From an uncultured bacterium (lineage in GTDB: Bacteria > CSSED10-310 > CAZUFC01): a stretch of 38,172 bases of DNA. The notes beneath the pieces were generated by a model. The model ran no database searches. It was not told the origin of the DNA and saw nothing but the letters and a program-made list of their open reading frames with translations. A program made the translations under genes and the position numbers. Where the stretch lies: assembly GCA_964619725.1 (NCBI GenBank), contig CAZUFC010000052.1, positions 16,301 through 54,472 on the forward strand. The letters run 5' to 3'. Numbering within the stretch: position 1 is the first letter of the stretch; each line of letters opens with the position of its first letter. Below are positions 1 through 38,172 of the stretch, one piece after another.

Positions 1-270
1 CCGAAGTGAGATAGGTGTGCCGGGGTTTTGCGGAGGGCTCTGACCCCCGTGCGAACCCTTGGACCACCGAAGTGAGATAGGTGTACCGGGGATTTGCGGA
101 GGGCTCTGCGGAGGGCTCTGACCCCCGTGCGAACCCTTGGATCTCCGAAGTGAGATAGGTGTACCGGGGATTTGCGGAGGGCTCTGACCCCCGTGCGAGC
201 CCCTGGACCTTCGATGTGGGATAGGTGTTCCGGGGATTTGCGGAGGGCTCTGATTCCCTTGCGAGCCCTT
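1..270. repeat. Tandem array of a 66-bp GC-rich hairpin-forming (REP-like) unit, at least 4 copies, possibly continuing past the window start
   Basis: Units start at 1, 67, 145 and 211. Unit 2 is 78 bp because of a 12-bp duplication (cggagggctctg), and unit 4 is degenerate. Each unit contains an imperfect inverted repeat, ggggatttgcggaggg-ctctga-cccccgtgcgaaccc. Confidence 0.9.
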
Positions 271-284
271 ACTCTTCCTTAATT

Positions 285-687
285 CTGAACTCCTGTCATT
301 GGTCCTCTCGAAAATTGTGAATTATGTTTCTCTTACGGAAAAACTGAGTTTCAATTTTGAACTGGGGTAAGCGCCGGGGAAAACTTTTGATAACTCGCAC
401 AATCTTTTTAGGATTTCCCTTCTCTGCGGATAATGCATGGGCTCCAAAGCCGCTTCAAGGTTATTTCCGCTGATTTTCAGATCGCTGTTGAGTTTCATCA
501 TGCTTCTGAAGAGGTCTCTGCCGTCATTTTCGCTTCGTGAATAAAGAGGACTTATTAATTCGACCAGAGACGTTTCCAGTCGATATGCGGTCATTCGCAT
601 TGAATCTATGAACCACTTTTTCTTCCGGGACAATTTGACGGGATTTTTTTTCAGTATAGATTTAAGCGGAACCGGCCGCGGACAATC
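285..687 (-). pseudogene. 3' remnant of an IS-type transposase with a probable degenerate terminal repeat
   Basis: ORF 322..633 (frame open to ~687) reads PVKLSRKKKWFIDSMRMTAYRLETSLVELISPLYSRSENDGRDLF...LKRLCE...YPSSKLKLSFSV. As I recall it, this resembles the C-terminus of a family of long putative transposases. There is no catalytic N-terminal part. TGACAGGAGTTCAG (minus strand, 298..285) follows the stop and may be the element end. Confidence 0.6.
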
Positions 688-807
688 TTATTGTGTTAAG
701 CGTACGTAACAGCAAGCTTTGTTAAGAGGGAATTCAATACGCCGATTTGTTTGTTGAAAACAATTTGTGTATATTATTTGATCGGTCATGAAAAAGGAAG
801 GTCAATT

Positions 808-1527
808 ATGGATAAAAAAGCAATGGAGCCTTTCGGAAAAGCTTTACTTGACTTTCACAGGGGCGTATTTTCATCGAGGTTATTCGTAAGGCGTGATGAC
901 GGACTTGAGGAGGAGCTTCCCCTGGGCATGTTTTTCAGATCGGAAGAGGAGTCGTCGGCTATAGATCGACTGGCGATCGAATCCTGCCGGTCTCCTGTGC
1001 TGGATGTCGGTGGGGGAGCGGGAAGCTGCAGTTTGGTATTGCAGGCAAGAGGCATAGAGGTTACGGCTATTGATATTTCGCCTCATGCCGTAGAAGTAAT
1101 GAAGGACAGGGGCGTCAAGGCTGCCCGTTGCGCCGACGTTTACAGTTTCGAAGGCCCTGTTTTCGATACGCTTCTGCTATTGGGGCGCAGCATTGGAATG
1201 GTCGAAACCGTTGAAGGATTAGAGCGTTTTTTGAAAAAATCCCATCGTTTGTTGAACGACCGGGGACAAATACTGTGCGACTCATTGGACGTTCGACAGA
1301 CAGACGATCCGAAACACCTGTCTTACCAGGATAACCTGTTAAAATCCGGCCGTTATTTCGGAGAAATCAGAATCCGCCTGGAATACGGAAATCTAATCGG
1401 ACCCTGGCACAGGTGGCTCCATGTGGACAGGCAAACACTCTCACGCTGCGCCAGAGATGTAGGATTTGAATTCGCTTTGCTGATCGACAATAAATATGGA
1501 GAATATCTCGCTCGACTGTCCCTTTGA
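808..1527 (+). CDS. Class I SAM-dependent methyltransferase
   Basis: Motif I VLDVGGGAG, AIDISP and FDTLLLLG. ATG at 808 follows AAGGAAGG and is preferred over the TTG at 751. Confidence 0.9.
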   Translation: MDKKAMEPFGKALLDFHRGVFSSRLFVRRDDGLEEELPLGMFFRSEEESSAIDRLAIESCRSPVLDVGGGAGSCSLVLQARGIEVTAIDISPHAVEVMKDRGVKAARCADVYSFEGPVFDTLLLLGRSIGMVETVEGLERFLKKSHRLLNDRGQILCDSLDVRQTDDPKHLSYQDNLLKSGRYFGEIRIRLEYGNLIGPWHRWLHVDRQTLSRCARDVGFEFALLIDNKYGEYLARLSL

Positions 1528-1883
1528 TTTTCATAATCCAGAACTCCCCTATTCACGCCCTTCACACTGGACGGTCGAATTTAGAGAATTCAATCACCGG
1601 AGACGCCGGTGAAGTTTACGTTATTACAATGTTCACGATCGACATTTGCCCGGCGATTTTCCACAAACTCTATTCACCATTCAAATTTTTATATTGGACA
1701 GGCGCTGCCTTTTCCTCTGGTCATTGACTGATATTTCACGTTCTGCTAATGTGAAAAAAGGAGTAAAAATTAATGAAGCGCTTCCGTCGAAAATTATTGC
1801 GATTTAACGCCATATCGAAAAATGTTCTGGAAAATTCAAGCAGGAATATTATGGGTAGAAATTAATTGAGGAAGGATTCAGAA

Positions 1884-3638
1884 ATGACGATGCCGAAACT
1901 GTTCCATTTACTGGAGAACGGGGAATATGACGAGATACTGAGGTTAATGAGAGAGGGTGAGACTCCTGACGTAAGGCACGGAGACGAGAGTTTGCTGATG
2001 AGAGCAGTGATCGTCGGCGAAGTGAATTTTGTAAAAGAGCTGATAGAGCAGGGAGCTGATGCCGGATATACATCGTTGACCGTTTCGCCTTTAATTTCCG
2101 TCATATGTTCTTCTCAGCCGGAAAAGGTTGAGCTTGTAAAACTTTTGGTACAAAGCGGTGCGGCGATTAATCATCAGGACCATGAAGGAAGAAGCGCGCT
2201 TCATCATGCCGCAATGCACAGAGAACCGGATATATGCCGGATATTGATTGAAGCCTCCGCCTCGATCGACGATCCTGATTTTGAGGGGCTTACTCCCCTG
2301 ATGCATGCGCTGGCCGGGGGAATGTGGGACACTGCTTCATTGTTGCTTGACAAGGGAGCTTCACCTCATCCGGCGGATGAGAATTCTCCTGCGCCGCTTT
2401 ATTACGCCGCCTCACCTTATGAGGATGATTCGTCCGGCGTTGCGCTCCTGTTAAAGCGCGGCGCATCGCCGAACGGAAACAAAATGAACAGACCCTTGAA
2501 CGCAGCGGCTCATAGAGGACATAAAAAAATTGCAGCTTATCTTCTTGAGAAGGAGGCGAATACAGATTTAGCGGATTATGAGGGAATTACGGCTTTGCAG
2601 GCTTCGCTTATGAAAGGGGAGTCCGGCGTCGCCTCACTTCTTTTAGACCACGGCGCTTCGGCCGGAATTTCAAACGCGAAAGGAGAAACAGCGCTTCATT
2701 TAGCCGTAAAGTCCCGAAAGATAACATCAGAAGTTATTGAAATGTTGCTCAAAAAGGACCAGGACCCTTTCGTCACGGACAGCAGCGGCAAATCGGCCTA
2801 TGAACTGGCTGTAACCTCAGGGCGTCCTGAATTAGTAGTCATTTTCGACCGTTACGCCCAATCACCAAAAAAGTCAAACGACAAATCAGCCGCCAGACTC
2901 ATCAAGCTTTGCAGATCAGGAACTTACCAGGAATGTGCTGACGCGCTTCAAAATGACGTATATTCACAGGAAACGCTGACCCAGGCCTTTTACAAGGCAA
3001 AAGACCGCTCGTCTCGGGATATATGCCGCTTACTGCTGGACAACGGACTGTCTCCTGACGGCACGCCGGATAATCCTCTCATCTTTCCGGCAGTTACACG
3101 TTTACCCCCTGACTTTGAACTGGCGGGGATTATTCTGGTGAAAAATCCTGATTTTAATATTTTCGATGAAAACGGAGAATCTCCTCTGGGCTACCTCTGC
3201 GGCGGAGCGGAAACGCAAAAGGAGGTTTTCGACAGACCCTTCATTTACGACTCCGAAGACGAAAAAAGAGTGCATAACCTGATTAAATCGATCGTCAGGA
3301 AAGGAGCAGACGTTAATTTAAAAAATATGCTCGGAACGACTCCTTTTATGCATGCCGTTTACCGAAGGCCCCTGAGAACCGTTGAATTCCTGGTCGATCA
3401 CGGCGCCAATATTTTTACGGTCAATAAATATGGAGATACGCCTCTTCATTCTGCCTCCGGCCGCTATGCAGAAGGAAGGCATAATGTGGTTCAAATCCTG
3501 CTGAAGAGAGGCGCTGATCCCTTGCAAAAAAATAATCAGGGAGAAACGTCGATCGACAGGTCCGAAAAACGGGGATTCGAAGATACCGCTGAATTATTGA
3601 AGCAATTCGCACGAATCAACAGAAGACACGGTCCTTAA
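1884..3638 (+). CDS. Ankyrin repeat protein (two blocks of repeats, cytoplasmic)
   Basis: Many G-x-(T/S)-(P/A)-L-(H/M)-x-A...LL-x-x-GA repeats, e.g. GRSALHHAA, GLTPLMHAL, GETALHLAV, GDTPLHSAS. ATG 1884 follows GAGGAAGG; the ORF is open from 1866. Confidence 0.92.
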   Translation: MTMPKLFHLLENGEYDEILRLMREGETPDVRHGDESLLMRAVIVGEVNFVKELIEQGADAGYTSLTVSPLISVICSSQPEKVELVKLLVQSGAAINHQDHEGRSALHHAAMHREPDICRILIEASASIDDPDFEGLTPLMHALAGGMWDTASLLLDKGASPHPADENSPAPLYYAASPYEDDSSGVALLLKRGASPNGNKMNRPLNAAAHRGHKKIAAYLLEKEANTDLADYEGITALQASLMKGESGVASLLLDHGASAGISNAKGETALHLAVKSRKITSEVIEMLLKKDQDPFVTDSSGKSAYELAVTSGRPELVVIFDRYAQSPKKSNDKSAARLIKLCRSGTYQECADALQNDVYSQETLTQAFYKAKDRSSRDICRLLLDNGLSPDGTPDNPLIFPAVTRLPPDFELAGIILVKNPDFNIFDENGESPLGYLCGGAETQKEVFDRPFIYDSEDEKRVHNLIKSIVRKGADVNLKNMLGTTPFMHAVYRRPLRTVEFLVDHGANIFTVNKYGDTPLHSASGRYAEGRHNVVQILLKRGADPLQKNNQGETSIDRSEKRGFEDTAELLKQFARINRRHGP

Positions 3639-3735
3639 CCCGGATTTCTCATAAAAAATAGTATTGAGAGTGTTCAGATTTCCCCCGATCGCGCCCGAAC
3701 GCGTGAATGAAGTTAAATAGTGCATATCCGAAAAC

Positions 3736-3774
3736 AAAATTTGAATCGACAATCGAGTTTATGGACAGACGCTA
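3736..3774 (-). repeat. Dispersed 39-bp element end (MITE-like terminus), copy 1
   Basis: The reverse complement tagcgtctgtccataaactcgattgtcgattcaaatttt matches 36068..36106 at 33 of 39 positions. Confidence 0.65.
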
Positions 3775-3826
3775 GGCAGGGATGTTAGTAACAGGTTTTG
3801 TAGGAGAAATCCAGGCTGACAGCGCT

Positions 3827-4423
3827 TCAGAACCTTTCCGTATAGAAATGGCAGTAAGGCTTGCTCTGCTTGTTCATATAATAGTCCTGATGGTAATCTT
3901 CACCCTTCCAGAATTTATCGGCCTTGCTTAATTTGGTGGCCACTTTGTAACCCTTTTCCTTCAGTATGTCGATCAATTTCTCTGCAGTTTTTTTCTGCTC
4001 TTCATCAACGTAAAAAATTTCCGATCTGTATTGATTGCCTATGTCAGGACCCTGCCGGTTTACCTGAGTCGGATCATGTATCTCAAAAAAGAGCCGCGCC
4101 AGGGTTTCAAACGATGTTTTTTCAGGATCGTAAACGACTTCAACCGTTTCAGCATGCCCTGTCCGTCCCGTGGTGACTTCCCGGTAGGAAGGATCATCTT
4201 TTTCTCCCCCCATGTATCCGACAGTGGTTGAAAGCACGCCTTCAGACTGCTGAAAATAATATTCCGTTCCCCAGAAACATCCTCCGGCAAAGTAGGCTTT
4301 CTCCGTTTTACCGGAAGTTTCCGTTTTTTTATTGTCATTCATGTCAATGTCCTTTCCTGCTGACGATATATTGAAACCTGAGAACATTAAAAGAAGGCTC
4401 AAGAGAAGGATTGCATTTTTCAT
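3827..4423 (-). CDS. msrA: Peptide-methionine (S)-S-oxide reductase MsrA with N-terminal signal peptide
   Basis: FAGGCFWG, GYMGG, TGHAETV, HDPTQVNRQGPDIGNQYRS, EDYHQDY and C-terminal YC motifs. ATG 4423 follows GGAGGT and starts a hydrophobic leader, MKNAILLLSLLLMFSGFNISSA. Confidence 0.95.
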   Translation of the reverse strand: MKNAILLLSLLLMFSGFNISSAGKDIDMNDNKKTETSGKTEKAYFAGGCFWGTEYYFQQSEGVLSTTVGYMGGEKDDPSYREVTTGRTGHAETVEVVYDPEKTSFETLARLFFEIHDPTQVNRQGPDIGNQYRSEIFYVDEEQKKTAEKLIDILKEKGYKVATKLSKADKFWKGEDYHQDYYMNKQSKPYCHFYTERF

Positions 4424-4738
4424 TTTAGATACCTCCGTTAAGTTAACGGTCCCTTTTGTATGATCCAAAATAAACAATGAGGATTCATATAAAATATTGG
4501 ATTATTCGGCGAAGGTTTGCCGCTGTAAGCGCTCAACGAAGCGGAAAAGGGATGGGGCAACAAGAGTTCGACGGCAATTGCTGCTTTGGCGTAATCATTT
4601 TGCAGTCCTGTAAAAGCGCAGACCGGTCCGGCAATGAGAAATATCCCTCTGCCCGTCCAATCCTTCCCATTTTTCATACAAACGGTCAGAAATGATTTCA
4701 TGGAAGAGGGCTGTATCTGAATTGCCGTGATTTTTTAA

Positions 4739-6127
4739 TCAGTCTGATGACCAGCCGAATGATACAGAGTCCCAGGCGCCCAGAATTTGGGAAAGGTTTT
4801 TTTCCAGCAGAGCGCTGTAGAAGAGTATGCCTGAGCCGGCGCTGGGTTCGTCGGGCCACTGGAATCGAAGTATTTCCATTTGGTATGAATCGATGCCCAG
4901 GAAGACGGGTTCGTAGCTGAAATCCTGTGTCCAGTCGGGATGCCAGAAATAGATGCCGTAGGCGTCTAACAGGACTACGAAGGGTTGATCGGCGTATATT
5001 GCAGGACCGGGATTGGAAAGTGTGGCGGAAAGCAGGAAAAGGTCGCCGGGCTGAAAGCTGTTTTCCGACAGATCGAGTTTGACGCCGAGCGGGTTTGGAG
5101 CGGGGGTAGCGGAATTTTCCGGCGTAGGCGTATAAGTGTATTCCGGCGTATGGGTAGGAGCTGTATCGGGTTCATAATGAAAACCCATATCCACAACGCC
5201 TGTATCGACGCCTCCGTCGGTCCTCGTCGACAGATCATCCAGGCAGATCGTGACGTCGCCTGCCGTAAAGCAGATTCCCGCAGCGTTTCCGCTGCCTGCA
5301 TCCGCACAGGGGCTGTCCTCGTCCTGTCCTGATGCCGTCTGACTCAGATAGTAGTCGCCGAAGGCGCCTTCGACGAACCTGGGATTGCCGTCTATATTGC
5401 CGGCGCCGGCATAACCGCCCTGGATATCCGAGTAGGTTATCTGCGGGTCCGAATCTTCCAGTTTCAGGTTTTGGGGCGTATTTTCCCAAACGATGACGTC
5501 CGTTAGGACCGGCGATGACAGATAAAAAGATATGCCTCCGCCGTTGCCGCTATTCGCTGAATTATCGGCTATCGTGCAGGATTGTATCGTGGGAGAGCAT
5601 TCCGAGCAATATATCCCCCCGCCGTCCATCGCAAAATTATTCGTTATCTGACAATTGGTCATCACTGAGGAAGATTTATGAAAATAAGCGCCGCCGCCTG
5701 AATACACCGCTGAATTGTTGTGTATAATGCAATTGGAAATTGTCGGCGATGATTCGAAACAATTTATGGCGCCTCCGTTGAATTGCGCCGCTGCATTTAT
5801 GATCGTGAAACCGATGATCTCCGTATTTTCGTTTTCATTACTGTCGCAAATAAAACCTGTCGATTCGCCTTCACAGTCGATTATGCAGGCTCCGGGCCCA
5901 TTGTCGGAAATCAGCAATATCTCTTTACCCCCGAAACTTACCGCACGGTTTCCCGTTCCCGTATATGTTCCGTCCTCAACAAGTACGGTATCGCCGTTTT
6001 CGGCTATTTCCACAGCAGCCTGTATAGTAACTTCATCGGTCGGCACTCGAATGATCGCTGCATTCAACCAACCGGCCGTCAAGAAAAATAAGGCTGCTGC
6101 GATTCCAAAGTATCTTAATATGTTCAT
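4739..6127 (-). CDS. Secreted right-handed parallel beta-helix (Pmp/pectin-lyase-like) protein with P/T linker and conserved C-terminal domain
   Basis: Signal peptide, TIQAAVEIAENGDTVLVEDGTY, repeated N-x-A-x-x-GG(A/G)I-x-C...SPTI-x-x-C motifs, and a TPEYTYTPTP linker. The terminal ~115 aa are homologous to the end of the 31568..34774 protein. Confidence 0.85.
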   Translation of the reverse strand: MNILRYFGIAAALFFLTAGWLNAAIIRVPTDEVTIQAAVEIAENGDTVLVEDGTYTGTGNRAVSFGGKEILLISDNGPGACIIDCEGESTGFICDSNENENTEIIGFTIINAAAQFNGGAINCFESSPTISNCIIHNNSAVYSGGGAYFHKSSSVMTNCQITNNFAMDGGGIYCSECSPTIQSCTIADNSANSGNGGGISFYLSSPVLTDVIVWENTPQNLKLEDSDPQITYSDIQGGYAGAGNIDGNPRFVEGAFGDYYLSQTASGQDEDSPCADAGSGNAAGICFTAGDVTICLDDLSTRTDGGVDTGVVDMGFHYEPDTAPTHTPEYTYTPTPENSATPAPNPLGVKLDLSENSFQPGDLFLLSATLSNPGPAIYADQPFVVLLDAYGIYFWHPDWTQDFSYEPVFLGIDSYQMEILRFQWPDEPSAGSGILFYSALLEKNLSQILGAWDSVSFGWSSD

Positions 6128-6236
6128 ATTCCGTGCCCCCTTTTTGTCGCTGAAAAATTTCACCGTACATTATTACCCTTTATGCGATGTAATGTAAAGC
6201 CGCTGCTGTTTTTGGACAAAAACCAGGTTATTGTTA

Positions 6237-7721
6237 TCAGCGTTTAATCAGCGCAGCAAAAGCTTTTTCAGCCTGAAGTTCGCGGGCGAGATGAAGAAGG
6301 TCCAATCTTCGCAGAATATCTATAGTTATGGGGCGTTTATTGTCCCAGAATATCTGGGATTCATAAAAGCGGCGCGCAGCCTTCGAATTGAGCAGCGAAG
6401 CCAGGAATCGGGCATCTTTTTGCCGTTCGCAGGAAATGAAACAGCAGGTATCATCCATCATAGTCGGTTTTTTATCATAAGGACCGACGATTTTGAAATG
6501 GAGTTTTTTATACAAACCGGATATTGCTATTTTCCAGGGTTTGAAAGAGTACTCCCCTACTCCAAAAATCGAGAAGCGGGATCGATTTCTGTAGATCGAG
6601 CTTTTGCGATTATCCAGCAGTTCTGCATATCTCATCAGGTATTCCCAGGTTCGCGGAACTTTGTCTTTCAATTGAGCAGTCGATTCTCCGGTCCTTTTTT
6701 GAGTCACGATCATCCACCGGGTCGGGGCAGGAGCCTTTACTGCAGCTCCGGACAGGTCTGAACTTTTAAGCATAGGGAAAAGGCAGTCCGGTTCCAGTTC
6801 GACCATATCGCCGAAACCGTTGAAATAACGCTCGCCGTCACGCCTTAACTCCATAACCCGGCAGCAGTCATGCTTTATGCCTGATCGCCATTTATACCGT
6901 TCCTGCCCCTGGAGATGCTTCCATTTTTCGTATTCCTCCGCATCGGATATGAGTTTTCCGTCGCGAAATCCGAACGTTTGCAAAGGCTTCTCAGAGGCAT
7001 CGAGGTTATTGTAGATGCGACACTCAGGACGGGGCGGTTTTTCCGATGTTGAGACTGTCAACAGGCAGGCATCGGCATTAACGTTGAAATGTCTTTTCGC
7101 ATCTATCAGATAAATGTCAGCCTGTTCGAAGGCGTATCCATTCGTCCACACATGCCGTAGGACCTTCCTGGCTACAGGCGTTTTGCACAGCATGGCTAAA
7201 ACGGCTTTGCGAGATGATACCTGTTCCAGCATCCGGATAATCATCCATTCGGAAATATCAAAATTACTTTTACCCGTGAGCGCATCCAAACCCTCAAACT
7301 TCTGTTTATTACATTTAAAGGGAAGGTTTTTCGCTCCTAATTTACCTAATTCAGCGCTGGTCGCCCAAGGCGGATTACCTAATATCAATAAAGAATCGGG
7401 CGCTTCTTTTAACTCGGCCTTCCAATCGGTCACAAAAAAATCCCGGTGAATGACTCGCACCTTTTCCCCCAGGATATGCCGCTTAAGGCTATTGGCCAGA
7501 GCCGCGGTGTATTCGCCGTTGATATCGTAACCATAAGCCTTTTCAATCGACGGAAATGCTTCTAAGGCCGCAAAAAGAAAATTACCATGACCGCATGAAG
7601 GCTCCACGACCGACCGGGGAGAAATATCCTGATCCGACAGCATACGGCATACCTCATGGCAAAGCTCAACCGGCGTCTGAAAATCGCCGAATTCCTTTTT
7701 CTTCCGTGATTTTTGCCTCAT
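6237..7721 (-). CDS. Orphan amino (probably N6-adenine) DNA methyltransferase, gamma-type motif order
   Basis: FGDFQTP (motif X), VEPSCGHGNF (motif I), ILGNPPW (motif IV), then a C-terminal target-recognition-like region. No adjacent endonuclease. Confidence 0.88.
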   Translation of the reverse strand: MRQKSRKKKEFGDFQTPVELCHEVCRMLSDQDISPRSVVEPSCGHGNFLFAALEAFPSIEKAYGYDINGEYTAALANSLKRHILGEKVRVIHRDFFVTDWKAELKEAPDSLLILGNPPWATSAELGKLGAKNLPFKCNKQKFEGLDALTGKSNFDISEWMIIRMLEQVSSRKAVLAMLCKTPVARKVLRHVWTNGYAFEQADIYLIDAKRHFNVNADACLLTVSTSEKPPRPECRIYNNLDASEKPLQTFGFRDGKLISDAEEYEKWKHLQGQERYKWRSGIKHDCCRVMELRRDGERYFNGFGDMVELEPDCLFPMLKSSDLSGAAVKAPAPTRWMIVTQKRTGESTAQLKDKVPRTWEYLMRYAELLDNRKSSIYRNRSRFSIFGVGEYSFKPWKIAISGLYKKLHFKIVGPYDKKPTMMDDTCCFISCERQKDARFLASLLNSKAARRFYESQIFWDNKRPITIDILRRLDLLHLARELQAEKAFAALIKR

Positions 7722-7913
7722 TTCTCCATATCGGTCCGTCGGACGAACAAAGATTCCTCTTCAGTAGTATCATATACCGATCATAAAGATCATTAATTTT
7801 CTGCTGTATCATCCGGAGAAAATTTTCCGACCAGGCGTTTTTCTAAAAACTCGGTCATCCGACGGAATATTTTGCAGGACGGCATTGTTTCATAAACCCT
7901 CGTTAAATCTCAT

Positions 7914-7942
7914 TTGACTTAACGTTCGATTTTGCCCATACT
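7914..7942 (+). promoter_or_regulatory. Putative sigma70 promoter of the Hsp70-kinase gene
   Basis: TTGACT-17 bp-CATACT about 63 bp upstream of ATG 8006. Confidence 0.45.
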
Positions 7943-8005
7943 TGAATGGATCGGGGGAATGCGTACGCTCGCTGAAAACAGTGAAACAGAACGTCGCATT
8001 TGATT

Positions 8006-10051
8006 ATGAAGCCTATAATAGGATTAGACATCGGTACAAGCAAAATCAGTGCAGCAGTATACCGGAACGGACGACTCAAGGTTATTCCAGATGAGGGAGG
8101 AGAAAACTCTTTTCCTATGGCGGCCGCCTTTGAGAAAAACGGACGGTTCGTCCTGGGCAACAAGGCTAAAAAGCAGCTTTTGATGAATGCTGAATACTCC
8201 ATCGTCAATTTTCTCCGTTTTTTAGCCCTGGACGAGAAAAAATTGAATGCCTGCGCCCATGAAAGGCTAATTAATTACAAACTTAGATACAATCCTGATG
8301 AAAATCGCGTGGAAGCTGCCGGAGCGGAAAAGAAATGGGTGGCTCTGACATATCTGATGGAGCGTTTGTTGGAAGAAGTTTATAAAAAAATTGAAAATGA
8401 CGTCGGCGAATATGAAGGAGAAGCAGTTTTATCCATTCCGGCAGGAATAGATTTCAACAAGAAGATATTGATCAAGGAGTGTGCGGAGAAGGCAGGGTTT
8501 AAAATAGTAGAGTATATTGAGAGTCCGTATGCTGCGGGGCTGGCGTATTGTCATAATAAACCCGAACCGCAGACGATCATCGTTTTTGATATGGGTGCGG
8601 GCAATACTAGCGTAGGCAGTTTTTCTCTGGAGAAGGGAAATGCGGTGGAGTTTATTGCAGCGGCCGGCAATGATGCATTGGGCGGTGATGACATTGACGA
8701 TTATGTCATAAAGTGGATGCTGGACAATATCAAGGAATACAAAGAAGAGCCGGGAGGATTGCCGGCTGATGCTTTACTGCGAATGCGGGAGGCAGCGGAA
8801 GAAACTAAGAGGGAGCTGTCATCAGTAAATAAAGCGGAGATAAATCTTCCTTATCTTTTTCCCGTAAAGAAGCATTTCTTGCATTTTCAGAAGTCATTAA
8901 CCAAACTTGATTTTGAATTACTGATAAAGAAACTGACAGCCGAGGCTTTGAAGACGATACAACGAGGATTAGGCGAAGGGCAGCTCATCAAGAAGGACAT
9001 TGAGACTGTGTTAATGACGGGCGGACAGAGTCGGATGCCGGTTCTGCAGGCGAGCATCGAGAATTTTTTCAAGAAGCAGCCTTATACGGGCGGAACCGCG
9101 AAAGAAATGTCAGCCATGGGAGCGGCGTTATTGGGTTTTAATATAGCATCGGGAGGGCAGGCGTTGAAGGTCAAACGCCGTTCGACGATTCTTCTGGACC
9201 GATTGCCTCCGGGCTTTATGATCAGTGATCGTTACCAGGTACTGTTTAAAATAGGCGGCGGCGGTTTCGGATATGTTTATAAGGTACGAGAGAAAAAAAC
9301 AGGAAAGGTTTTTGCTTTAAAGATACTCAAACCTGAGTATGAACGAGATGAAACGACACGCGAGAGGTTCCTGGAATCCGGGCGACGTACGCTGGGTTTT
9401 TCGCATCCGAACATCGTAACCACTGTAGATGTGATCTCTGAAGGCGCAATTGCGGGAATTCTCATGAAATATATTGAAGGAATCAGTCTCGAAAAATTCG
9501 TTGAAAAAGGGCATTTTGATGAGATGCCGCTGTATCGCCGTCTGGATATGCTCATAAGTGTTTTACGAGCGTTAATAGTTCTGAGAAACAGAAACATTTT
9601 TCACGGCGATCTGAAGCCTGAAAACGTGTTCGTCAATCATGAGCATGTGCCCATGCTGTTTGATTTCGAGCTTTTCCGCTTGAAATCGGAAAACGACGGT
9701 CAACGGATACAGGTTACCGGAACGCCTCGATATATGGCTCCCGAACACATTTCAGGAGAGAATGTTTTTGGCGAATGGAGCGAGATATATTCTCTGGGGT
9801 TAATCATGTACCGATTGTTTGCCGGTCGGTTTCCGAAAAAAGCGGACAACCCGAAAAAGGATTATCTGATCTTCGACTTCGGCTTTTCAAAAGCGGAAGA
9901 CCCGCAGAACGTTAATCCGTCCATTCCTGACGAGCTGGCAGGCATCATAAAAAAGAGCATACGTCGCAAACGCGACCAGCGTTTTCAGACTTTTGAGGAA
10001 CTGATGGAAGCGCTGGAGGCTCTGCAGAAGGATACAGCCATACAGGATTGA
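8006..10051 (+). CDS. Hsp70/DnaK-like nucleotide-binding domain fused to a Hanks-type Ser/Thr protein kinase
   Basis: N-terminal IIGLDIGTS, VFDMGAG, LGGDDID, AEETKRELS and TGGQSRMP (Hsp70 NBD). C-terminal IGGGGFGYVY, FALK, HGDLKPEN, DFE and GTPRYMAPE (kinase). There is no Hsp70 substrate-binding domain. Confidence 0.9.
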   Translation: MKPIIGLDIGTSKISAAVYRNGRLKVIPDEGGENSFPMAAAFEKNGRFVLGNKAKKQLLMNAEYSIVNFLRFLALDEKKLNACAHERLINYKLRYNPDENRVEAAGAEKKWVALTYLMERLLEEVYKKIENDVGEYEGEAVLSIPAGIDFNKKILIKECAEKAGFKIVEYIESPYAAGLAYCHNKPEPQTIIVFDMGAGNTSVGSFSLEKGNAVEFIAAAGNDALGGDDIDDYVIKWMLDNIKEYKEEPGGLPADALLRMREAAEETKRELSSVNKAEINLPYLFPVKKHFLHFQKSLTKLDFELLIKKLTAEALKTIQRGLGEGQLIKKDIETVLMTGGQSRMPVLQASIENFFKKQPYTGGTAKEMSAMGAALLGFNIASGGQALKVKRRSTILLDRLPPGFMISDRYQVLFKIGGGGFGYVYKVREKKTGKVFALKILKPEYERDETTRERFLESGRRTLGFSHPNIVTTVDVISEGAIAGILMKYIEGISLEKFVEKGHFDEMPLYRRLDMLISVLRALIVLRNRNIFHGDLKPENVFVNHEHVPMLFDFELFRLKSENDGQRIQVTGTPRYMAPEHISGENVFGEWSEIYSLGLIMYRLFAGRFPKKADNPKKDYLIFDFGFSKAEDPQNVNPSIPDELAGIIKKSIRRKRDQRFQTFEELMEALEALQKDTAIQD

Positions 10052-10145
10052 TTAACAAAGGCTTAAATACAATGAACCCTGCAATATTCTCTTCATCGTT
10101 AACTCGTTTTGTCTTTTGAGGATTAATGCAGCCAGGTTATAAACC

Positions 10146-11906
10146 ATGATAGATTTACGAACAATATTAATCGCTTTTGACGGTTCGGAAGACTCATTAA
10201 ACGCTTTAAGATACGCTGAACAGATGAAGCGGATATTCGAAGCGCGACTGATACTGTTGCACGTTTTGCCGAGGTCTGCGGCGAAATCTGGAAGTGGCGG
10301 CGCTTCGAAGGCAGGATGCTGGAAAACGCTTGTAGATGAGCTGCCTTCTGAAATAGGGCGTCTGTTAGAAGAATACGATCCGCTGCCGGATACGTCGCTA
10401 TATTTGCAATACGGCGCAGCGACTCAAAAAATCATCGAAACCGCCGAGGAAGTCTCTGCCGATATGATCGTGATGGGGTCTGTAGGAAAAGGTTTAAAAG
10501 AGGCTATTGTGGGGGGGACGGCGCGTCGAGTGATCGAAGGAGTGGCCTGTTGGGTATTATGCGTACCTAAGGCTAATATGACGACCTGGAAACCTGTTCT
10601 TCCGGATCAACTGGTTCTGGCTACGACGTTTCCCAGGGCCTTTCAGAAACTTTTCTTGAGGTTGATCAACGTCAGCCGGCGGTTAAAAGCAGGTTTGAAT
10701 CTTTTGTATGTTCGAGAAGAAGGAGATTCCGACAAACCTGAAGTCATCCATCCCGGATATGTGCCTGTGGATATAACCGGCATGACGAGAAGCGCTGTCC
10801 GCTACAGGATAAGGAAATATGTAGAGCATCTCGTGCCATGCGGAAACAGAAAAATGCCCCGTATATTCATAAAGAAAGGTTCGGAAACTAAAGAGATTCT
10901 TAATTGCCTGCATACTCAAAATCGTCTGATCGTACTGGGCAGCAGGCACATTGCCGGCTGGAGAATATTGTTGCCCGGAGGAGTAATAAAAAACGTTCTA
11001 AGGAATACTGATGTGCCTGTTTTGATCGTGAGGGGCGCTGATAAACTGGAAAAAGTGGAAAATAAATTCAAATCAGTTTCTGAAAAAATATCGGACCTTT
11101 CATTACAGAAAACAGGAGCGCTTCAAAATGAAGAGTCCCCGCTCTCTGAACCTCTTGGCCGTAAGGAACCGGCGGACAAGTTCTTTATGGGCTACTACGG
11201 CGAAAAAGGTTTACGCGAAGCCTTGACTCGATACGGTATTTTTCAGCTCATTGAAAAAAAAGGATATCACGATTTCGTCATGCGATTGAACTGCAGCGAC
11301 CCTTATCGCCAGAGGCTTAGAGTCTACAGCGACGGAAAATATGACGAAGAGAAGCTTCTGTTAGACCTGGTTTTGAAGCCCGGCGTTTTGACTGATCGAG
11401 ATGATTTGCCTGACTCGCTCCCGCAAAAAGTAATTCAATACGTTCAAATCGAATGGCTTTTGACGCGTGACCATGCGCAGCTCTGCAGGAGCCCGCAAAA
11501 CCTCCTGCCGGGCCAGAACGTGGGCGGACTGGGTATCGGAAAAGAAATATTCGTGCTTCTCATGATTATGGCCGAAAGGCTGGAAAAGGATGCGCTCATA
11601 GCCGTACCCGATCATTTCCACAATGCGATACTTTTCGGTTCCCGATTCAAGTTTCTGCACCCGAAATATGAAGCCTGGGTTCAGGCCCTTAAAAGAGATA
11701 CGGCAGGCTATACCCTTCATGAACTGGCATGGCTGCTTGAAAACGCAAAAGTGATCGATGACGTGACGAAAAAAGTCTTTCAATGGCAGGGGAAGACTCA
11801 GATTCTTCCCATCTCTCAACCACTGAAAAAATATTACAATTCTTTTGAATACTTCACGGAACTCAATGAATATTTGAAAAATTACTGCTTTAAAATCGTC
11901 GATTGA
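10146..11906 (+). CDS. Tandem universal stress protein (USP-USP) fused to an uncharacterised ~240-aa C-terminal domain
   Basis: USP1: ILIAFDGSEDSLNAL...ADMIVMGSVG...GGTARRVI...VLCVP. USP2: LIVLGSR...NVLRNTDVPVLIV. C-terminal domain with IEWL, LLPGQ..GGLG and PDHFHNA. Confidence 0.85.
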   Translation: MIDLRTILIAFDGSEDSLNALRYAEQMKRIFEARLILLHVLPRSAAKSGSGGASKAGCWKTLVDELPSEIGRLLEEYDPLPDTSLYLQYGAATQKIIETAEEVSADMIVMGSVGKGLKEAIVGGTARRVIEGVACWVLCVPKANMTTWKPVLPDQLVLATTFPRAFQKLFLRLINVSRRLKAGLNLLYVREEGDSDKPEVIHPGYVPVDITGMTRSAVRYRIRKYVEHLVPCGNRKMPRIFIKKGSETKEILNCLHTQNRLIVLGSRHIAGWRILLPGGVIKNVLRNTDVPVLIVRGADKLEKVENKFKSVSEKISDLSLQKTGALQNEESPLSEPLGRKEPADKFFMGYYGEKGLREALTRYGIFQLIEKKGYHDFVMRLNCSDPYRQRLRVYSDGKYDEEKLLLDLVLKPGVLTDRDDLPDSLPQKVIQYVQIEWLLTRDHAQLCRSPQNLLPGQNVGGLGIGKEIFVLLMIMAERLEKDALIAVPDHFHNAILFGSRFKFLHPKYEAWVQALKRDTAGYTLHELAWLLENAKVIDDVTKKVFQWQGKTQILPISQPLKKYYNSFEYFTELNEYLKNYCFKIVD

Positions 11907-12005
11907 AAATACAAAAAACTTTTGGCAATGATCAAAATAACCAGGCTATTATTATCCGGGACCCGGCAGCGCTGAACGCCAATCAAATGAAATAGGGGGA
12001 ATATC

Positions 12006-12596
12006 ATGAAAAACGACGAGTACAAACGATACAACATCAGAACTCCCTGGTTGAGGAGGAAAAACGGGTCGCTGCTCGTGATCGATATGCAGGAATACTT
12101 CAGGGGCATAGCCGACAAAATTATTCCTAATACGATCAATTTGATCCGGGCGGCAACAGACGCCTCAATGCCGGTGATATTTACTCAGCACGGACACGCT
12201 GATGCCTCGACAGACGGCGGAACCCTGGGAAAATGGTGGGGCGGTCTCATTATGGAAAATACTCCGGATTGGGAGCTGCTCCCCGAATTGAATGTAACTG
12301 AAAATGCCCTGGTCTTCAGGAAAAAAAGATACAGCGCTTTTTGGGGAAATAACCTGGAAAAGGAACTGAAAGAGAGAAATGTCGAAGATTTGATAATAAC
12401 CGGCGTGATGACGAATTTGTGCTGCGAAACCACAGCCAGGGACGCCTTCAACCGGGACTTCCAGATATTTTTTGTAAGCGATGCCACGGCCACGGCGGAC
12501 GACACTTTGCATCAGGCGACGCTCTGTAATATCGCCTATGGTTTCGGACATATTGTAGACACGAATGAGACCCTGGATTTGATTAAAGGGGGATAG
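12006..12596 (+). CDS. Isochorismatase-family cysteine hydrolase
   Basis: LLVIDMQEYF, KKRYSAF and GVMTNLCCETTARDAF give the Asp-Lys-Cys triad. Preceded by AGGGGGA. Confidence 0.93.
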   Translation: MKNDEYKRYNIRTPWLRRKNGSLLVIDMQEYFRGIADKIIPNTINLIRAATDASMPVIFTQHGHADASTDGGTLGKWWGGLIMENTPDWELLPELNVTENALVFRKKRYSAFWGNNLEKELKERNVEDLIITGVMTNLCCETTARDAFNRDFQIFFVSDATATADDTLHQATLCNIAYGFGHIVDTNETLDLIKGG

Positions 12597-12678
12597 GGAC
12601 CTCACGCCCGGCCCTTTCCTTCGCAGGAGAGGAAAAGCAGGCGGGTGATGTGCGACGGAACAGGATATAATTCTTCTC

Positions 12679-12707
12679 TTGCAATTCATGCAAAAAAGGT
12701 ATATGTT
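12679..12707 (+). promoter_or_regulatory. Putative sigma70 promoter for cpaB-cpaC
   Basis: TTGCAA-17 bp-TATGTT upstream of 12790. Confidence 0.35.
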
Positions 12708-12789
12708 CTATCGAACACTCTGATGGACTCATACCGGCGGTTCGTGGTGACGAAGCTTTTTAAGCCGTCGATGAGGGGAGGGAGCGGCG

Positions 12790-13719
12790 ATGAAGCAAAA
12801 GGGCATATTGATATTGGCGCTTGCATTGGGCGTCATTGCAGTCATACTTGTACAGGTATACATTCGAGACATTGAGAAGAAGCACGAGGTTGAGGATACG
12901 GTATCGGTTCTGGTTGCGGCGAAGAACATACCGGCCGGAACAGCGGTGACAGGGACGCAGATAACGACGGAGAAGGTGCCTCGCCAGTTTTTAAATCCCA
13001 ATGCGGTATTGCCGAAGGAGCTGGAATTGATATTGAATCAGACGACGTCTATTGATCTTCAGAAGGGTCAACAGATATTATGGACGGATTTCGTTTCTGA
13101 AAAGGAGACGGGACTGGCGACGGTGATAAAGGAAGGCGAACGGGCGTTGACTTTGGACGTGAACGATCGTACGGGAGTATCCGGATTATTGAAGCCGAAC
13201 GATCACGTGGACATAATCGGAACTTTCCAGGTTCCGAAAGAGGTAAAGATAGACGCCGGCGATCTGAGAAAATTTCAAGGCGACTTTTCTTATCAATTTG
13301 AGCAGGTGACGGTAACTTTGCTTCAAAACGTGACGGTGCTGGCGGTGGGAAAGTATATAGGTACGGAAGATTTCGGTCCGGGAGCGATGTTTCCTGCCGC
13401 ATCGGGAATGAGAGGTTCATTAGGCATGGACGCGGCAGCTCAAACCGCGGCCAAACGTCTGCAGGACAAAATGTCGTATCGAACAGTCACTGTGCTGGTT
13501 ACGCCGTTAGAGGCCGAATTGCTCGTGCATGCCATGCTTACGGGAGAAATTACTCTTGCTCTTCGTAATCCTGAGGACCTGATGACCGAACTCAAACTGC
13601 CCAACATCAAGTTCACTGACGTAGTGAAGTCCGAATTTGTGGAAGAGATTCAGCAGAAGAGGACTGAGCGAACCATTGAGATTTACAAGGGTCCGGGTCA
13701 AAAGAAGAGAAGAAGATAA
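12790..13719 (+). CDS. cpaB: Flp/Tad pilus assembly protein CpaB (RcpC)
   Basis: N-terminal TM helix, SAF domain (VLVAAKNIPAGT), GERALTLDV...GVSGLLKPNDHVDII, LLQNVTVLAV, VTVLVTPLEAELL and ITLALRNPED. Confidence 0.93.
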   Translation: MKQKGILILALALGVIAVILVQVYIRDIEKKHEVEDTVSVLVAAKNIPAGTAVTGTQITTEKVPRQFLNPNAVLPKELELILNQTTSIDLQKGQQILWTDFVSEKETGLATVIKEGERALTLDVNDRTGVSGLLKPNDHVDIIGTFQVPKEVKIDAGDLRKFQGDFSYQFEQVTVTLLQNVTVLAVGKYIGTEDFGPGAMFPAASGMRGSLGMDAAAQTAAKRLQDKMSYRTVTVLVTPLEAELLVHAMLTGEITLALRNPEDLMTELKLPNIKFTDVVKSEFVEEIQQKRTERTIEIYKGPGQKKRRR

Positions 13720-13795
13720 GTCATTATTTCATGAAGAAGCTTACAGGCGAATGAACAGAGGATTAATAAACTATTTTCGTCGGGAGGTTAAAGAC

Positions 13796-15103
13796 ATGGT
13801 TGGAAAGGGGACTTCTGTGAGAAGAACTGCATTAACAGCGACGGCCATAGCCGTCATGGGAATCGTTTTCTGCTGTTTTACGGCATCGGCGCAGGAAATG
13901 ATCACTCTGATAGTCGGCGAACAGCAGACTCTTGATGCCCGCGACACAGTAAGAGTAGCCGTAGGCGACCCCAACATAGCGGACGTGAAAGTGATAGCCG
14001 GGGGCCGGGAATTGCTTATAACGGGAATCAGTTCCGGGACCACCACCCTAACTATGTGGAACAATCGCAACGAGAAGACCACGTTGCAGATAAAAGTCAT
14101 CGCCAGGGACCCCAAGGAAGTGGCCCGTGAAGTTAGAGAACTGCTGGGCGACGTGGAAGGCATCTCGATCGTGGTAGTGGGGGAAAAGGTCGTTCTGGAC
14201 GGAGAAGTCTTCAGACAGAAGGACTTGGACAGGGCTGACAAAGTCGTTCAGATGTATGAACCCCAGTTGGTTTCTCTGTTGGAATACAACAAGGCTTATC
14301 TTGAAATGAAAAGAATGATCCAGGTGGAATTCAAGTTTTATGAAATTGATAAGAACAAAGCCACCCGTTTCGGCATCAATATGTCCGACCTTCTGAATCC
14401 TCAATCTCCTCTGATCAGCGCTCAGTATTCCATCAATTCCCAGTCCAATGAAATGACCGACAATTTGAATTCCGACAACAACATGGATACCGAAACCGAC
14501 ACAACCAGTCTGAACGTAAGCGTAACCAATGACTTCAATCCTCTCAGGATCGACTCGGAAGACGATAAAATAAGGCTGATGGAGGAACATCAGGCTGTGA
14601 CCAGAAGCGGCGAAAAGGTTTATTTCGTAGCGGGCGGCGAAGTGCCTATCGCGGTAGAGGGTACGGCCGGCTCTGCAGGTTATGTGGAATGGAAACAATA
14701 CGGGACCATAATCAATGCACAACCTGAAATTGACCGGATCAACAATATAATCCTGACTATTTCAGTCGAATCCAGTCAGTTGGATTGGGCTAATGCGGTC
14801 AGCGGATATCCGGCCATTAAATTGAACCGCAGCGACACTGTGGTCAATATGAAATCAGGACAAACCCTGTTGATGGGCGGAGTCTTCAGTACGGGTTCTT
14901 CAAGAAAATCAGACGGCATACCCGGTTTCAGCAAGATTCCTCTTCTCGGTTTCCTTTTCGGCGCCAAAGAATATACGAAAAACAGGCATGACGGCGTTCT
15001 GTTCATCACCCCCAGCATAATCAATCCCGTGGATCAACCCGGACAGAACCCCAGAATTCAGGCCGTCATCGACAGATTCGAAGAAAAGGACCTGATGCTC
15101 TGA
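13796..15103 (+). CDS. cpaC: Flp/Tad pilus secretin CpaC (RcpA)
   Basis: Signal peptide, RVAVGDPNIADV...GTTTLTMW N-domain, and secretin domain (FVAGGEVPI, GQTLLMGG, IPGFSKIPLLGFLFG, LFITPSII). ATG 13796 follows GGGAGG. Confidence 0.92.
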   Translation: MVGKGTSVRRTALTATAIAVMGIVFCCFTASAQEMITLIVGEQQTLDARDTVRVAVGDPNIADVKVIAGGRELLITGISSGTTTLTMWNNRNEKTTLQIKVIARDPKEVAREVRELLGDVEGISIVVVGEKVVLDGEVFRQKDLDRADKVVQMYEPQLVSLLEYNKAYLEMKRMIQVEFKFYEIDKNKATRFGINMSDLLNPQSPLISAQYSINSQSNEMTDNLNSDNNMDTETDTTSLNVSVTNDFNPLRIDSEDDKIRLMEEHQAVTRSGEKVYFVAGGEVPIAVEGTAGSAGYVEWKQYGTIINAQPEIDRINNIILTISVESSQLDWANAVSGYPAIKLNRSDTVVNMKSGQTLLMGGVFSTGSSRKSDGIPGFSKIPLLGFLFGAKEYTKNRHDGVLFITPSIINPVDQPGQNPRIQAVIDRFEEKDLML

Positions 15104-15174
15104 CATCAGAACCGGAATTTTCAGTCAAACAGTTGAATCGGACATAAGAACCGAGGGTCGGACAGGCGTCCCTG

Positions 15175-15603
15175 GTGATGAAGAATAATCACATTTTGTC
15201 GCTTGCACTGGAGATTATTCTTGGTTATTTTCCGAAAGCACAAGCTGTTTATGTTTTCGGTTCTTACGGCGCCGAAGCCCAGCATGCGGAGAGCGATCTT
15301 GATGTCGCCGTCCTGTTGAATCCGATTGCCGTAAAAAAAATCGATCCTCGGAAATGGATTGATATTTCTTTGAAAATTGTGAAGGCGACCGGGATCGAAA
15401 AAGTTGATCTCATTAATCTGCGACAAGCTTCCACGGTTTTTAAGAAAGAAGTGATTCAGACAGGACGTCGAATCTACTGTGCTGATGAATACGCTGCAGA
15501 AGAATTCGAAATGATAACGGCATCGCTTTACCAGAAATTGAATGAAGAACGACGGGAAATATTGCAGGCTTTTTATGAGTCGGGCAAAGCTTACGACGTA
15601 TGA
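15175..15603 (+). CDS. mntA: MntA-type minimal nucleotidyltransferase antitoxin
   Basis: GS-X10-DXD motif (GSYGAEAQHAESDLD) and VDLINL. Overlaps the downstream HEPN gene by 4 bp (ATGA). Confidence 0.9.
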   Translation: MMKNNHILSLALEIILGYFPKAQAVYVFGSYGAEAQHAESDLDVAVLLNPIAVKKIDPRKWIDISLKIVKATGIEKVDLINLRQASTVFKKEVIQTGRRIYCADEYAAEEFEMITASLYQKLNEERREILQAFYESGKAYDV

Positions 15604-16025
15604 ACGATATCATTGTCAACAAAATTCAGAGCATACAACGATGCGTCAAACGCGCTCGCGAGGAATACAAAGCTGCAGGTAAAAATTTCCGGGAAGACGA
15701 TACGAGACAGGATGCCGCCATTTTGAACGTTGTTCGAGCTTGCGAACAGGCCATCGATCTTGCCAATCACATCATCAGAATGCTGAAGGCAGGCATTCCG
15801 AATGAGAGCAAGGAAGCATTTTCACGTATCGCAGAAGGAGGAGTCATAACGCCTGAACTTTCTGGAAAGCTAGAAAAAATGACCGGCTTTCGAAATATTA
15901 TAGTCCACTCTTATCAAGATACAGACATCAATATCGTCATTTCAGTCATTGAGAAAGATATGTCTGATCTGATCGAATTTACTGAGGCGGTTAAAACTTA
16001 TTATTTCGGGAAAAATTCTGACTGA
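15600..16025 (+). CDS. hepT: HepT-like HEPN ribonuclease toxin (DUF86)
   Basis: R-X4-H-X-Y motif (RNIIVHSY) and ACEQAIDLANH; translationally coupled to the MNT gene. Confidence 0.9.
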   Translation: MNDIIVNKIQSIQRCVKRAREEYKAAGKNFREDDTRQDAAILNVVRACEQAIDLANHIIRMLKAGIPNESKEAFSRIAEGGVITPELSGKLEKMTGFRNIIVHSYQDTDINIVISVIEKDMSDLIEFTEAVKTYYFGKNSD

Positions 16026-16038
16026 GGCCTGCGCGCTG

Positions 16039-16590
16039 TTAATCCTGACCCAATTTTTTTTGCGCTTCTTTTTTGTATTTCCGGCCGATTTCAGAGTCGG
16101 GATTTATCTTAAGAAGTTCTTCGGAATAATGAATGACATATTCCGGCATCTCCTTAAGGTCAAAATATTCTATCAGTTTCTGCAGCGGTTCTTCTTCACG
16201 GGGTTCATTTTTCATCCACGTTGAAGCGAAGTGAACGGCTGAATCATAATCGCCCTTTTTTTCGTAAAATTCCATCAATTTTTTGATCGTCTTGACGCTT
16301 TCCGGGTTCTGCTGATGCTCCTGTTTCAGCTCATTCAGGTATTCCAAATCCGATTGAGTCATCTCCGTCTTTTCATTTTTTGCCGGTTTTTCATGCTCAG
16401 TTTTCGGTTCCGTTTCGGCAGGCGGCAGTTTTTCCTGTTCATTCTGATGTTCGCTTTTATTTTCAGATTCAGTGACTGCTGCGGGTTTATCTTCTTGTGG
16501 TCCGCTGCAGGCGAATAAGATCAGCAGGACCGATGCCGCGACGCAAGTTATAACCGCGCTTTTCAATAAGAGTTTTCTTTTTCGATTCAT
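16039..16590 (-). CDS. Lipoprotein with low-complexity linker and TPR-like helical repeats
   Basis: MNRKRK, a hydrophobic stretch and an LFAC lipobox, then a charged linker and TPR-like helices (YEKKGDYDSAVHF..., LLKINPDS). An alternative start is at 16596. Confidence 0.7.
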   Translation of the reverse strand: MNRKRKLLLKSAVITCVAASVLLILFACSGPQEDKPAAVTESENKSEHQNEQEKLPPAETEPKTEHEKPAKNEKTEMTQSDLEYLNELKQEHQQNPESVKTIKKLMEFYEKKGDYDSAVHFASTWMKNEPREEEPLQKLIEYFDLKEMPEYVIHYSEELLKINPDSEIGRKYKKEAQKKLGQD

Positions 16591-17078
16591 ATCCATCTCT
16601 CCCTTCAACTGAATAAGGCTGAACAGCTCAGGCCCGCTTTCGGAAATTTGGGGAAATAAACCGCGGACCCCGCTTTCAATATGTTTAGAATAACTGCCCT
16701 GCAATTAAACGGCAGACCAAAGAAACGAGTTGCTGCATAAGCGTAACCGAATAAGATTTTCAAAAATCAAAGAAATATTTGCGAAGGAGCTGCATTCGAC
16801 TATCGACTATGGCTTCGGCAGTATTGATTCCACACTCGCCCAACTCCGCTCCTTACGTCCTTATTATGAATTTACTGAACTGCAATGTCAAACAAACTCG
16901 GTCATTTCAGGCGAATAAACCCGGGAACGGAATCCAATTTACCTCACGATTATACTTTCGAAGGTTTCACAGCCAGGCCGCTAAAGAAGTTTCATTTCCG
17001 GGGACTGATCAAATGGGGATTAAAACTCTTGCGAATCGCTTCTTCTCTTATTCGTAATAATCCTGGACAGTCACTGCG

Positions 17079-17222
17079 GTTTTTGATCCATAAACGAGCG
17101 AATTTTTCTTAAGATGAGGATGGTAATGATTTGCGAGGCAGGGGCGGCGCTTATACTTTGACTGAGCAAATCCGAAGACTGACGCAGTATTGGGGCAAAA
17201 TTCGCCGTTTATGGACAAAAAC
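17079..17222. mobile_element. 144-bp palindromic non-autonomous (MITE-like) element, copy A
   Basis: Terminal inverted repeats gtttttgatccataaacgagcgaattt / aaattcgccgtttatggacaaaaac. A second copy of the same length is at 36127..36270. Confidence 0.75.
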
Positions 17223-17381
17223 GAGTTAGTGGACAGTCACTGGCTATTACGCGGTTGAGGAATCTCTGCAAGCGTTTCCAAGAATCCGGCTGTTTTAATC
17301 ATCGCTCATTTTTTGCATCCTTGCCGCTCCTCAACGCACTTTGCCAGAAACAAAAGGCGGATTCGGCATATTGTTTGATTC

Positions 17382-17410
17382 TTGACAGTTTTGCTCTGGA
17401 AATATAGAAT
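17382..17410 (+). promoter_or_regulatory. Sigma70 promoter of the pentapeptide-repeat gene
   Basis: TTGACA-17 bp-TAGAAT, followed by a GGAGGT SD and a TTG start at 17456. Confidence 0.7.
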
Positions 17411-17455
17411 AATTGACTTGGGAAGAGAATTAATCGGCTGATTACGGAGGTAAAA

Positions 17456-18610
17456 TTGGAGTCTTTGCAGGCGATAAGAGAAAAAAAGACAAAAGTGATC
17501 AATCTCGCCAGAAAGTTGAAAAAAGAGGGCAAGTTTTTGGAGTCCCGCGCGCGGTTTAATGAAGGCGGAGATTTGGAGCACAGGATATTTCAGATCGAAT
17601 CTGAAGACGGTGTGGAGACGGCGCCGAAGCACGCATTAAACGCCATGATATGCTGGGCGGAAGGGCGTCAGTTGAACAAGATGGTGGAATGTTACAAAGA
17701 GTTGAAGTCGTTGCAGCCTTCATCGAAATATGATGTCAAGGGGAGATTTATTTTCATAAAAGCGCTGCTTACAAACAAGGTGAACCTGGATTATATTGAT
17801 CTAAGTTATTGTCATATAGGGAATTTAGATTTGTCAAAGGCGAATTTGAGCGGAGCTGTTTTTAAAGGATTGGAGTTGAAGGGAACCAACCTGAGAGGCG
17901 CTAATTTAAAAGGGGTGAACCTGGAGGAAGCGAAGCTGACGGATGTTGATTTTTCCGGGGCTAATTTAAAAGGTTCTTATTGGCGAGGGGCGTTATGTTC
18001 CGGTTCGAAGTTCAGCGAAGTCACATTGGACGGGAGTCATTTCATTGAACTGAAATGTTCCGGATGCACTTTCAACAAGGCGCACATGAGCGGTATTTTC
18101 ATCCGCAATTCTGATTGCAGGCGCGTTGATTTAACGTCGGCGGACGTCAGCGGATCAACGCTTGAATCTGTCCAGATGGAAGGCTCAACGTTAAAAGGGT
18201 CGGATTTTACCGATTCAAAATTGAAAAACGTTAATTTATCTTCCTGCCTGGTCGATAATGCGATCTTCAGAGGAGCGCATCTCAACAAGGTCAATTTCGA
18301 AGGCACTTTGCTGGAGCATGCAGATATGAAAGGAGCCTCCATTACAGGCGGAGTGTTGAAGGGGACGAAATTGAAAAAGGTAAAGGAGAAAGGCGCCACG
18401 GGACTTGAAATACACATGGAAGGCGGAAAAATCGACGAATCTCCCATAAAAAAATTCGATTCGGATTTATCCTCTACTGACTATATTAAAGTAGATGATG
18501 AAGATGACGAATTCGAGGATTTCTCTGATACTGTTGACGACGAGAGAAGGGATGACGACGACAGACGCAGCATTAAGAGAATTTTCGGAATTTTTCCTAA
18601 AAAGAAGTAA
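17456..18610 (+). CDS. Pentapeptide repeat protein with N-terminal helical domain and acidic C-terminal tail
   Basis: Long A(N/D)LxG-type five-residue periodicity (ANLSGAVFKGLELKGTNLRGANLKG...). TTG start with a GGAGGT SD. Confidence 0.9.
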   Translation: MESLQAIREKKTKVINLARKLKKEGKFLESRARFNEGGDLEHRIFQIESEDGVETAPKHALNAMICWAEGRQLNKMVECYKELKSLQPSSKYDVKGRFIFIKALLTNKVNLDYIDLSYCHIGNLDLSKANLSGAVFKGLELKGTNLRGANLKGVNLEEAKLTDVDFSGANLKGSYWRGALCSGSKFSEVTLDGSHFIELKCSGCTFNKAHMSGIFIRNSDCRRVDLTSADVSGSTLESVQMEGSTLKGSDFTDSKLKNVNLSSCLVDNAIFRGAHLNKVNFEGTLLEHADMKGASITGGVLKGTKLKKVKEKGATGLEIHMEGGKIDESPIKKFDSDLSSTDYIKVDDEDDEFEDFSDTVDDERRDDDDRRSIKRIFGIFPKKK

Positions 18611-18712
18611 CTCTTATTTTCTTGTCAAAATTATATTTTAATCGATATTAAAGGTTTCGAATTTTTTATAAAAAATTAAGGGGAAAACAAATGCAAGCAA
18701 TGAGAGAATCCT

Positions 18713-19033
18713 GTGAAACAAAGAATCGTTAGGTGGTGGAGAACCATCAGGGACAAACCGGGACTCAGGCCTTTTCGTCTGTTCGTAGCAGGTTTGTTCA
18801 TATTATTGGGAATAGTCGGCTTTGTTCTTCCTATTCTTCAGGGATTTTTATTTGTTTTTATAGGTTTGGGATTATTGGGAGCGGAATTTCCTGCCGTGAA
18901 GAGGTTCACGAGTCGATTAAAGGAAAAGATCAGATCGAGATTGCGATGGAAGAAGCCAAAAGTGAGGAAGCGTGTGGAGGAGACCGAGAGACTGCTGTCC
19001 GAGAGTGAAGAGGATAAGGGGAGAGGCGATTAA
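18713..19033 (+). CDS. Small membrane protein (PGPGW/DUF454-like hairpin)
   Basis: Two hydrophobic segments around GIVGFVLPILQGFLF, then a basic amphipathic C-terminus. Confidence 0.7.
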   Translation: MKQRIVRWWRTIRDKPGLRPFRLFVAGLFILLGIVGFVLPILQGFLFVFIGLGLLGAEFPAVKRFTSRLKEKIRSRLRWKKPKVRKRVEETERLLSESEEDKGRGD

Positions 19034-19079
19034 GTTATAAACTAACGGAATAGGTTTTCGTCTGAAGCGGATAGCGGGT

Positions 19080-19706
19080 TTAGTATTCGTCATAGTAGGA
19101 AGAACGTGGGCGAGCGGGTTCGGGCGCGGTCGGCGGATTCCAGGGAGTCCGGTATCCGAAGAAGCCGTCTATTTTCCAATTGGGGCCTTTTTTTACGAGT
19201 TTGAAGACGAGTTCATCGGGGACGCCATCGTCATCGCGGTTTTCTGAGAAGTCCAATCCCCATCTTCCTGCTGTTCTGCCTGTTCCGGGATAAAAGATAT
19301 CCACCCAGGCAGTTTTTTCTTCTTCTTTGCGGACCCGGATATCATAATCCACATCGTCAGGCAGCCACTGTTCCAGAACCCAGGATAAACCGAGGGCCGC
19401 CTTTTCGATAGGGCTGTAGGTATAATATATTCCGTGTTGTTCACCCTTTGAAGCCGAAGTTTTATCAAAGAATTCCTTGTAATGATCGCCGAACCATTTT
19501 TCATCAGCTTTCGTGAAACATTCCCAGATGACCTGCTGAGAGAAGTCTCCCCTCAGGATGGGACGGGCTCTAGCAATGAATTCCTCAATGGTCGATTCGG
19601 GAGAAGCCAATTCGGGTATAGGTTTAGCGCATGCGAAAAGCATTGCCGCTAGAACGAAGAGAACAACGGGGCATTTTTTGATTGTATTATTTAAGTACGG
19701 CTTCAT
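19080..19706 (-). CDS. Hypothetical lipoprotein (possible NTF2-like/DUF4878-type fold)
   Basis: LFAC lipobox, SPESTIEEF start and FKLVKKGPNWKID end pattern; AGGAGG SD. Confidence 0.72.
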   Translation of the reverse strand: MKPYLNNTIKKCPVVLFVLAAMLFACAKPIPELASPESTIEEFIARARPILRGDFSQQVIWECFTKADEKWFGDHYKEFFDKTSASKGEQHGIYYTYSPIEKAALGLSWVLEQWLPDDVDYDIRVRKEEEKTAWVDIFYPGTGRTAGRWGLDFSENRDDDGVPDELVFKLVKKGPNWKIDGFFGYRTPWNPPTAPEPARPRSSYYDEY

Positions 19707-19776
19707 TTTCCATGATACCTCCTGAATAAATTGTAATGGAAGGAACAGAGAAAAAAATCAAAAAACCGACATAAAA

Positions 19777-19805
19777 ATTTTAATAATTAAAGAAAAATGA
19801 GTCAA
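19777..19805 (-). promoter_or_regulatory. Sigma70 promoter of the 19080..19706 lipoprotein gene
   Basis: Minus strand TTGACT-17 bp-TAAAAT. Confidence 0.6.
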
Positions 19806-20006
19806 GGAATTATTTAAGGAATGCTTTCGTTTAAAAACTATGGCAGCGCCAGTCCGCCCCGGTCCTGCCGAGGCGGAGAGGCGGTGTGAGTTTTCCGGGA
19901 AGGGCGGATCATGGAAGACTTTCGTCTGGCCGGCTTGATTTTCATATTAAAAGCCTTATAAAATTTAAGAGGCGGATTGATTAATCAAAGAAGGAAGAAA
20001 TAGCCT

Positions 20007-22286
20007 ATGGAGAGAAAAGAAACGATTTATCTGTTTTTGCTGATAGTATTGTTCAACGGATCGAATGTTTTAATGACCAGAGCGGTTGCCGGTTCTGTCT
20101 GGAGGGGCGGCAGCGGAGGATTCGATGCGCTTGCGGAGCGGGCGCCGCAATGGGCTGAGGATTCTGGAGAATTGCGTCGATACGGCAAGCGAATGCTGCG
20201 TGATCAGATCAATTTAATGGTGATAAGAACGACGGAAGCGGAAGAATCGGTCATCCGCGCATTGGACGAGGCCGGTTATGCTTACGAGGAGCATTATGAG
20301 CCTGACGACTGGACGGGATTGGATTTTTCATCATTTGACGTCGTATTAATCGCAATGCATGATGGCGGGATAGACCAGGATGACATTTCGTCAATTCGAA
20401 ACGAAGTGATTGATGCGGGCAAAAGAGTCATTTTCATCGGGGGATGTTCCACTCAGGATTTCGTAAACGCCGTCAATACGTCATTGCTTGGAGTCAGCAC
20501 GATCAGCTATGACTGGCATGCTTCGCCGGCGCCTCATTTCATCATAACGAATCAGGATCATCCCCTGGTTTCGGGTCTCGAATCGCCCCGCACCTTCAAC
20601 AATGCCTGGGCCTCGTCATATTGCATACGTATAACGGAACCGGAGCTGATTCAGGCGGCGGAGAACGGTGAAGGGGCTCCTGTTCTGATATACAAAGGGG
20701 ACTATGGAACGGGAGGCGATCTGATCTGGATCACGAACGATCCTGATGAAATCGTATGGGAGAACCAGCAGGATTTCGACGTATTGAAAAGGCTTATCGG
20801 CAACAGCCTGCAATTCGGGAATCAGGCTCCTCTATTGCTGCTGACGACTACTTCTTTAGAAGAATCAGTCGAAGACGGCTTGCAGAATTTAGGATTCGTT
20901 TACACGAAAGTTTTCGCAGAGGATTGGACGTTGACGGATTTTGAGGAGTACGAGGTAGTGATTGCGGCCATGGATGGAGGGGAAATCAGTGAAGCAAGCG
21001 TTCAGGCGGTAAGAGAGGATGTGATAGAACAGGGAAAGCGGCTTATTTTTATCGGCGGGACGTCTGTCGAAAGTTTCGTATTGGGGGTGAACGAATATTT
21101 AACGCTCGTGGATACTCAGAATTATAGCTGGAGCCTGCCGCCTGCAGATCAATTCCGTCTGACGAATGCTTCCCATTTTTTATCGGTGGACCTTCCGAAC
21201 ATATATAATTTCGAAAATTCCTTCGCCGGTATGTATCAAATAAGAATCAGGCAATATAATGTTCAGGAGGCTGCCAGAAACGGACATAACGAGATTTGTT
21301 TATATTATCAGTTGGGATTCTCCGGAGGCGGCGATTTTGTCTGGTTCGTCAATTCGCCTTTGAGTTATTATTGGGAAAATGAGGAGGACCGGGATATTTT
21401 AAAGCAGGTTCTGAAGAATTCGTTGTCGTGTTTGAACACAGGCGGAGGTTGCGACATAGCGCTTGTTTCCGATGAAGATCAGTTGAACACGTTGGAGCCT
21501 TTGCTGGACAATATGGGGATTACTTACGACCGATATAATGATAATGGCAATGAGACATTTACGGCCCAACCTGATGTGATGTCGAATTATGAAGTATGTA
21601 TCTGGTATCAGTATGACCGCGGAATATCAACGGATGAAAAAAACGTCATGGACGCCTGGGTCATGAACGGCGGACGTTTGCTGGTTACGGGTTTCGACAG
21701 TCTGGGAAGTCCGGATGATCTCTTGATGGCGCAAATCGTAAGGTCTGAGGAAACAGGCGACGGTCCGTTTGATCTGGCTTATACGGTTATTACATCAACT
21801 CATCCCATCATTAACGGGCCCTACGGTCAGTGGTCGGTTTCAACGGAGCTGAGAGCCGGACATTCCGACCATGATAAGGCGGTCCCGGACATTGCTGAAG
21901 GCGCCGTATCAGTAGCGGATTTCAGCGACGGGACCTCAAAAATAATGGCGACGGACTCAATCAGTCTCGGCGGTAAAGTAGTCTACTGGAACGGGAATTA
22001 CGAATTAAAGGATTGGACCAATTCCGGAACTCAGCCCGACCAGATTCAACTTCTCAAAAATACCCTGTTCTGGTTATGCCAGGCCCCGGAAACGCCTCTG
22101 CCTAGCGCCACCCCCACCTGGACCGTCACCAGCACGCCGGAGCCGACTTCCACACCCACGATTACGCCCACTCCTTTTCCTATTCCGTCGCTCAAAATCC
22201 CTGGATTCAGCATACTAATACTGCTCACAAGCCTTTTAATGCTCACGGGAACCTTGCGAAAGAACAGGAAAGAAAATGAGACTTGA
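20007..22286 (+). CDS. Secreted protein with three tandem GATase1-like (flavodoxin-like) domains, P/T linker and IPTL-CTERM-like anchor
   Basis: Signal peptide, two clearly homologous ~200-aa repeats (GKR(V/L)IFIGG, GGD..W..N.P...WEN..D.D.LK....NSL) and a third diverged one, a TPTWTVTSTPEPTSTPTITPTP linker, then IPSL, a TM helix and RKNRK. Confidence 0.8.
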   Translation: MERKETIYLFLLIVLFNGSNVLMTRAVAGSVWRGGSGGFDALAERAPQWAEDSGELRRYGKRMLRDQINLMVIRTTEAEESVIRALDEAGYAYEEHYEPDDWTGLDFSSFDVVLIAMHDGGIDQDDISSIRNEVIDAGKRVIFIGGCSTQDFVNAVNTSLLGVSTISYDWHASPAPHFIITNQDHPLVSGLESPRTFNNAWASSYCIRITEPELIQAAENGEGAPVLIYKGDYGTGGDLIWITNDPDEIVWENQQDFDVLKRLIGNSLQFGNQAPLLLLTTTSLEESVEDGLQNLGFVYTKVFAEDWTLTDFEEYEVVIAAMDGGEISEASVQAVREDVIEQGKRLIFIGGTSVESFVLGVNEYLTLVDTQNYSWSLPPADQFRLTNASHFLSVDLPNIYNFENSFAGMYQIRIRQYNVQEAARNGHNEICLYYQLGFSGGGDFVWFVNSPLSYYWENEEDRDILKQVLKNSLSCLNTGGGCDIALVSDEDQLNTLEPLLDNMGITYDRYNDNGNETFTAQPDVMSNYEVCIWYQYDRGISTDEKNVMDAWVMNGGRLLVTGFDSLGSPDDLLMAQIVRSEETGDGPFDLAYTVITSTHPIINGPYGQWSVSTELRAGHSDHDKAVPDIAEGAVSVADFSDGTSKIMATDSISLGGKVVYWNGNYELKDWTNSGTQPDQIQLLKNTLFWLCQAPETPLPSATPTWTVTSTPEPTSTPTITPTPFPIPSLKIPGFSILILLTSLLMLTGTLRKNRKENET

Positions 22287-23061
22287 AAAATACATTCGAA
22301 ACGTCCGTTACCGGAAACAGGAAGCAGCTCAAAAAAGGAGAGCCGTATACAATGGTATAATAAACGGTCCGGGCATGGTCACCAGTGGAAATTTTAATAA
22401 GATCAGCATGATAGACTTGGAACTTCTTCTGTGCCTGTACGACAAATATTTTTTTGAAAATTTACTCATTTCGACGCTCAAAAAAAACAATTACAGCGTC
22501 AGATTGCGTATGTCGCGGAATATGACGCGTAGCGCTGGTTCCACCCGATACAGAAAAGCGTTGAAAGGAAACGTTCTCAGGGCCGTTTCTGTTTTTGTTC
22601 TATCCTTTTCAGCCGATTTGCTCGGTCAGACATTCAGCGACCTGAAACGCCCAGTGACGGTGAACGGCATCGAATGCCGGGATCGGCTTGAAGCTCTGCA
22701 GTGCGTTTTTGAACACGAACTGATTCACCTGATTGAATTGTTCCTGTGGGACGATTCTTCGTGCAGAAGATCACGATTCAGAAGATTAGCCGGAAATTTT
22801 TTCTGTCATAAGGAAACGACTCATAATCTGATAACGCAAATCGAAAGGGCTGTAGCGTTGTATGACGTTCAGCCTGGCGATATGGTCGAATTCGATTACC
22901 GGGGGAAAAAGCTGACCGGTAGAATCAACAGGATTACGAAAAGAGCGACGGTATTGTGTGAACATCCCGACGGAGATAAATATACGGACGGCAAACGATA
23001 CTTGAAATACTATATTCCGCTTTCTTTTTTGAGAAAATCGCCGTCTGTGAACAGAAACTAA
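22276..23061 (+). CDS. SprT-like zinc metalloprotease with C-terminal SH3-like domain
   Basis: SRNMTRSAGST, HELIH (HExxH) and C-terminal GDMVEF...GRINRITKRATVL. Confidence 0.8.
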   Translation: MRLEKYIRNVRYRKQEAAQKRRAVYNGIINGPGMVTSGNFNKISMIDLELLLCLYDKYFFENLLISTLKKNNYSVRLRMSRNMTRSAGSTRYRKALKGNVLRAVSVFVLSFSADLLGQTFSDLKRPVTVNGIECRDRLEALQCVFEHELIHLIELFLWDDSSCRRSRFRRLAGNFFCHKETTHNLITQIERAVALYDVQPGDMVEFDYRGKKLTGRINRITKRATVLCEHPDGDKYTDGKRYLKYYIPLSFLRKSPSVNRN

Positions 23062-24938
23062 AAGGTTCTGCCGATCAGTTCTATCATAAATTCATTGTCG
23101 GCCTGTCTCCATTTCAGACGCAATTCGTTTATGTGCAGGTCTCTAACAATGACGGCTTCAATGTCGATGACTTCTTCTGAGATGAAATCATAGCCGGCCT
23201 TGACTGTTGTTTTCCAGAATTTTTTCCATTTAAGGGAAAAAGAGGCGGCGCCAGTTTTTAACCTGTTTTCTTGAGGGTCCCAGAACAGGAATGATTCGAA
23301 GGAATTGCCGGAGGTATTGCGGTTCAGATTCAGGGCCGCTTCCTGGTCTGCGTTTCCTGCCGTGAGACCGGGGCTTTCGGTCAATCTTCGGGTGTAGTAG
23401 TAATATATGAGGCTTCCCTTGAATTTGCAGAATAAATCGTGTTCAAGTTCACTTCTGTATTCCAACGTTGCGTAATCGGCTGATCCCGTTCTAAGGAGGA
23501 GTCCTCCCACGACGGCGACGGCGCATTTCAAACGTTCTGTAAGAGCGATGGGAGTATGTTCCAGCATAAATAATGATGTGTCGTGATAGCTGCTTACGGA
23601 GTTTTCATTTTTTTCATGGGAATAGAAAAAATTATTGCGCCAGGAATAATGGATAAAGGTATCGCCTATTTTTCTTGGCGGTCGGATAAGGGAGAATGAA
23701 GGGGCATGGCGTGCGAAATGCATATTAAAAACGCGTTCGTAAAAATATTCCAGTTCAAAACTAAGGCCTTCCGGACGCCATATGAAATCGAGGCTGGTCG
23801 TTCCTGTTTTGTATTTTTCAGTCAGTTCCGGTTCTTTTTGAAGGATGTATTCAAATGCCAGGCTGCTGGAAAGACGACGGTTCCATTGCCGTTTAAACCG
23901 GATTCCGGCCTTATAACCTCGATCAAAAGAGTAATCGCCGCCCCAATCCAGATGATTTTTATCGGAAAGGCTTCGGTCGTGGTAACAGGAAAATTTTTTC
24001 GTCTGCACGCCGTATCTGTCTTTTTGCCAGGATGCTTTCAAGGAAAGGTCGTTTTCCCGTTGGCGGGAAGAACATCGATAGGTTGCGGAGATTAATGCTT
24101 CATCATAGGTTCCGTAGGCGGTTTCTATTTTTGTCAGCCTGTTTTCATCGAACTGATAATTAGAAAATAATGCGAAATGTCCGGCATGTTTTTTTTCATA
24201 GGGATAGTCTGATTTGCCGCGAATATAGCTTGACGTTATACCGCCGAAAAAGCGGTCAGACAGCATATAACGGTATGAAAGAGAGGCGTTTCCATATCCT
24301 GAGTCGCTTAATCTGATTGAATTGAAGAGAAATCCTTTTCTAGGTTCCTGGTTGCCGATGCGAAGGGAAATTTTATTAAGAAGCGGAGATTCGCTTCCTT
24401 CAATAATGATTCTGGCGTAATGGAGTTTTATTTTAAGATAGGGATGAAATGCGGCCTGTTGGGCGATGACGTACATGTTTGATTTCCGGATATCGTATTT
24501 TGATTGGAAGGGTGCATCGGGAAGCGTTATTTTTTCATCGGTAATATTCATATCGCCAAAGTCGATGAATGCTTTTTCAATTGTTTGATCGAATGACTCA
24601 TAATAACCGATCATATCCTTGATTGACAGAATGAGCAGACTGACGTTTTTCCAGATTTTATTGCGATAAAGAATTTTATTTTCGCAGGCACGGAGTTTCC
24701 AATCAATCAGATCGACATTGAGACGTTCAGATTCGATTGTGACATCGCCGAATTGAATGACGACGTTACCGGCGGCGACGATGAAAGGGTTCGTCATGTC
24801 GTAGGCGAGAAAATCTGCGCTGACGTTTATCACGGGTATTGTCGTATTGAAGGAGCGGCAATCAGTGGCAAGGTGCAGAAGACCGGGGGACATAAGTGAA
24901 AGGAGAAGCAGTAATTTCATGGTCGGCTTAGGATTCAT
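23058..24938 (-). CDS. Outer-membrane beta-barrel protein with LptD/OstA-like N-terminus
   Basis: Signal-like N-terminus, INVSADFLAYD...IVAAGNVVIQFGDVTIESERL (OstA-like), alternating aromatic beta-strands and a terminal Phe. Confidence 0.65.
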   Translation of the reverse strand: MNPKPTMKLLLLLSLMSPGLLHLATDCRSFNTTIPVINVSADFLAYDMTNPFIVAAGNVVIQFGDVTIESERLNVDLIDWKLRACENKILYRNKIWKNVSLLILSIKDMIGYYESFDQTIEKAFIDFGDMNITDEKITLPDAPFQSKYDIRKSNMYVIAQQAAFHPYLKIKLHYARIIIEGSESPLLNKISLRIGNQEPRKGFLFNSIRLSDSGYGNASLSYRYMLSDRFFGGITSSYIRGKSDYPYEKKHAGHFALFSNYQFDENRLTKIETAYGTYDEALISATYRCSSRQRENDLSLKASWQKDRYGVQTKKFSCYHDRSLSDKNHLDWGGDYSFDRGYKAGIRFKRQWNRRLSSSLAFEYILQKEPELTEKYKTGTTSLDFIWRPEGLSFELEYFYERVFNMHFARHAPSFSLIRPPRKIGDTFIHYSWRNNFFYSHEKNENSVSSYHDTSLFMLEHTPIALTERLKCAVAVVGGLLLRTGSADYATLEYRSELEHDLFCKFKGSLIYYYYTRRLTESPGLTAGNADQEAALNLNRNTSGNSFESFLFWDPQENRLKTGAASFSLKWKKFWKTTVKAGYDFISEEVIDIEAVIVRDLHINELRLKWRQADNEFMIELIGRTF

Positions 24939-24948
24939 AGAGTAATTC

Positions 24949-25782
24949 TCATGGATGGAGCATGCTTTTCCTGTCGAGGAGTTTCCGGGTTTGCATCCGC
25001 AGGGGAGCGTGGGTTTTTAACTGAGCATAGGATTTTGATGAGGCGGCATTACCGGCGTTAACGGAGTATATCATACCGGAGAAGTCGGCCACCCAGAGGA
25101 AGGCGCCGTCCCAGGTCAGTCCCGAAGGATCAGGTCCAGGGGAATTGAAGCTATGAAGAATTTCAGCATTGGAGGGTGATAATTGCAGTATTTTTCCTGC
25201 GGCTCCGTCGGCGATCCAGAGGTTTTGACCGTCCCATGCCAGTCCTTGCGGTTGTGAAATATCCAGGGACAGGCGTTTGATGACGTTTCTGGTTTTGGGA
25301 TTCATGGCGATGAGTTTATCGTCTTTTGAATCTGCAGCCCAGAGAAGTTCACCGTCAAATGCCAGGCCGGAGGGTTCGAAACCCGGAAAATCGAAGACAT
25401 TGGAGACGTGACCGTTATAGGCATCGACCCTGATGATTCTGTCGTCGCCCGCATCGGCCAACCAGAGATACCCGTCGTCCCAGGTTATGTCTGCGGATTG
25501 GATTGCGGGAGAACTTCGGCTGGAAAATTCGTAACCGCTTTGGGGATCGAGTCTGTAGATAAGGCGTGTGACCGTATCGGAATTCCAGAGGAAGTCATCG
25601 CCCCAGGCCAGGCCCCAGGGACGGGGACCGGGAGAGGGGAAGGAGCGCAGCACGGAGCCGGCTTCGTCGTCAAAATCAGGATCGACGGGATTATCGAAAA
25701 TGCGATCACCGCAGGCGATATTGAGAAAAAGAGTTATCAGAAGGATAAGCGCCAGGGATGGAGAATAAGTATGTTCACTCAT
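24949..25782 (-). CDS. Lipoprotein with beta-propeller (glutaminyl-cyclase/NHL-like) repeats
   Basis: NIAC lipobox, FDNPVDP, and five P-x-GL(A/T)(W/F)DG..LW.AD-type repeats. ATG 25782 chosen because it gives a normal signal length. Confidence 0.78.
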   Translation of the reverse strand: MSEHTYSPSLALILLITLFLNIACGDRIFDNPVDPDFDDEAGSVLRSFPSPGPRPWGLAWGDDFLWNSDTVTRLIYRLDPQSGYEFSSRSSPAIQSADITWDDGYLWLADAGDDRIIRVDAYNGHVSNVFDFPGFEPSGLAFDGELLWAADSKDDKLIAMNPKTRNVIKRLSLDISQPQGLAWDGQNLWIADGAAGKILQLSPSNAEILHSFNSPGPDPSGLTWDGAFLWVADFSGMIYSVNAGNAASSKSYAQLKTHAPLRMQTRKLLDRKSMLHP

Positions 25783-25952
25783 TAAAGGGGCTTCCGGAAT
25801 TCCTTGATTAGCGATCTGATTATTACTGTCGTTGCCGTCCGGCATCTGAATTTGTCGGAAGTTTCGTGTCTGTAACACTTGATTTCGGGGGATCGTTCAT
25901 GCAGACGACAGGTCGATTTTGATTTCTGACGGGATCGAGACGTCGGGTCATA

Positions 25953-28900
25953 TCAATAGACTTCGAAGGAACGATCGAATTCAGGATAATGCACATCGTT
26001 ATAATACAGCTTAACGATACCCGGATCGCCGACAGAAGCGCCGCAATCGGCAATGGGTATAAGTTTCGTGACCACTTTTTCAGAGCTGGGCGTCAGGTTG
26101 AAAGGCACTTCGCGGCAAACTTCTCCGTTGACGCTCCATACCACCAGAAGTCGATCTCCGTCATTCGGGGCGCTGAGGAAAACCGTGGATTTGAATCCGC
26201 CTGTATCGTTTTCAGGTTCCAGTTGGTGGTCTGTGATATGAGATTCTTCGATACTGATGTTTATTTCATCGTAAGCTGACGTCCCGTTGGCATCATGCAC
26301 GGTAATGCGTGCCGTATAGACGCCCATTGAATTATAGGTATGACAGGGGTTTTTTTGCGTTGAATCGGTATCGATTCCGTCGGCCGTATTGAAGTCCCAG
26401 GAATAATCGTACGGGGGGACTCCTCCGGTAACCTCGGCATCGAAGCATATTTCTGAGCCGGGAAGTCCGTGGGTGGGATCGGCTGAAGCGACCACCACGA
26501 GTTCGACGACTCCGACGGTAACGGTCAGGCAGCATACTTTAGATGCGCCCGTGGAATCGTCGACAGTCACGCAAGCCTGGAAACTGCCTCCATCGGTGTA
26601 TGTATGCGAAGGATTAGGCTCAGAGCTTCCTGCGCTGCCGTCTCCGAAGTTCCAGGAGTAGGAATAAGGAGGCGTTCCGCAACTTACGGAAGCGGAAAAA
26701 TCAACTTCAAGCGGCGCATCTCCGCTACGAGGTTCCCCATAGCAATATACCTCCATTCCCCCTGTGCAGGGAGTCACATTAACCGTAACGGAACTTGATG
26801 CTGCGACGCCCAGGCAGTCAGTGACGATAACCTGAACCTGGTACGAACCGTATTGAGCGTATGAATGATTGACGGACGTTCCTTGAGCCGAAGTTCCGTC
26901 TCCGAAATTCCAGACGGTGTTGAAAGGCGATACTCCACCTTGAACGGTTCGGGAAAAATGAACCGACTGACCGACGTCCACGCTGGGCGGCGATGCCTGA
27001 CAGGATACCGTCAGGGGATGTTGAATAACATTCAGATAGGGCCAGATTTCACTGACGTTGCCGTCCTGGTCGGCAGCTCTCAGTTCAAGAACGTAGTCAT
27101 CAGGAGGAACCATGCCCGCTTCAAGCGGTACTTCCATCACATAAGTCGAATCGCTGATCTTAGGAAGATAGGTACCGGTGGGTTCCCGGTTGAAAAACAG
27201 CTCTACATTTTGCACATCTGATGCTCCCTGCGGGTCGCCGACGATGGCCCAGATTTTCAGCGTTCCCTCTCCTTCATCGTCCAGTTCGGTGTCCCATTGT
27301 CCTGCAGCAAGAATATAGGGACTGTTTTGCGTTACATCTTCAGGTCCTGCGCCTATTTCGCCGGCGCCCTCATATTGACTGAATTCTTCTGTTTCTTTTC
27401 CAATATGGAATGCGGGCCATAAGTCTCCCACATTTCCCCAGGAATCCTCTGCTCCGATCTGAATCAGATAGGCATCTCCGGGAAAACAGGATGAGTCGGG
27501 TATGGAAAAGTTCAATTCATATACGCCTGAGCCCGAATCGTTCATTTTCAATCCTGTAGGCTCGCCGTTATAGTATAATTCCATGCCGGTAACTCCGGGG
27601 TCTTCGGTATATCCGGCGAGAGTGATATCAATGGCATCATCCGAGAAGGCCCGTGTGGTGAGATAACCTCCCAGCCAGATGGAAGGGCCTTTATTGTCGA
27701 TGTGGAAGGTAACGGATTCCAGCGGTTGAGAATAGCGTTCGCATTGGTCTTGGGCCCTTACGTCCAGTTGATGAACGCCTTCGTCCAGGTCTTCCAGGGT
27801 CAGGGACCATTGTACTGTTCCTTCAGCGGTAAGCCAATCGCCGCCGTCCAGCCGACCTTCCACTTTTATCAGTTCAGGTCCGTTGGAAGCGGCTACGCCG
27901 GCTGCGACGAGTTCGGTACCGCTATAAACGGCATCGGGTACGGGTGAGGTTATATCGACATAAGGCAGTTGCGTATTGCTGAAGAAATTTACTGAAGCGG
28001 TATTGCCCTGATGGTCGAAAGCATCGAATGCTCTGACTTTCAACGTTTTAAGTCCTATGGTCGGTTCAGTCCAGTCAAAGGTCCATTCTTCTGTTCCCTG
28101 GGCGGGCATCCAGGTCTCGCCGTTGTCCAGGGAAACCTCGACCAGCTCGACGCCGATCCCTTCATCTGCGGAAACGCCTTCAAACGTATGCGATTCTCCG
28201 TCCAGACATCCTTCGTCTTCAGGAACAGTAATTTCTGTCGCCGGTCCTTCGTCGTCAATGGTTACTGTAATGGAAAAACCTTCATCCTCCAGATTCTCCG
28301 CATAATCTTCCGCTCTCGACGTAAAGGTGAATGTCCCGGCTGAAGCGCCCGGCCATTCATAACTCCAGGTACCCTCATCCTCATCTGTTTCTGCAACATA
28401 TGTGTCCTGATTTATGTCGACGAATACTCTGTAAACCCCACATCCGTACTGACCGTCTTCGAAAGTTCCCTGAATCGTGAGCGCTCCCGGCGGTATATAA
28501 GACCCGTCTTCAGGGAAAGTTATTTCAGACGAGGGAGCGCTCATGTCGAACAGCCAGTCGTCGACGGTTTTTTCAGCGATATTGCCCGACATGTCTTGCG
28601 CGGAAAAATATATACTGTAATAAGCGCCGTCTGCGAGAACGTCGTCCGTCGTCGTATCGCCGTCGTTGTTCAGGTCCAACCCGTTCAATGAATGAATGTT
28701 CATGCCCTGGTCTGCAGAGATCACTTCCGTAAGTTCATGGGGCGAATTGGGGTCCTCATTCCCTCCCGTTCTTTGCATTATCATAAGAGGATTATCGCAC
28801 GGTTCGCTTAAGATGTACATTAAATCGATGTACTGGCCTGAACATGAATCATTGGCGGGTTTCAACCACCTGATGCGGGGTAGAGACCTGACGCTGAAGG

Positions 28901-31445
28901 TATCTGTTTGAACGCTTATGGGCAGGCGTTGGAAATCCGCTGCAGTTCTGACGTTTTCCGGATACGCTGTGATGCGGACGAGCATCTTGTCGCTTGAAGC
29001 CGTGGCCGCATCCGCATCGATGTCCCAATGGAAATAATGTACCGTTCCTTGAGGCGATGCTGCTAAACCCGTGAATCCTTCGCCCGTACCGGTCCAGGTG
29101 CAGGGATGCCAATATCCTCCCAGCGAGGTCGAATGCTCAATTTCTATTGTGCATGTCTGTCCTGGTTCGCCGAAAAGATAATACTCCAGATAAAAAGGCT
29201 GATGCTGGTCCAGTTCGGGCGTCGTAATTAAAGCATATGGAGGATTGGAAACCAGCAAAGGCGCCGGCATATAACGATTTTCATAGACCGCGTTTTTAGT
29301 GTTGTAACTCCCTTCGATAAGATCGAAGTCGCCGTCGCCGTCTGTATCCGCTGCGGTCAGTGCGGTAGTTTTGTAATCTTCAGCGCTTATCCAGTCCGGT
29401 TCGTCATAAAATGTACCGTTGTGATTCAGATAAAACAGGTTTTCCGATTCATAAGCGCCTAAAAACATGTCTATATATCCGTCGTTGTTGACGTCTTTAA
29501 GACAAATATCGCGTATGTCGGATTCAGGATTAAAAGCGACAGACGCCTCGGTCTCCAGGACTCCGTTGATGTTCCGGTACAACCGGACCCCTTCGGCGGC
29601 CCCGGCCCAAATGACATCTTCCCATCCGTCACCGTCAAAATCTGCTGTCCCGACGGCCCTGGTCACTCCTGATTCGTCGCAGAACCAATCCGTATCGCTG
29701 TTGAGTTTGCCTTCGTAATTAAGAAAAACGCTTACCGCTCCGGGTTCGTCCGTTTCAGTGATCGAACCCGCCGTCAGATCGGGATGACCGTCATTGTTTA
29801 TATCGCCGAATGACAGGCTCTTGTAATGTTTTTCCTGGCCGATCGTTTCCCAGCGCCAACGTCCGAAATCGCCTATAATATTGAAGTTGTAGCGAAGCTC
29901 ACGATCTTTTCCGGCCAGCACGATATCGGGATAACGATCAGAATCTATGTCGAACAGGCATATGTCTTCAGCAGGGTAGTCGACTTCGTCCCACCACACG
30001 GGAAGCGCTGAAAGCGAGCCTTCATCGTTTCCGTATATGCTGAGCATTCCTTCGATTCCTGTAAAAAGAAGCTCCGGGTATCCGTCCCTGAACAGATCGG
30101 CGGCAGCGACAGACGGCGATGCCGTGTTGAAGGGAACCGCGGAACTCCAGGACGGCAGGTATTCGATACCCTCAAAATTGAAATAAGCGGTATGCCGTTG
30201 ATCGTTATTGGCGAATACCGGTTCGGGATATCCGTCCAGAAAAAGATCGGCAGCCGTCGCATCCATCGTTAAATTAAAATAATCCGATTGCCAGACCGGC
30301 TCAGCCGACAATAAGTCCATAACGTTGCGCAGACAGCCGGCCTTGTAACCGTATACCCCAACGGCCAAGTCCAGGTCCGCATCCCCGTCAGCGTCCGCGG
30401 CAGCGATGCATGTTGATCCGGAAAAGAATGTTTGCCAGTCAGGCGTATCGCTGAAGTCTGTACCGTCGAACAGATAAAATTTCACTACGCCGTCTTCTGT
30501 TCCCGTAATAAGGTCCAGGTCACCGTCGCTGTCGATGTCCGCTAAATCTACCGACATAGTGTCTTCCGCTGCAGGTTCCGACCAGAAAAGCGTGGGAACG
30601 CCATCCTGGTTTTTTATCACGCGAGTCGGATTGACGCTTGTTCCGGCTATGGCGAAGTCCGTGTAACCGTCGCCGTCAAAATCGCCTGCGGTCACTTCAT
30701 TGGATTGATCGTCAATCCCTGAGCTCCAACTGTAATTGACGTTCAATGCCCCCTGCCCGTTATTGTAGTAAATTAAATCAGGAGAACCGTCATTGACCGT
30801 GATCAGGTCGAGCCAACCGTCGTTATCGAAATCACACCACGCTACATCCGTCGTTGGGACGTTCTGAATGCACTGCCATTGAGGCGTCGTTTCAAATGTA
30901 CCGCCGTTATTGATGAAAAGAGAGTTACGAGCATTTTCATTCCCAAAGACAATGTCCAGGTCGCCGTCATTGTCCACATCGCCGAGAGCTGTCGAAGTCG
31001 TTTCGTTGAAAGTTTCCGATACCCAGCAATCTCCCGGTTCGGTAAAACTGCACAAGACCCCATCCTTGTTCCAGTAAATGACGTTGGCTCCCGTATAATT
31101 GCAGACGACCAGATCGCCGTCCCCGTCTCCGTCCAGGTCCGCAGCCGCCACATCATGCGTCGCCAGCGGCAGGTCAGTTACCCACGTAGGCGAAAATACG
31201 CCGCCGATGTTTTCAAAAACGATGTCCGTTCCTTCATAAGCGCCTACAGCCAGGTCCAGGTCCCAGTCACCGTCAAAGTCTGCCCAGAAGGCCGATACCG
31301 ACCACATCGCTCCAGGACTCTCCCAGAAAAAATCCGTTTCATAATTAACCTCAGCGGCTGCAGGCTGCAGCATTCCCGCTATGAAAATCGCCGGCAAAAG
31401 GAACCGCAAAAGAAACGTTTTATTTGCAAAAACAATTATTTTCAT
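25953..31445 (-). CDS. Giant secreted FG-GAP/VCBS-repeat, Ig-like and PKD-domain surface protein (1830 aa)
   Basis: Signal peptide, about 14 D-x-D-x-DG-x-x-DL repeats, several Ig-like domains (VEVSLDNGETW..A.GT..W), two copies of an unknown domain ending WP(A/Y)(F/L), and three PKD domains (WNFGDG, HTY). GGGAGG SD. Confidence 0.9.
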   Translation of the reverse strand: MKIIVFANKTFLLRFLLPAIFIAGMLQPAAAEVNYETDFFWESPGAMWSVSAFWADFDGDWDLDLAVGAYEGTDIVFENIGGVFSPTWVTDLPLATHDVAAADLDGDGDGDLVVCNYTGANVIYWNKDGVLCSFTEPGDCWVSETFNETTSTALGDVDNDGDLDIVFGNENARNSLFINNGGTFETTPQWQCIQNVPTTDVAWCDFDNDGWLDLITVNDGSPDLIYYNNGQGALNVNYSWSSGIDDQSNEVTAGDFDGDGYTDFAIAGTSVNPTRVIKNQDGVPTLFWSEPAAEDTMSVDLADIDSDGDLDLITGTEDGVVKFYLFDGTDFSDTPDWQTFFSGSTCIAAADADGDADLDLAVGVYGYKAGCLRNVMDLLSAEPVWQSDYFNLTMDATAADLFLDGYPEPVFANNDQRHTAYFNFEGIEYLPSWSSAVPFNTASPSVAAADLFRDGYPELLFTGIEGMLSIYGNDEGSLSALPVWWDEVDYPAEDICLFDIDSDRYPDIVLAGKDRELRYNFNIIGDFGRWRWETIGQEKHYKSLSFGDINNDGHPDLTAGSITETDEPGAVSVFLNYEGKLNSDTDWFCDESGVTRAVGTADFDGDGWEDVIWAGAAEGVRLYRNINGVLETEASVAFNPESDIRDICLKDVNNDGYIDMFLGAYESENLFYLNHNGTFYDEPDWISAEDYKTTALTAADTDGDGDFDLIEGSYNTKNAVYENRYMPAPLLVSNPPYALITTPELDQHQPFYLEYYLFGEPGQTCTIEIEHSTSLGGYWHPCTWTGTGEGFTGLAASPQGTVHYFHWDIDADAATASSDKMLVRITAYPENVRTAADFQRLPISVQTDTFSVRSLPRIRWLKPANDSCSGQYIDLMYILSEPCDNPLMIMQRTGGNEDPNSPHELTEVISADQGMNIHSLNGLDLNNDGDTTTDDVLADGAYYSIYFSAQDMSGNIAEKTVDDWLFDMSAPSSEITFPEDGSYIPPGALTIQGTFEDGQYGCGVYRVFVDINQDTYVAETDEDEGTWSYEWPGASAGTFTFTSRAEDYAENLEDEGFSITVTIDDEGPATEITVPEDEGCLDGESHTFEGVSADEGIGVELVEVSLDNGETWMPAQGTEEWTFDWTEPTIGLKTLKVRAFDAFDHQGNTASVNFFSNTQLPYVDITSPVPDAVYSGTELVAAGVAASNGPELIKVEGRLDGGDWLTAEGTVQWSLTLEDLDEGVHQLDVRAQDQCERYSQPLESVTFHIDNKGPSIWLGGYLTTRAFSDDAIDITLAGYTEDPGVTGMELYYNGEPTGLKMNDSGSGVYELNFSIPDSSCFPGDAYLIQIGAEDSWGNVGDLWPAFHIGKETEEFSQYEGAGEIGAGPEDVTQNSPYILAAGQWDTELDDEGEGTLKIWAIVGDPQGASDVQNVELFFNREPTGTYLPKISDSTYVMEVPLEAGMVPPDDYVLELRAADQDGNVSEIWPYLNVIQHPLTVSCQASPPSVDVGQSVHFSRTVQGGVSPFNTVWNFGDGTSAQGTSVNHSYAQYGSYQVQVIVTDCLGVAASSSVTVNVTPCTGGMEVYCYGEPRSGDAPLEVDFSASVSCGTPPYSYSWNFGDGSAGSSEPNPSHTYTDGGSFQACVTVDDSTGASKVCCLTVTVGVVELVVVASADPTHGLPGSEICFDAEVTGGVPPYDYSWDFNTADGIDTDSTQKNPCHTYNSMGVYTARITVHDANGTSAYDEINISIEESHITDHQLEPENDTGGFKSTVFLSAPNDGDRLLVVWSVNGEVCREVPFNLTPSSEKVVTKLIPIADCGASVGDPGIVKLYYNDVHYPEFDRSFEVY

Positions 31446-31567
31446 GAAGCATGACCTCCCGATTGTATCCTTCTAATTTTTATCGGAATATGATGCTCAT
31501 GTCAATTGGTCCTTTACTTCAAACCTTCCATGAAATAAAATCAAGGAGGCGGAAAGGAGCTGCATCC

Positions 31568-34500
31568 ATGTTAATGAAATACAAGAAGATAATACTGGCG
31601 GCGATACCCGTGCTGATTTTATCGGCAGCGGTCCCGGAATGTTTCGGTGAGGCAGCCTGGTTATGGCACGGCGGCAATATTGATCCCCGTTATCCCACGC
31701 AGTCTCATGATACGTTGATACGAGTAAAGATCGGTTATCAGTATTTTATAGATAATGTCGCGATTTACCTGACTTACGACGGCACAGAACCCCAGGGCGC
31801 TTACGGGGAACCTTTTATCGGAGAGGTGATACCGATGAGCTGGGATTATACGGAGTGGGATCAGGATGCAGAGTTATGGGCTGACTGGTGGAGCGGCATA
31901 GTCCCCGCTGCTGCCGGTCATGAAATCGGAACGGCAGTCAATTATAAAATAGGCGCCTGGCACAGCGGAGGGGGAGCGGAAAGATTTGCGGACAATTATG
32001 CGGATAATTCATACGAAGCAGACGTGTTTTCCTTCAGAATATGCGGAGAAGTTCAGCAAGCTTTGACGGAAGAAGAGGTCATTATAGAGGGAACGGTTTA
32101 TATTGAGGGAGTAACGGACGAGCCGGGACCTGCCGCCGGACTTGATGTGGAGATATGGACGAATTACGGCGAGGAGGGCGTGACGGACTGGCGCGGGATT
32201 CAGATGTCCTATTGCGAGGATGTGGGGGAATCCGAAAGATATTCGGTTGAACTGACGCCCGGTACCGCAGGCATTTTTAAATACCTGGTCCGATATCGGC
32301 TGGACCTGGGTGAATGGCAGTACCAGGGCGATCCCGATAATGAATTATCCATGTGTCGCCTTATCGTCAATCCTGTCTGGCTCAAAGACAAGGTTTTTTA
32401 TGAAGTGTTTCCGCGGGTGCATAACGCAGAGGATGTAAACGGCGACGGATATCTTTCCAATGATGAGTTCGGCGGTTTCAAAAACGTTCTGAACGACCTG
32501 GACCGGTTGGAGGAACTGGGTGTCGGCGTTTTATGGCTTATGCCCATTCATCCTTTGAGCACGAATCCCGAACACATTAAAAGCACGGACGGGATGTTCG
32601 GCAGTCCCTATGCGCCGAAAGATTACCTGGCCGTGAATCCGGATTACGGCACAGAAGAGGATTTGCATGAGCTCGTGGATGCTGCGCATGCACGCGAGAT
32701 GAAAGTTTTCACAGGTTTCGTTCCCAATCACCTTTCGCCTGACAATGTTCTTCTTAATCCCTTCAATCCGCCGGAAAACGGCGGTTATCATCCGGAGTGG
32801 TTCGAGCAGGATGAATTCGGCGACCCCCGTCCCGACCTGCCCGAATGGTCGGATACGGTAGCGTTAAATTATGATTGCAATGATCAGGAGAATATGAGGG
32901 CATTTGTGGTTTCCGCGCTGGCTCATTGGCTGGATGAATTCGATATAGACGGTTATCGCTGCGATATGGCCTATTTTCAACCCCTGGATTTCTGGACCGA
33001 TGCTTTCGAAACCTTGCGGGAAAACAGACCCGATTTTGCCTTTCTGGCTGAAGCCTATGATCTGGAATACGATCTGGAAAGAGCCGGTTTCGGAGCGGTA
33101 TACGATCATACTTTCTACCGCTCAGTGTTTCACGAGTTGCGAAACGGTTCCATGGATGCCGATGGTTTAAGAAGCAGACTCTTGAATATGGTCGATAATC
33201 ACGCCCGGGGATTCCTCCCCTTCCGATATATCGATAATCACGACGAAGAAAGGGCAGCAGCCGCCTTCGGAGACGCCAACAAGCCGGTTACCGCCTTGAT
33301 CATGACCATGAGGGGCGCTCCCATGCTCTACTCCGGCCAGGAAGCGGCATTAACGGAAAGAATTCCGTTATTCAGGGGATGGAACGACGTGGAACTTTAT
33401 CCCTACCTTGATTTTGAAAACGATCCGGACTTTACCGAATGGATGAAAACGCTTATCCATTTCAGAAACGGGAATCCTGCCCTGAGACGAGGTGAAGAAT
33501 ACCTGTTGCCGTCATCATCGAATCACATTTTCGCCCTGCTGCGCAGGTTCCAGAATAAAAGCGTGCTTGTCGGATGCAACCTGGACGTCTCTAACGGTTT
33601 GCCCCGTTCAGGAAACGTCCAGATTCCCGAACAATTCAATCTCGAAACCGGCATTGTATACTCGCTGCAGGATATATTTACTCTGGAAAAAGATTACGTC
33701 CTGGGCCAAGAATTCAACTCTTATTATTTCCAATTGCCCGAAAACGGGGTGCAGGTCATGGATATCAATGAACTCTGCGAATGGGGGGGCGACGTAAACG
33801 ATGACGGAGCGGTTGACGATAAAGATGATATGCTGATCCTGCAGCAGGTTTGCGGCTTGTTCGAGCTTGAAGAAACGGAAAACTGTCGCGGGGATTATAA
33901 CGTCTCGGGCGAGGCTGATATTGCCGATATCATTGAAAAATATGAGCCGGCTGGTACAGCCCCGGAAAATGTTGAATTAATGATGAACGATGTCCAGGCG
34001 ATGCCCGGTGAAACTGTTACCGTTATTGTGACATTGGATTCCGCAGGCGTTGCCGGCGGAGTCGTTCAAATTGAGGCTTCGCCGGCGGATATCGAACCGG
34101 TTTCTTGGCTGCCGGGTGAAACTTTGACGGAAGCTGTCGGCGCTTCCGGCATCGATCCCTGTCCGCCGGATAGAAACTGCAATACCCCTGAACCTGCCGC
34201 CCTTTCCGTAGCGCAGTTCGTTCATTCCCCTACGGACGGGGAACAACAAGACTGGTTCCATATGCAATGGGCTGTTCCGACAGATGCTATTCCGGGGACG
34301 GAATTTATACTCGACGGAGAAACCGTTATGTATGGCCCGAACGGGAATCCCATTCCTTCGGCTCACATCGGGCCGGGGAGCATCCTGGTTACGGGAGGTC
34401 CGAATTGCACTGAAACGGGCGTTACGCTGTCCATGCCCGCCGAATATTTCAGTCCCGGAGACGATTGCCGGCTGGATGCATTTATTTGCAATATGGAAGG

Positions 34501-34774
34501 CCAAACCCTGGAAAACTGCATCTTTTTCTGCCTGCTTGATGTTTACGGCGCTTACTGGTTTTATCCCTCTTGGTCTGCCGGCCTGGACGGCGTTCTGCTG
34601 GATACCCTGCCGCCCGGTCAGACCGATATGAACCTTATCTCGCCTTTCCAATGGCCCGAAATTACAGACTCTGCGGAAGGCTTGCACTTTTACGGCGCCC
34701 TGGTCTTGCCGAACCTTTCTGACTTGATTGGAAAACTTGGAATCTGGGAATTCGGTTACGGCGCCGACGATTAG
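31568..34774 (+). CDS. Secreted GH13 alpha-amylase-family enzyme with N-terminal Ig/CBM-like domains, dockerin, cohesin-like domain and conserved C-terminal domain
   Basis: Signal peptide, LWLMPIHP, GSPYAPKDY, FVPNH, DGYRCDMA (nucleophile D), LAEAY (acid/base E), YIDNHDE and GAPMLYSGQE; dockerin GDVNDDGAVD...GDYNVSGEADIAD. ATG 31568 follows AAGGAG. Confidence 0.92.
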   Translation: MLMKYKKIILAAIPVLILSAAVPECFGEAAWLWHGGNIDPRYPTQSHDTLIRVKIGYQYFIDNVAIYLTYDGTEPQGAYGEPFIGEVIPMSWDYTEWDQDAELWADWWSGIVPAAAGHEIGTAVNYKIGAWHSGGGAERFADNYADNSYEADVFSFRICGEVQQALTEEEVIIEGTVYIEGVTDEPGPAAGLDVEIWTNYGEEGVTDWRGIQMSYCEDVGESERYSVELTPGTAGIFKYLVRYRLDLGEWQYQGDPDNELSMCRLIVNPVWLKDKVFYEVFPRVHNAEDVNGDGYLSNDEFGGFKNVLNDLDRLEELGVGVLWLMPIHPLSTNPEHIKSTDGMFGSPYAPKDYLAVNPDYGTEEDLHELVDAAHAREMKVFTGFVPNHLSPDNVLLNPFNPPENGGYHPEWFEQDEFGDPRPDLPEWSDTVALNYDCNDQENMRAFVVSALAHWLDEFDIDGYRCDMAYFQPLDFWTDAFETLRENRPDFAFLAEAYDLEYDLERAGFGAVYDHTFYRSVFHELRNGSMDADGLRSRLLNMVDNHARGFLPFRYIDNHDEERAAAAFGDANKPVTALIMTMRGAPMLYSGQEAALTERIPLFRGWNDVELYPYLDFENDPDFTEWMKTLIHFRNGNPALRRGEEYLLPSSSNHIFALLRRFQNKSVLVGCNLDVSNGLPRSGNVQIPEQFNLETGIVYSLQDIFTLEKDYVLGQEFNSYYFQLPENGVQVMDINELCEWGGDVNDDGAVDDKDDMLILQQVCGLFELEETENCRGDYNVSGEADIADIIEKYEPAGTAPENVELMMNDVQAMPGETVTVIVTLDSAGVAGGVVQIEASPADIEPVSWLPGETLTEAVGASGIDPCPPDRNCNTPEPAALSVAQFVHSPTDGEQQDWFHMQWAVPTDAIPGTEFILDGETVMYGPNGNPIPSAHIGPGSILVTGGPNCTETGVTLSMPAEYFSPGDDCRLDAFICNMEGQTLENCIFFCLLDVYGAYWFYPSWSAGLDGVLLDTLPPGQTDMNLISPFQWPEITDSAEGLHFYGALVLPNLSDLIGKLGIWEFGYGADD

Positions 34775-34804
34775 GTTCTTTCAGGGGCGGTGGAATGGAA
34801 TCTT

Positions 34805-34878
34805 AAAGGACAAAAGGACAAAGGGACGAAAAGGACCAAAGGGACCAAAAGGACGAAAGGACTTTAGGACAGCGGACT
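34805..34878 (+). repeat. Short tandem repeat: nine GGAC cores at 7-9 bp spacing
   Basis: GGAC at 34808, 34816, 34824, 34833, 34842, 34851, 34859, 34867 and 34874, mostly with A-rich spacers. Confidence 0.85.
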
Positions 34879-35069
34879 TTGATTTGCTTATCTTTTTGGG
34901 ATGTCACCTTGTATTTATGCAGATTTTTTTCAGTTCGCTCGCTTGTCTGTCAGGTGGCTCAATAATGTGAGAATTCTGCTTAGGGACCTCGACCTATTAT
35001 TAAAAAATTAGGAAAAAACAAAAGATGGCGAATGTTTTTGGGTTCCAATTTTGAAATGGAATCTTCCCG

Positions 35070-35945
35070 TCAGGTCCCCTTCGGCGTCCATATCACGCAT
35101 AACTCAACATAGCCCGAAGTTACCGAACCCTCAAATACCAAGGCTTGATGGTCGGTTTTTACGTCAAGCGCTGTCGGACCGCCTTTTAAAAAAAGTTCCG
35201 GAAGTGAAAATTCGACGTTTTTACCCATGTCCACGATTCGGGAGCGAAGATTTCCGCTTATCACATTGCTTAATTCTCCTACGCAATCGGACACGGTTTC
35301 CTCGTCACACTCCATTTCCATATCGTCGAACAGATTCCTTACCAGAGCACATGCAGCATCCTGCGTAAAATTCAGCACGTTTTTAAACTCCAGGTCGCCC
35401 TTAAAATCAACCGAACTGATTACATAAAGATTCTCGGTCTTCGCTGAGGTGAATTCTCCTGTGCCTAATTTTAGCTGGAGATTGGCCATTCTTCGGAAAA
35501 TCTTGACGCTGGCGTCTATAAGCGCATAAACTTCATTGCGGATATCCAGATGTCTTGGAATAATATCCCAATAGGATGATATCGGCTTCTGCTCCTCATT
35601 ATAATCAATGAGATATCTCTTCAAGTCCTGTTCAGTCAGCGCTCCCTTCTTTACCAGCGCTTCCCCGATGTGTACATGATTGTTCTTCTGTTCCGTTAAA
35701 ATTCTTTCCAGTTGTTCCTCATTAAGATATCCCATCGATACTGCAAGTTCTCCGAACATCTTGTCCGTCAGTCTTTGCTCAAAATTGACCTTTCTAGCCT
35801 GATCGCGCGTCAAATAACCCTCTTTTACGGCTATTTCGCCGATCCTCTCTACATGATTGCGTTGATATTCAACTGCATCATTGAGTTGTTGTTCTGTTAT
35901 TACTTCCTTGTCAAGCAGGTATTGACCGAAAAATAGAGGTTTCAT
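35070..35945 (-). CDS. cheX: CheX/CheC-family phosphatase with four N-terminal MshEN-like repeats
   Basis: Repeats FFGQYLL.., RIGEIAV..GYL, MFGELAV..GYL and HIGEALV..GAL; C-terminal DCVGELSNVISGN (E-x-x-N) and FSLP. The start at ATG 35945 is supported by the upstream promoter. Confidence 0.8.
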   Translation of the reverse strand: MKPLFFGQYLLDKEVITEQQLNDAVEYQRNHVERIGEIAVKEGYLTRDQARKVNFEQRLTDKMFGELAVSMGYLNEEQLERILTEQKNNHVHIGEALVKKGALTEQDLKRYLIDYNEEQKPISSYWDIIPRHLDIRNEVYALIDASVKIFRRMANLQLKLGTGEFTSAKTENLYVISSVDFKGDLEFKNVLNFTQDAACALVRNLFDDMEMECDEETVSDCVGELSNVISGNLRSRIVDMGKNVEFSLPELFLKGGPTALDVKTDHQALVFEGSVTSGYVELCVIWTPKGT

Positions 35946-35982
35946 CGAAAGCTCCAAAAAATCTCTCACAACACAAAAATAA

Positions 35983-36011
35983 ATATTACGGATAAAACGA
36001 TTGAATGTCAA
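35983..36011 (-). promoter_or_regulatory. Sigma70 promoter of the CheX-like gene
   Basis: Minus strand TTGACA-17 bp-TAATAT. Confidence 0.6.
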
Positions 36012-36067
36012 GTTTTACAACAGGAAAAAAAGCTTCTACTGTATCAGAACTGATAATCAAACTATAT

Positions 36068-36106
36068 TAGTGCCTGTCGATAAACTCGAATCTCGATTCA
36101 AAATTT
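36068..36106 (+). repeat. Dispersed 39-bp element end (MITE-like terminus), copy 2
   Basis: 33/39 identity to the reverse complement of 3736..3774. Confidence 0.65.
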
Positions 36107-36126
36107 AATGCTGGACAGCCGCTTGG

Positions 36127-36270
36127 GTTTTTGATCCATAAACGGGCGAATTTAACTTAAAGCAATTAAGACAGGGATTTGCGAGGCAGGGGTAATGCAT
36201 ATACGTTGACTGAGCAAATCCGCAGCCTGACGTAGTATTGGGGGGAAATTCGCCGTTTATGGACAAAAAC
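36127..36270. mobile_element. 144-bp palindromic non-autonomous (MITE-like) element, copy B
   Basis: Same length, orientation and terminal inverted repeats as 17079..17222; aligns without gaps. Confidence 0.75.
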
Positions 36271-36397
36271 TATATTAAAAATTTAAATCGGATATTTCAA
36301 GAGGTAAATTTAGTTTACATCATGACTTGTCTCTTTTGTATAAACAGGCATGAATGGTGGAGATGTTTGTCAATGATGGACCAGAAGCTGATGAATT

Positions 36398-38172
<1,775 letters not shown>

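Follow-up and report, generated by a model that had tools for sequence, protein, structure and literature searches.

The window analysed here, a 38,172-nucleotide stretch of contig CAZUFC010000052.1 (assembly GCA_964619725.1), encodes two otherwise unrelated proteins that end with the same domain, a member of a large family in this genome. We consider it plausible, at close to an even chance, that the domain is a lineage-specific address or docking tag on Sec-exported proteins of one clade of the phylum CSSED10-310. To our knowledge, folded C-terminal tags on hundreds of exported proteins have been described in depth only for type IX secretion (T9SS). Here an unrelated domain takes the same architectural part in a phylum without detectable T9SS parts, alongside a helix-type tag, and cargo families switch between the two. 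This opens to test how the surface proteome of a little-known diderm lineage is organised and whether such address domains evolved more than once.

The first copy lies on the minus strand, where positions 4739-5086 are the 3' end of an open reading frame with its stop codon (the plus strand is rich in stops here). The last 115 residues of the protein (nt 4742-5086) run from GVKL to FGWSSD, just as a sequence-only reading had quoted them, and match the genome-wide profile at HMM positions 1-111 (E 4.2e-34). The cargo had been labelled a beta-helix. Direct NCBIfam matches are weak (NosD, 0.0022; para_beta_helix, 0.0087), but paralogous cargo elsewhere in the genome has strong Pfam Beta_helix matches (E 1e-27 to 1e-35). 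Residues 15-349 have relatives in other phyla, all of them without the domain tail.

The second copy closes a glycoside hydrolase (GH13) matching Pfam Alpha-amylase (E 1.4e-26) and NCBIfam alpha-amylase MalA (1.5e-40). The protein comprises, in order, a signal peptide, the GH13 alpha-amylase catalytic domain and, by eye only, a dockerin-like and then a cohesin-like stretch. As had been claimed, both window proteins have signal-peptide-like N-termini when read from their sequences, that of the GH13 protein being MLMKYKKIILAAIPVLILSAAVPECFG from residue 40. When copy 1 was compared by BLASTP with the full-length GH13 protein, the only significant alignment was to the GH13 C-terminus (38/126 identities, 30%; E 4e-14), which reproduces the manual estimate of about 30% identity and confirms that the terminal domain is shared; MAFFT gave 36%. 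The Pro/Thr linker reported before the domain is present ahead of copy 1, but copy 2 is preceded by ...GGPNCTETG. Table 1 lists the features of the window.

Table 1. Features of the window that bear on the two terminal tags (positions within the window)
Feature	Position	Strand	Evidence
Open reading frame hosting copy 1, 474 aa	4739..6163	-	Translation
C-terminal domain copy 1, 115 aa, residues 360-474	4742..5086	-	Translation; BLASTP to copy 2; genome profile
Pro/Thr-rich linker EPDTAPTHTPEYTYTPTPENSATPAPNPL, residues 331-359, between cargo and domain	5087..5173	-	Sequence
Cargo of protein 1, parallel beta-helix-like region	5174..6055	-	Weak NCBIfam matches
Probable ATG start (open-frame residue 13) with Sec-type signal peptide MNILRYFGIAAALFFLTAGWLNA, followed by AIIRVP	6059..6127	-	Read from sequence
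759-aa exported protein with helix tag	20007..22286	+	Script scans
Open reading frame hosting copy 2	31451..34774	+	
Protein 2 from probable start M40 to domain boundary	31568..34417	+	Translation, Pfam, NCBIfam
C-terminal domain copy 2, 118 aa, residues 990-1107	34418..34771	+	BLASTP; genome profile E 5.8e-34

Many paralogues had been named as evidence that would support such a tag, and an iterated profile search of the 9.2-Mb genome found them, converging by round 3 on 227 domains in 226 open reading frames (ORFs). At E<1e-10 the profile retained 218 ORFs, spread over 122 of the 344 contigs. The description of the domain as strictly terminal proved nearly right: 201 of 216 near-full-length copies (93%) end within 5 residues of the stop, but 10 stop 6-35 residues short of it and the other 5 are located elsewhere. 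Intact copies directly follow the signal peptide in two proteins, and other proteins have them between FGE-sulfatase domains. Across the genome, Pro and Thr each make up 19% of the 30 residues ahead of the domain, compared with 6% and 7.5% of the remaining cargo, and at least 40% of the 25 upstream residues are Pro or Thr in 116 of 166 copies. The residues just before the domain are semi-conserved (Gly at -1 in 53%, Leu at -2 in 40%). Median pairwise identity is 28% across 192 copies, while N25, L40, W52, F75, W77, P78 and F89, and likewise an aromatic run at positions 46-49, are conserved at 84-97%. Judged by its sequences, the domain is an old, constrained family, and strand alternation suggests that the conserved aromatics may be surface-exposed.

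The proteins that carry the domain have the features of diverse exported cargo. Signal-peptide-like starts without another membrane helix occur in 162 of 202 tagged ORFs versus 681 of 3473 background ORFs, as scored with one crude sequence rule that replaced a looser one with a 44% background. The cargo falls into 90 clusters among 205 proteins, the largest with 67 members. Pfam searches of 40 of the 218 tagged proteins identified subtilases, beta-helix, BNR/sortilin, AhpC, FG-GAP, CBM96, LTD, clostripain, Kelch, PLD, PKD and FGE-sulfatase families, and 16 of the 40 matched no family. The longest tagged protein has 2,016 aa and none of the 218 exceeds 2,100 aa.

A second C-terminal tag is found on exported proteins of the genome. 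Script scans identified about 210 ORFs, none in the domain set, in which a Pro/Thr linker precedes a (P)[IV]P[AS] motif, a helix and a Lys/Arg tail. For example, at the end of the 759-aa protein in the window a Pro/Thr linker leads into an IPS/IPG motif, then a hydrophobic helix and finally a Lys/Arg cluster (...TPTPFPIPSLKIPGFSILILLTSLLMLTGTLRKNRKENET), and this tag has only sub-threshold NCBIfam matches, to Loki- and Heimdall-CTERM models. The helix tag, which resembles the IPTL-CTERM-like tails associated with the exosortase XrtH (TIGR04177), occupies the slot of the domain, the protein end behind a Pro/Thr linker, and it is presumably processed by an XrtH-like enzyme. The two tags differ in kind, the helix tag being a short motif, a membrane helix and a basic cluster, whereas the domain is soluble and all-beta without a hydrophobic helix. 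We therefore rejected a PEP-CTERM, IPTL-CTERM or LPXTG tripartite signal as an identity for the domain; the PEP-CTERM model TIGR02595 matched 0 of 5 genomes, and no control genome matched it either. Cargo homologous to domain-tagged cargo is found in 68 of the 210 helix-tailed ORFs. Furthermore, 28 of the 210 helix-tailed proteins exceed 2,100 aa and reach up to 12,092 aa.

Database searches gave the domain no family. Neither the two window copies nor 42 copies scanned singly matched Pfam or NCBIfam at E<=1. A profile search of PDB sequences yielded only spurious LRP matches (E 0.017 or worse), the tail of protein 1 retrieved nothing beyond the protein itself in a word-indexed protein search, a viral-contig scan with the tail gave no relative and the ESM Atlas returned unnamed clusters only. 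We found no paper describing the domain. The AlphaFold2 model of copy 1 is an 8-strand Ig-like beta-sandwich (pLDDT 96.1), and the domain is thus predicted to be an independently folding Ig-like beta-sandwich of about 112 residues, a generic fold class. These results rejected an autotransporter or SLH anchor, for which there was no Pfam match at E<=1: a 112-residue, 8-strand sandwich lacks the 12-strand barrel of an autotransporter translocator and is too small for it. The statement that the domain fits no known T9SS C-terminal domain (CTD), SLH or autotransporter pattern was upheld by the HMM searches.

The closest folds belong to accessory and binding domains. The best VIA-align matches were to domain N of GH66 dextranases (5axg, 3wnk and 3vmn; Z 10.6, 9.6 and 9.5; rmsd 2.6 over 100 aligned residues for the best), with a top Z of 10.6 versus the 7-8 that is typically the best for models without a clear match. 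Next came RbmA (4be5, Z 9.0) and CARDB (3idu and 2kl6; Z 8.9, rmsd 2.7, 95 aligned, TMq 0.57), the latter, of the CARDB/E-set Ig-like group (PF07705), within the generic Ig-like range and without an HMM match at E<=1. Likeness to a porphyran carbohydrate-binding module (CBM; 8wae, Z 7.7) and the Wzt carbohydrate-binding domain (6o14, Z 7.5) was weak, and Pfam CBM families had no HMM match on 42 domain copies. Foldseek TM scores of 0.5-0.57 are also generic. GH66 domain N, CARDB and RbmA differ from the domain in having 10-16% sequence identity to it, no HMM relation and no role as lineage-wide terminal tags. Fold likeness to Ig-like accessory domains is uninformative on function.

These folds invite the explanation that the domain is an ordinary accessory Ig-like module without a sorting role (substrate or carbohydrate binding, spacer or stabiliser) that spread by whole-gene duplication. 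A generic fold closest to glycoside hydrolase accessory domains, CARDB and a CBM is consistent with it, as are the rare non-terminal copies. Some tagged paralogues are clear whole-gene duplicates, as in the 67-member cargo cluster and in another beta-helix protein of the genome whose tail is 62% identical to copy 1. However, the roughly 90 unrelated cargo clusters include proteases, a peroxiredoxin, phospholipase D, Kelch and FG-GAP proteins, which makes one shared substrate unlikely, and spacers or stabilisers are not normally limited to the last residues in 93% of their hosts. In addition, homologous cargo bears either the domain or a bona fide sorting tail, and the domain keeps specific residues despite its low overall identity. 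We consider a plain accessory module unlikely.

The domain is restricted to part of CSSED10-310, a rare, uncultured phylum also named Candidatus Getofiota, in line with the expectation of taxonomic restriction. It occurs in 11 of the 14 species, with 59 to at least 150 matches per tagged genome; G001, G002 and G004, whose completeness is 87-96%, lack it. None of 17 genomes outside the phylum has it, apart from one match at E 5e-4. All 10 tagged genomes that have RpoB cluster as a single clade in an RpoB tree (SH-aLRT 99), and the source genome branches deepest among them. Because confinement to one clade counts as only one event in evolution, arguments from co-distribution have limited force. 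Among 1.84 billion protein representatives, 2,570 match the domain, and in 147 of the best 150 the match reaches to within 6 residues of the C-terminus. With a profile of the domain, the predicted secretome of the clade could be annotated, including thousands of 'hypothetical' tails, and the profile would also mark the clade in metagenomes.

The closest architectural parallel is the type A CTD of T9SS (TIGR04183/PF18962), which is also a folded Ig-like beta-sandwich and likewise closes very many, diverse Sec-exported proteins. It is also lineage-restricted, to Bacteroidota and allies, and has similar cargo (subtilases, beta-helix, FG-GAP, PKD and glycosidases). The domain is longer, with about 112 residues and 8 predicted strands versus a 72-position HMM and aligned tails of 80-92 residues. 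Unlike the T9SS CTD, it is sometimes N-terminal or internal and its cargo tops out near 2,000 aa. Whole-genome searches with TIGR04183 found no tails in the source genome and 11 others, and hhalign of 42 domain copies against 9 canonical T9SS tails from relatives' contigs gave a probability of 0.46% (E 0.13). PorV (NF033710) was above cut-off in 0 of 5 genomes and unmatched in the source genome, its only matches being at E ~5e-4 in G001 and G005. SprA/Sov (TIGR04189) and GldM/PorM (TIGR03517) were each found in 0 of 5 genomes, and no control genome matched either model. We therefore rejected the domain as a T9SS CTD. With no T9SS tails or core genes detected and no strong FlgD-Ig or CBM match, the known-domain identities that would have counted against a new tag did not materialise.

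The domain could still be a T9SS-like export signal: an outer-membrane translocon, whether novel or a secretin-based type II system (T2SS), would recognise the folded tag in the periplasm, and the tag might be cleaved after transport. The 201 of 216 copies at the extreme C-terminus and the hundreds of diverse Sec-dependent cargoes, as in T9SS, are consistent with such a role, and the semi-conserved Gly and Leu before the domain could be a processing site. The size limit of tagged cargo, set against helix-tailed proteins of up to 12,092 aa, would fit a pore that folded cargo has to pass. All 14 phylum genomes have Omp85 and, above cut-off, GspD, indicating that an outer membrane and secretin channels exist. 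Yet T2SS secretins are equally present in the three untagged species, so that no clade-specific channel is identified. Export is also disfavoured by the T9SS searches (TIGR04183, SprA, PorV and GldM, those for SprA and GldM being without a matching positive control), by the hhalign result and by the intact N-terminal and internal copies, which a docking module accommodates better than an obligatorily C-terminal export signal. We regard both the export signal and its translocon, novel or secretin-based, as possible but doubtful.

As a docking tag, the domain would act after the cargo has passed the inner membrane via its N-terminal signal peptide. The tag, which usually ends the protein behind a flexible Pro/Thr tether, may dock it to a clade-specific partner (an envelope or matrix component, a glycan or a receptor protein), so that the cargo would stay exposed on the cell surface instead of being released freely. 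The domain may be a soluble alternative to the XrtH-type membrane-helix tail, with homologous cargo carrying either tag. The nearest folds, accessory and binding Ig-like domains, are consistent with docking, although they are generic, and the domain shares the slot and the homologous cargo of a true sorting signal. Against docking, a 93% terminal bias is typical of an export signal such as the T9SS CTD, whereas docking would not strictly require it, and passage of folded cargo through a pore fits the 2,016-aa ceiling at least equally well.

Gene neighbourhoods and cohesin and secretin comparisons gave no reader, partner or ligand, which also weighs against docking. Another tagged gene lies within 5 kb of 89 of the 218 tagged genes, but no non-tagged gene family is convincingly enriched around them in the source genome, the best case being collagen/S74 proteins (10 observed versus 4.5 expected, p 0.007 uncorrected over 11 tests). 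The sequence-only reading had suggested the tag of an undescribed export or attachment pathway. All the evidence it named in support was found; the family has no known-domain match, no frequent internal or cytoplasmic occurrence and far more than two copies. The pathway itself, for which no reading machinery emerged, is still a proposal.

A special case of docking would make the domain a dockerin substitute for cohesins on cell-anchored scaffolds, in a cellulosome-like surface assembly. Dockerins (PF00404) are small Ca-binding helical modules that, like the domain, are usually C-terminal, follow a flexible linker and occur on many enzymes of one organism. As in cellulosomes, the source genome also has cohesin-bearing, cell-anchored proteins: its 31 cohesin matches fall in 23 ORFs, of which 15 have a membrane-helix tail and none has the domain, and dockerin matches number only 11. 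In G003 and in G008, 150 or more tagged proteins stand beside a single dockerin match. However, unlike the helical dockerin, the domain is a beta-sandwich with no Pfam dockerin match in 42 copies, and cohesin and dockerin counts do not follow it across the phylum. The three untagged species have 1-11 cohesins, members of family f6 have 21-55 dockerins and G007 combines 108 domain matches with a single cohesin match. Cohesins in general were thus rejected as receptors, and a dockerin substitute appears very improbable. A secretin-cohesin fusion, which 9 of 11 tagged genomes have and which was not found in the 3 untagged ones, was demoted as a candidate reader because G007 lacks it.

A broader reading, which we put forward tentatively, is that the domain marks an undescribed sorting pathway in a diderm phylum without T9SS, an independent invention of T9SS logic. 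The tag, carried by about one-fifth of the signal-peptide-bearing long ORFs, might then have a reader that arose once, at the base of one clade, although we have limited confidence in this step. It is equally speculative that this pathway would route folded cargo, up to about 2,000 residues long, across or onto the outer membrane, in parallel with an older XrtH-type anchor route for giant proteins. An XrtH-like exosortase is encoded in 14 of 14 phylum genomes, whereas the domain is confined to one clade. In the untagged species, 4 of 6 complete frames of subtilase homologues end with a helix and an Arg tail.

The sequence-only reading had proposed that the beta-helix protein and the GH13 enzyme of the window end in the same pattern at about 30% identity. 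Indeed, residues 990–1107 of the 1107-aa GH13 protein (copy 2) align with the tail of the beta-helix protein (copy 1) at 30% identity (38/126; E 4e-14), and the rest of the GH13 protein did not align to copy 1. Confinement of the match to the GH13 C-terminus indicates that the shared tail is real and not a product of chance. Copy 1 occupies nt 4739–5086 of the minus strand as the final 115 codons and stop of its ORF; the plus strand of this interval is interrupted by stops. The probable ATG is residue 13 and, as read from the sequence, the start is signal-peptide-like. The body resembles a parallel beta-helix, as first described, although the matches to NosD and para_beta_helix are weak. A 29-residue Pro/Thr linker joins it to the tail (GVKLDL...SFGWSSD); the linker proposed as part of the shared layout is present here and missing from the GH13 copy. 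By eye, the GH13 protein also carries two Asp-rich Ca-loop-like repeats (GDVNDDGAVDDKD and GDYNVSGEADIAD) and then, directly ahead of the terminal domain, a cohesin-like stretch; Pfam matched neither the dockerin-like repeats nor the cohesin-like stretch. A dockerin followed directly by a cohesin within one protein was seen again in relatives, among ORFs matched by both the cohesin and the dockerin models.

Coordinates of the features discussed (window positions, unless a contig of the window's own genome, G000, is named)
Feature	Position	Strand	Remark
Beta-helix protein, 474-aa ORF	4739..6163	minus	probable ATG at residue 13
GH13 protein, 1107-aa ORF	31451..34774	plus	clear catalytic domain (Pfam Alpha-amylase, 1.4e-26)
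Asp-rich repeats of GH13 protein	33788-34150	plus	residues ~780-900
Helix-tailed ORF	20007-22286	plus	tail scan
Ankyrin-repeat protein, 590 aa	1866-3638	plus	Ank_2 E 1.4e-61
ATPase-kinase fusion, 683 aa	8000-10051	plus	ATPase E 5.5e-64; kinase E 2.2e-39
RcpC/CpaB protein and Tad-type secretin	12790-15103	plus	
Collagen/Peptidase_S74 protein	36398-38161	minus	
Non-terminal domain copy	G000:C153:3829-6570	minus	rare
Non-terminal domain copy	G000:C40:22837-25440	minus	rare
Non-terminal domain copy	G000:C179:522-2942	plus	rare
Non-terminal domain copy	P0018 (relative's protein)		rare
Lipoprotein secretin, 847 aa	G000:C12:72037-74577 (= L148:8038-10578)	plus	outside window
Second RpoB-like frame, 1,903-aa ORF	G000:C78:14707-17577	minus	

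A six-frame, stop-to-stop translation of the assembly (9.17 Mb, 344 contigs, 90.9% complete, 6.5% contamination) was searched with an iterated HMM that started from both window copies. After three rounds the search had converged, with 227 domains spread among 226 ORFs, in agreement with the expectation of many paralogues. The 218 ORFs scoring better than 1e-10 are distributed over 122 contigs, so contamination cannot explain the family. Of the 216 domains that span 90 or more of the 111 profile positions, 201 finish no more than 5 residues before the stop, which upholds for these the 'strictly terminal' position first claimed; ten end 6–35 residues before the stop and five lie elsewhere, and to them the claim does not apply. 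The median pairwise identity of 28% (5th–95th percentile 19–41%) points to an old family. Residues N25, L40, W52, F75, W77, P78 and F89 are nonetheless kept at 84–97% across copies, and the aromatic run at 46–49 and the PGD turn at 13–15 are also conserved. This is a real, large and unnamed domain family.

The residues preceding the domain have a distinct composition: Pro and Thr each make up 19% of the 30 upstream residues, versus 6% and 7.5%, respectively, of the remaining cargo. In the 166 cleanly aligned copies, Pro plus Thr reach at least 40% of the 25 upstream residues in 116, with Gly at position -1 in 53% and Leu at -2 in 40%. The predicted association with signal peptides was borne out by a crude rule (K/R n-region, uncharged hydrophobic core, small-x-small site, absence of further membrane helices downstream), which accepted 162 of the 202 tagged ORFs that are 300 aa or longer versus 681 of 3473 background ORFs. 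By the same rule, about a fifth of the long ORFs bearing a signal peptide are domain-tagged. Cargo is diverse, with 205 proteins falling into 90 single-linkage clusters (the largest of 67; 65 singletons). A Pfam scan of 40 of the 218 tagged proteins (39 picked across clusters and one special case) identified subtilases, beta-helix, BNR/sortilin, AhpC/TSA, FG-GAP, CBM96, lamin-tail, clostripain, Kelch, phospholipase D, PKD, DUF4397, Reg_prop and FGE-sulfatase families; 16 of the 40 had no Pfam family at E≤1e-5.

The lack of a known match was also correctly anticipated. Neither window tail matched Pfam or NCBIfam at E≤1 and, when 42 diverse copies were scanned singly, four Pfam families and one NCBIfam family were each matched by one member (E 0.06–0.35). 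Against all PDB sequences the profile returned spurious LRP matches only, and the ESM Atlas unnamed clusters only. AlphaFold2 modeled the 42-copy alignment as eight strands, all beta (pLDDT 96.1, pTM 0.86). Foldseek placed this model near RhoGDI, CARDB and GH3 Fn3-like domains (TM 0.5–0.57), and exhaustive structure alignment gave its highest scores to GH66 dextranases (N-terminal Ig-like domain; Z 10.6, 9.6 and 9.5), followed by RbmA (9.0) and CARDB (8.9). The predicted fold, though confident, would thus fall among generic Ig-like/E-set sandwiches and points to no particular function.

We rejected the domain as a type IX secretion (T9SS) tail, consistent with the earlier impression from its motif. 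The canonical T9SS tail model had no matches in G000 and 11 other genomes of the phylum; it matched only in the two most fragmented assemblies (G012, once; G013, ten times), on contigs of 2.7–6.4 kb. With nine of these canonical tails made into a profile, hhalign against the domain gave a probability of 0.46% (no relation). In the 69%-complete G013, the ten tails are of type A and lie on contigs L093–L101, beside 91 domain copies; they are probably binned contamination, and both tags may coexist there. Models for SprA, PorV and GldM yielded nothing above cut-off in five genomes each, and no control genome matched for SprA or GldM. Omp85 proteins and GspD secretins exceeded cut-off in all 14 phylum genomes, indicating a diderm lineage with type II-like channels. 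Their presence does not separate tagged from untagged species.

The domain is taxonomically restricted, as the sequence-only reading had foreseen. The 42-copy profile matched 11 of the phylum's 14 species genomes (59 to at least 150 matches each) and did not match G001, G002 and G004 (96, 87 and 93% complete); elsewhere, 1 of 17 genomes gave a single match (E 5e-4). Among 1.84 billion representative proteins, 2,570 matched at E≤1e-3 and 2,208 at 1e-10, and in 147 of the best 150 of the 2,570 the match ended within 6 residues of the protein end. Two of ten relatives looked up had NCBI names ('hypothetical protein' and 'formylglycine-generating enzyme family protein'), both from candidate division CSSED10-310. 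A 16-row RpoB tree (no RpoB match in G002 or G011; G008 partial) unites the ten tagged genomes in a single clade (SH-aLRT 99), within which G000 branches deepest; the sister group of this clade consists of untagged G001 and G004 (support 91). In the simplest history, the domain would have arisen once, at the base of the tagged clade. All co-distribution arguments therefore rest on a single event. G000 also has a second, very divergent RpoB-like frame (~250 bits; the main copy, on contig C180, scores 1,740), which could be contamination or a foreign element. In P0006, a 440-aa protein of a relative, the C-terminal half of the domain comes first, followed by a linker, the N-terminal half and a full terminal copy; the arrangement is either scrambled or circularly permuted, or else an assembly artefact. 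The paper devoted to CSSED10-310 describes its members as predicted Gram-negative and possibly motile heterotrophs and does not mention such a domain (PMC8248873). Another, the only one in the searched literature to use the name, calls the phylum Candidatus Getofiota (PMC11382960), and a literature search for beta-sandwich C-terminal sorting domains in candidate phyla listed unrelated work only.

Untagged species pointed to a second C-terminal tag. Their subtilase homologues end in a hydrophobic helix and an Arg cluster in four of six complete frames, one with a long Pro/Thr linker ahead of the helix. A tail scan of G000 identified ~210 ORFs that end in a helix and Lys/Arg tail, preceded by a Pro/Thr linker and then a (P)[IV]P[AS] motif (PIPA 38, PVPA 21, PIPS 11, others); none has the beta-sandwich domain. 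No NCBIfam CTERM model exceeded cut-off on these tails, and IPTL-CTERM had no match in G000. A short exosortase-family ORF matching XrtH is present in all 14 phylum genomes, above the 86-bit cut-off in G002 and G004 and below it in G000 (76 bits), where it lies ~500 bp from a helix-tailed gene. The helix tail is probably the substrate signal of this XrtH-like exosortase. Cargo homologous to domain-tagged cargo (E≤1e-10, at least 150 residues) occurs in 68 of the 210 helix-tailed proteins. Thus, the domain fills the slot of a recognised sorting-signal class, alternating with the helix tail on related cargo. This is the strongest argument for an address tag over a mere accessory domain, and a domain without any sorting role is unlikely. 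A folded C-terminal address domain is the most fitting description of the family.

The address could operate in export or after it. No domain-tagged ORF exceeds 2,100 aa (0/218; maximum 2,016), versus 28 of 210 helix-tailed ORFs, which are 28 of the 49 genome ORFs of that size; all tagged giants, the largest of 12,092 aa, are helix-tailed. This size limit, the extreme C-terminal position of 93% of copies and the semi-conserved boundary ahead of the domain favor an export signal, a possible though doubtful role. However, two proteins carry an intact copy right after the signal peptide, with FGE-sulfatase or metallophosphatase-like cargo behind it, and copies lie between FGE-sulfatase domains in G000 and in a relative, an association that thus recurs in another genome. 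The linker-plus-module layout and the conserved aromatics, which strand alternation alone would place on the surface, also resemble binding modules. We therefore lean, tentatively, towards a docking or retention module. Gene neighbourhoods of tagged genes in G000 revealed no enriched partner and no reader. Docking to cohesins, one form of the docking reading, is improbable. G000 does have 31 cohesin matches in 23 ORFs (15 helix-tailed, none domain-tagged) and 11 dockerin matches, but neither count follows the distribution of the domain among the phylum genomes.

A lipoprotein secretin was a promising candidate for the reader (lipobox, TPR, Secretin_N, Secretin, acidic linker and C-terminal cohesin, in that order). 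Its operon encodes an ECF sigma/anti-sigma pair, a TPR protein and two TldD/PmbA peptidases; no named secretin subfamily matched it at cut-off, and a literature search returned no account that joins a secretin with a cohesin domain and type II secretion. Nine of the 11 tagged genomes have an orthologue, and the search of the three untagged ones returned none. The candidate is not favored because G007 lacks it though tagged.

Other window genes include a collagen triple-helix repeat protein with a C-terminal Peptidase_S74 intramolecular-chaperone domain, a phage tail-fibre-like design with 22 paralogues in the genome (window protein included). These genes are in mild excess near domain-tagged genes (10 versus 4.5 expected; p 0.007, uncorrected). 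The window also encodes a fusion of an Hsp70/actin-fold ATPase to a Ser/Thr protein kinase, an RcpC/CpaB protein adjoining a Tad-type secretin as part of a Flp-pilus assembly locus, and a protein made nearly entirely of ankyrin repeats, unusual for a free-living sediment bacterium.

Follow-up and report, generated by a model that had tools for sequence, protein, structure and literature searches.

Hsp70 is among the best studied allosteric machines, and its nucleotide-binding domain (NBD) is nearly always an ATPase coupled to a substrate-binding domain (SBD). A few Hsp70-superfamily proteins, by description, use this NBD outside the hydrolysis-driven chaperone cycle. Hsp110/Sse1 and Ssz1 bind ATP without needing hydrolysis, and HSPA13/STCH is NBD-only. 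Domains of this fold also govern or partner kinases. BiP, a working chaperone, controls the stress kinases IRE1 and PERK in trans, and archaeal Kae1-Bud32 fusions join Kae1, from a different family of the fold, to the RIO-like mini-kinase Bud32. The available excerpt of Krupa and Srinivasan (2005; PMC1262709) lists a kinase and HSP70 fusion of Pirellula as well as "glycoproteases" fused to kinases. The Atlas has clusters of 55-89 members in which the two Pfam families occur together, from Planctomycetota, Actinomycetota and Methanobacteriota. Fusion of Hsp70 to a kinase is already a known architecture, and the family described here differs within it. No experimental study of natural Hsp70-kinase fusions was found in the literature searched.

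The protein studied here, P0001, is encoded in a 38,172-nucleotide stretch of DNA from an uncultured bacterium; this whole stretch is called the window. Lid-less Hsp70-TPR-kinase proteins (P0002, P0003, P0134 and others, about 1160-1270 aa) resemble P0001 in carrying an NBD and a Hanks kinase on one polypeptide. Other Hsp70-kinase fusions differ from P0001 in domain order or spacers and have kinases with the αC Glu, HRD Arg and DFG Gly intact; in most of them the VLLLDVTP linker and the SBD are present as well. Hsp110/Sse1, Ssz1 and HSPA13/STCH differ in being eukaryotic, in working inside the chaperone network and in having no fused kinase. For BiP-IRE1/PERK and Kae1-Bud32 the likeness is one of analogy only, with homology at the superfamily level at most.

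The original prediction described a full Hsp70 NBD followed by a kinase in place of the SBD. Pfam found both domains in a single open reading frame, as predicted. The frame runs from an ATG at 8006 to a stop at 10049..10051, with no internal stops and no N. The MKP start is common to P0001 and a relative, P0270. The HSP70 match covers residues 4-400 (profile positions 1-390 of 599, E 5.5e-64) and the Pkinase match covers residues 410-667 (E 2.2e-39). The SBD and lid portion of the HSP70 profile is unmatched in P0001, since the match ends at profile position 390 and the kinase begins at residue 410. The layout is as follows.

8006..10051, + strand: whole P0001 gene, NBD-tether-kinase, 681 aa (open frame, two Pfam domains, collinear relatives)
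8015..9160, + strand: Hsp70-type NBD, residues 4-385, complete, catalytically degenerate (Pfam, 216.9 bits; DnaK chain alignments)
9161..9232, + strand: inter-domain tether, residues 386-409, 24 residues, ALKVKRRSTILLDRLPPGFMISDR (alignments)
9233..10006, + strand: Hanks-type Ser/Thr kinase domain, residues 410-667 (Pfam Pkinase, 135.9 bits)

Relatives were collected with a HMMER scan of 1.84 billion representatives. Four collinear proteins, P0121-P0124 (E 3.6e-121 to 1.5e-105), were found, with 31-36% identity over P0001 residues 1-670. The same scan returned three longer relatives, P0125, P0130 and P0133, which match HSP70 profile positions 2-491 (NBD plus beta-sandwich) before a similar kinase. 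The collinear architecture is present in four further clusters of differing origin, and it occurs again on a metagenome contig, L098, the only contig with a family member in the metagenome-contig scan. A doubt raised with the original prediction, that the fusion might be an assembly chimera, was settled by these relatives: by comparison, the P0001 fusion is genuine and conserved. In total, eight distinct family proteins were found, all from uncultured bacteria. The genome-contig scan gave no family member in the best 80 of 458 relatives (L030, L041, L047 and L063, with long match spans, were left out of closer inspection), and the top match there (3e-46) covered the NBD alone. None of 40 other genomes had a full-length match to P0001, and the nearest of these is placed only in the same phylum. 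A word-index search with P0001 alone returned just two other fusions, both of another type; with the family profile it recovered none of the known members and is of no use as a census. A search for shorter proteins showed no split form of P0001 and returned two generic kinases at 31%. The family is small, old and apparently undescribed.

Both halves of the protein were placed in trees. In the kinase tree, the eight family rows form a single clade (SH-aLRT 100) on a stem of 1.62, with the short forms as a clade at 98, and the kinases of Hsp70-TPR-kinase and kinase-DnaK fusions (Sumerlaeota and Planctomycetes types) lie outside the family clade with support of 100. Family kinases score 196-261 bits against the P0001 kinase, and all other fetched kinases score 125 or less. 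The NBD tree again recovers the short-form clade (96) and the P0122 and P0124 pair (98). Since the clades match in the two trees, the two halves evolved together. Mean pairwise identity within the family is 28% for the NBD and 44% for the kinase (range 39-58%), making the NBD the fast-evolving half. The NBD tree also groups one outsider, the Archangium Hsp70-family protein P0275, with the family members. The architecture of P0275 is different and its motifs are degenerate in their own way; the grouping was taken as long-branch attraction and P0275 was rejected as a member.

The P0001 NBD was compared with DnaK and other canonical Hsp70s (2v7y_A, 8w1m_A, 1dkg_D, 2kho_A). The four-subdomain NBD is complete in P0001 by sequence, and solved DnaK NBD chains align to it at E 2.5e-48 to 1e-40. 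Against NCBIfam DnaK models it scores 233 bits (cut-offs 648-822). The source genome encodes two canonical DnaKs, with DnaJ and GrpE adjoining them, so P0001 is not the housekeeping chaperone; its NBD is about 27% identical to these DnaKs. Residues were mapped with HMMER alignments to 2v7y_A, 8w1m_A and 9dvi_B and with MAFFT against the two DnaKs of the genome. The motifs listed below come from these alignments.

8027..8044, + strand: phosphate-1 loop DIGTSK; D8 and T11 kept, N13 replaced by Lys
8213..8215, + strand: Leu70 at the catalytic/sensor Lys70 site
8510..8530, + strand: EYIESPY; Glu169 for R167, and E172, S173 and Y175 for N170, E171 and T173
8588..8611, + strand: phosphate-2 loop DMGAGNTS; D194 kept, GGG changed to GAG, T199 to N and D201 to S
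8798..8821, + strand: adenosine helix EETKRELS; equivalents of E267, K270 and S274 kept
9020..9040, + strand: adenosine loop GGQSRMP; equivalents of G341, G342 and Q343 kept

Changes at K70, E171 and T199 had been proposed from an alignment by eye. The multiple alignment places all three, as L70 (FLRF), S173 (NEPT to ESPY) and N200 (GGGTFD to GAGNTS), and adds two that had gone unnoticed, D201 to S202 and R167 to E169. The six catalytic positions D8, K70, E171, D194, T199 and D201 thus read D, L, S, D, N and S in P0001, which, unlike DnaK, also has no beta-sandwich SBD and no lid. A complete catalytic six is found in none of the nine family rows, compared with 21 of 26 other Hsp70-kinase fusions. 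Position 70 reads L, L, I, Y, L, Y, I, K and K over the nine rows, and K70 is absent from all short forms. An NBD impaired in hydrolysis, as originally proposed, fits these alignments well, and the loss of hydrolytic residues is a trait of the family.

What P0001 shares with DnaK is the apparatus for holding a nucleotide: D8, T11, D194, the glycine loops and the adenine and ribose side chains; P143 is also kept, and R151 is Lys or Arg. In DnaK, E267, K270, S274 and Q343 coordinate adenine and ribose, and T11 is the primary gamma-phosphate sensor (PMC12406271, available excerpt). Equivalents of E267, K270, S/T274 and Q343 are present in all six short-form rows, and T11 in all four rows covering that position. 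The GAG of the phosphate-2 loop is invariant in all five short forms, as are G339, Q341 and P345 of the adenosine loop among the short forms. Invariant columns make up 13 of 31 in the nucleotide motifs versus 23 of 340 in the rest of the domain (Fisher p 5e-7, with related sequences counted as independent and motif windows of our own choosing). The P0001 NBD has probably kept the ability to hold ATP and lost the ability to split it. The original prediction of a nucleotide or co-chaperone sensor therefore fared differently in its two parts. The look of an adenine-nucleotide binder stood, with the side chains present in six of six rows, and co-chaperone sensing found no support. R167 of DnaK pairs with the HPD aspartate of the J-domain, and stimulation by the J-domain depends critically on the R167-D35 salt bridge (PMC13012618, available excerpt); this position is Glu or Asp in all six short-form rows. 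The long forms P0130 and P0133 have also lost D194 and parts of the adenosine motifs, so nucleotide binding is not a family-wide feature, and a purely structural role of the NBD would fit these two better.

The tether has a nearly constant length, with 27-29 residues between the GAA motif and the P-G motif in all five short forms, and net charges of +4, +5, +5, +1 and +5. Its final 10 or so residues form the N-terminal lead-in that is usual in PknB-type kinases. Within it lies TILLD, which the original prediction took as a remnant of the Hsp70 interdomain linker. The motif is where it was reported (9185..9199); the homology is only weakly confirmed, as the Pfam match spans the motif in P0001 alone. 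In relatives, the HSP70 profile match stops at positions 372-381, and the counterparts LRRFD, VKKIG, VMQLD and LSRLD are poorly conserved. By manual count, the distance from GAA is seven residues greater for TILLD than for VLLLD in DnaK. Four of five short forms have a hydrophobic residue and then Asp ahead of the kinase. TILLD is an ambiguous homologue of the Hsp70 linker.

The closest solved relatives of the kinase are PknB/Stk1/StkP Hanks kinases (4eqm_A, 9ymt_A, 9ruk_A, 1mru_A), which match residues 403-673 at 110-94 bits, led by 9ymt_A and 4eqm_A (110 bits), then StkP and PknB. P0001 resembles them in the lead-in G..I..RY, the Gly loop, the β3 Lys, the catalytic loop, the DFG Asp and the APE. 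It differs in having neither a membrane segment nor PASTA domains (175 bits against the PknB_PASTA_kin model, cut-off 450) and in three motifs, Ser for the αC Glu, HGD and DFE. The motif lines are given here.

9365..9379, + strand: RFLES; Ser458 at the αC-glutamate site, Glu457 one residue before (alignment to 4eqm_A and StkP)
9602..9625, + strand: catalytic loop HGDLKPEN; Asp, Lys and Asn kept, HRD Arg replaced by Gly (alignment columns)
9662..9670, + strand: DFE for DFG, residues 553-555 (alignment columns)
9716..9745, + strand: activation-segment end TGTPRYMAPE (family alignment)

The kinase had been described as keeping the Gly loop, Lys, catalytic Asp and APE, with DFE for DFG, and each of these was found again (GGGGFG, K439, D535 with K537 and N540, D553 in DFE, and E580). 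Ser458 at the αC-Glu site and HGD for HRD had escaped the first reading. Over the nine family rows, the αC-Glu column reads S, S, A, T, T, S, S, S and S; outside the family, 27 of 29 fusions and 199 of 208 further kinases have Glu there (226 of 237 together). The HRD Arg is absent from all nine rows, and the DFG-Gly column is Glu in seven, with Gly in P0122 and P0124. All nine rows retain the β3 Lys, the Asp, Lys and Asn of the catalytic loop, the DFG Asp and the APE Glu, and T571, G572, T573, P574, P579 and E580 do not vary within the family. Because HRD reads HGD, P0001 is a non-RD kinase; judged by HGD and DFE, it is placed among the non-RD kinases and still inside the kinase superfamily. 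Loss of the αC glutamate could leave the kinase with little activity or none.

Given the architecture, the substitutions, their conservation in the family and the co-evolution of the two halves, our best explanation is that the NBD of P0001 is a pseudo-ATPase, binding nucleotide without hydrolyzing it, and regulates an atypical kinase. We give this about an even chance of being right; what we infer is that the NBD binds a nucleotide and does not split it, that the kinase is active and that one domain regulates the other. P0001 would be a soluble signaling protein with an N-terminal half of DnaK-type Hsp70 descent. This half has shed the SBD, the ATP-splitting residues (K70, E171, T199, D201) and the J-domain contact (R167). 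The fold, the phosphate-binding glycine loops and the adenine and ribose side chains are kept, and this half is therefore most probably a pseudo-ATPase able to bind ATP or ADP, or a related adenine nucleotide. A short, usually basic tether of conserved length connects it to a Hanks-type Ser/Thr kinase that keeps all catalytic residues but has lost three parts of the usual internal switch, the αC Glu, the HRD Arg and mostly the DFG Gly. The NBD would be the regulatory domain, its occupancy or conformation relayed via the tether and direct domain contact. That state would set the active geometry of the kinase, which would then phosphorylate cytoplasmic targets. K70 is one of the two gamma-phosphate sensors of DnaK, and replacing it incapacitates allostery (PMC12406271, available excerpt). 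Loss of K70 disables part of the Hsp70 relay, and the nucleotide state may therefore go untransmitted.

A bolder version, which we regard as quite unlikely, is that the hydrolysis-dead NBD has assumed the job of the kinase's lost switch, making P0001 a single-chain nucleotide sensor. With no αC Glu, RD Arg or DFG Gly, the usual route to the active geometry would be unavailable to the kinase. The NBD would bind ATP or ADP without turnover and control the kinase through a rebuilt, charge-swapped contact, in which acidic residues at positions 167 and 170 would meet the basic tether (+4 to +5 in four of five members) and substitute for the canonical interaction of the linker Asp with N170 and T173. 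This charge complementarity is an idea only. P0001 would then sense adenylate energy charge or a related nucleotide signal and report it by phosphorylation, and the long forms with a beta-sandwich would be the ancestral version, also reading unfolded-protein load.

In either case, the family has retained an NBD long after hydrolysis, J-protein coupling and the substrate domain were removed, and has joined it to a kinase without its switch. If the NBD gates the kinase, this would be a natural re-use of the nucleotide-dependent conformational change of Hsp70 for signaling, a compact model for which parts of the Hsp70 relay function without K70, and a single-chain bacterial counterpart of Hsp70-controlled stress kinases. 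Otherwise, it is still a clean case of paired pseudo-enzyme evolution. A practical limit is that the family is rare and found in uncultured bacteria.

The regulatory reading has to be weighed first against an unlikely alternative, that the NBD serves for docking or as a scaffold and senses no ligand, and that the kinase is controlled by localization or oligomerization. The NBD could pair with the cell's own DnaK, NBD to NBD as in Hsp110 exchange factors, or self-associate. Hsp110-type proteins pair with Hsp70 in a way that needs ATP binding and not hydrolysis, and dimerization activates PknB-type kinases. A scaffold would account for a fold kept although the catalytic residues are lost, and for the decay of D194 and the adenosine motifs in P0130 and P0133; the two canonical DnaK systems of the genome offer candidate partners. 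However, the adenine, ribose and phosphate motifs are the best-conserved part of the short-form NBD, which a pure scaffold would not need. The loss of the J-domain contact R167 and the lack of a conserved partner gene in the two neighborhoods seen also count against it.

Distinctly unlikely is that both halves are pseudoenzymes and P0001 is an adaptor with neither ATP hydrolysis nor phosphorylation. The lost NBD catalytic set and the kinase changes (αC Glu and HRD Arg missing in nine of nine rows, DFG Gly in seven of nine) speak for it. Pseudokinases usually lose at least one of the core catalytic residues, and non-RD kinases are commonly active. Against it, the β3 Lys, the Asp, Lys and Asn of the catalytic loop, the DFG Asp, the APE Glu and TGTP are all invariant despite only 39-58% kinase identity.

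The full original reading, in which ATP/ADP exchange and DnaJ/GrpE act on the NBD and a VLLLD-type linker relays canonically to the kinase, is highly unlikely. P143, R151 (Lys or Arg), T11, D8 and D194 are retained, the Pfam match runs through TILLD in P0001, and the hydrophobic-then-Asp pattern recurs in four of five short forms. These points are outweighed by the missing J-domain salt bridge (PMC13012618, available excerpt) and by changes in the relay itself. N170 and T173 are the partners of the linker Asp in DnaK (PMC12406271, available excerpt), and acidic and hydrophobic residues stand in their place. With K70 gone as well and the linker homology ambiguous, control through Hsp70 linker allostery is not upheld.

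A role in conflict had also been suggested. We give a very small probability to P0001 being part of an anti-phage or other conflict system, for example a kinase effector adjoining a methyltransferase. PADLOC matches the kinase half to mad6 (189 bits) and PD-T4-6, and it identifies a type II methyltransferase upstream on the opposite strand (PDLC03310, 532 bits). The PADLOC matches cover residues 403-679 and reflect a generic kinase fold only; against NCBIfam cut-offs, P0001 scores 122.6 versus 460 bits for MAD6 and 54 versus 990 for PglW. Partner genes of MADS, PD-T4-6 and BREX systems were found in neither the window nor L098. The L098 member sits between an aminotransferase and a FHIPEP export gene, and the two neighborhoods share no gene. 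Records covering at least 80% of P0001 numbered 0 of 208 for plasmids and 0 of 39 for phages, and there is no tRNA gene within the window. The source genome has 34 Pkinase matches above cut-off, so kinases are ordinary there. Finally, an assembly chimera or decaying pseudogene, for which only the draft state of the genome (344 contigs, 6.5% contamination) speaks, has negligible probability and is effectively refuted by the collinear relatives in four other clusters and L098, the absence of stops and the congruent domain trees.

The sequence around the gene was also examined. The promoter and terminator scan gave no more sites than shuffled sequence, Rfam had no match over 7650..10200, and repeats around the gene were short, chance-like pairs only. 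One gene follows closely, 94 bases downstream.

10146..11906, + strand: gene for two Usp domains in tandem followed by a C-terminal domain of unknown type (Pfam Usp 3.6e-29 over two stretches)

This gene is absent from L098, the sole other neighborhood seen, and so is not a conserved partner. No terminator-like site was found in the gap between it and P0001, and the Usp protein gene is a possible co-transcript, or its product a possible substrate, of P0001.

The gene under study encodes a 681-aa protein (P0001) in which an Hsp70 nucleotide-binding domain (NBD) is tethered to a kinase. Its features are as follows.

8006..10051, + strand: NBD-tether-kinase gene; single open frame of 681 codons, 0 stops, 0 ambiguous bases
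Residues 4-400: HSP70 domain (Pfam; profile positions 1-390 of 599; 216.9 bits, E 5.5e-64)
Residues 410-667: Pkinase domain (Pfam; 135.9 bits, E 2.2e-39)

The start ATG at 8006 gives MKPIIGLDIGT, and the relative P0270 begins MKPSLGIDIGT. Pfam found no match to the substrate-binding and lid part of the Hsp70 profile in this protein. NCBIfam DnaK models scored 233 bits against cut-offs of 648-822, and a PknB/PASTA kinase model scored 175 against a cut-off of 450. Since the Pfam matches are strong and these scores fall below cut-off, both halves clearly belong to their superfamilies but are not orthologues of the proteins after which these models are named.

A word-index search found no near relative of the protein. 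For the family census, all 1.84 billion cluster representatives were scanned with HMMER, and four collinear proteins (short forms, like P0001) and three longer ones were recovered. The NBD-kinase fusion described in the original prediction thus recurs in relatives.

Relatives of P0001
P0121: 677 aa, 36%, E 3.6e-121, collinear
P0122: 667 aa, collinear
P0123: 657 aa (full form P0270, 677 aa), collinear
P0124: 697 aa, E 1.5e-105, collinear
P0125, P0130, P0133: 785-788 aa, long forms

Family clusters hold one or two members each, with 8 distinct proteins in total. In the long forms, the HSP70 match reaches profile position 490-491, which is the NBD plus beta-sandwich with no lid, and the kinase begins about 30 residues past it. 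P0124 carries the NCBI label 'Hsp70 family protein [candidate division CSSED10-310 bacterium]', and one member sits on a metagenome contig (L098). No members were found among the best 80 of 458 relatives in species-representative genomes, in 40 related genomes, in 208 matching plasmid records or in 39 matching phage records.

NBD residues were mapped by HMMER alignment to solved DnaK chains and by a MAFFT alignment that included both DnaKs of this genome and 35 further NBDs. The two alignments agreed, and coordinates were confirmed by translation. Columns are given for nine family rows, which represent 8 distinct proteins because P0123 and its full form P0270 are both counted.

DnaK residues and their equivalents in P0001, with family columns in brackets
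D8: D8
T11: T11
K70: L70 (L, L, I, Y, L, Y, I, K, K)
R167: E169
N170: E172
E171: S173 (S, S, T, K, S, K, S, D, D)
T173: Y175
D194: D195
G196-G198: G-A-G
T199: N200 (N, F, A, S, S, S, A, Y, F)
D201: S202 (S, G, K, E, K, E, R, T, T)

The substitutions at Lys70, Glu171 and Thr199 that had been read by eye were correct, and D201 and R167 are lost as well. PMC12406271 reports that the gamma-phosphate of ATP in DnaK is contacted by only two side chains, T11 and K70, whose substitution incapacitates allostery. It also states that the Mg2+ waters are held by D8, E171 and D194, and that ATPase activity falls strongly in the T199A mutant. The complete set of six catalytic residues (D8, K70, E171, D194, T199 and D201) is retained in 0/9 family rows versus 21/26 other Hsp70-kinase fusions. 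The adenosine side is kept in P0001: EETKRELS supplies the equivalents of E267, K270 and S274, and GGQSRMP those of G341, G342 and Q343. In DnaK, S274 and Q343 hold the adenine, E267 and K270 the ribose, and backbone amides of the glycine loops the phosphates (PMC12406271). Equivalents of E267, K270, S/T274, Q343, G196, G198 and D194 are retained in 6/6 short-form rows, and T11 and D8 in the four that reach the N-terminus. Judged by these residues, loss of NBD hydrolysis is a predicted family trait, with nucleotide-binding motifs kept. Separately, five of the 26 fusions outside the family (P0155, P0197, P0239, P0175 and P0247) have lost at least one catalytic residue, such as E171→A with GAGG in P0239 and T199→S with D201→N in P0155. 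ATPase erosion may therefore recur in Hsp70s after fusion with a kinase.

The kinase half is atypical in a different way. In a typical kinase, the αC helix, the activation loop and the DFG motif are coupled through the αC glutamate, HRD arginine and DFG glycine.

Kinase switch columns
αC Glu: absent in 9/9 family rows (S, S, A, T, T, S, S, S, S); Glu in 27/29 other fusions and 199/208 other kinases
HRD Arg: absent in 9/9 family rows (Gly ×6, Ala ×3); Arg in 28/29 other fusions and 198/208 other kinases
DFG Gly: Glu in 7/9 family rows; Gly in 28/29 other fusions and 199/208 other kinases

By alignment to solved PknB-type chains, Ser458 occupies the αC-glutamate position in P0001. The αC and HRD changes had been missed by the original prediction. 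While most other Hsp70-kinase fusions have Glu, Arg and Gly at these positions, the P0001 family departs at the first two in every row and at the third in most, and the changes are restricted to the NBD-fused clade. The β3 Lys, catalytic Asp/Lys/Asn, DFG Asp and APE Glu are retained in 9/9 rows, and TGTP of the activation segment is invariant. With catalytic columns retained and switch columns lost, phosphotransfer chemistry is predicted to be preserved and the three coupling elements gone.

Between the last NBD helix and the kinase lies a tether of 24 residues, ALKVKRRSTILLDRLPPGFMISDR, whose last ten or so resemble the usual PknB-type lead-in when aligned to solved chains. The segment running from GAA to the P-G motif has 27-29 residues in 5/5 short forms, with about 26% identity and net charges of +4, +5, +5, +1 and +5. 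This conserved length suggests a fixed geometry between the domains. TILLD is a candidate descendant of the VLLLD linker: Pfam reads it as Hsp70 linker in P0001 only, and its placement is inconsistent among multiple alignments. The long forms have a clear linker elsewhere (IKIFEI, VRVFEV), plus a separate D-x-L-P-x-G lead-in ahead of the kinase.

The P0001 kinase scored 196-261 bits against family kinases and at most 125 against every other kinase retrieved. A quick IQ-TREE kinase tree of 44 rows was built, leaving out P0270 as a near-duplicate of P0123 and the fusions P0138, P0144, P0145, P0148, P0172, P0208 and P0247. The eight family rows formed one clade (SH-aLRT 100; stem 1.62 changes per site), containing short-form (98) and long-form (80) clades. 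The NBD tree (45 rows) again recovered the short-form clade (96) and the P0122+P0124 pair (98). Its family branches are very long (1.2-2.7 versus a median of 0.57), and one outside protein, P0275, was drawn into the family, which we take as long-branch attraction. The trees indicate that the two halves have evolved together. We infer that a lid-less Hsp70 fused with a kinase once, in an ancestor, and that the beta-sandwich was later deleted in the short-form lineage; this direction rests on the NBD-SBD (substrate-binding domain) order universal among Hsp70s rather than on tree rooting.

The kinase and HSP70 combination was listed for Pirellula in 2005 (PMC1262709). Planctomycetota, Actinomycetota and Methanobacteriota also have such proteins, in Atlas clusters of 55-89 members that match both Pfam families. 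Of the proteins retrieved here, 37 others combine the two domains, in two or more further arrangements. Among full-text open-access papers and preprints, no experimental or comparative study of Hsp70-kinase fusions was found, nor any study of P0001's own family. The NBD-only form and the visible long-form intermediate are new, as are, by residue comparison, the apparent pseudo-ATPase as a family trait and the private kinase clade with a remodelled switch.

We give roughly even odds to a four-part reading, with residue roles taken in part from PMC12406271 and PMC13012618. The NBD would bind adenine nucleotide without hydrolysis and control the kinase; the kinase would be catalytically competent yet reliant on the NBD, since its own switch is missing; and canonical allostery and J-protein input would both be unlikely. 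The best surviving rival is that the NBD is a docking or oligomerisation scaffold. On its side, P0130 and P0133 have also lost D194 and parts of the adenosine motifs, so nucleotide binding may not extend to the whole family. Against it, 13/31 columns are invariant in four nucleotide motifs versus 23/340 other NBD columns across five distinct short forms (odds ratio about 10, Fisher p 5e-7, for sequences that are kin and motif windows of our own choosing). Outside these motifs the NBD changes quickly: mean pairwise identity is 28% in the family NBDs, 44% in the kinases and 48% in canonical-looking NBDs. A double pseudoenzyme would fit the lost switch columns and is less probable given the retained catalytic ones. 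The original prediction in full, with Hsp70 linker allostery and co-chaperone sensing, is less probable still. Intact canonical allostery is unlikely because K70, N170 and T173 are changed; linker D393 of DnaK bonds N170 and T173 (PMC12406271). J-protein input is unlikely because R167 is charge-reversed (E169); PMC13012618 describes the salt bridge of R167 with D35 of the J-domain as critical for stimulated hydrolysis.

A defence role is improbable and would draw on the neighbouring methyltransferase.

1866..3638, + strand: ankyrin-repeat protein, 590 aa
4739..6163, - strand: parallel beta-helix-like protein with N-terminal hydrophobic segment, next after the methyltransferase
6237..7721, - strand: type II DNA methyltransferase (PADLOC PDLC03310, 532 bits, full length), upstream of the NBD-kinase gene
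10146..11906, + strand: two-Usp-domain protein, 586 aa (Pfam Usp 3.6e-29), 94 bases downstream of the NBD-kinase gene
12006..12596: isochorismatase-family hydrolase, just before the pilus genes
12790..15103, + strand: Flp/Tad pilus genes, with RcpC/CpaB (SAF and RcpC domains) and a secretin with T2SS-T3SS_pil_N domain
25953..31445, - strand: FG-GAP/PKD/Big-domain protein, 1830 aa, a large repeat protein
36398..38161, - strand: collagen-triple-helix-repeat protein with terminal Peptidase_S74 (endosialidase chaperone) domain, at the window edge

No restriction enzyme is recognisable adjoining the methyltransferase. On L098, the relative is flanked by an aminotransferase and an other-strand FHIPEP export gene, and the two neighbourhoods read have nothing in common. 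An artefact is the least probable explanation, as the protein belongs to a family and is not an accident.

No terminator-like site was found between the NBD-kinase and Usp genes. By eye, an ATP-type motif of the pattern G-2x-G-9x-G-T (GSVGKGLKEAIVGGT) lies in the first Usp domain. For the C-terminal ~287 residues of the Usp protein, neither a Pfam family nor a solved relative was found, and the closest clusters in Atlas consist of hypothetical proteins from Myxococcota and Aminicenantota.

The genome (9.17 Mb, 344 contigs, 90.9% complete) has two canonical DnaKs, with DnaJ and GrpE adjoining, and its nearest compared genomes share only its phylum. At least 34 Pkinase (Hanks-type) matches exceed the Pfam cut-off, many in open frames of 1000-1950 aa, which points to a kinase-rich organism. 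P0001 is thus not the housekeeping chaperone but a multidomain kinase among many. The genome also encodes two atypical Hsp70-like proteins. One (locus L004, 964..2613, - strand; 549 aa) matches HSP70 in part (profile 113-402) and has an acidic C-terminal region of no known family; a coiled-coil protein adjoins it. The other (locus L005, 295..3150, + strand; 952 aa) has a Cys-rich N-terminus and a long uncharacterised middle, and its residues 403-805 match the HSP70 NBD weakly.

Follow-up and report, generated by a model that had tools for sequence, protein, structure and literature searches.

Our data show that an Ig-like domain of ~113 aa, found twice in a 38,172-nucleotide stretch of DNA from an uncultured bacterium (the window), is present in 218 copies in the same genome, mostly at the extreme C-termini of proteins with diverse cargo. 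We propose, at about even confidence, that this undescribed and independently folding sandwich is a cargo-independent C-terminal tag on the exported proteins of a deep-branching phylum. Its role would most likely be surface retention or sorting, as an address or an anchor.

The two copies in the window and their genes

The two copies lie at the ends of a beta-helix gene and a GH13 (alpha-amylase family) gene, with a third gene of interest between them:

4739..6163, minus strand: gene for a secreted parallel-beta-helix protein carrying copy 1 (ORF, 474 aa)
5087..5173, minus strand: Pro/Thr-rich linker from the beta-helix cargo to copy 1 (~29 aa, ...EPDTAPTHTPEYTYTPTPENSATPAPNPL; from translation)
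4742..5086, minus strand: C-terminal beta-sandwich tag domain, copy 1 (115 aa; from translation, homology and the family HMM)
20007..22286, plus strand: neighbouring gene with an alternative tag, listed for context only (from a match to profile A5 and translation)
31451..34774, plus strand: GH13 (alpha-amylase family) gene carrying copy 2 (ORF, 1107 aa)
34418..34771, plus strand: C-terminal beta-sandwich tag domain, copy 2 (118 aa; from ORF translation, homology, the family HMM and an AF2 model)

An initial sequence-only reading had claimed that the end of the GH13 protein, from 34418, is homologous to 4739..5086, and our comparisons bear this out. In a BLASTP alignment of the whole proteins, residues 990-1106 of the GH13 protein align with residues 360-474 of the beta-helix protein (38 of 126 columns identical, 30%; 55.5 bits, E=5e-12), and the two domains alone are 36% identical when aligned with MAFFT. 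A family HMM built from the genome matches copy 2 with E=6.4e-39 and copy 1 with E=1.2e-36 when run on the two loci, and scores the copy-2 ORF (plus strand of contig C52) at E=1.5e-36. Judged from these alignments, the similarity between the two copies is far beyond chance. The window holds only these two.

Copy 1 is followed directly by its stop codon (4739-4741). The beta-helix ORF gave weak matches to NosD, para_beta_helix and Chlam_PMP in Pfam/NCBIfam, along with a precomputed match to the Pel9A-like beta-helix family PF22842. Copy 2 (translation GVTLSMPAEYFSPGD...FGYGADD) forms the last 118 residues of the 1107-aa GH13 ORF, with the stop codon at 34772-34774. This ORF matches the Pfam catalytic-domain model Alpha-amylase (PF00128) with E=1.4e-26 and 94.2 bits against a cut-off of 22; in NCBIfam, the alpha-amylase and cyclomaltodextrinase models stayed below their cut-offs, and no equivalog reached its own. 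The longest GH13 ORF begins at 31451, and an ATG at 31568, followed by a signal-peptide-like segment (MLMKYKKIILAAIPVLILSAAVPECFG) found by a home-made heuristic, is the likelier start. No Pro/Thr linker precedes the domain in this protein. Residues 755-989, which have a dockerin- or cohesin-like look, reached a pLDDT of only 31.8 in single-sequence folding. Dockerin-like calcium-loop motifs can be seen by eye in the protein, and Pfam did not recognise this stretch at E<=1. Beyond its own genome, matches to the GH13 cargo within the phylum were found only in genomes G009 and G012, too few orthologues for a comparison of GH13 tails across the phylum to be feasible.

An AF2 model of copy 2 (pLDDT 93.2) predicts an all-beta, eight-strand Ig-like sandwich with no helix. 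The closest solved folds to the model are CARDB (PF07705; PDB 3idu; TM 0.60 by Foldseek, Z 8.7 by VIA, 7-8% identity) and E-set Ig-like sandwiches such as RhoGDI (E about 1e-4). The match to 3idu is not clearly above the background of Ig-like sandwiches (a typical best Z is 7-8): its scores are those expected of any such sandwich, and sequence identity to these folds is 7-9%. Weaker fold matches include a porphyran-binding CBM (8wae, Z 7.3) and the Wzt O-antigen-binding domain. The listed Foldseek and VIA matches, among which there were no solved T9SS C-terminal domains, are all generic Ig-like sandwiches, and the predicted fold is uninformative on function.

Sequence searches did not place the domain in a known family. 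Pfam and NCBIfam returned no match within the domain for either window copy at E<=1, and a Pfam search with 21 members at E<=10 gave only chance-level matches, each to a single member (MG4, 0.062, and DUF6684, 0.16), with none to CARDB (PF07705) or to the T9SS C-terminal-domain models. There was no match to the CBM families described in Pfam. A profile search of PDB sequences gave a single match at E=0.29, and the ESM Atlas returned unnamed clusters only, with recognition below the mark. A word-index protein search with the copy 2 region returned only the window's own protein, and a pattern search for related loci gave 40 matches, none of them confirmed. A full-text literature search, in which the lineage name was not usable as a term, returned no description of such a domain in the text retrieved. 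By these sequence comparisons the domain is an undescribed family, absent from Pfam, NCBIfam and PDB matches; proteins that carry it thus currently end in an unannotated region.

Copy number, position and cargo

An iterated HMM search of the 9.17-Mb genome, the census that the sequence-only reading had proposed, showed that this is far from a two-copy case: of its 22,513 stop-to-stop ORFs, 217 carry the domain, with 218 copies altogether. The copy ends within 5 aa of the stop codon in 203 of the 218 and within 10 aa in 206, and no match to a known module was found, which speaks against a known accessory module found at variable positions. Among the 4,330 ORFs that are 250 aa or longer, the domain is by far the largest C-terminal family, with 206 ORFs against 56 for the runner-up. 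Five of the 218 copies are N-terminal or internal, and among the best 150 database representatives five end more than 15 aa before the C-terminus. A free C-terminus is thus not strictly required. Such non-terminal copies are more in line with a binding module than with a secretion signal alone, and an ordinary accessory domain would account for them as well.

The region upstream of the domain is distinctive. The 40 aa before it have a median Pro+Thr content of 45%, versus 12.6% in the cargo, and of 200 copies examined, 130 have a content of at least 35%. A home-made rule, applied strictly, finds a signal-peptide-like N-terminus in 164 of the 217 tagged ORFs, versus 249 of 800 random ORFs; such heuristics are crude, and in a looser form the rule also picks out 291 of 600 random ORFs. 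The usual architecture is a signal peptide, the cargo, a Pro/Thr linker and the tag domain. The 218 paralogues have a median pairwise identity of 28%, yet several positions are conserved in 85-97% of them, which points to a shared constraint beyond folding. Invariant residues include PxW and FxWP; of the invariant aromatics, W occupies two positions in 88% of copies and F is present in 91%, with a WP motif besides.

To describe the cargo, we scanned a random 60 of 208 tagged ORFs with Pfam. Domains were found in 42 of the 60 and belong to more than 25 unrelated families, and none of the best Pfam stretches listed overlaps the tag domain. Peptidases are represented by S8, S15, C11, C13, M14 and C25 (gingipain family; five ORFs, with propeptides), and glycoside hydrolases by GH13, GH18 and GH114; other cargo includes beta-helix, FG-GAP/ASPIC, Kelch, LTD, PLD, AhpC (redoxin), nucleases and CBM96. 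The cargo independence suggested by the two window copies is strongly supported by the presence of the domain on 217 ORFs and by this breadth among the 60 sampled.

Distribution and exchange with a transmembrane sorting signal

In the genomes sampled, the domain is restricted to one lineage. Of the phylum's 14 genomes, 11 carry it, with 57 to more than 150 copies in each, and three lack it; outside the phylum, one of 67 sampled genomes gave a single weak match. When RpoB was compared with the genome contigs, identities to many phyla did not exceed about 60-65%, and no close named relative emerged. Omp85 was found in all 14 genomes of the phylum, indicating an outer membrane. From copy numbers of 57 to more than 150, genome sizes of 2.6-9.2 Mb and an assumed ~1,000 genes per Mb, we estimate that tagged proteins make up 2-5% of the proteome.

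The same genome encodes a second class of C-terminal tag. In 105 ORFs, a Pro/Thr linker near the C-terminus leads into a P[IV]P[AST] motif, after which a hydrophobic helix and a basic tail end the protein; an exosortase/archaeosortase-family gene adjoins one of these ORFs. The window gene at 20007..22286 belongs here: its C-terminal end runs from a Pro/Thr linker through PIPS and a hydrophobic helix to RKNRK (tag at about 22152-22283), and profile A5 matches it at C52:38452-38568 (window 22152-22268). The genome also encodes giant surface proteins, in ORFs of up to 8,482 aa, with this transmembrane-type C-terminal signal. The PEP-CTERM model PF07589 found no match, and none in the controls either.

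The tag domain is exchanged with this transmembrane sorting signal on close paralogues. Of 204 tagged cargos, 73 match cargo of the P[IV]P[AST] class at E<=1e-15, with at least half of the cargo covered in 50 of the 73 and identities of up to 55-68% over 836-1045 aa. No tagged ORF among the 217 passes the tail rule, and none carries both tags. The role in export or anchoring proposed by the sequence-only reading fits both the order of signal peptide, cargo, linker and domain and the presence of exosortase-type anchors on paralogues.

Earlier reports describe exosortase/archaeosortase C-terminal sorting signals such as PEP-CTERM, PGF-CTERM and IPTL-CTERM (PMC1569441, 10.1101/2023.06.07.544157). 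The tag domain resembles these in its place at the end of secreted proteins after a Pro/Thr-rich linker. Exosortase-type signals are about 25-35 aa long, have a transmembrane helix between a short motif and a basic tail, and are cut by an intramembrane enzyme; the tag is instead predicted to fold as a soluble domain and has no hydrophobic helix. SLH, GW and LysM modules of monoderms bind the wall or surface non-covalently; they are terminal and cargo-independent, and cells that use them also have a covalent sorting pathway. In the model proposed here, the tag would resemble them as a non-covalent terminal module beside a covalent pathway; it is unlike them in fold and sequence, and its host has an outer membrane.

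Possible roles of the domain

T9SS C-terminal domains comprise type A (PF18962/TIGR04183) and type B (TIGR04131), and occur in Bacteroidota and the FCB group. They are described as beta-sandwiches of ~80-110 aa at the C-terminal end of Sec-exported proteins (PMC8545088, PMC12618676, PMC9143113). The tag domain is similarly an extreme C-terminal, cargo-independent beta-sandwich with tens to hundreds of copies per genome, and its cargo is likewise rich in peptidases (C25 gingipain family), glycoside hydrolases and adhesin-like repeats. Unlike those domains, it has no match to PF18962, TIGR04183 or TIGR04131 in Pfam and NCBIfam searches (E<=1), and it is longer (113 aa), usually follows a Pro/Thr stalk and is occasionally N-terminal or internal. 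An hhalign comparison of the tag family with 10 PF18962-positive type-A domains (from G009 and G006) gave a probability of 0.73%. The hosts differ as well, in that PorV (PF19572) was not found in five of five domain-carrying genomes, with Bacteroides thetaiotaomicron positive as a control. Models for SprA/Sov and GldM/PorM (PF14349, TIGR04189, TIGR03517) found no match, and none in the control genomes either.

These likenesses bear on a reading that we consider unlikely, in which the domain is a secretion signal proper, recognised by a hypothetical outer-membrane translocon and then removed or exchanged, in the manner of T9SS C-terminal domains but with other parts. Tagged ORFs combine an extreme C-terminal position, a signal-peptide-like N-terminus (by our heuristic) and diverse cargo, as T9SS C-terminal-domain proteins do; five C25 peptidases among 60 sampled ORFs, a sandwich of ~100 aa at the very C-terminus, an estimated 2-5% share of the proteome and cells with an outer membrane all favour it. 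Because neither canonical T9SS parts nor T9SS domains were found, such cargo would be left without a known dedicated route. Against this, our searches gave no candidate translocon, the several secretins could export folded proteins without any C-terminal signal, five copies are not C-terminal, and the Pro/Thr stalks and the exchange for membrane anchors suggest a tether more than a translocation signal. The same exchange argues against a carbohydrate- or polymer-binding module that, like a CBM, targets enzymes to an external substrate. Pro/Thr linkers such as those upstream of the domain are typical of CBM-bearing enzymes, some of the cargo consists of glycoside hydrolases, and the predicted Ig-like sandwich with its invariant aromatics has weak fold matches to a CBM and to the Wzt domain. 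Most of the cargo is not carbohydrate-active, however (peptidases, AhpC redoxins, PLD, nucleases, Kelch, LTD), and one and the same conserved domain is found on 217 proteins, nearly always at their very end and with no match to a Pfam CBM family, in place of several substrate-matched binding families; we judge this reading improbable.

The giant surface ORFs could act as scaffolds, and hydrolase-rich cargo resembles cellulosomal enzymes, so that the domain might be a docking module through which many enzymes are brought together on large surface scaffolds by protein-protein contacts, much as in a cellulosome and in keeping with the dockerin-like motifs in the GH13 protein. We regard this as quite improbable: no receptor module was found, nothing recurs beside tagged genes, and Pfam does not recognise the dockerin-like stretch. 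Very improbable, in our view, is a folding aid or pro-domain (like PPC, pre-peptidase C-terminal) or an inert Ig spacer spread by domain shuffling. Many cargo proteins are peptidases, and C-terminal beta-sandwiches cleaved after secretion are known on proteases, but the cargo reaches far beyond peptidases, the strongly conserved positions indicate constraint beyond folding, and the domain and the membrane anchor are mutually exclusive.

We therefore favour a tag that retains or sorts proteins at the surface. A tagged protein would cross the inner membrane via Sec by means of its N-terminal signal peptide, as the heuristics suggest. The domain, usually on a flexible Pro/Thr stalk, would then be held, by non-covalent binding, to an envelope component that the tagged proteins share, and hydrolases, adhesin-like repeats and redox enzymes would be kept on the cell surface; it may also mark proteins for passage through the outer membrane. 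A bolder version, which we put forward tentatively, makes the domain the address of an undescribed sorting pathway, a T9SS counterpart with unrelated parts, by which each cell would send ~60 to more than 200 proteins onto or through its outer membrane and fix them there, in parallel to an undescribed exosortase-type P[IV]P[AST]-CTERM system.

If the favoured reading is correct, this single small domain identifies a large share of the surface and secreted proteins of an uncultured phylum: 217 in this genome, among them many degradative enzymes. Searching for it would then be an easy way to mark the exoproteome computationally. Alongside T9SS, it would be a second case in nature in which a folded domain at the C-terminus acts as an address whatever the cargo. 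Comparing phylogenetic profiles between the 11 genomes that have it and the three that do not would also give a handle on anchoring or secretion machinery in outer-membrane bacteria in which no T9SS was detected.

Our searches of the genome gave no candidate receptor, translocon or processing enzyme, and recurrent neighbours of tagged genes are other surface proteins, kinases and the like, with no candidate partner among them. The ORF behind a marginal PorP_SprF match encodes a distant member of the TraF_2/PorV superfamily of barrels, which scores 45.8 bits with PorV_fam, where the cut-off is 90. We rejected this PorV-like barrel as a partner for the tag, as its family occurs in 13 of 14 genomes, including ones that lack the domain; a complex prediction for the barrel and the tag domain scored 0.00, a 'no answer' that counts neither way. 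Secretins number seven in this genome and at least three in each of the five genomes searched.

A C-terminal domain family in the source genome

The sequence-only reading had claimed that a GH13 enzyme and a beta-helix protein end in homologous C-terminal tails, and this is correct for the following features of the window.

31451..34774, + strand: GH13 gene, 1107 aa (Pfam Alpha-amylase, E=1.4e-26)
34418-34771, + strand: tag domain copy 2, 118 residues, at the end of the GH13 ORF
4739..6163, - strand: gene for a weakly recognisable parallel-beta-helix protein, 474 aa
4742-5086, - strand: tag domain copy 1, the last 115 residues of the beta-helix ORF

A BLASTP alignment of the two proteins consists of exactly their two tails (126 columns, 30% identical, 55.5 bits, E=5e-12), and the two domains alone are 36% identical when aligned with MAFFT, a level of similarity that is far beyond chance. 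A Pro/Thr linker precedes copy 1 and is absent before the GH13 copy. The stretch linking the GH13 domain to the tag domain (residues ~778-989; window 33782-34417, + strand) has no Pfam match at E<=1 and is only poorly modeled by single-sequence AlphaFold (pLDDT 31.8). It contains two calcium-loop-like motifs, DVNDDGAVDDKD and DYNVSGEADIAD, which by eye resemble dockerin motifs and are followed by a segment that by eye looks beta-rich.

A profile built from the two sequences matched at all 150 places scored in the 9.17-Mb source genome, out of 254 candidates. Six-frame translation of the genome then gave 22,513 stop-to-stop ORFs (90 aa or longer), among which an HMM, iterated until it converged, identified 217 with 218 tag domains. 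A stop codon lies within 5 residues of the domain end in 203 of the 218 copies and within 10 in 206, and only 5 copies are clearly internal or N-terminal. When we clustered the C-terminal 130 residues of every ORF of 250 aa or longer (4,330 in total), the tag domain formed the largest C-terminal family in the genome, with 206 members; the second, a TPR-like family, has 56. The copies share a median pairwise identity of 28%, yet profile positions N24, L39, P49, W51, F76, W78 and P79 are conserved in 85-97% of them. The non-C-terminal architectures include a signal peptide, the domain, a long middle region and an FGE-sulfatase domain, or the domain flanked by two FGE-sulfatase domains. Copies directly behind a signal peptide or between two domains occur at G000:C153:3826-6570 and G000:C179:522-2945 of the source genome (G000), in proteins ending in what we assign, by eye from motifs, as FGE-sulfatase-type (PorK/GldK-like) domains.

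An AlphaFold2 prediction from an alignment of 21 paralogues shows a confident 8-strand beta-sandwich (mean pLDDT 93.2, pTM 0.83). The best PDB matches in Foldseek are RhoGDI (E ~1e-4, TM 0.44-0.55) and the CARDB domain 3idu (TM 0.60), and an exhaustive VIA search gave a top Z of 9.4; numerous unrelated Ig-like domains scored Z 7-9, which is the tool's stated background range. Neither window copy has a Pfam or NCBIfam match at E<=1, none of the 21 family members has a real Pfam match at E<=10, and a profile search of PDB sequences reached a best E of 0.29; with the Ig-like model, these results indicate an Ig-like domain whose family is missing from these libraries. The tag domain is a real, confidently folded family absent from Pfam and NCBIfam, and with this status and its predominantly C-terminal placement it does not behave as a known accessory module found at variable positions. 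A literature search at abstract level, run without the lineage name, returned no account of such a domain.

Against 1.84 billion cluster representatives, the profile matched 2,322 proteins at E<=1e-3, 1,775 of them at E<=1e-10. Among the best 150 representatives, 24 come from the source genome, and in 145 the domain ends within 15 residues of the C-terminus. Of the 14 species genomes that represent the phylum in the collection, 11 (2.6-9.2 Mb) have between 57 and more than 150 matches apiece, whereas the domain is missing from the other three, which belong to families f5-f7 and are 87-96% complete. Since the source genome is the sole one of its class, the domain occurs in two classes or more. 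Outside the phylum, one of 67 sampled genomes gave a single weak match (E=4e-8). By these searches, the family is restricted to one lineage and massively expanded there.

Cargo proteins and two interchangeable tails

We searched Pfam at E<=1e-5 with 60 ORFs drawn at random from 208 complete C-terminal cases. At least one family was found in 42 and none in 18, and in no sampled ORF does the listed best Pfam stretch overlap the tag domain. The cargo includes peptidases (S8 in 3 ORFs, C25 with its propeptide in 5, S15, C11, C13, M14 and C39-like), glycoside hydrolases (GH13, GH18 and GH114), right-handed beta-helices, Kelch, FG-GAP/ASPIC, CBM96 and lamin-tail domains, and PLD, AhpC/TSA, metallophosphatase and endonuclease/exonuclease/phosphatase domains. 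Pro and Thr make up at least 35% of the 40 residues upstream of the domain in 130 of 200 copies (median 45%, versus 12.6% in cargo). By crude home-made rules, tagged ORFs tend to start with what looks like a Sec signal peptide: a loose rule passes 184 of 217 of them versus 291 of 600 random ORFs, and a strict one 164 of 217 versus 249 of 800. A lipobox-like motif occurs in only 9 of the 184.

At least 105 ORFs in the genome, some of them giant (up to 8,482 aa), end instead in a transmembrane tail, in which a Pro/Thr linker leads into a P[IV]P[AST]-type motif, then a hydrophobic helix (~17-20 residues) and finally a basic tail. The window holds one example.

20007..22286, + strand: ORF ending in a transmembrane tail

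This tail has the same build as the classic three-part C-terminal sorting signal. NCBIfam gives it sub-threshold matches only (IPTL-CTERM, Heimdall-CTERM, PEF-CTERM and midcut-by-XrtH), and it is apparently a second, so far undescribed sorting signal. All 14 phylum genomes encode a short (190 aa) exosortase/archaeosortase-family protein; in the source genome its gene, for which ArtB and XrtH are the nearest models and match below their cut-offs, adjoins one transmembrane-tail target (L194, G000:C134:11000-17000).

Among 204 domain-tagged cargos, 73 match a transmembrane-tail cargo at E<=1e-15, with at least half of the cargo covered in 50 of the 73 and 55-68% identity over 836-1045 residues in the best cases. 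None of the 217 tagged ORFs carries both tails. Close paralogues differ mainly by the type of tail behind a Pro/Thr stalk. Of all the results, this exchange argues most strongly that the beta-sandwich does the job of a C-terminal anchor or sorting signal.

Envelope, secretion systems and proposed role of the domain

Omp85/BamA-family genes are present in all 14 phylum genomes, indicating that these bacteria possess an outer membrane. The source genome and the 13 others have 2-7 Omp85-family matches each, several in reading frames of ~940-1010 aa besides one of BamA size (~800 aa). Secretins were found in 5 of 5 genomes tested, with 7 in the source genome. In the window, an RcpC/CpaB-like gene (12790..13719, + strand) and a secretin gene with a pilus N-terminal region (13637..15103, + strand) belong to a Tad/Flp-type pilus or secretion cluster (12790-15103).

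The tag domain is used like a T9SS C-terminal domain, yet none of the tests run identifies it as one. The source genome has no match to the T9SS tail model PF18962, PorV is absent from 5 of 5 domain-carrying genomes (a control genome was positive), and hhalign gave the tag-domain profile a probability of 0.7% against ten genuine type-A T9SS domains. SprA and GldM searches gave no match in the genomes searched or in the controls, and are therefore uninformative. Elsewhere in the phylum, PF18962 matches only genomes G006 (1 match) and G009 (11 matches). Those in G009, a 69%-complete bin, all lie on 3-6-kb contigs (e.g. C274, C513, C433) and may represent contamination from a T9SS-bearing organism, or a second system. 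The only PorV-like barrel found is a 409-aa TraF_2-family outer-membrane barrel (L193:2721-3950, - strand, on G000:C68; E=1.9e-16) whose similarity to PorV/PorQ and PorP/SprF stays below threshold. It has relatives in 13 of 14 phylum genomes, including ones lacking the tag domain, even though no further T9SS component turned up.

We infer that the tag domain belongs with C-terminal sorting or anchoring domains, as a cargo-independent tag that would retain exported proteins at the cell surface. The cargo-independent role first proposed from sequence, such as export or anchoring, holds, with surface retention as its putative mechanism. Three features favor a module that binds non-covalently over a signal for translocation alone: the Pro/Thr stalk, the way membrane anchors take the place of the domain on paralogues, and the existence of a few internal or N-terminal copies. 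By analogy with T9SS, the domain may act in outer-membrane passage, which would be the more novel outcome. The range of cargo speaks against a substrate-targeting CBM, which we consider unlikely, and scaffold docking or a pro-domain function are minor possibilities. Our searches found no receptor or machinery for the surface-retention tag, and no recurrent partner among the neighbors of tagged genes. The commonest neighbor family is collagen-like secreted proteins (28 members).

Other genes in the window

Divergent from the GH13 gene lies a gene for an 1830-aa FG-GAP/Big/PKD surface-type protein (25953-31445, - strand), which has neither the tag domain nor a transmembrane tail; the longest ORFs of the two genes start 6 bp apart. 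In a single ORF at 8000-10051 (+ strand), an Hsp70-like ATPase domain (residues 6-402) is joined to a Ser/Thr protein kinase domain (412-669). At 36398-38161 (- strand), collagen triple-helix repeats are combined with a Peptidase_S74 (endosialidase chaperone) domain.
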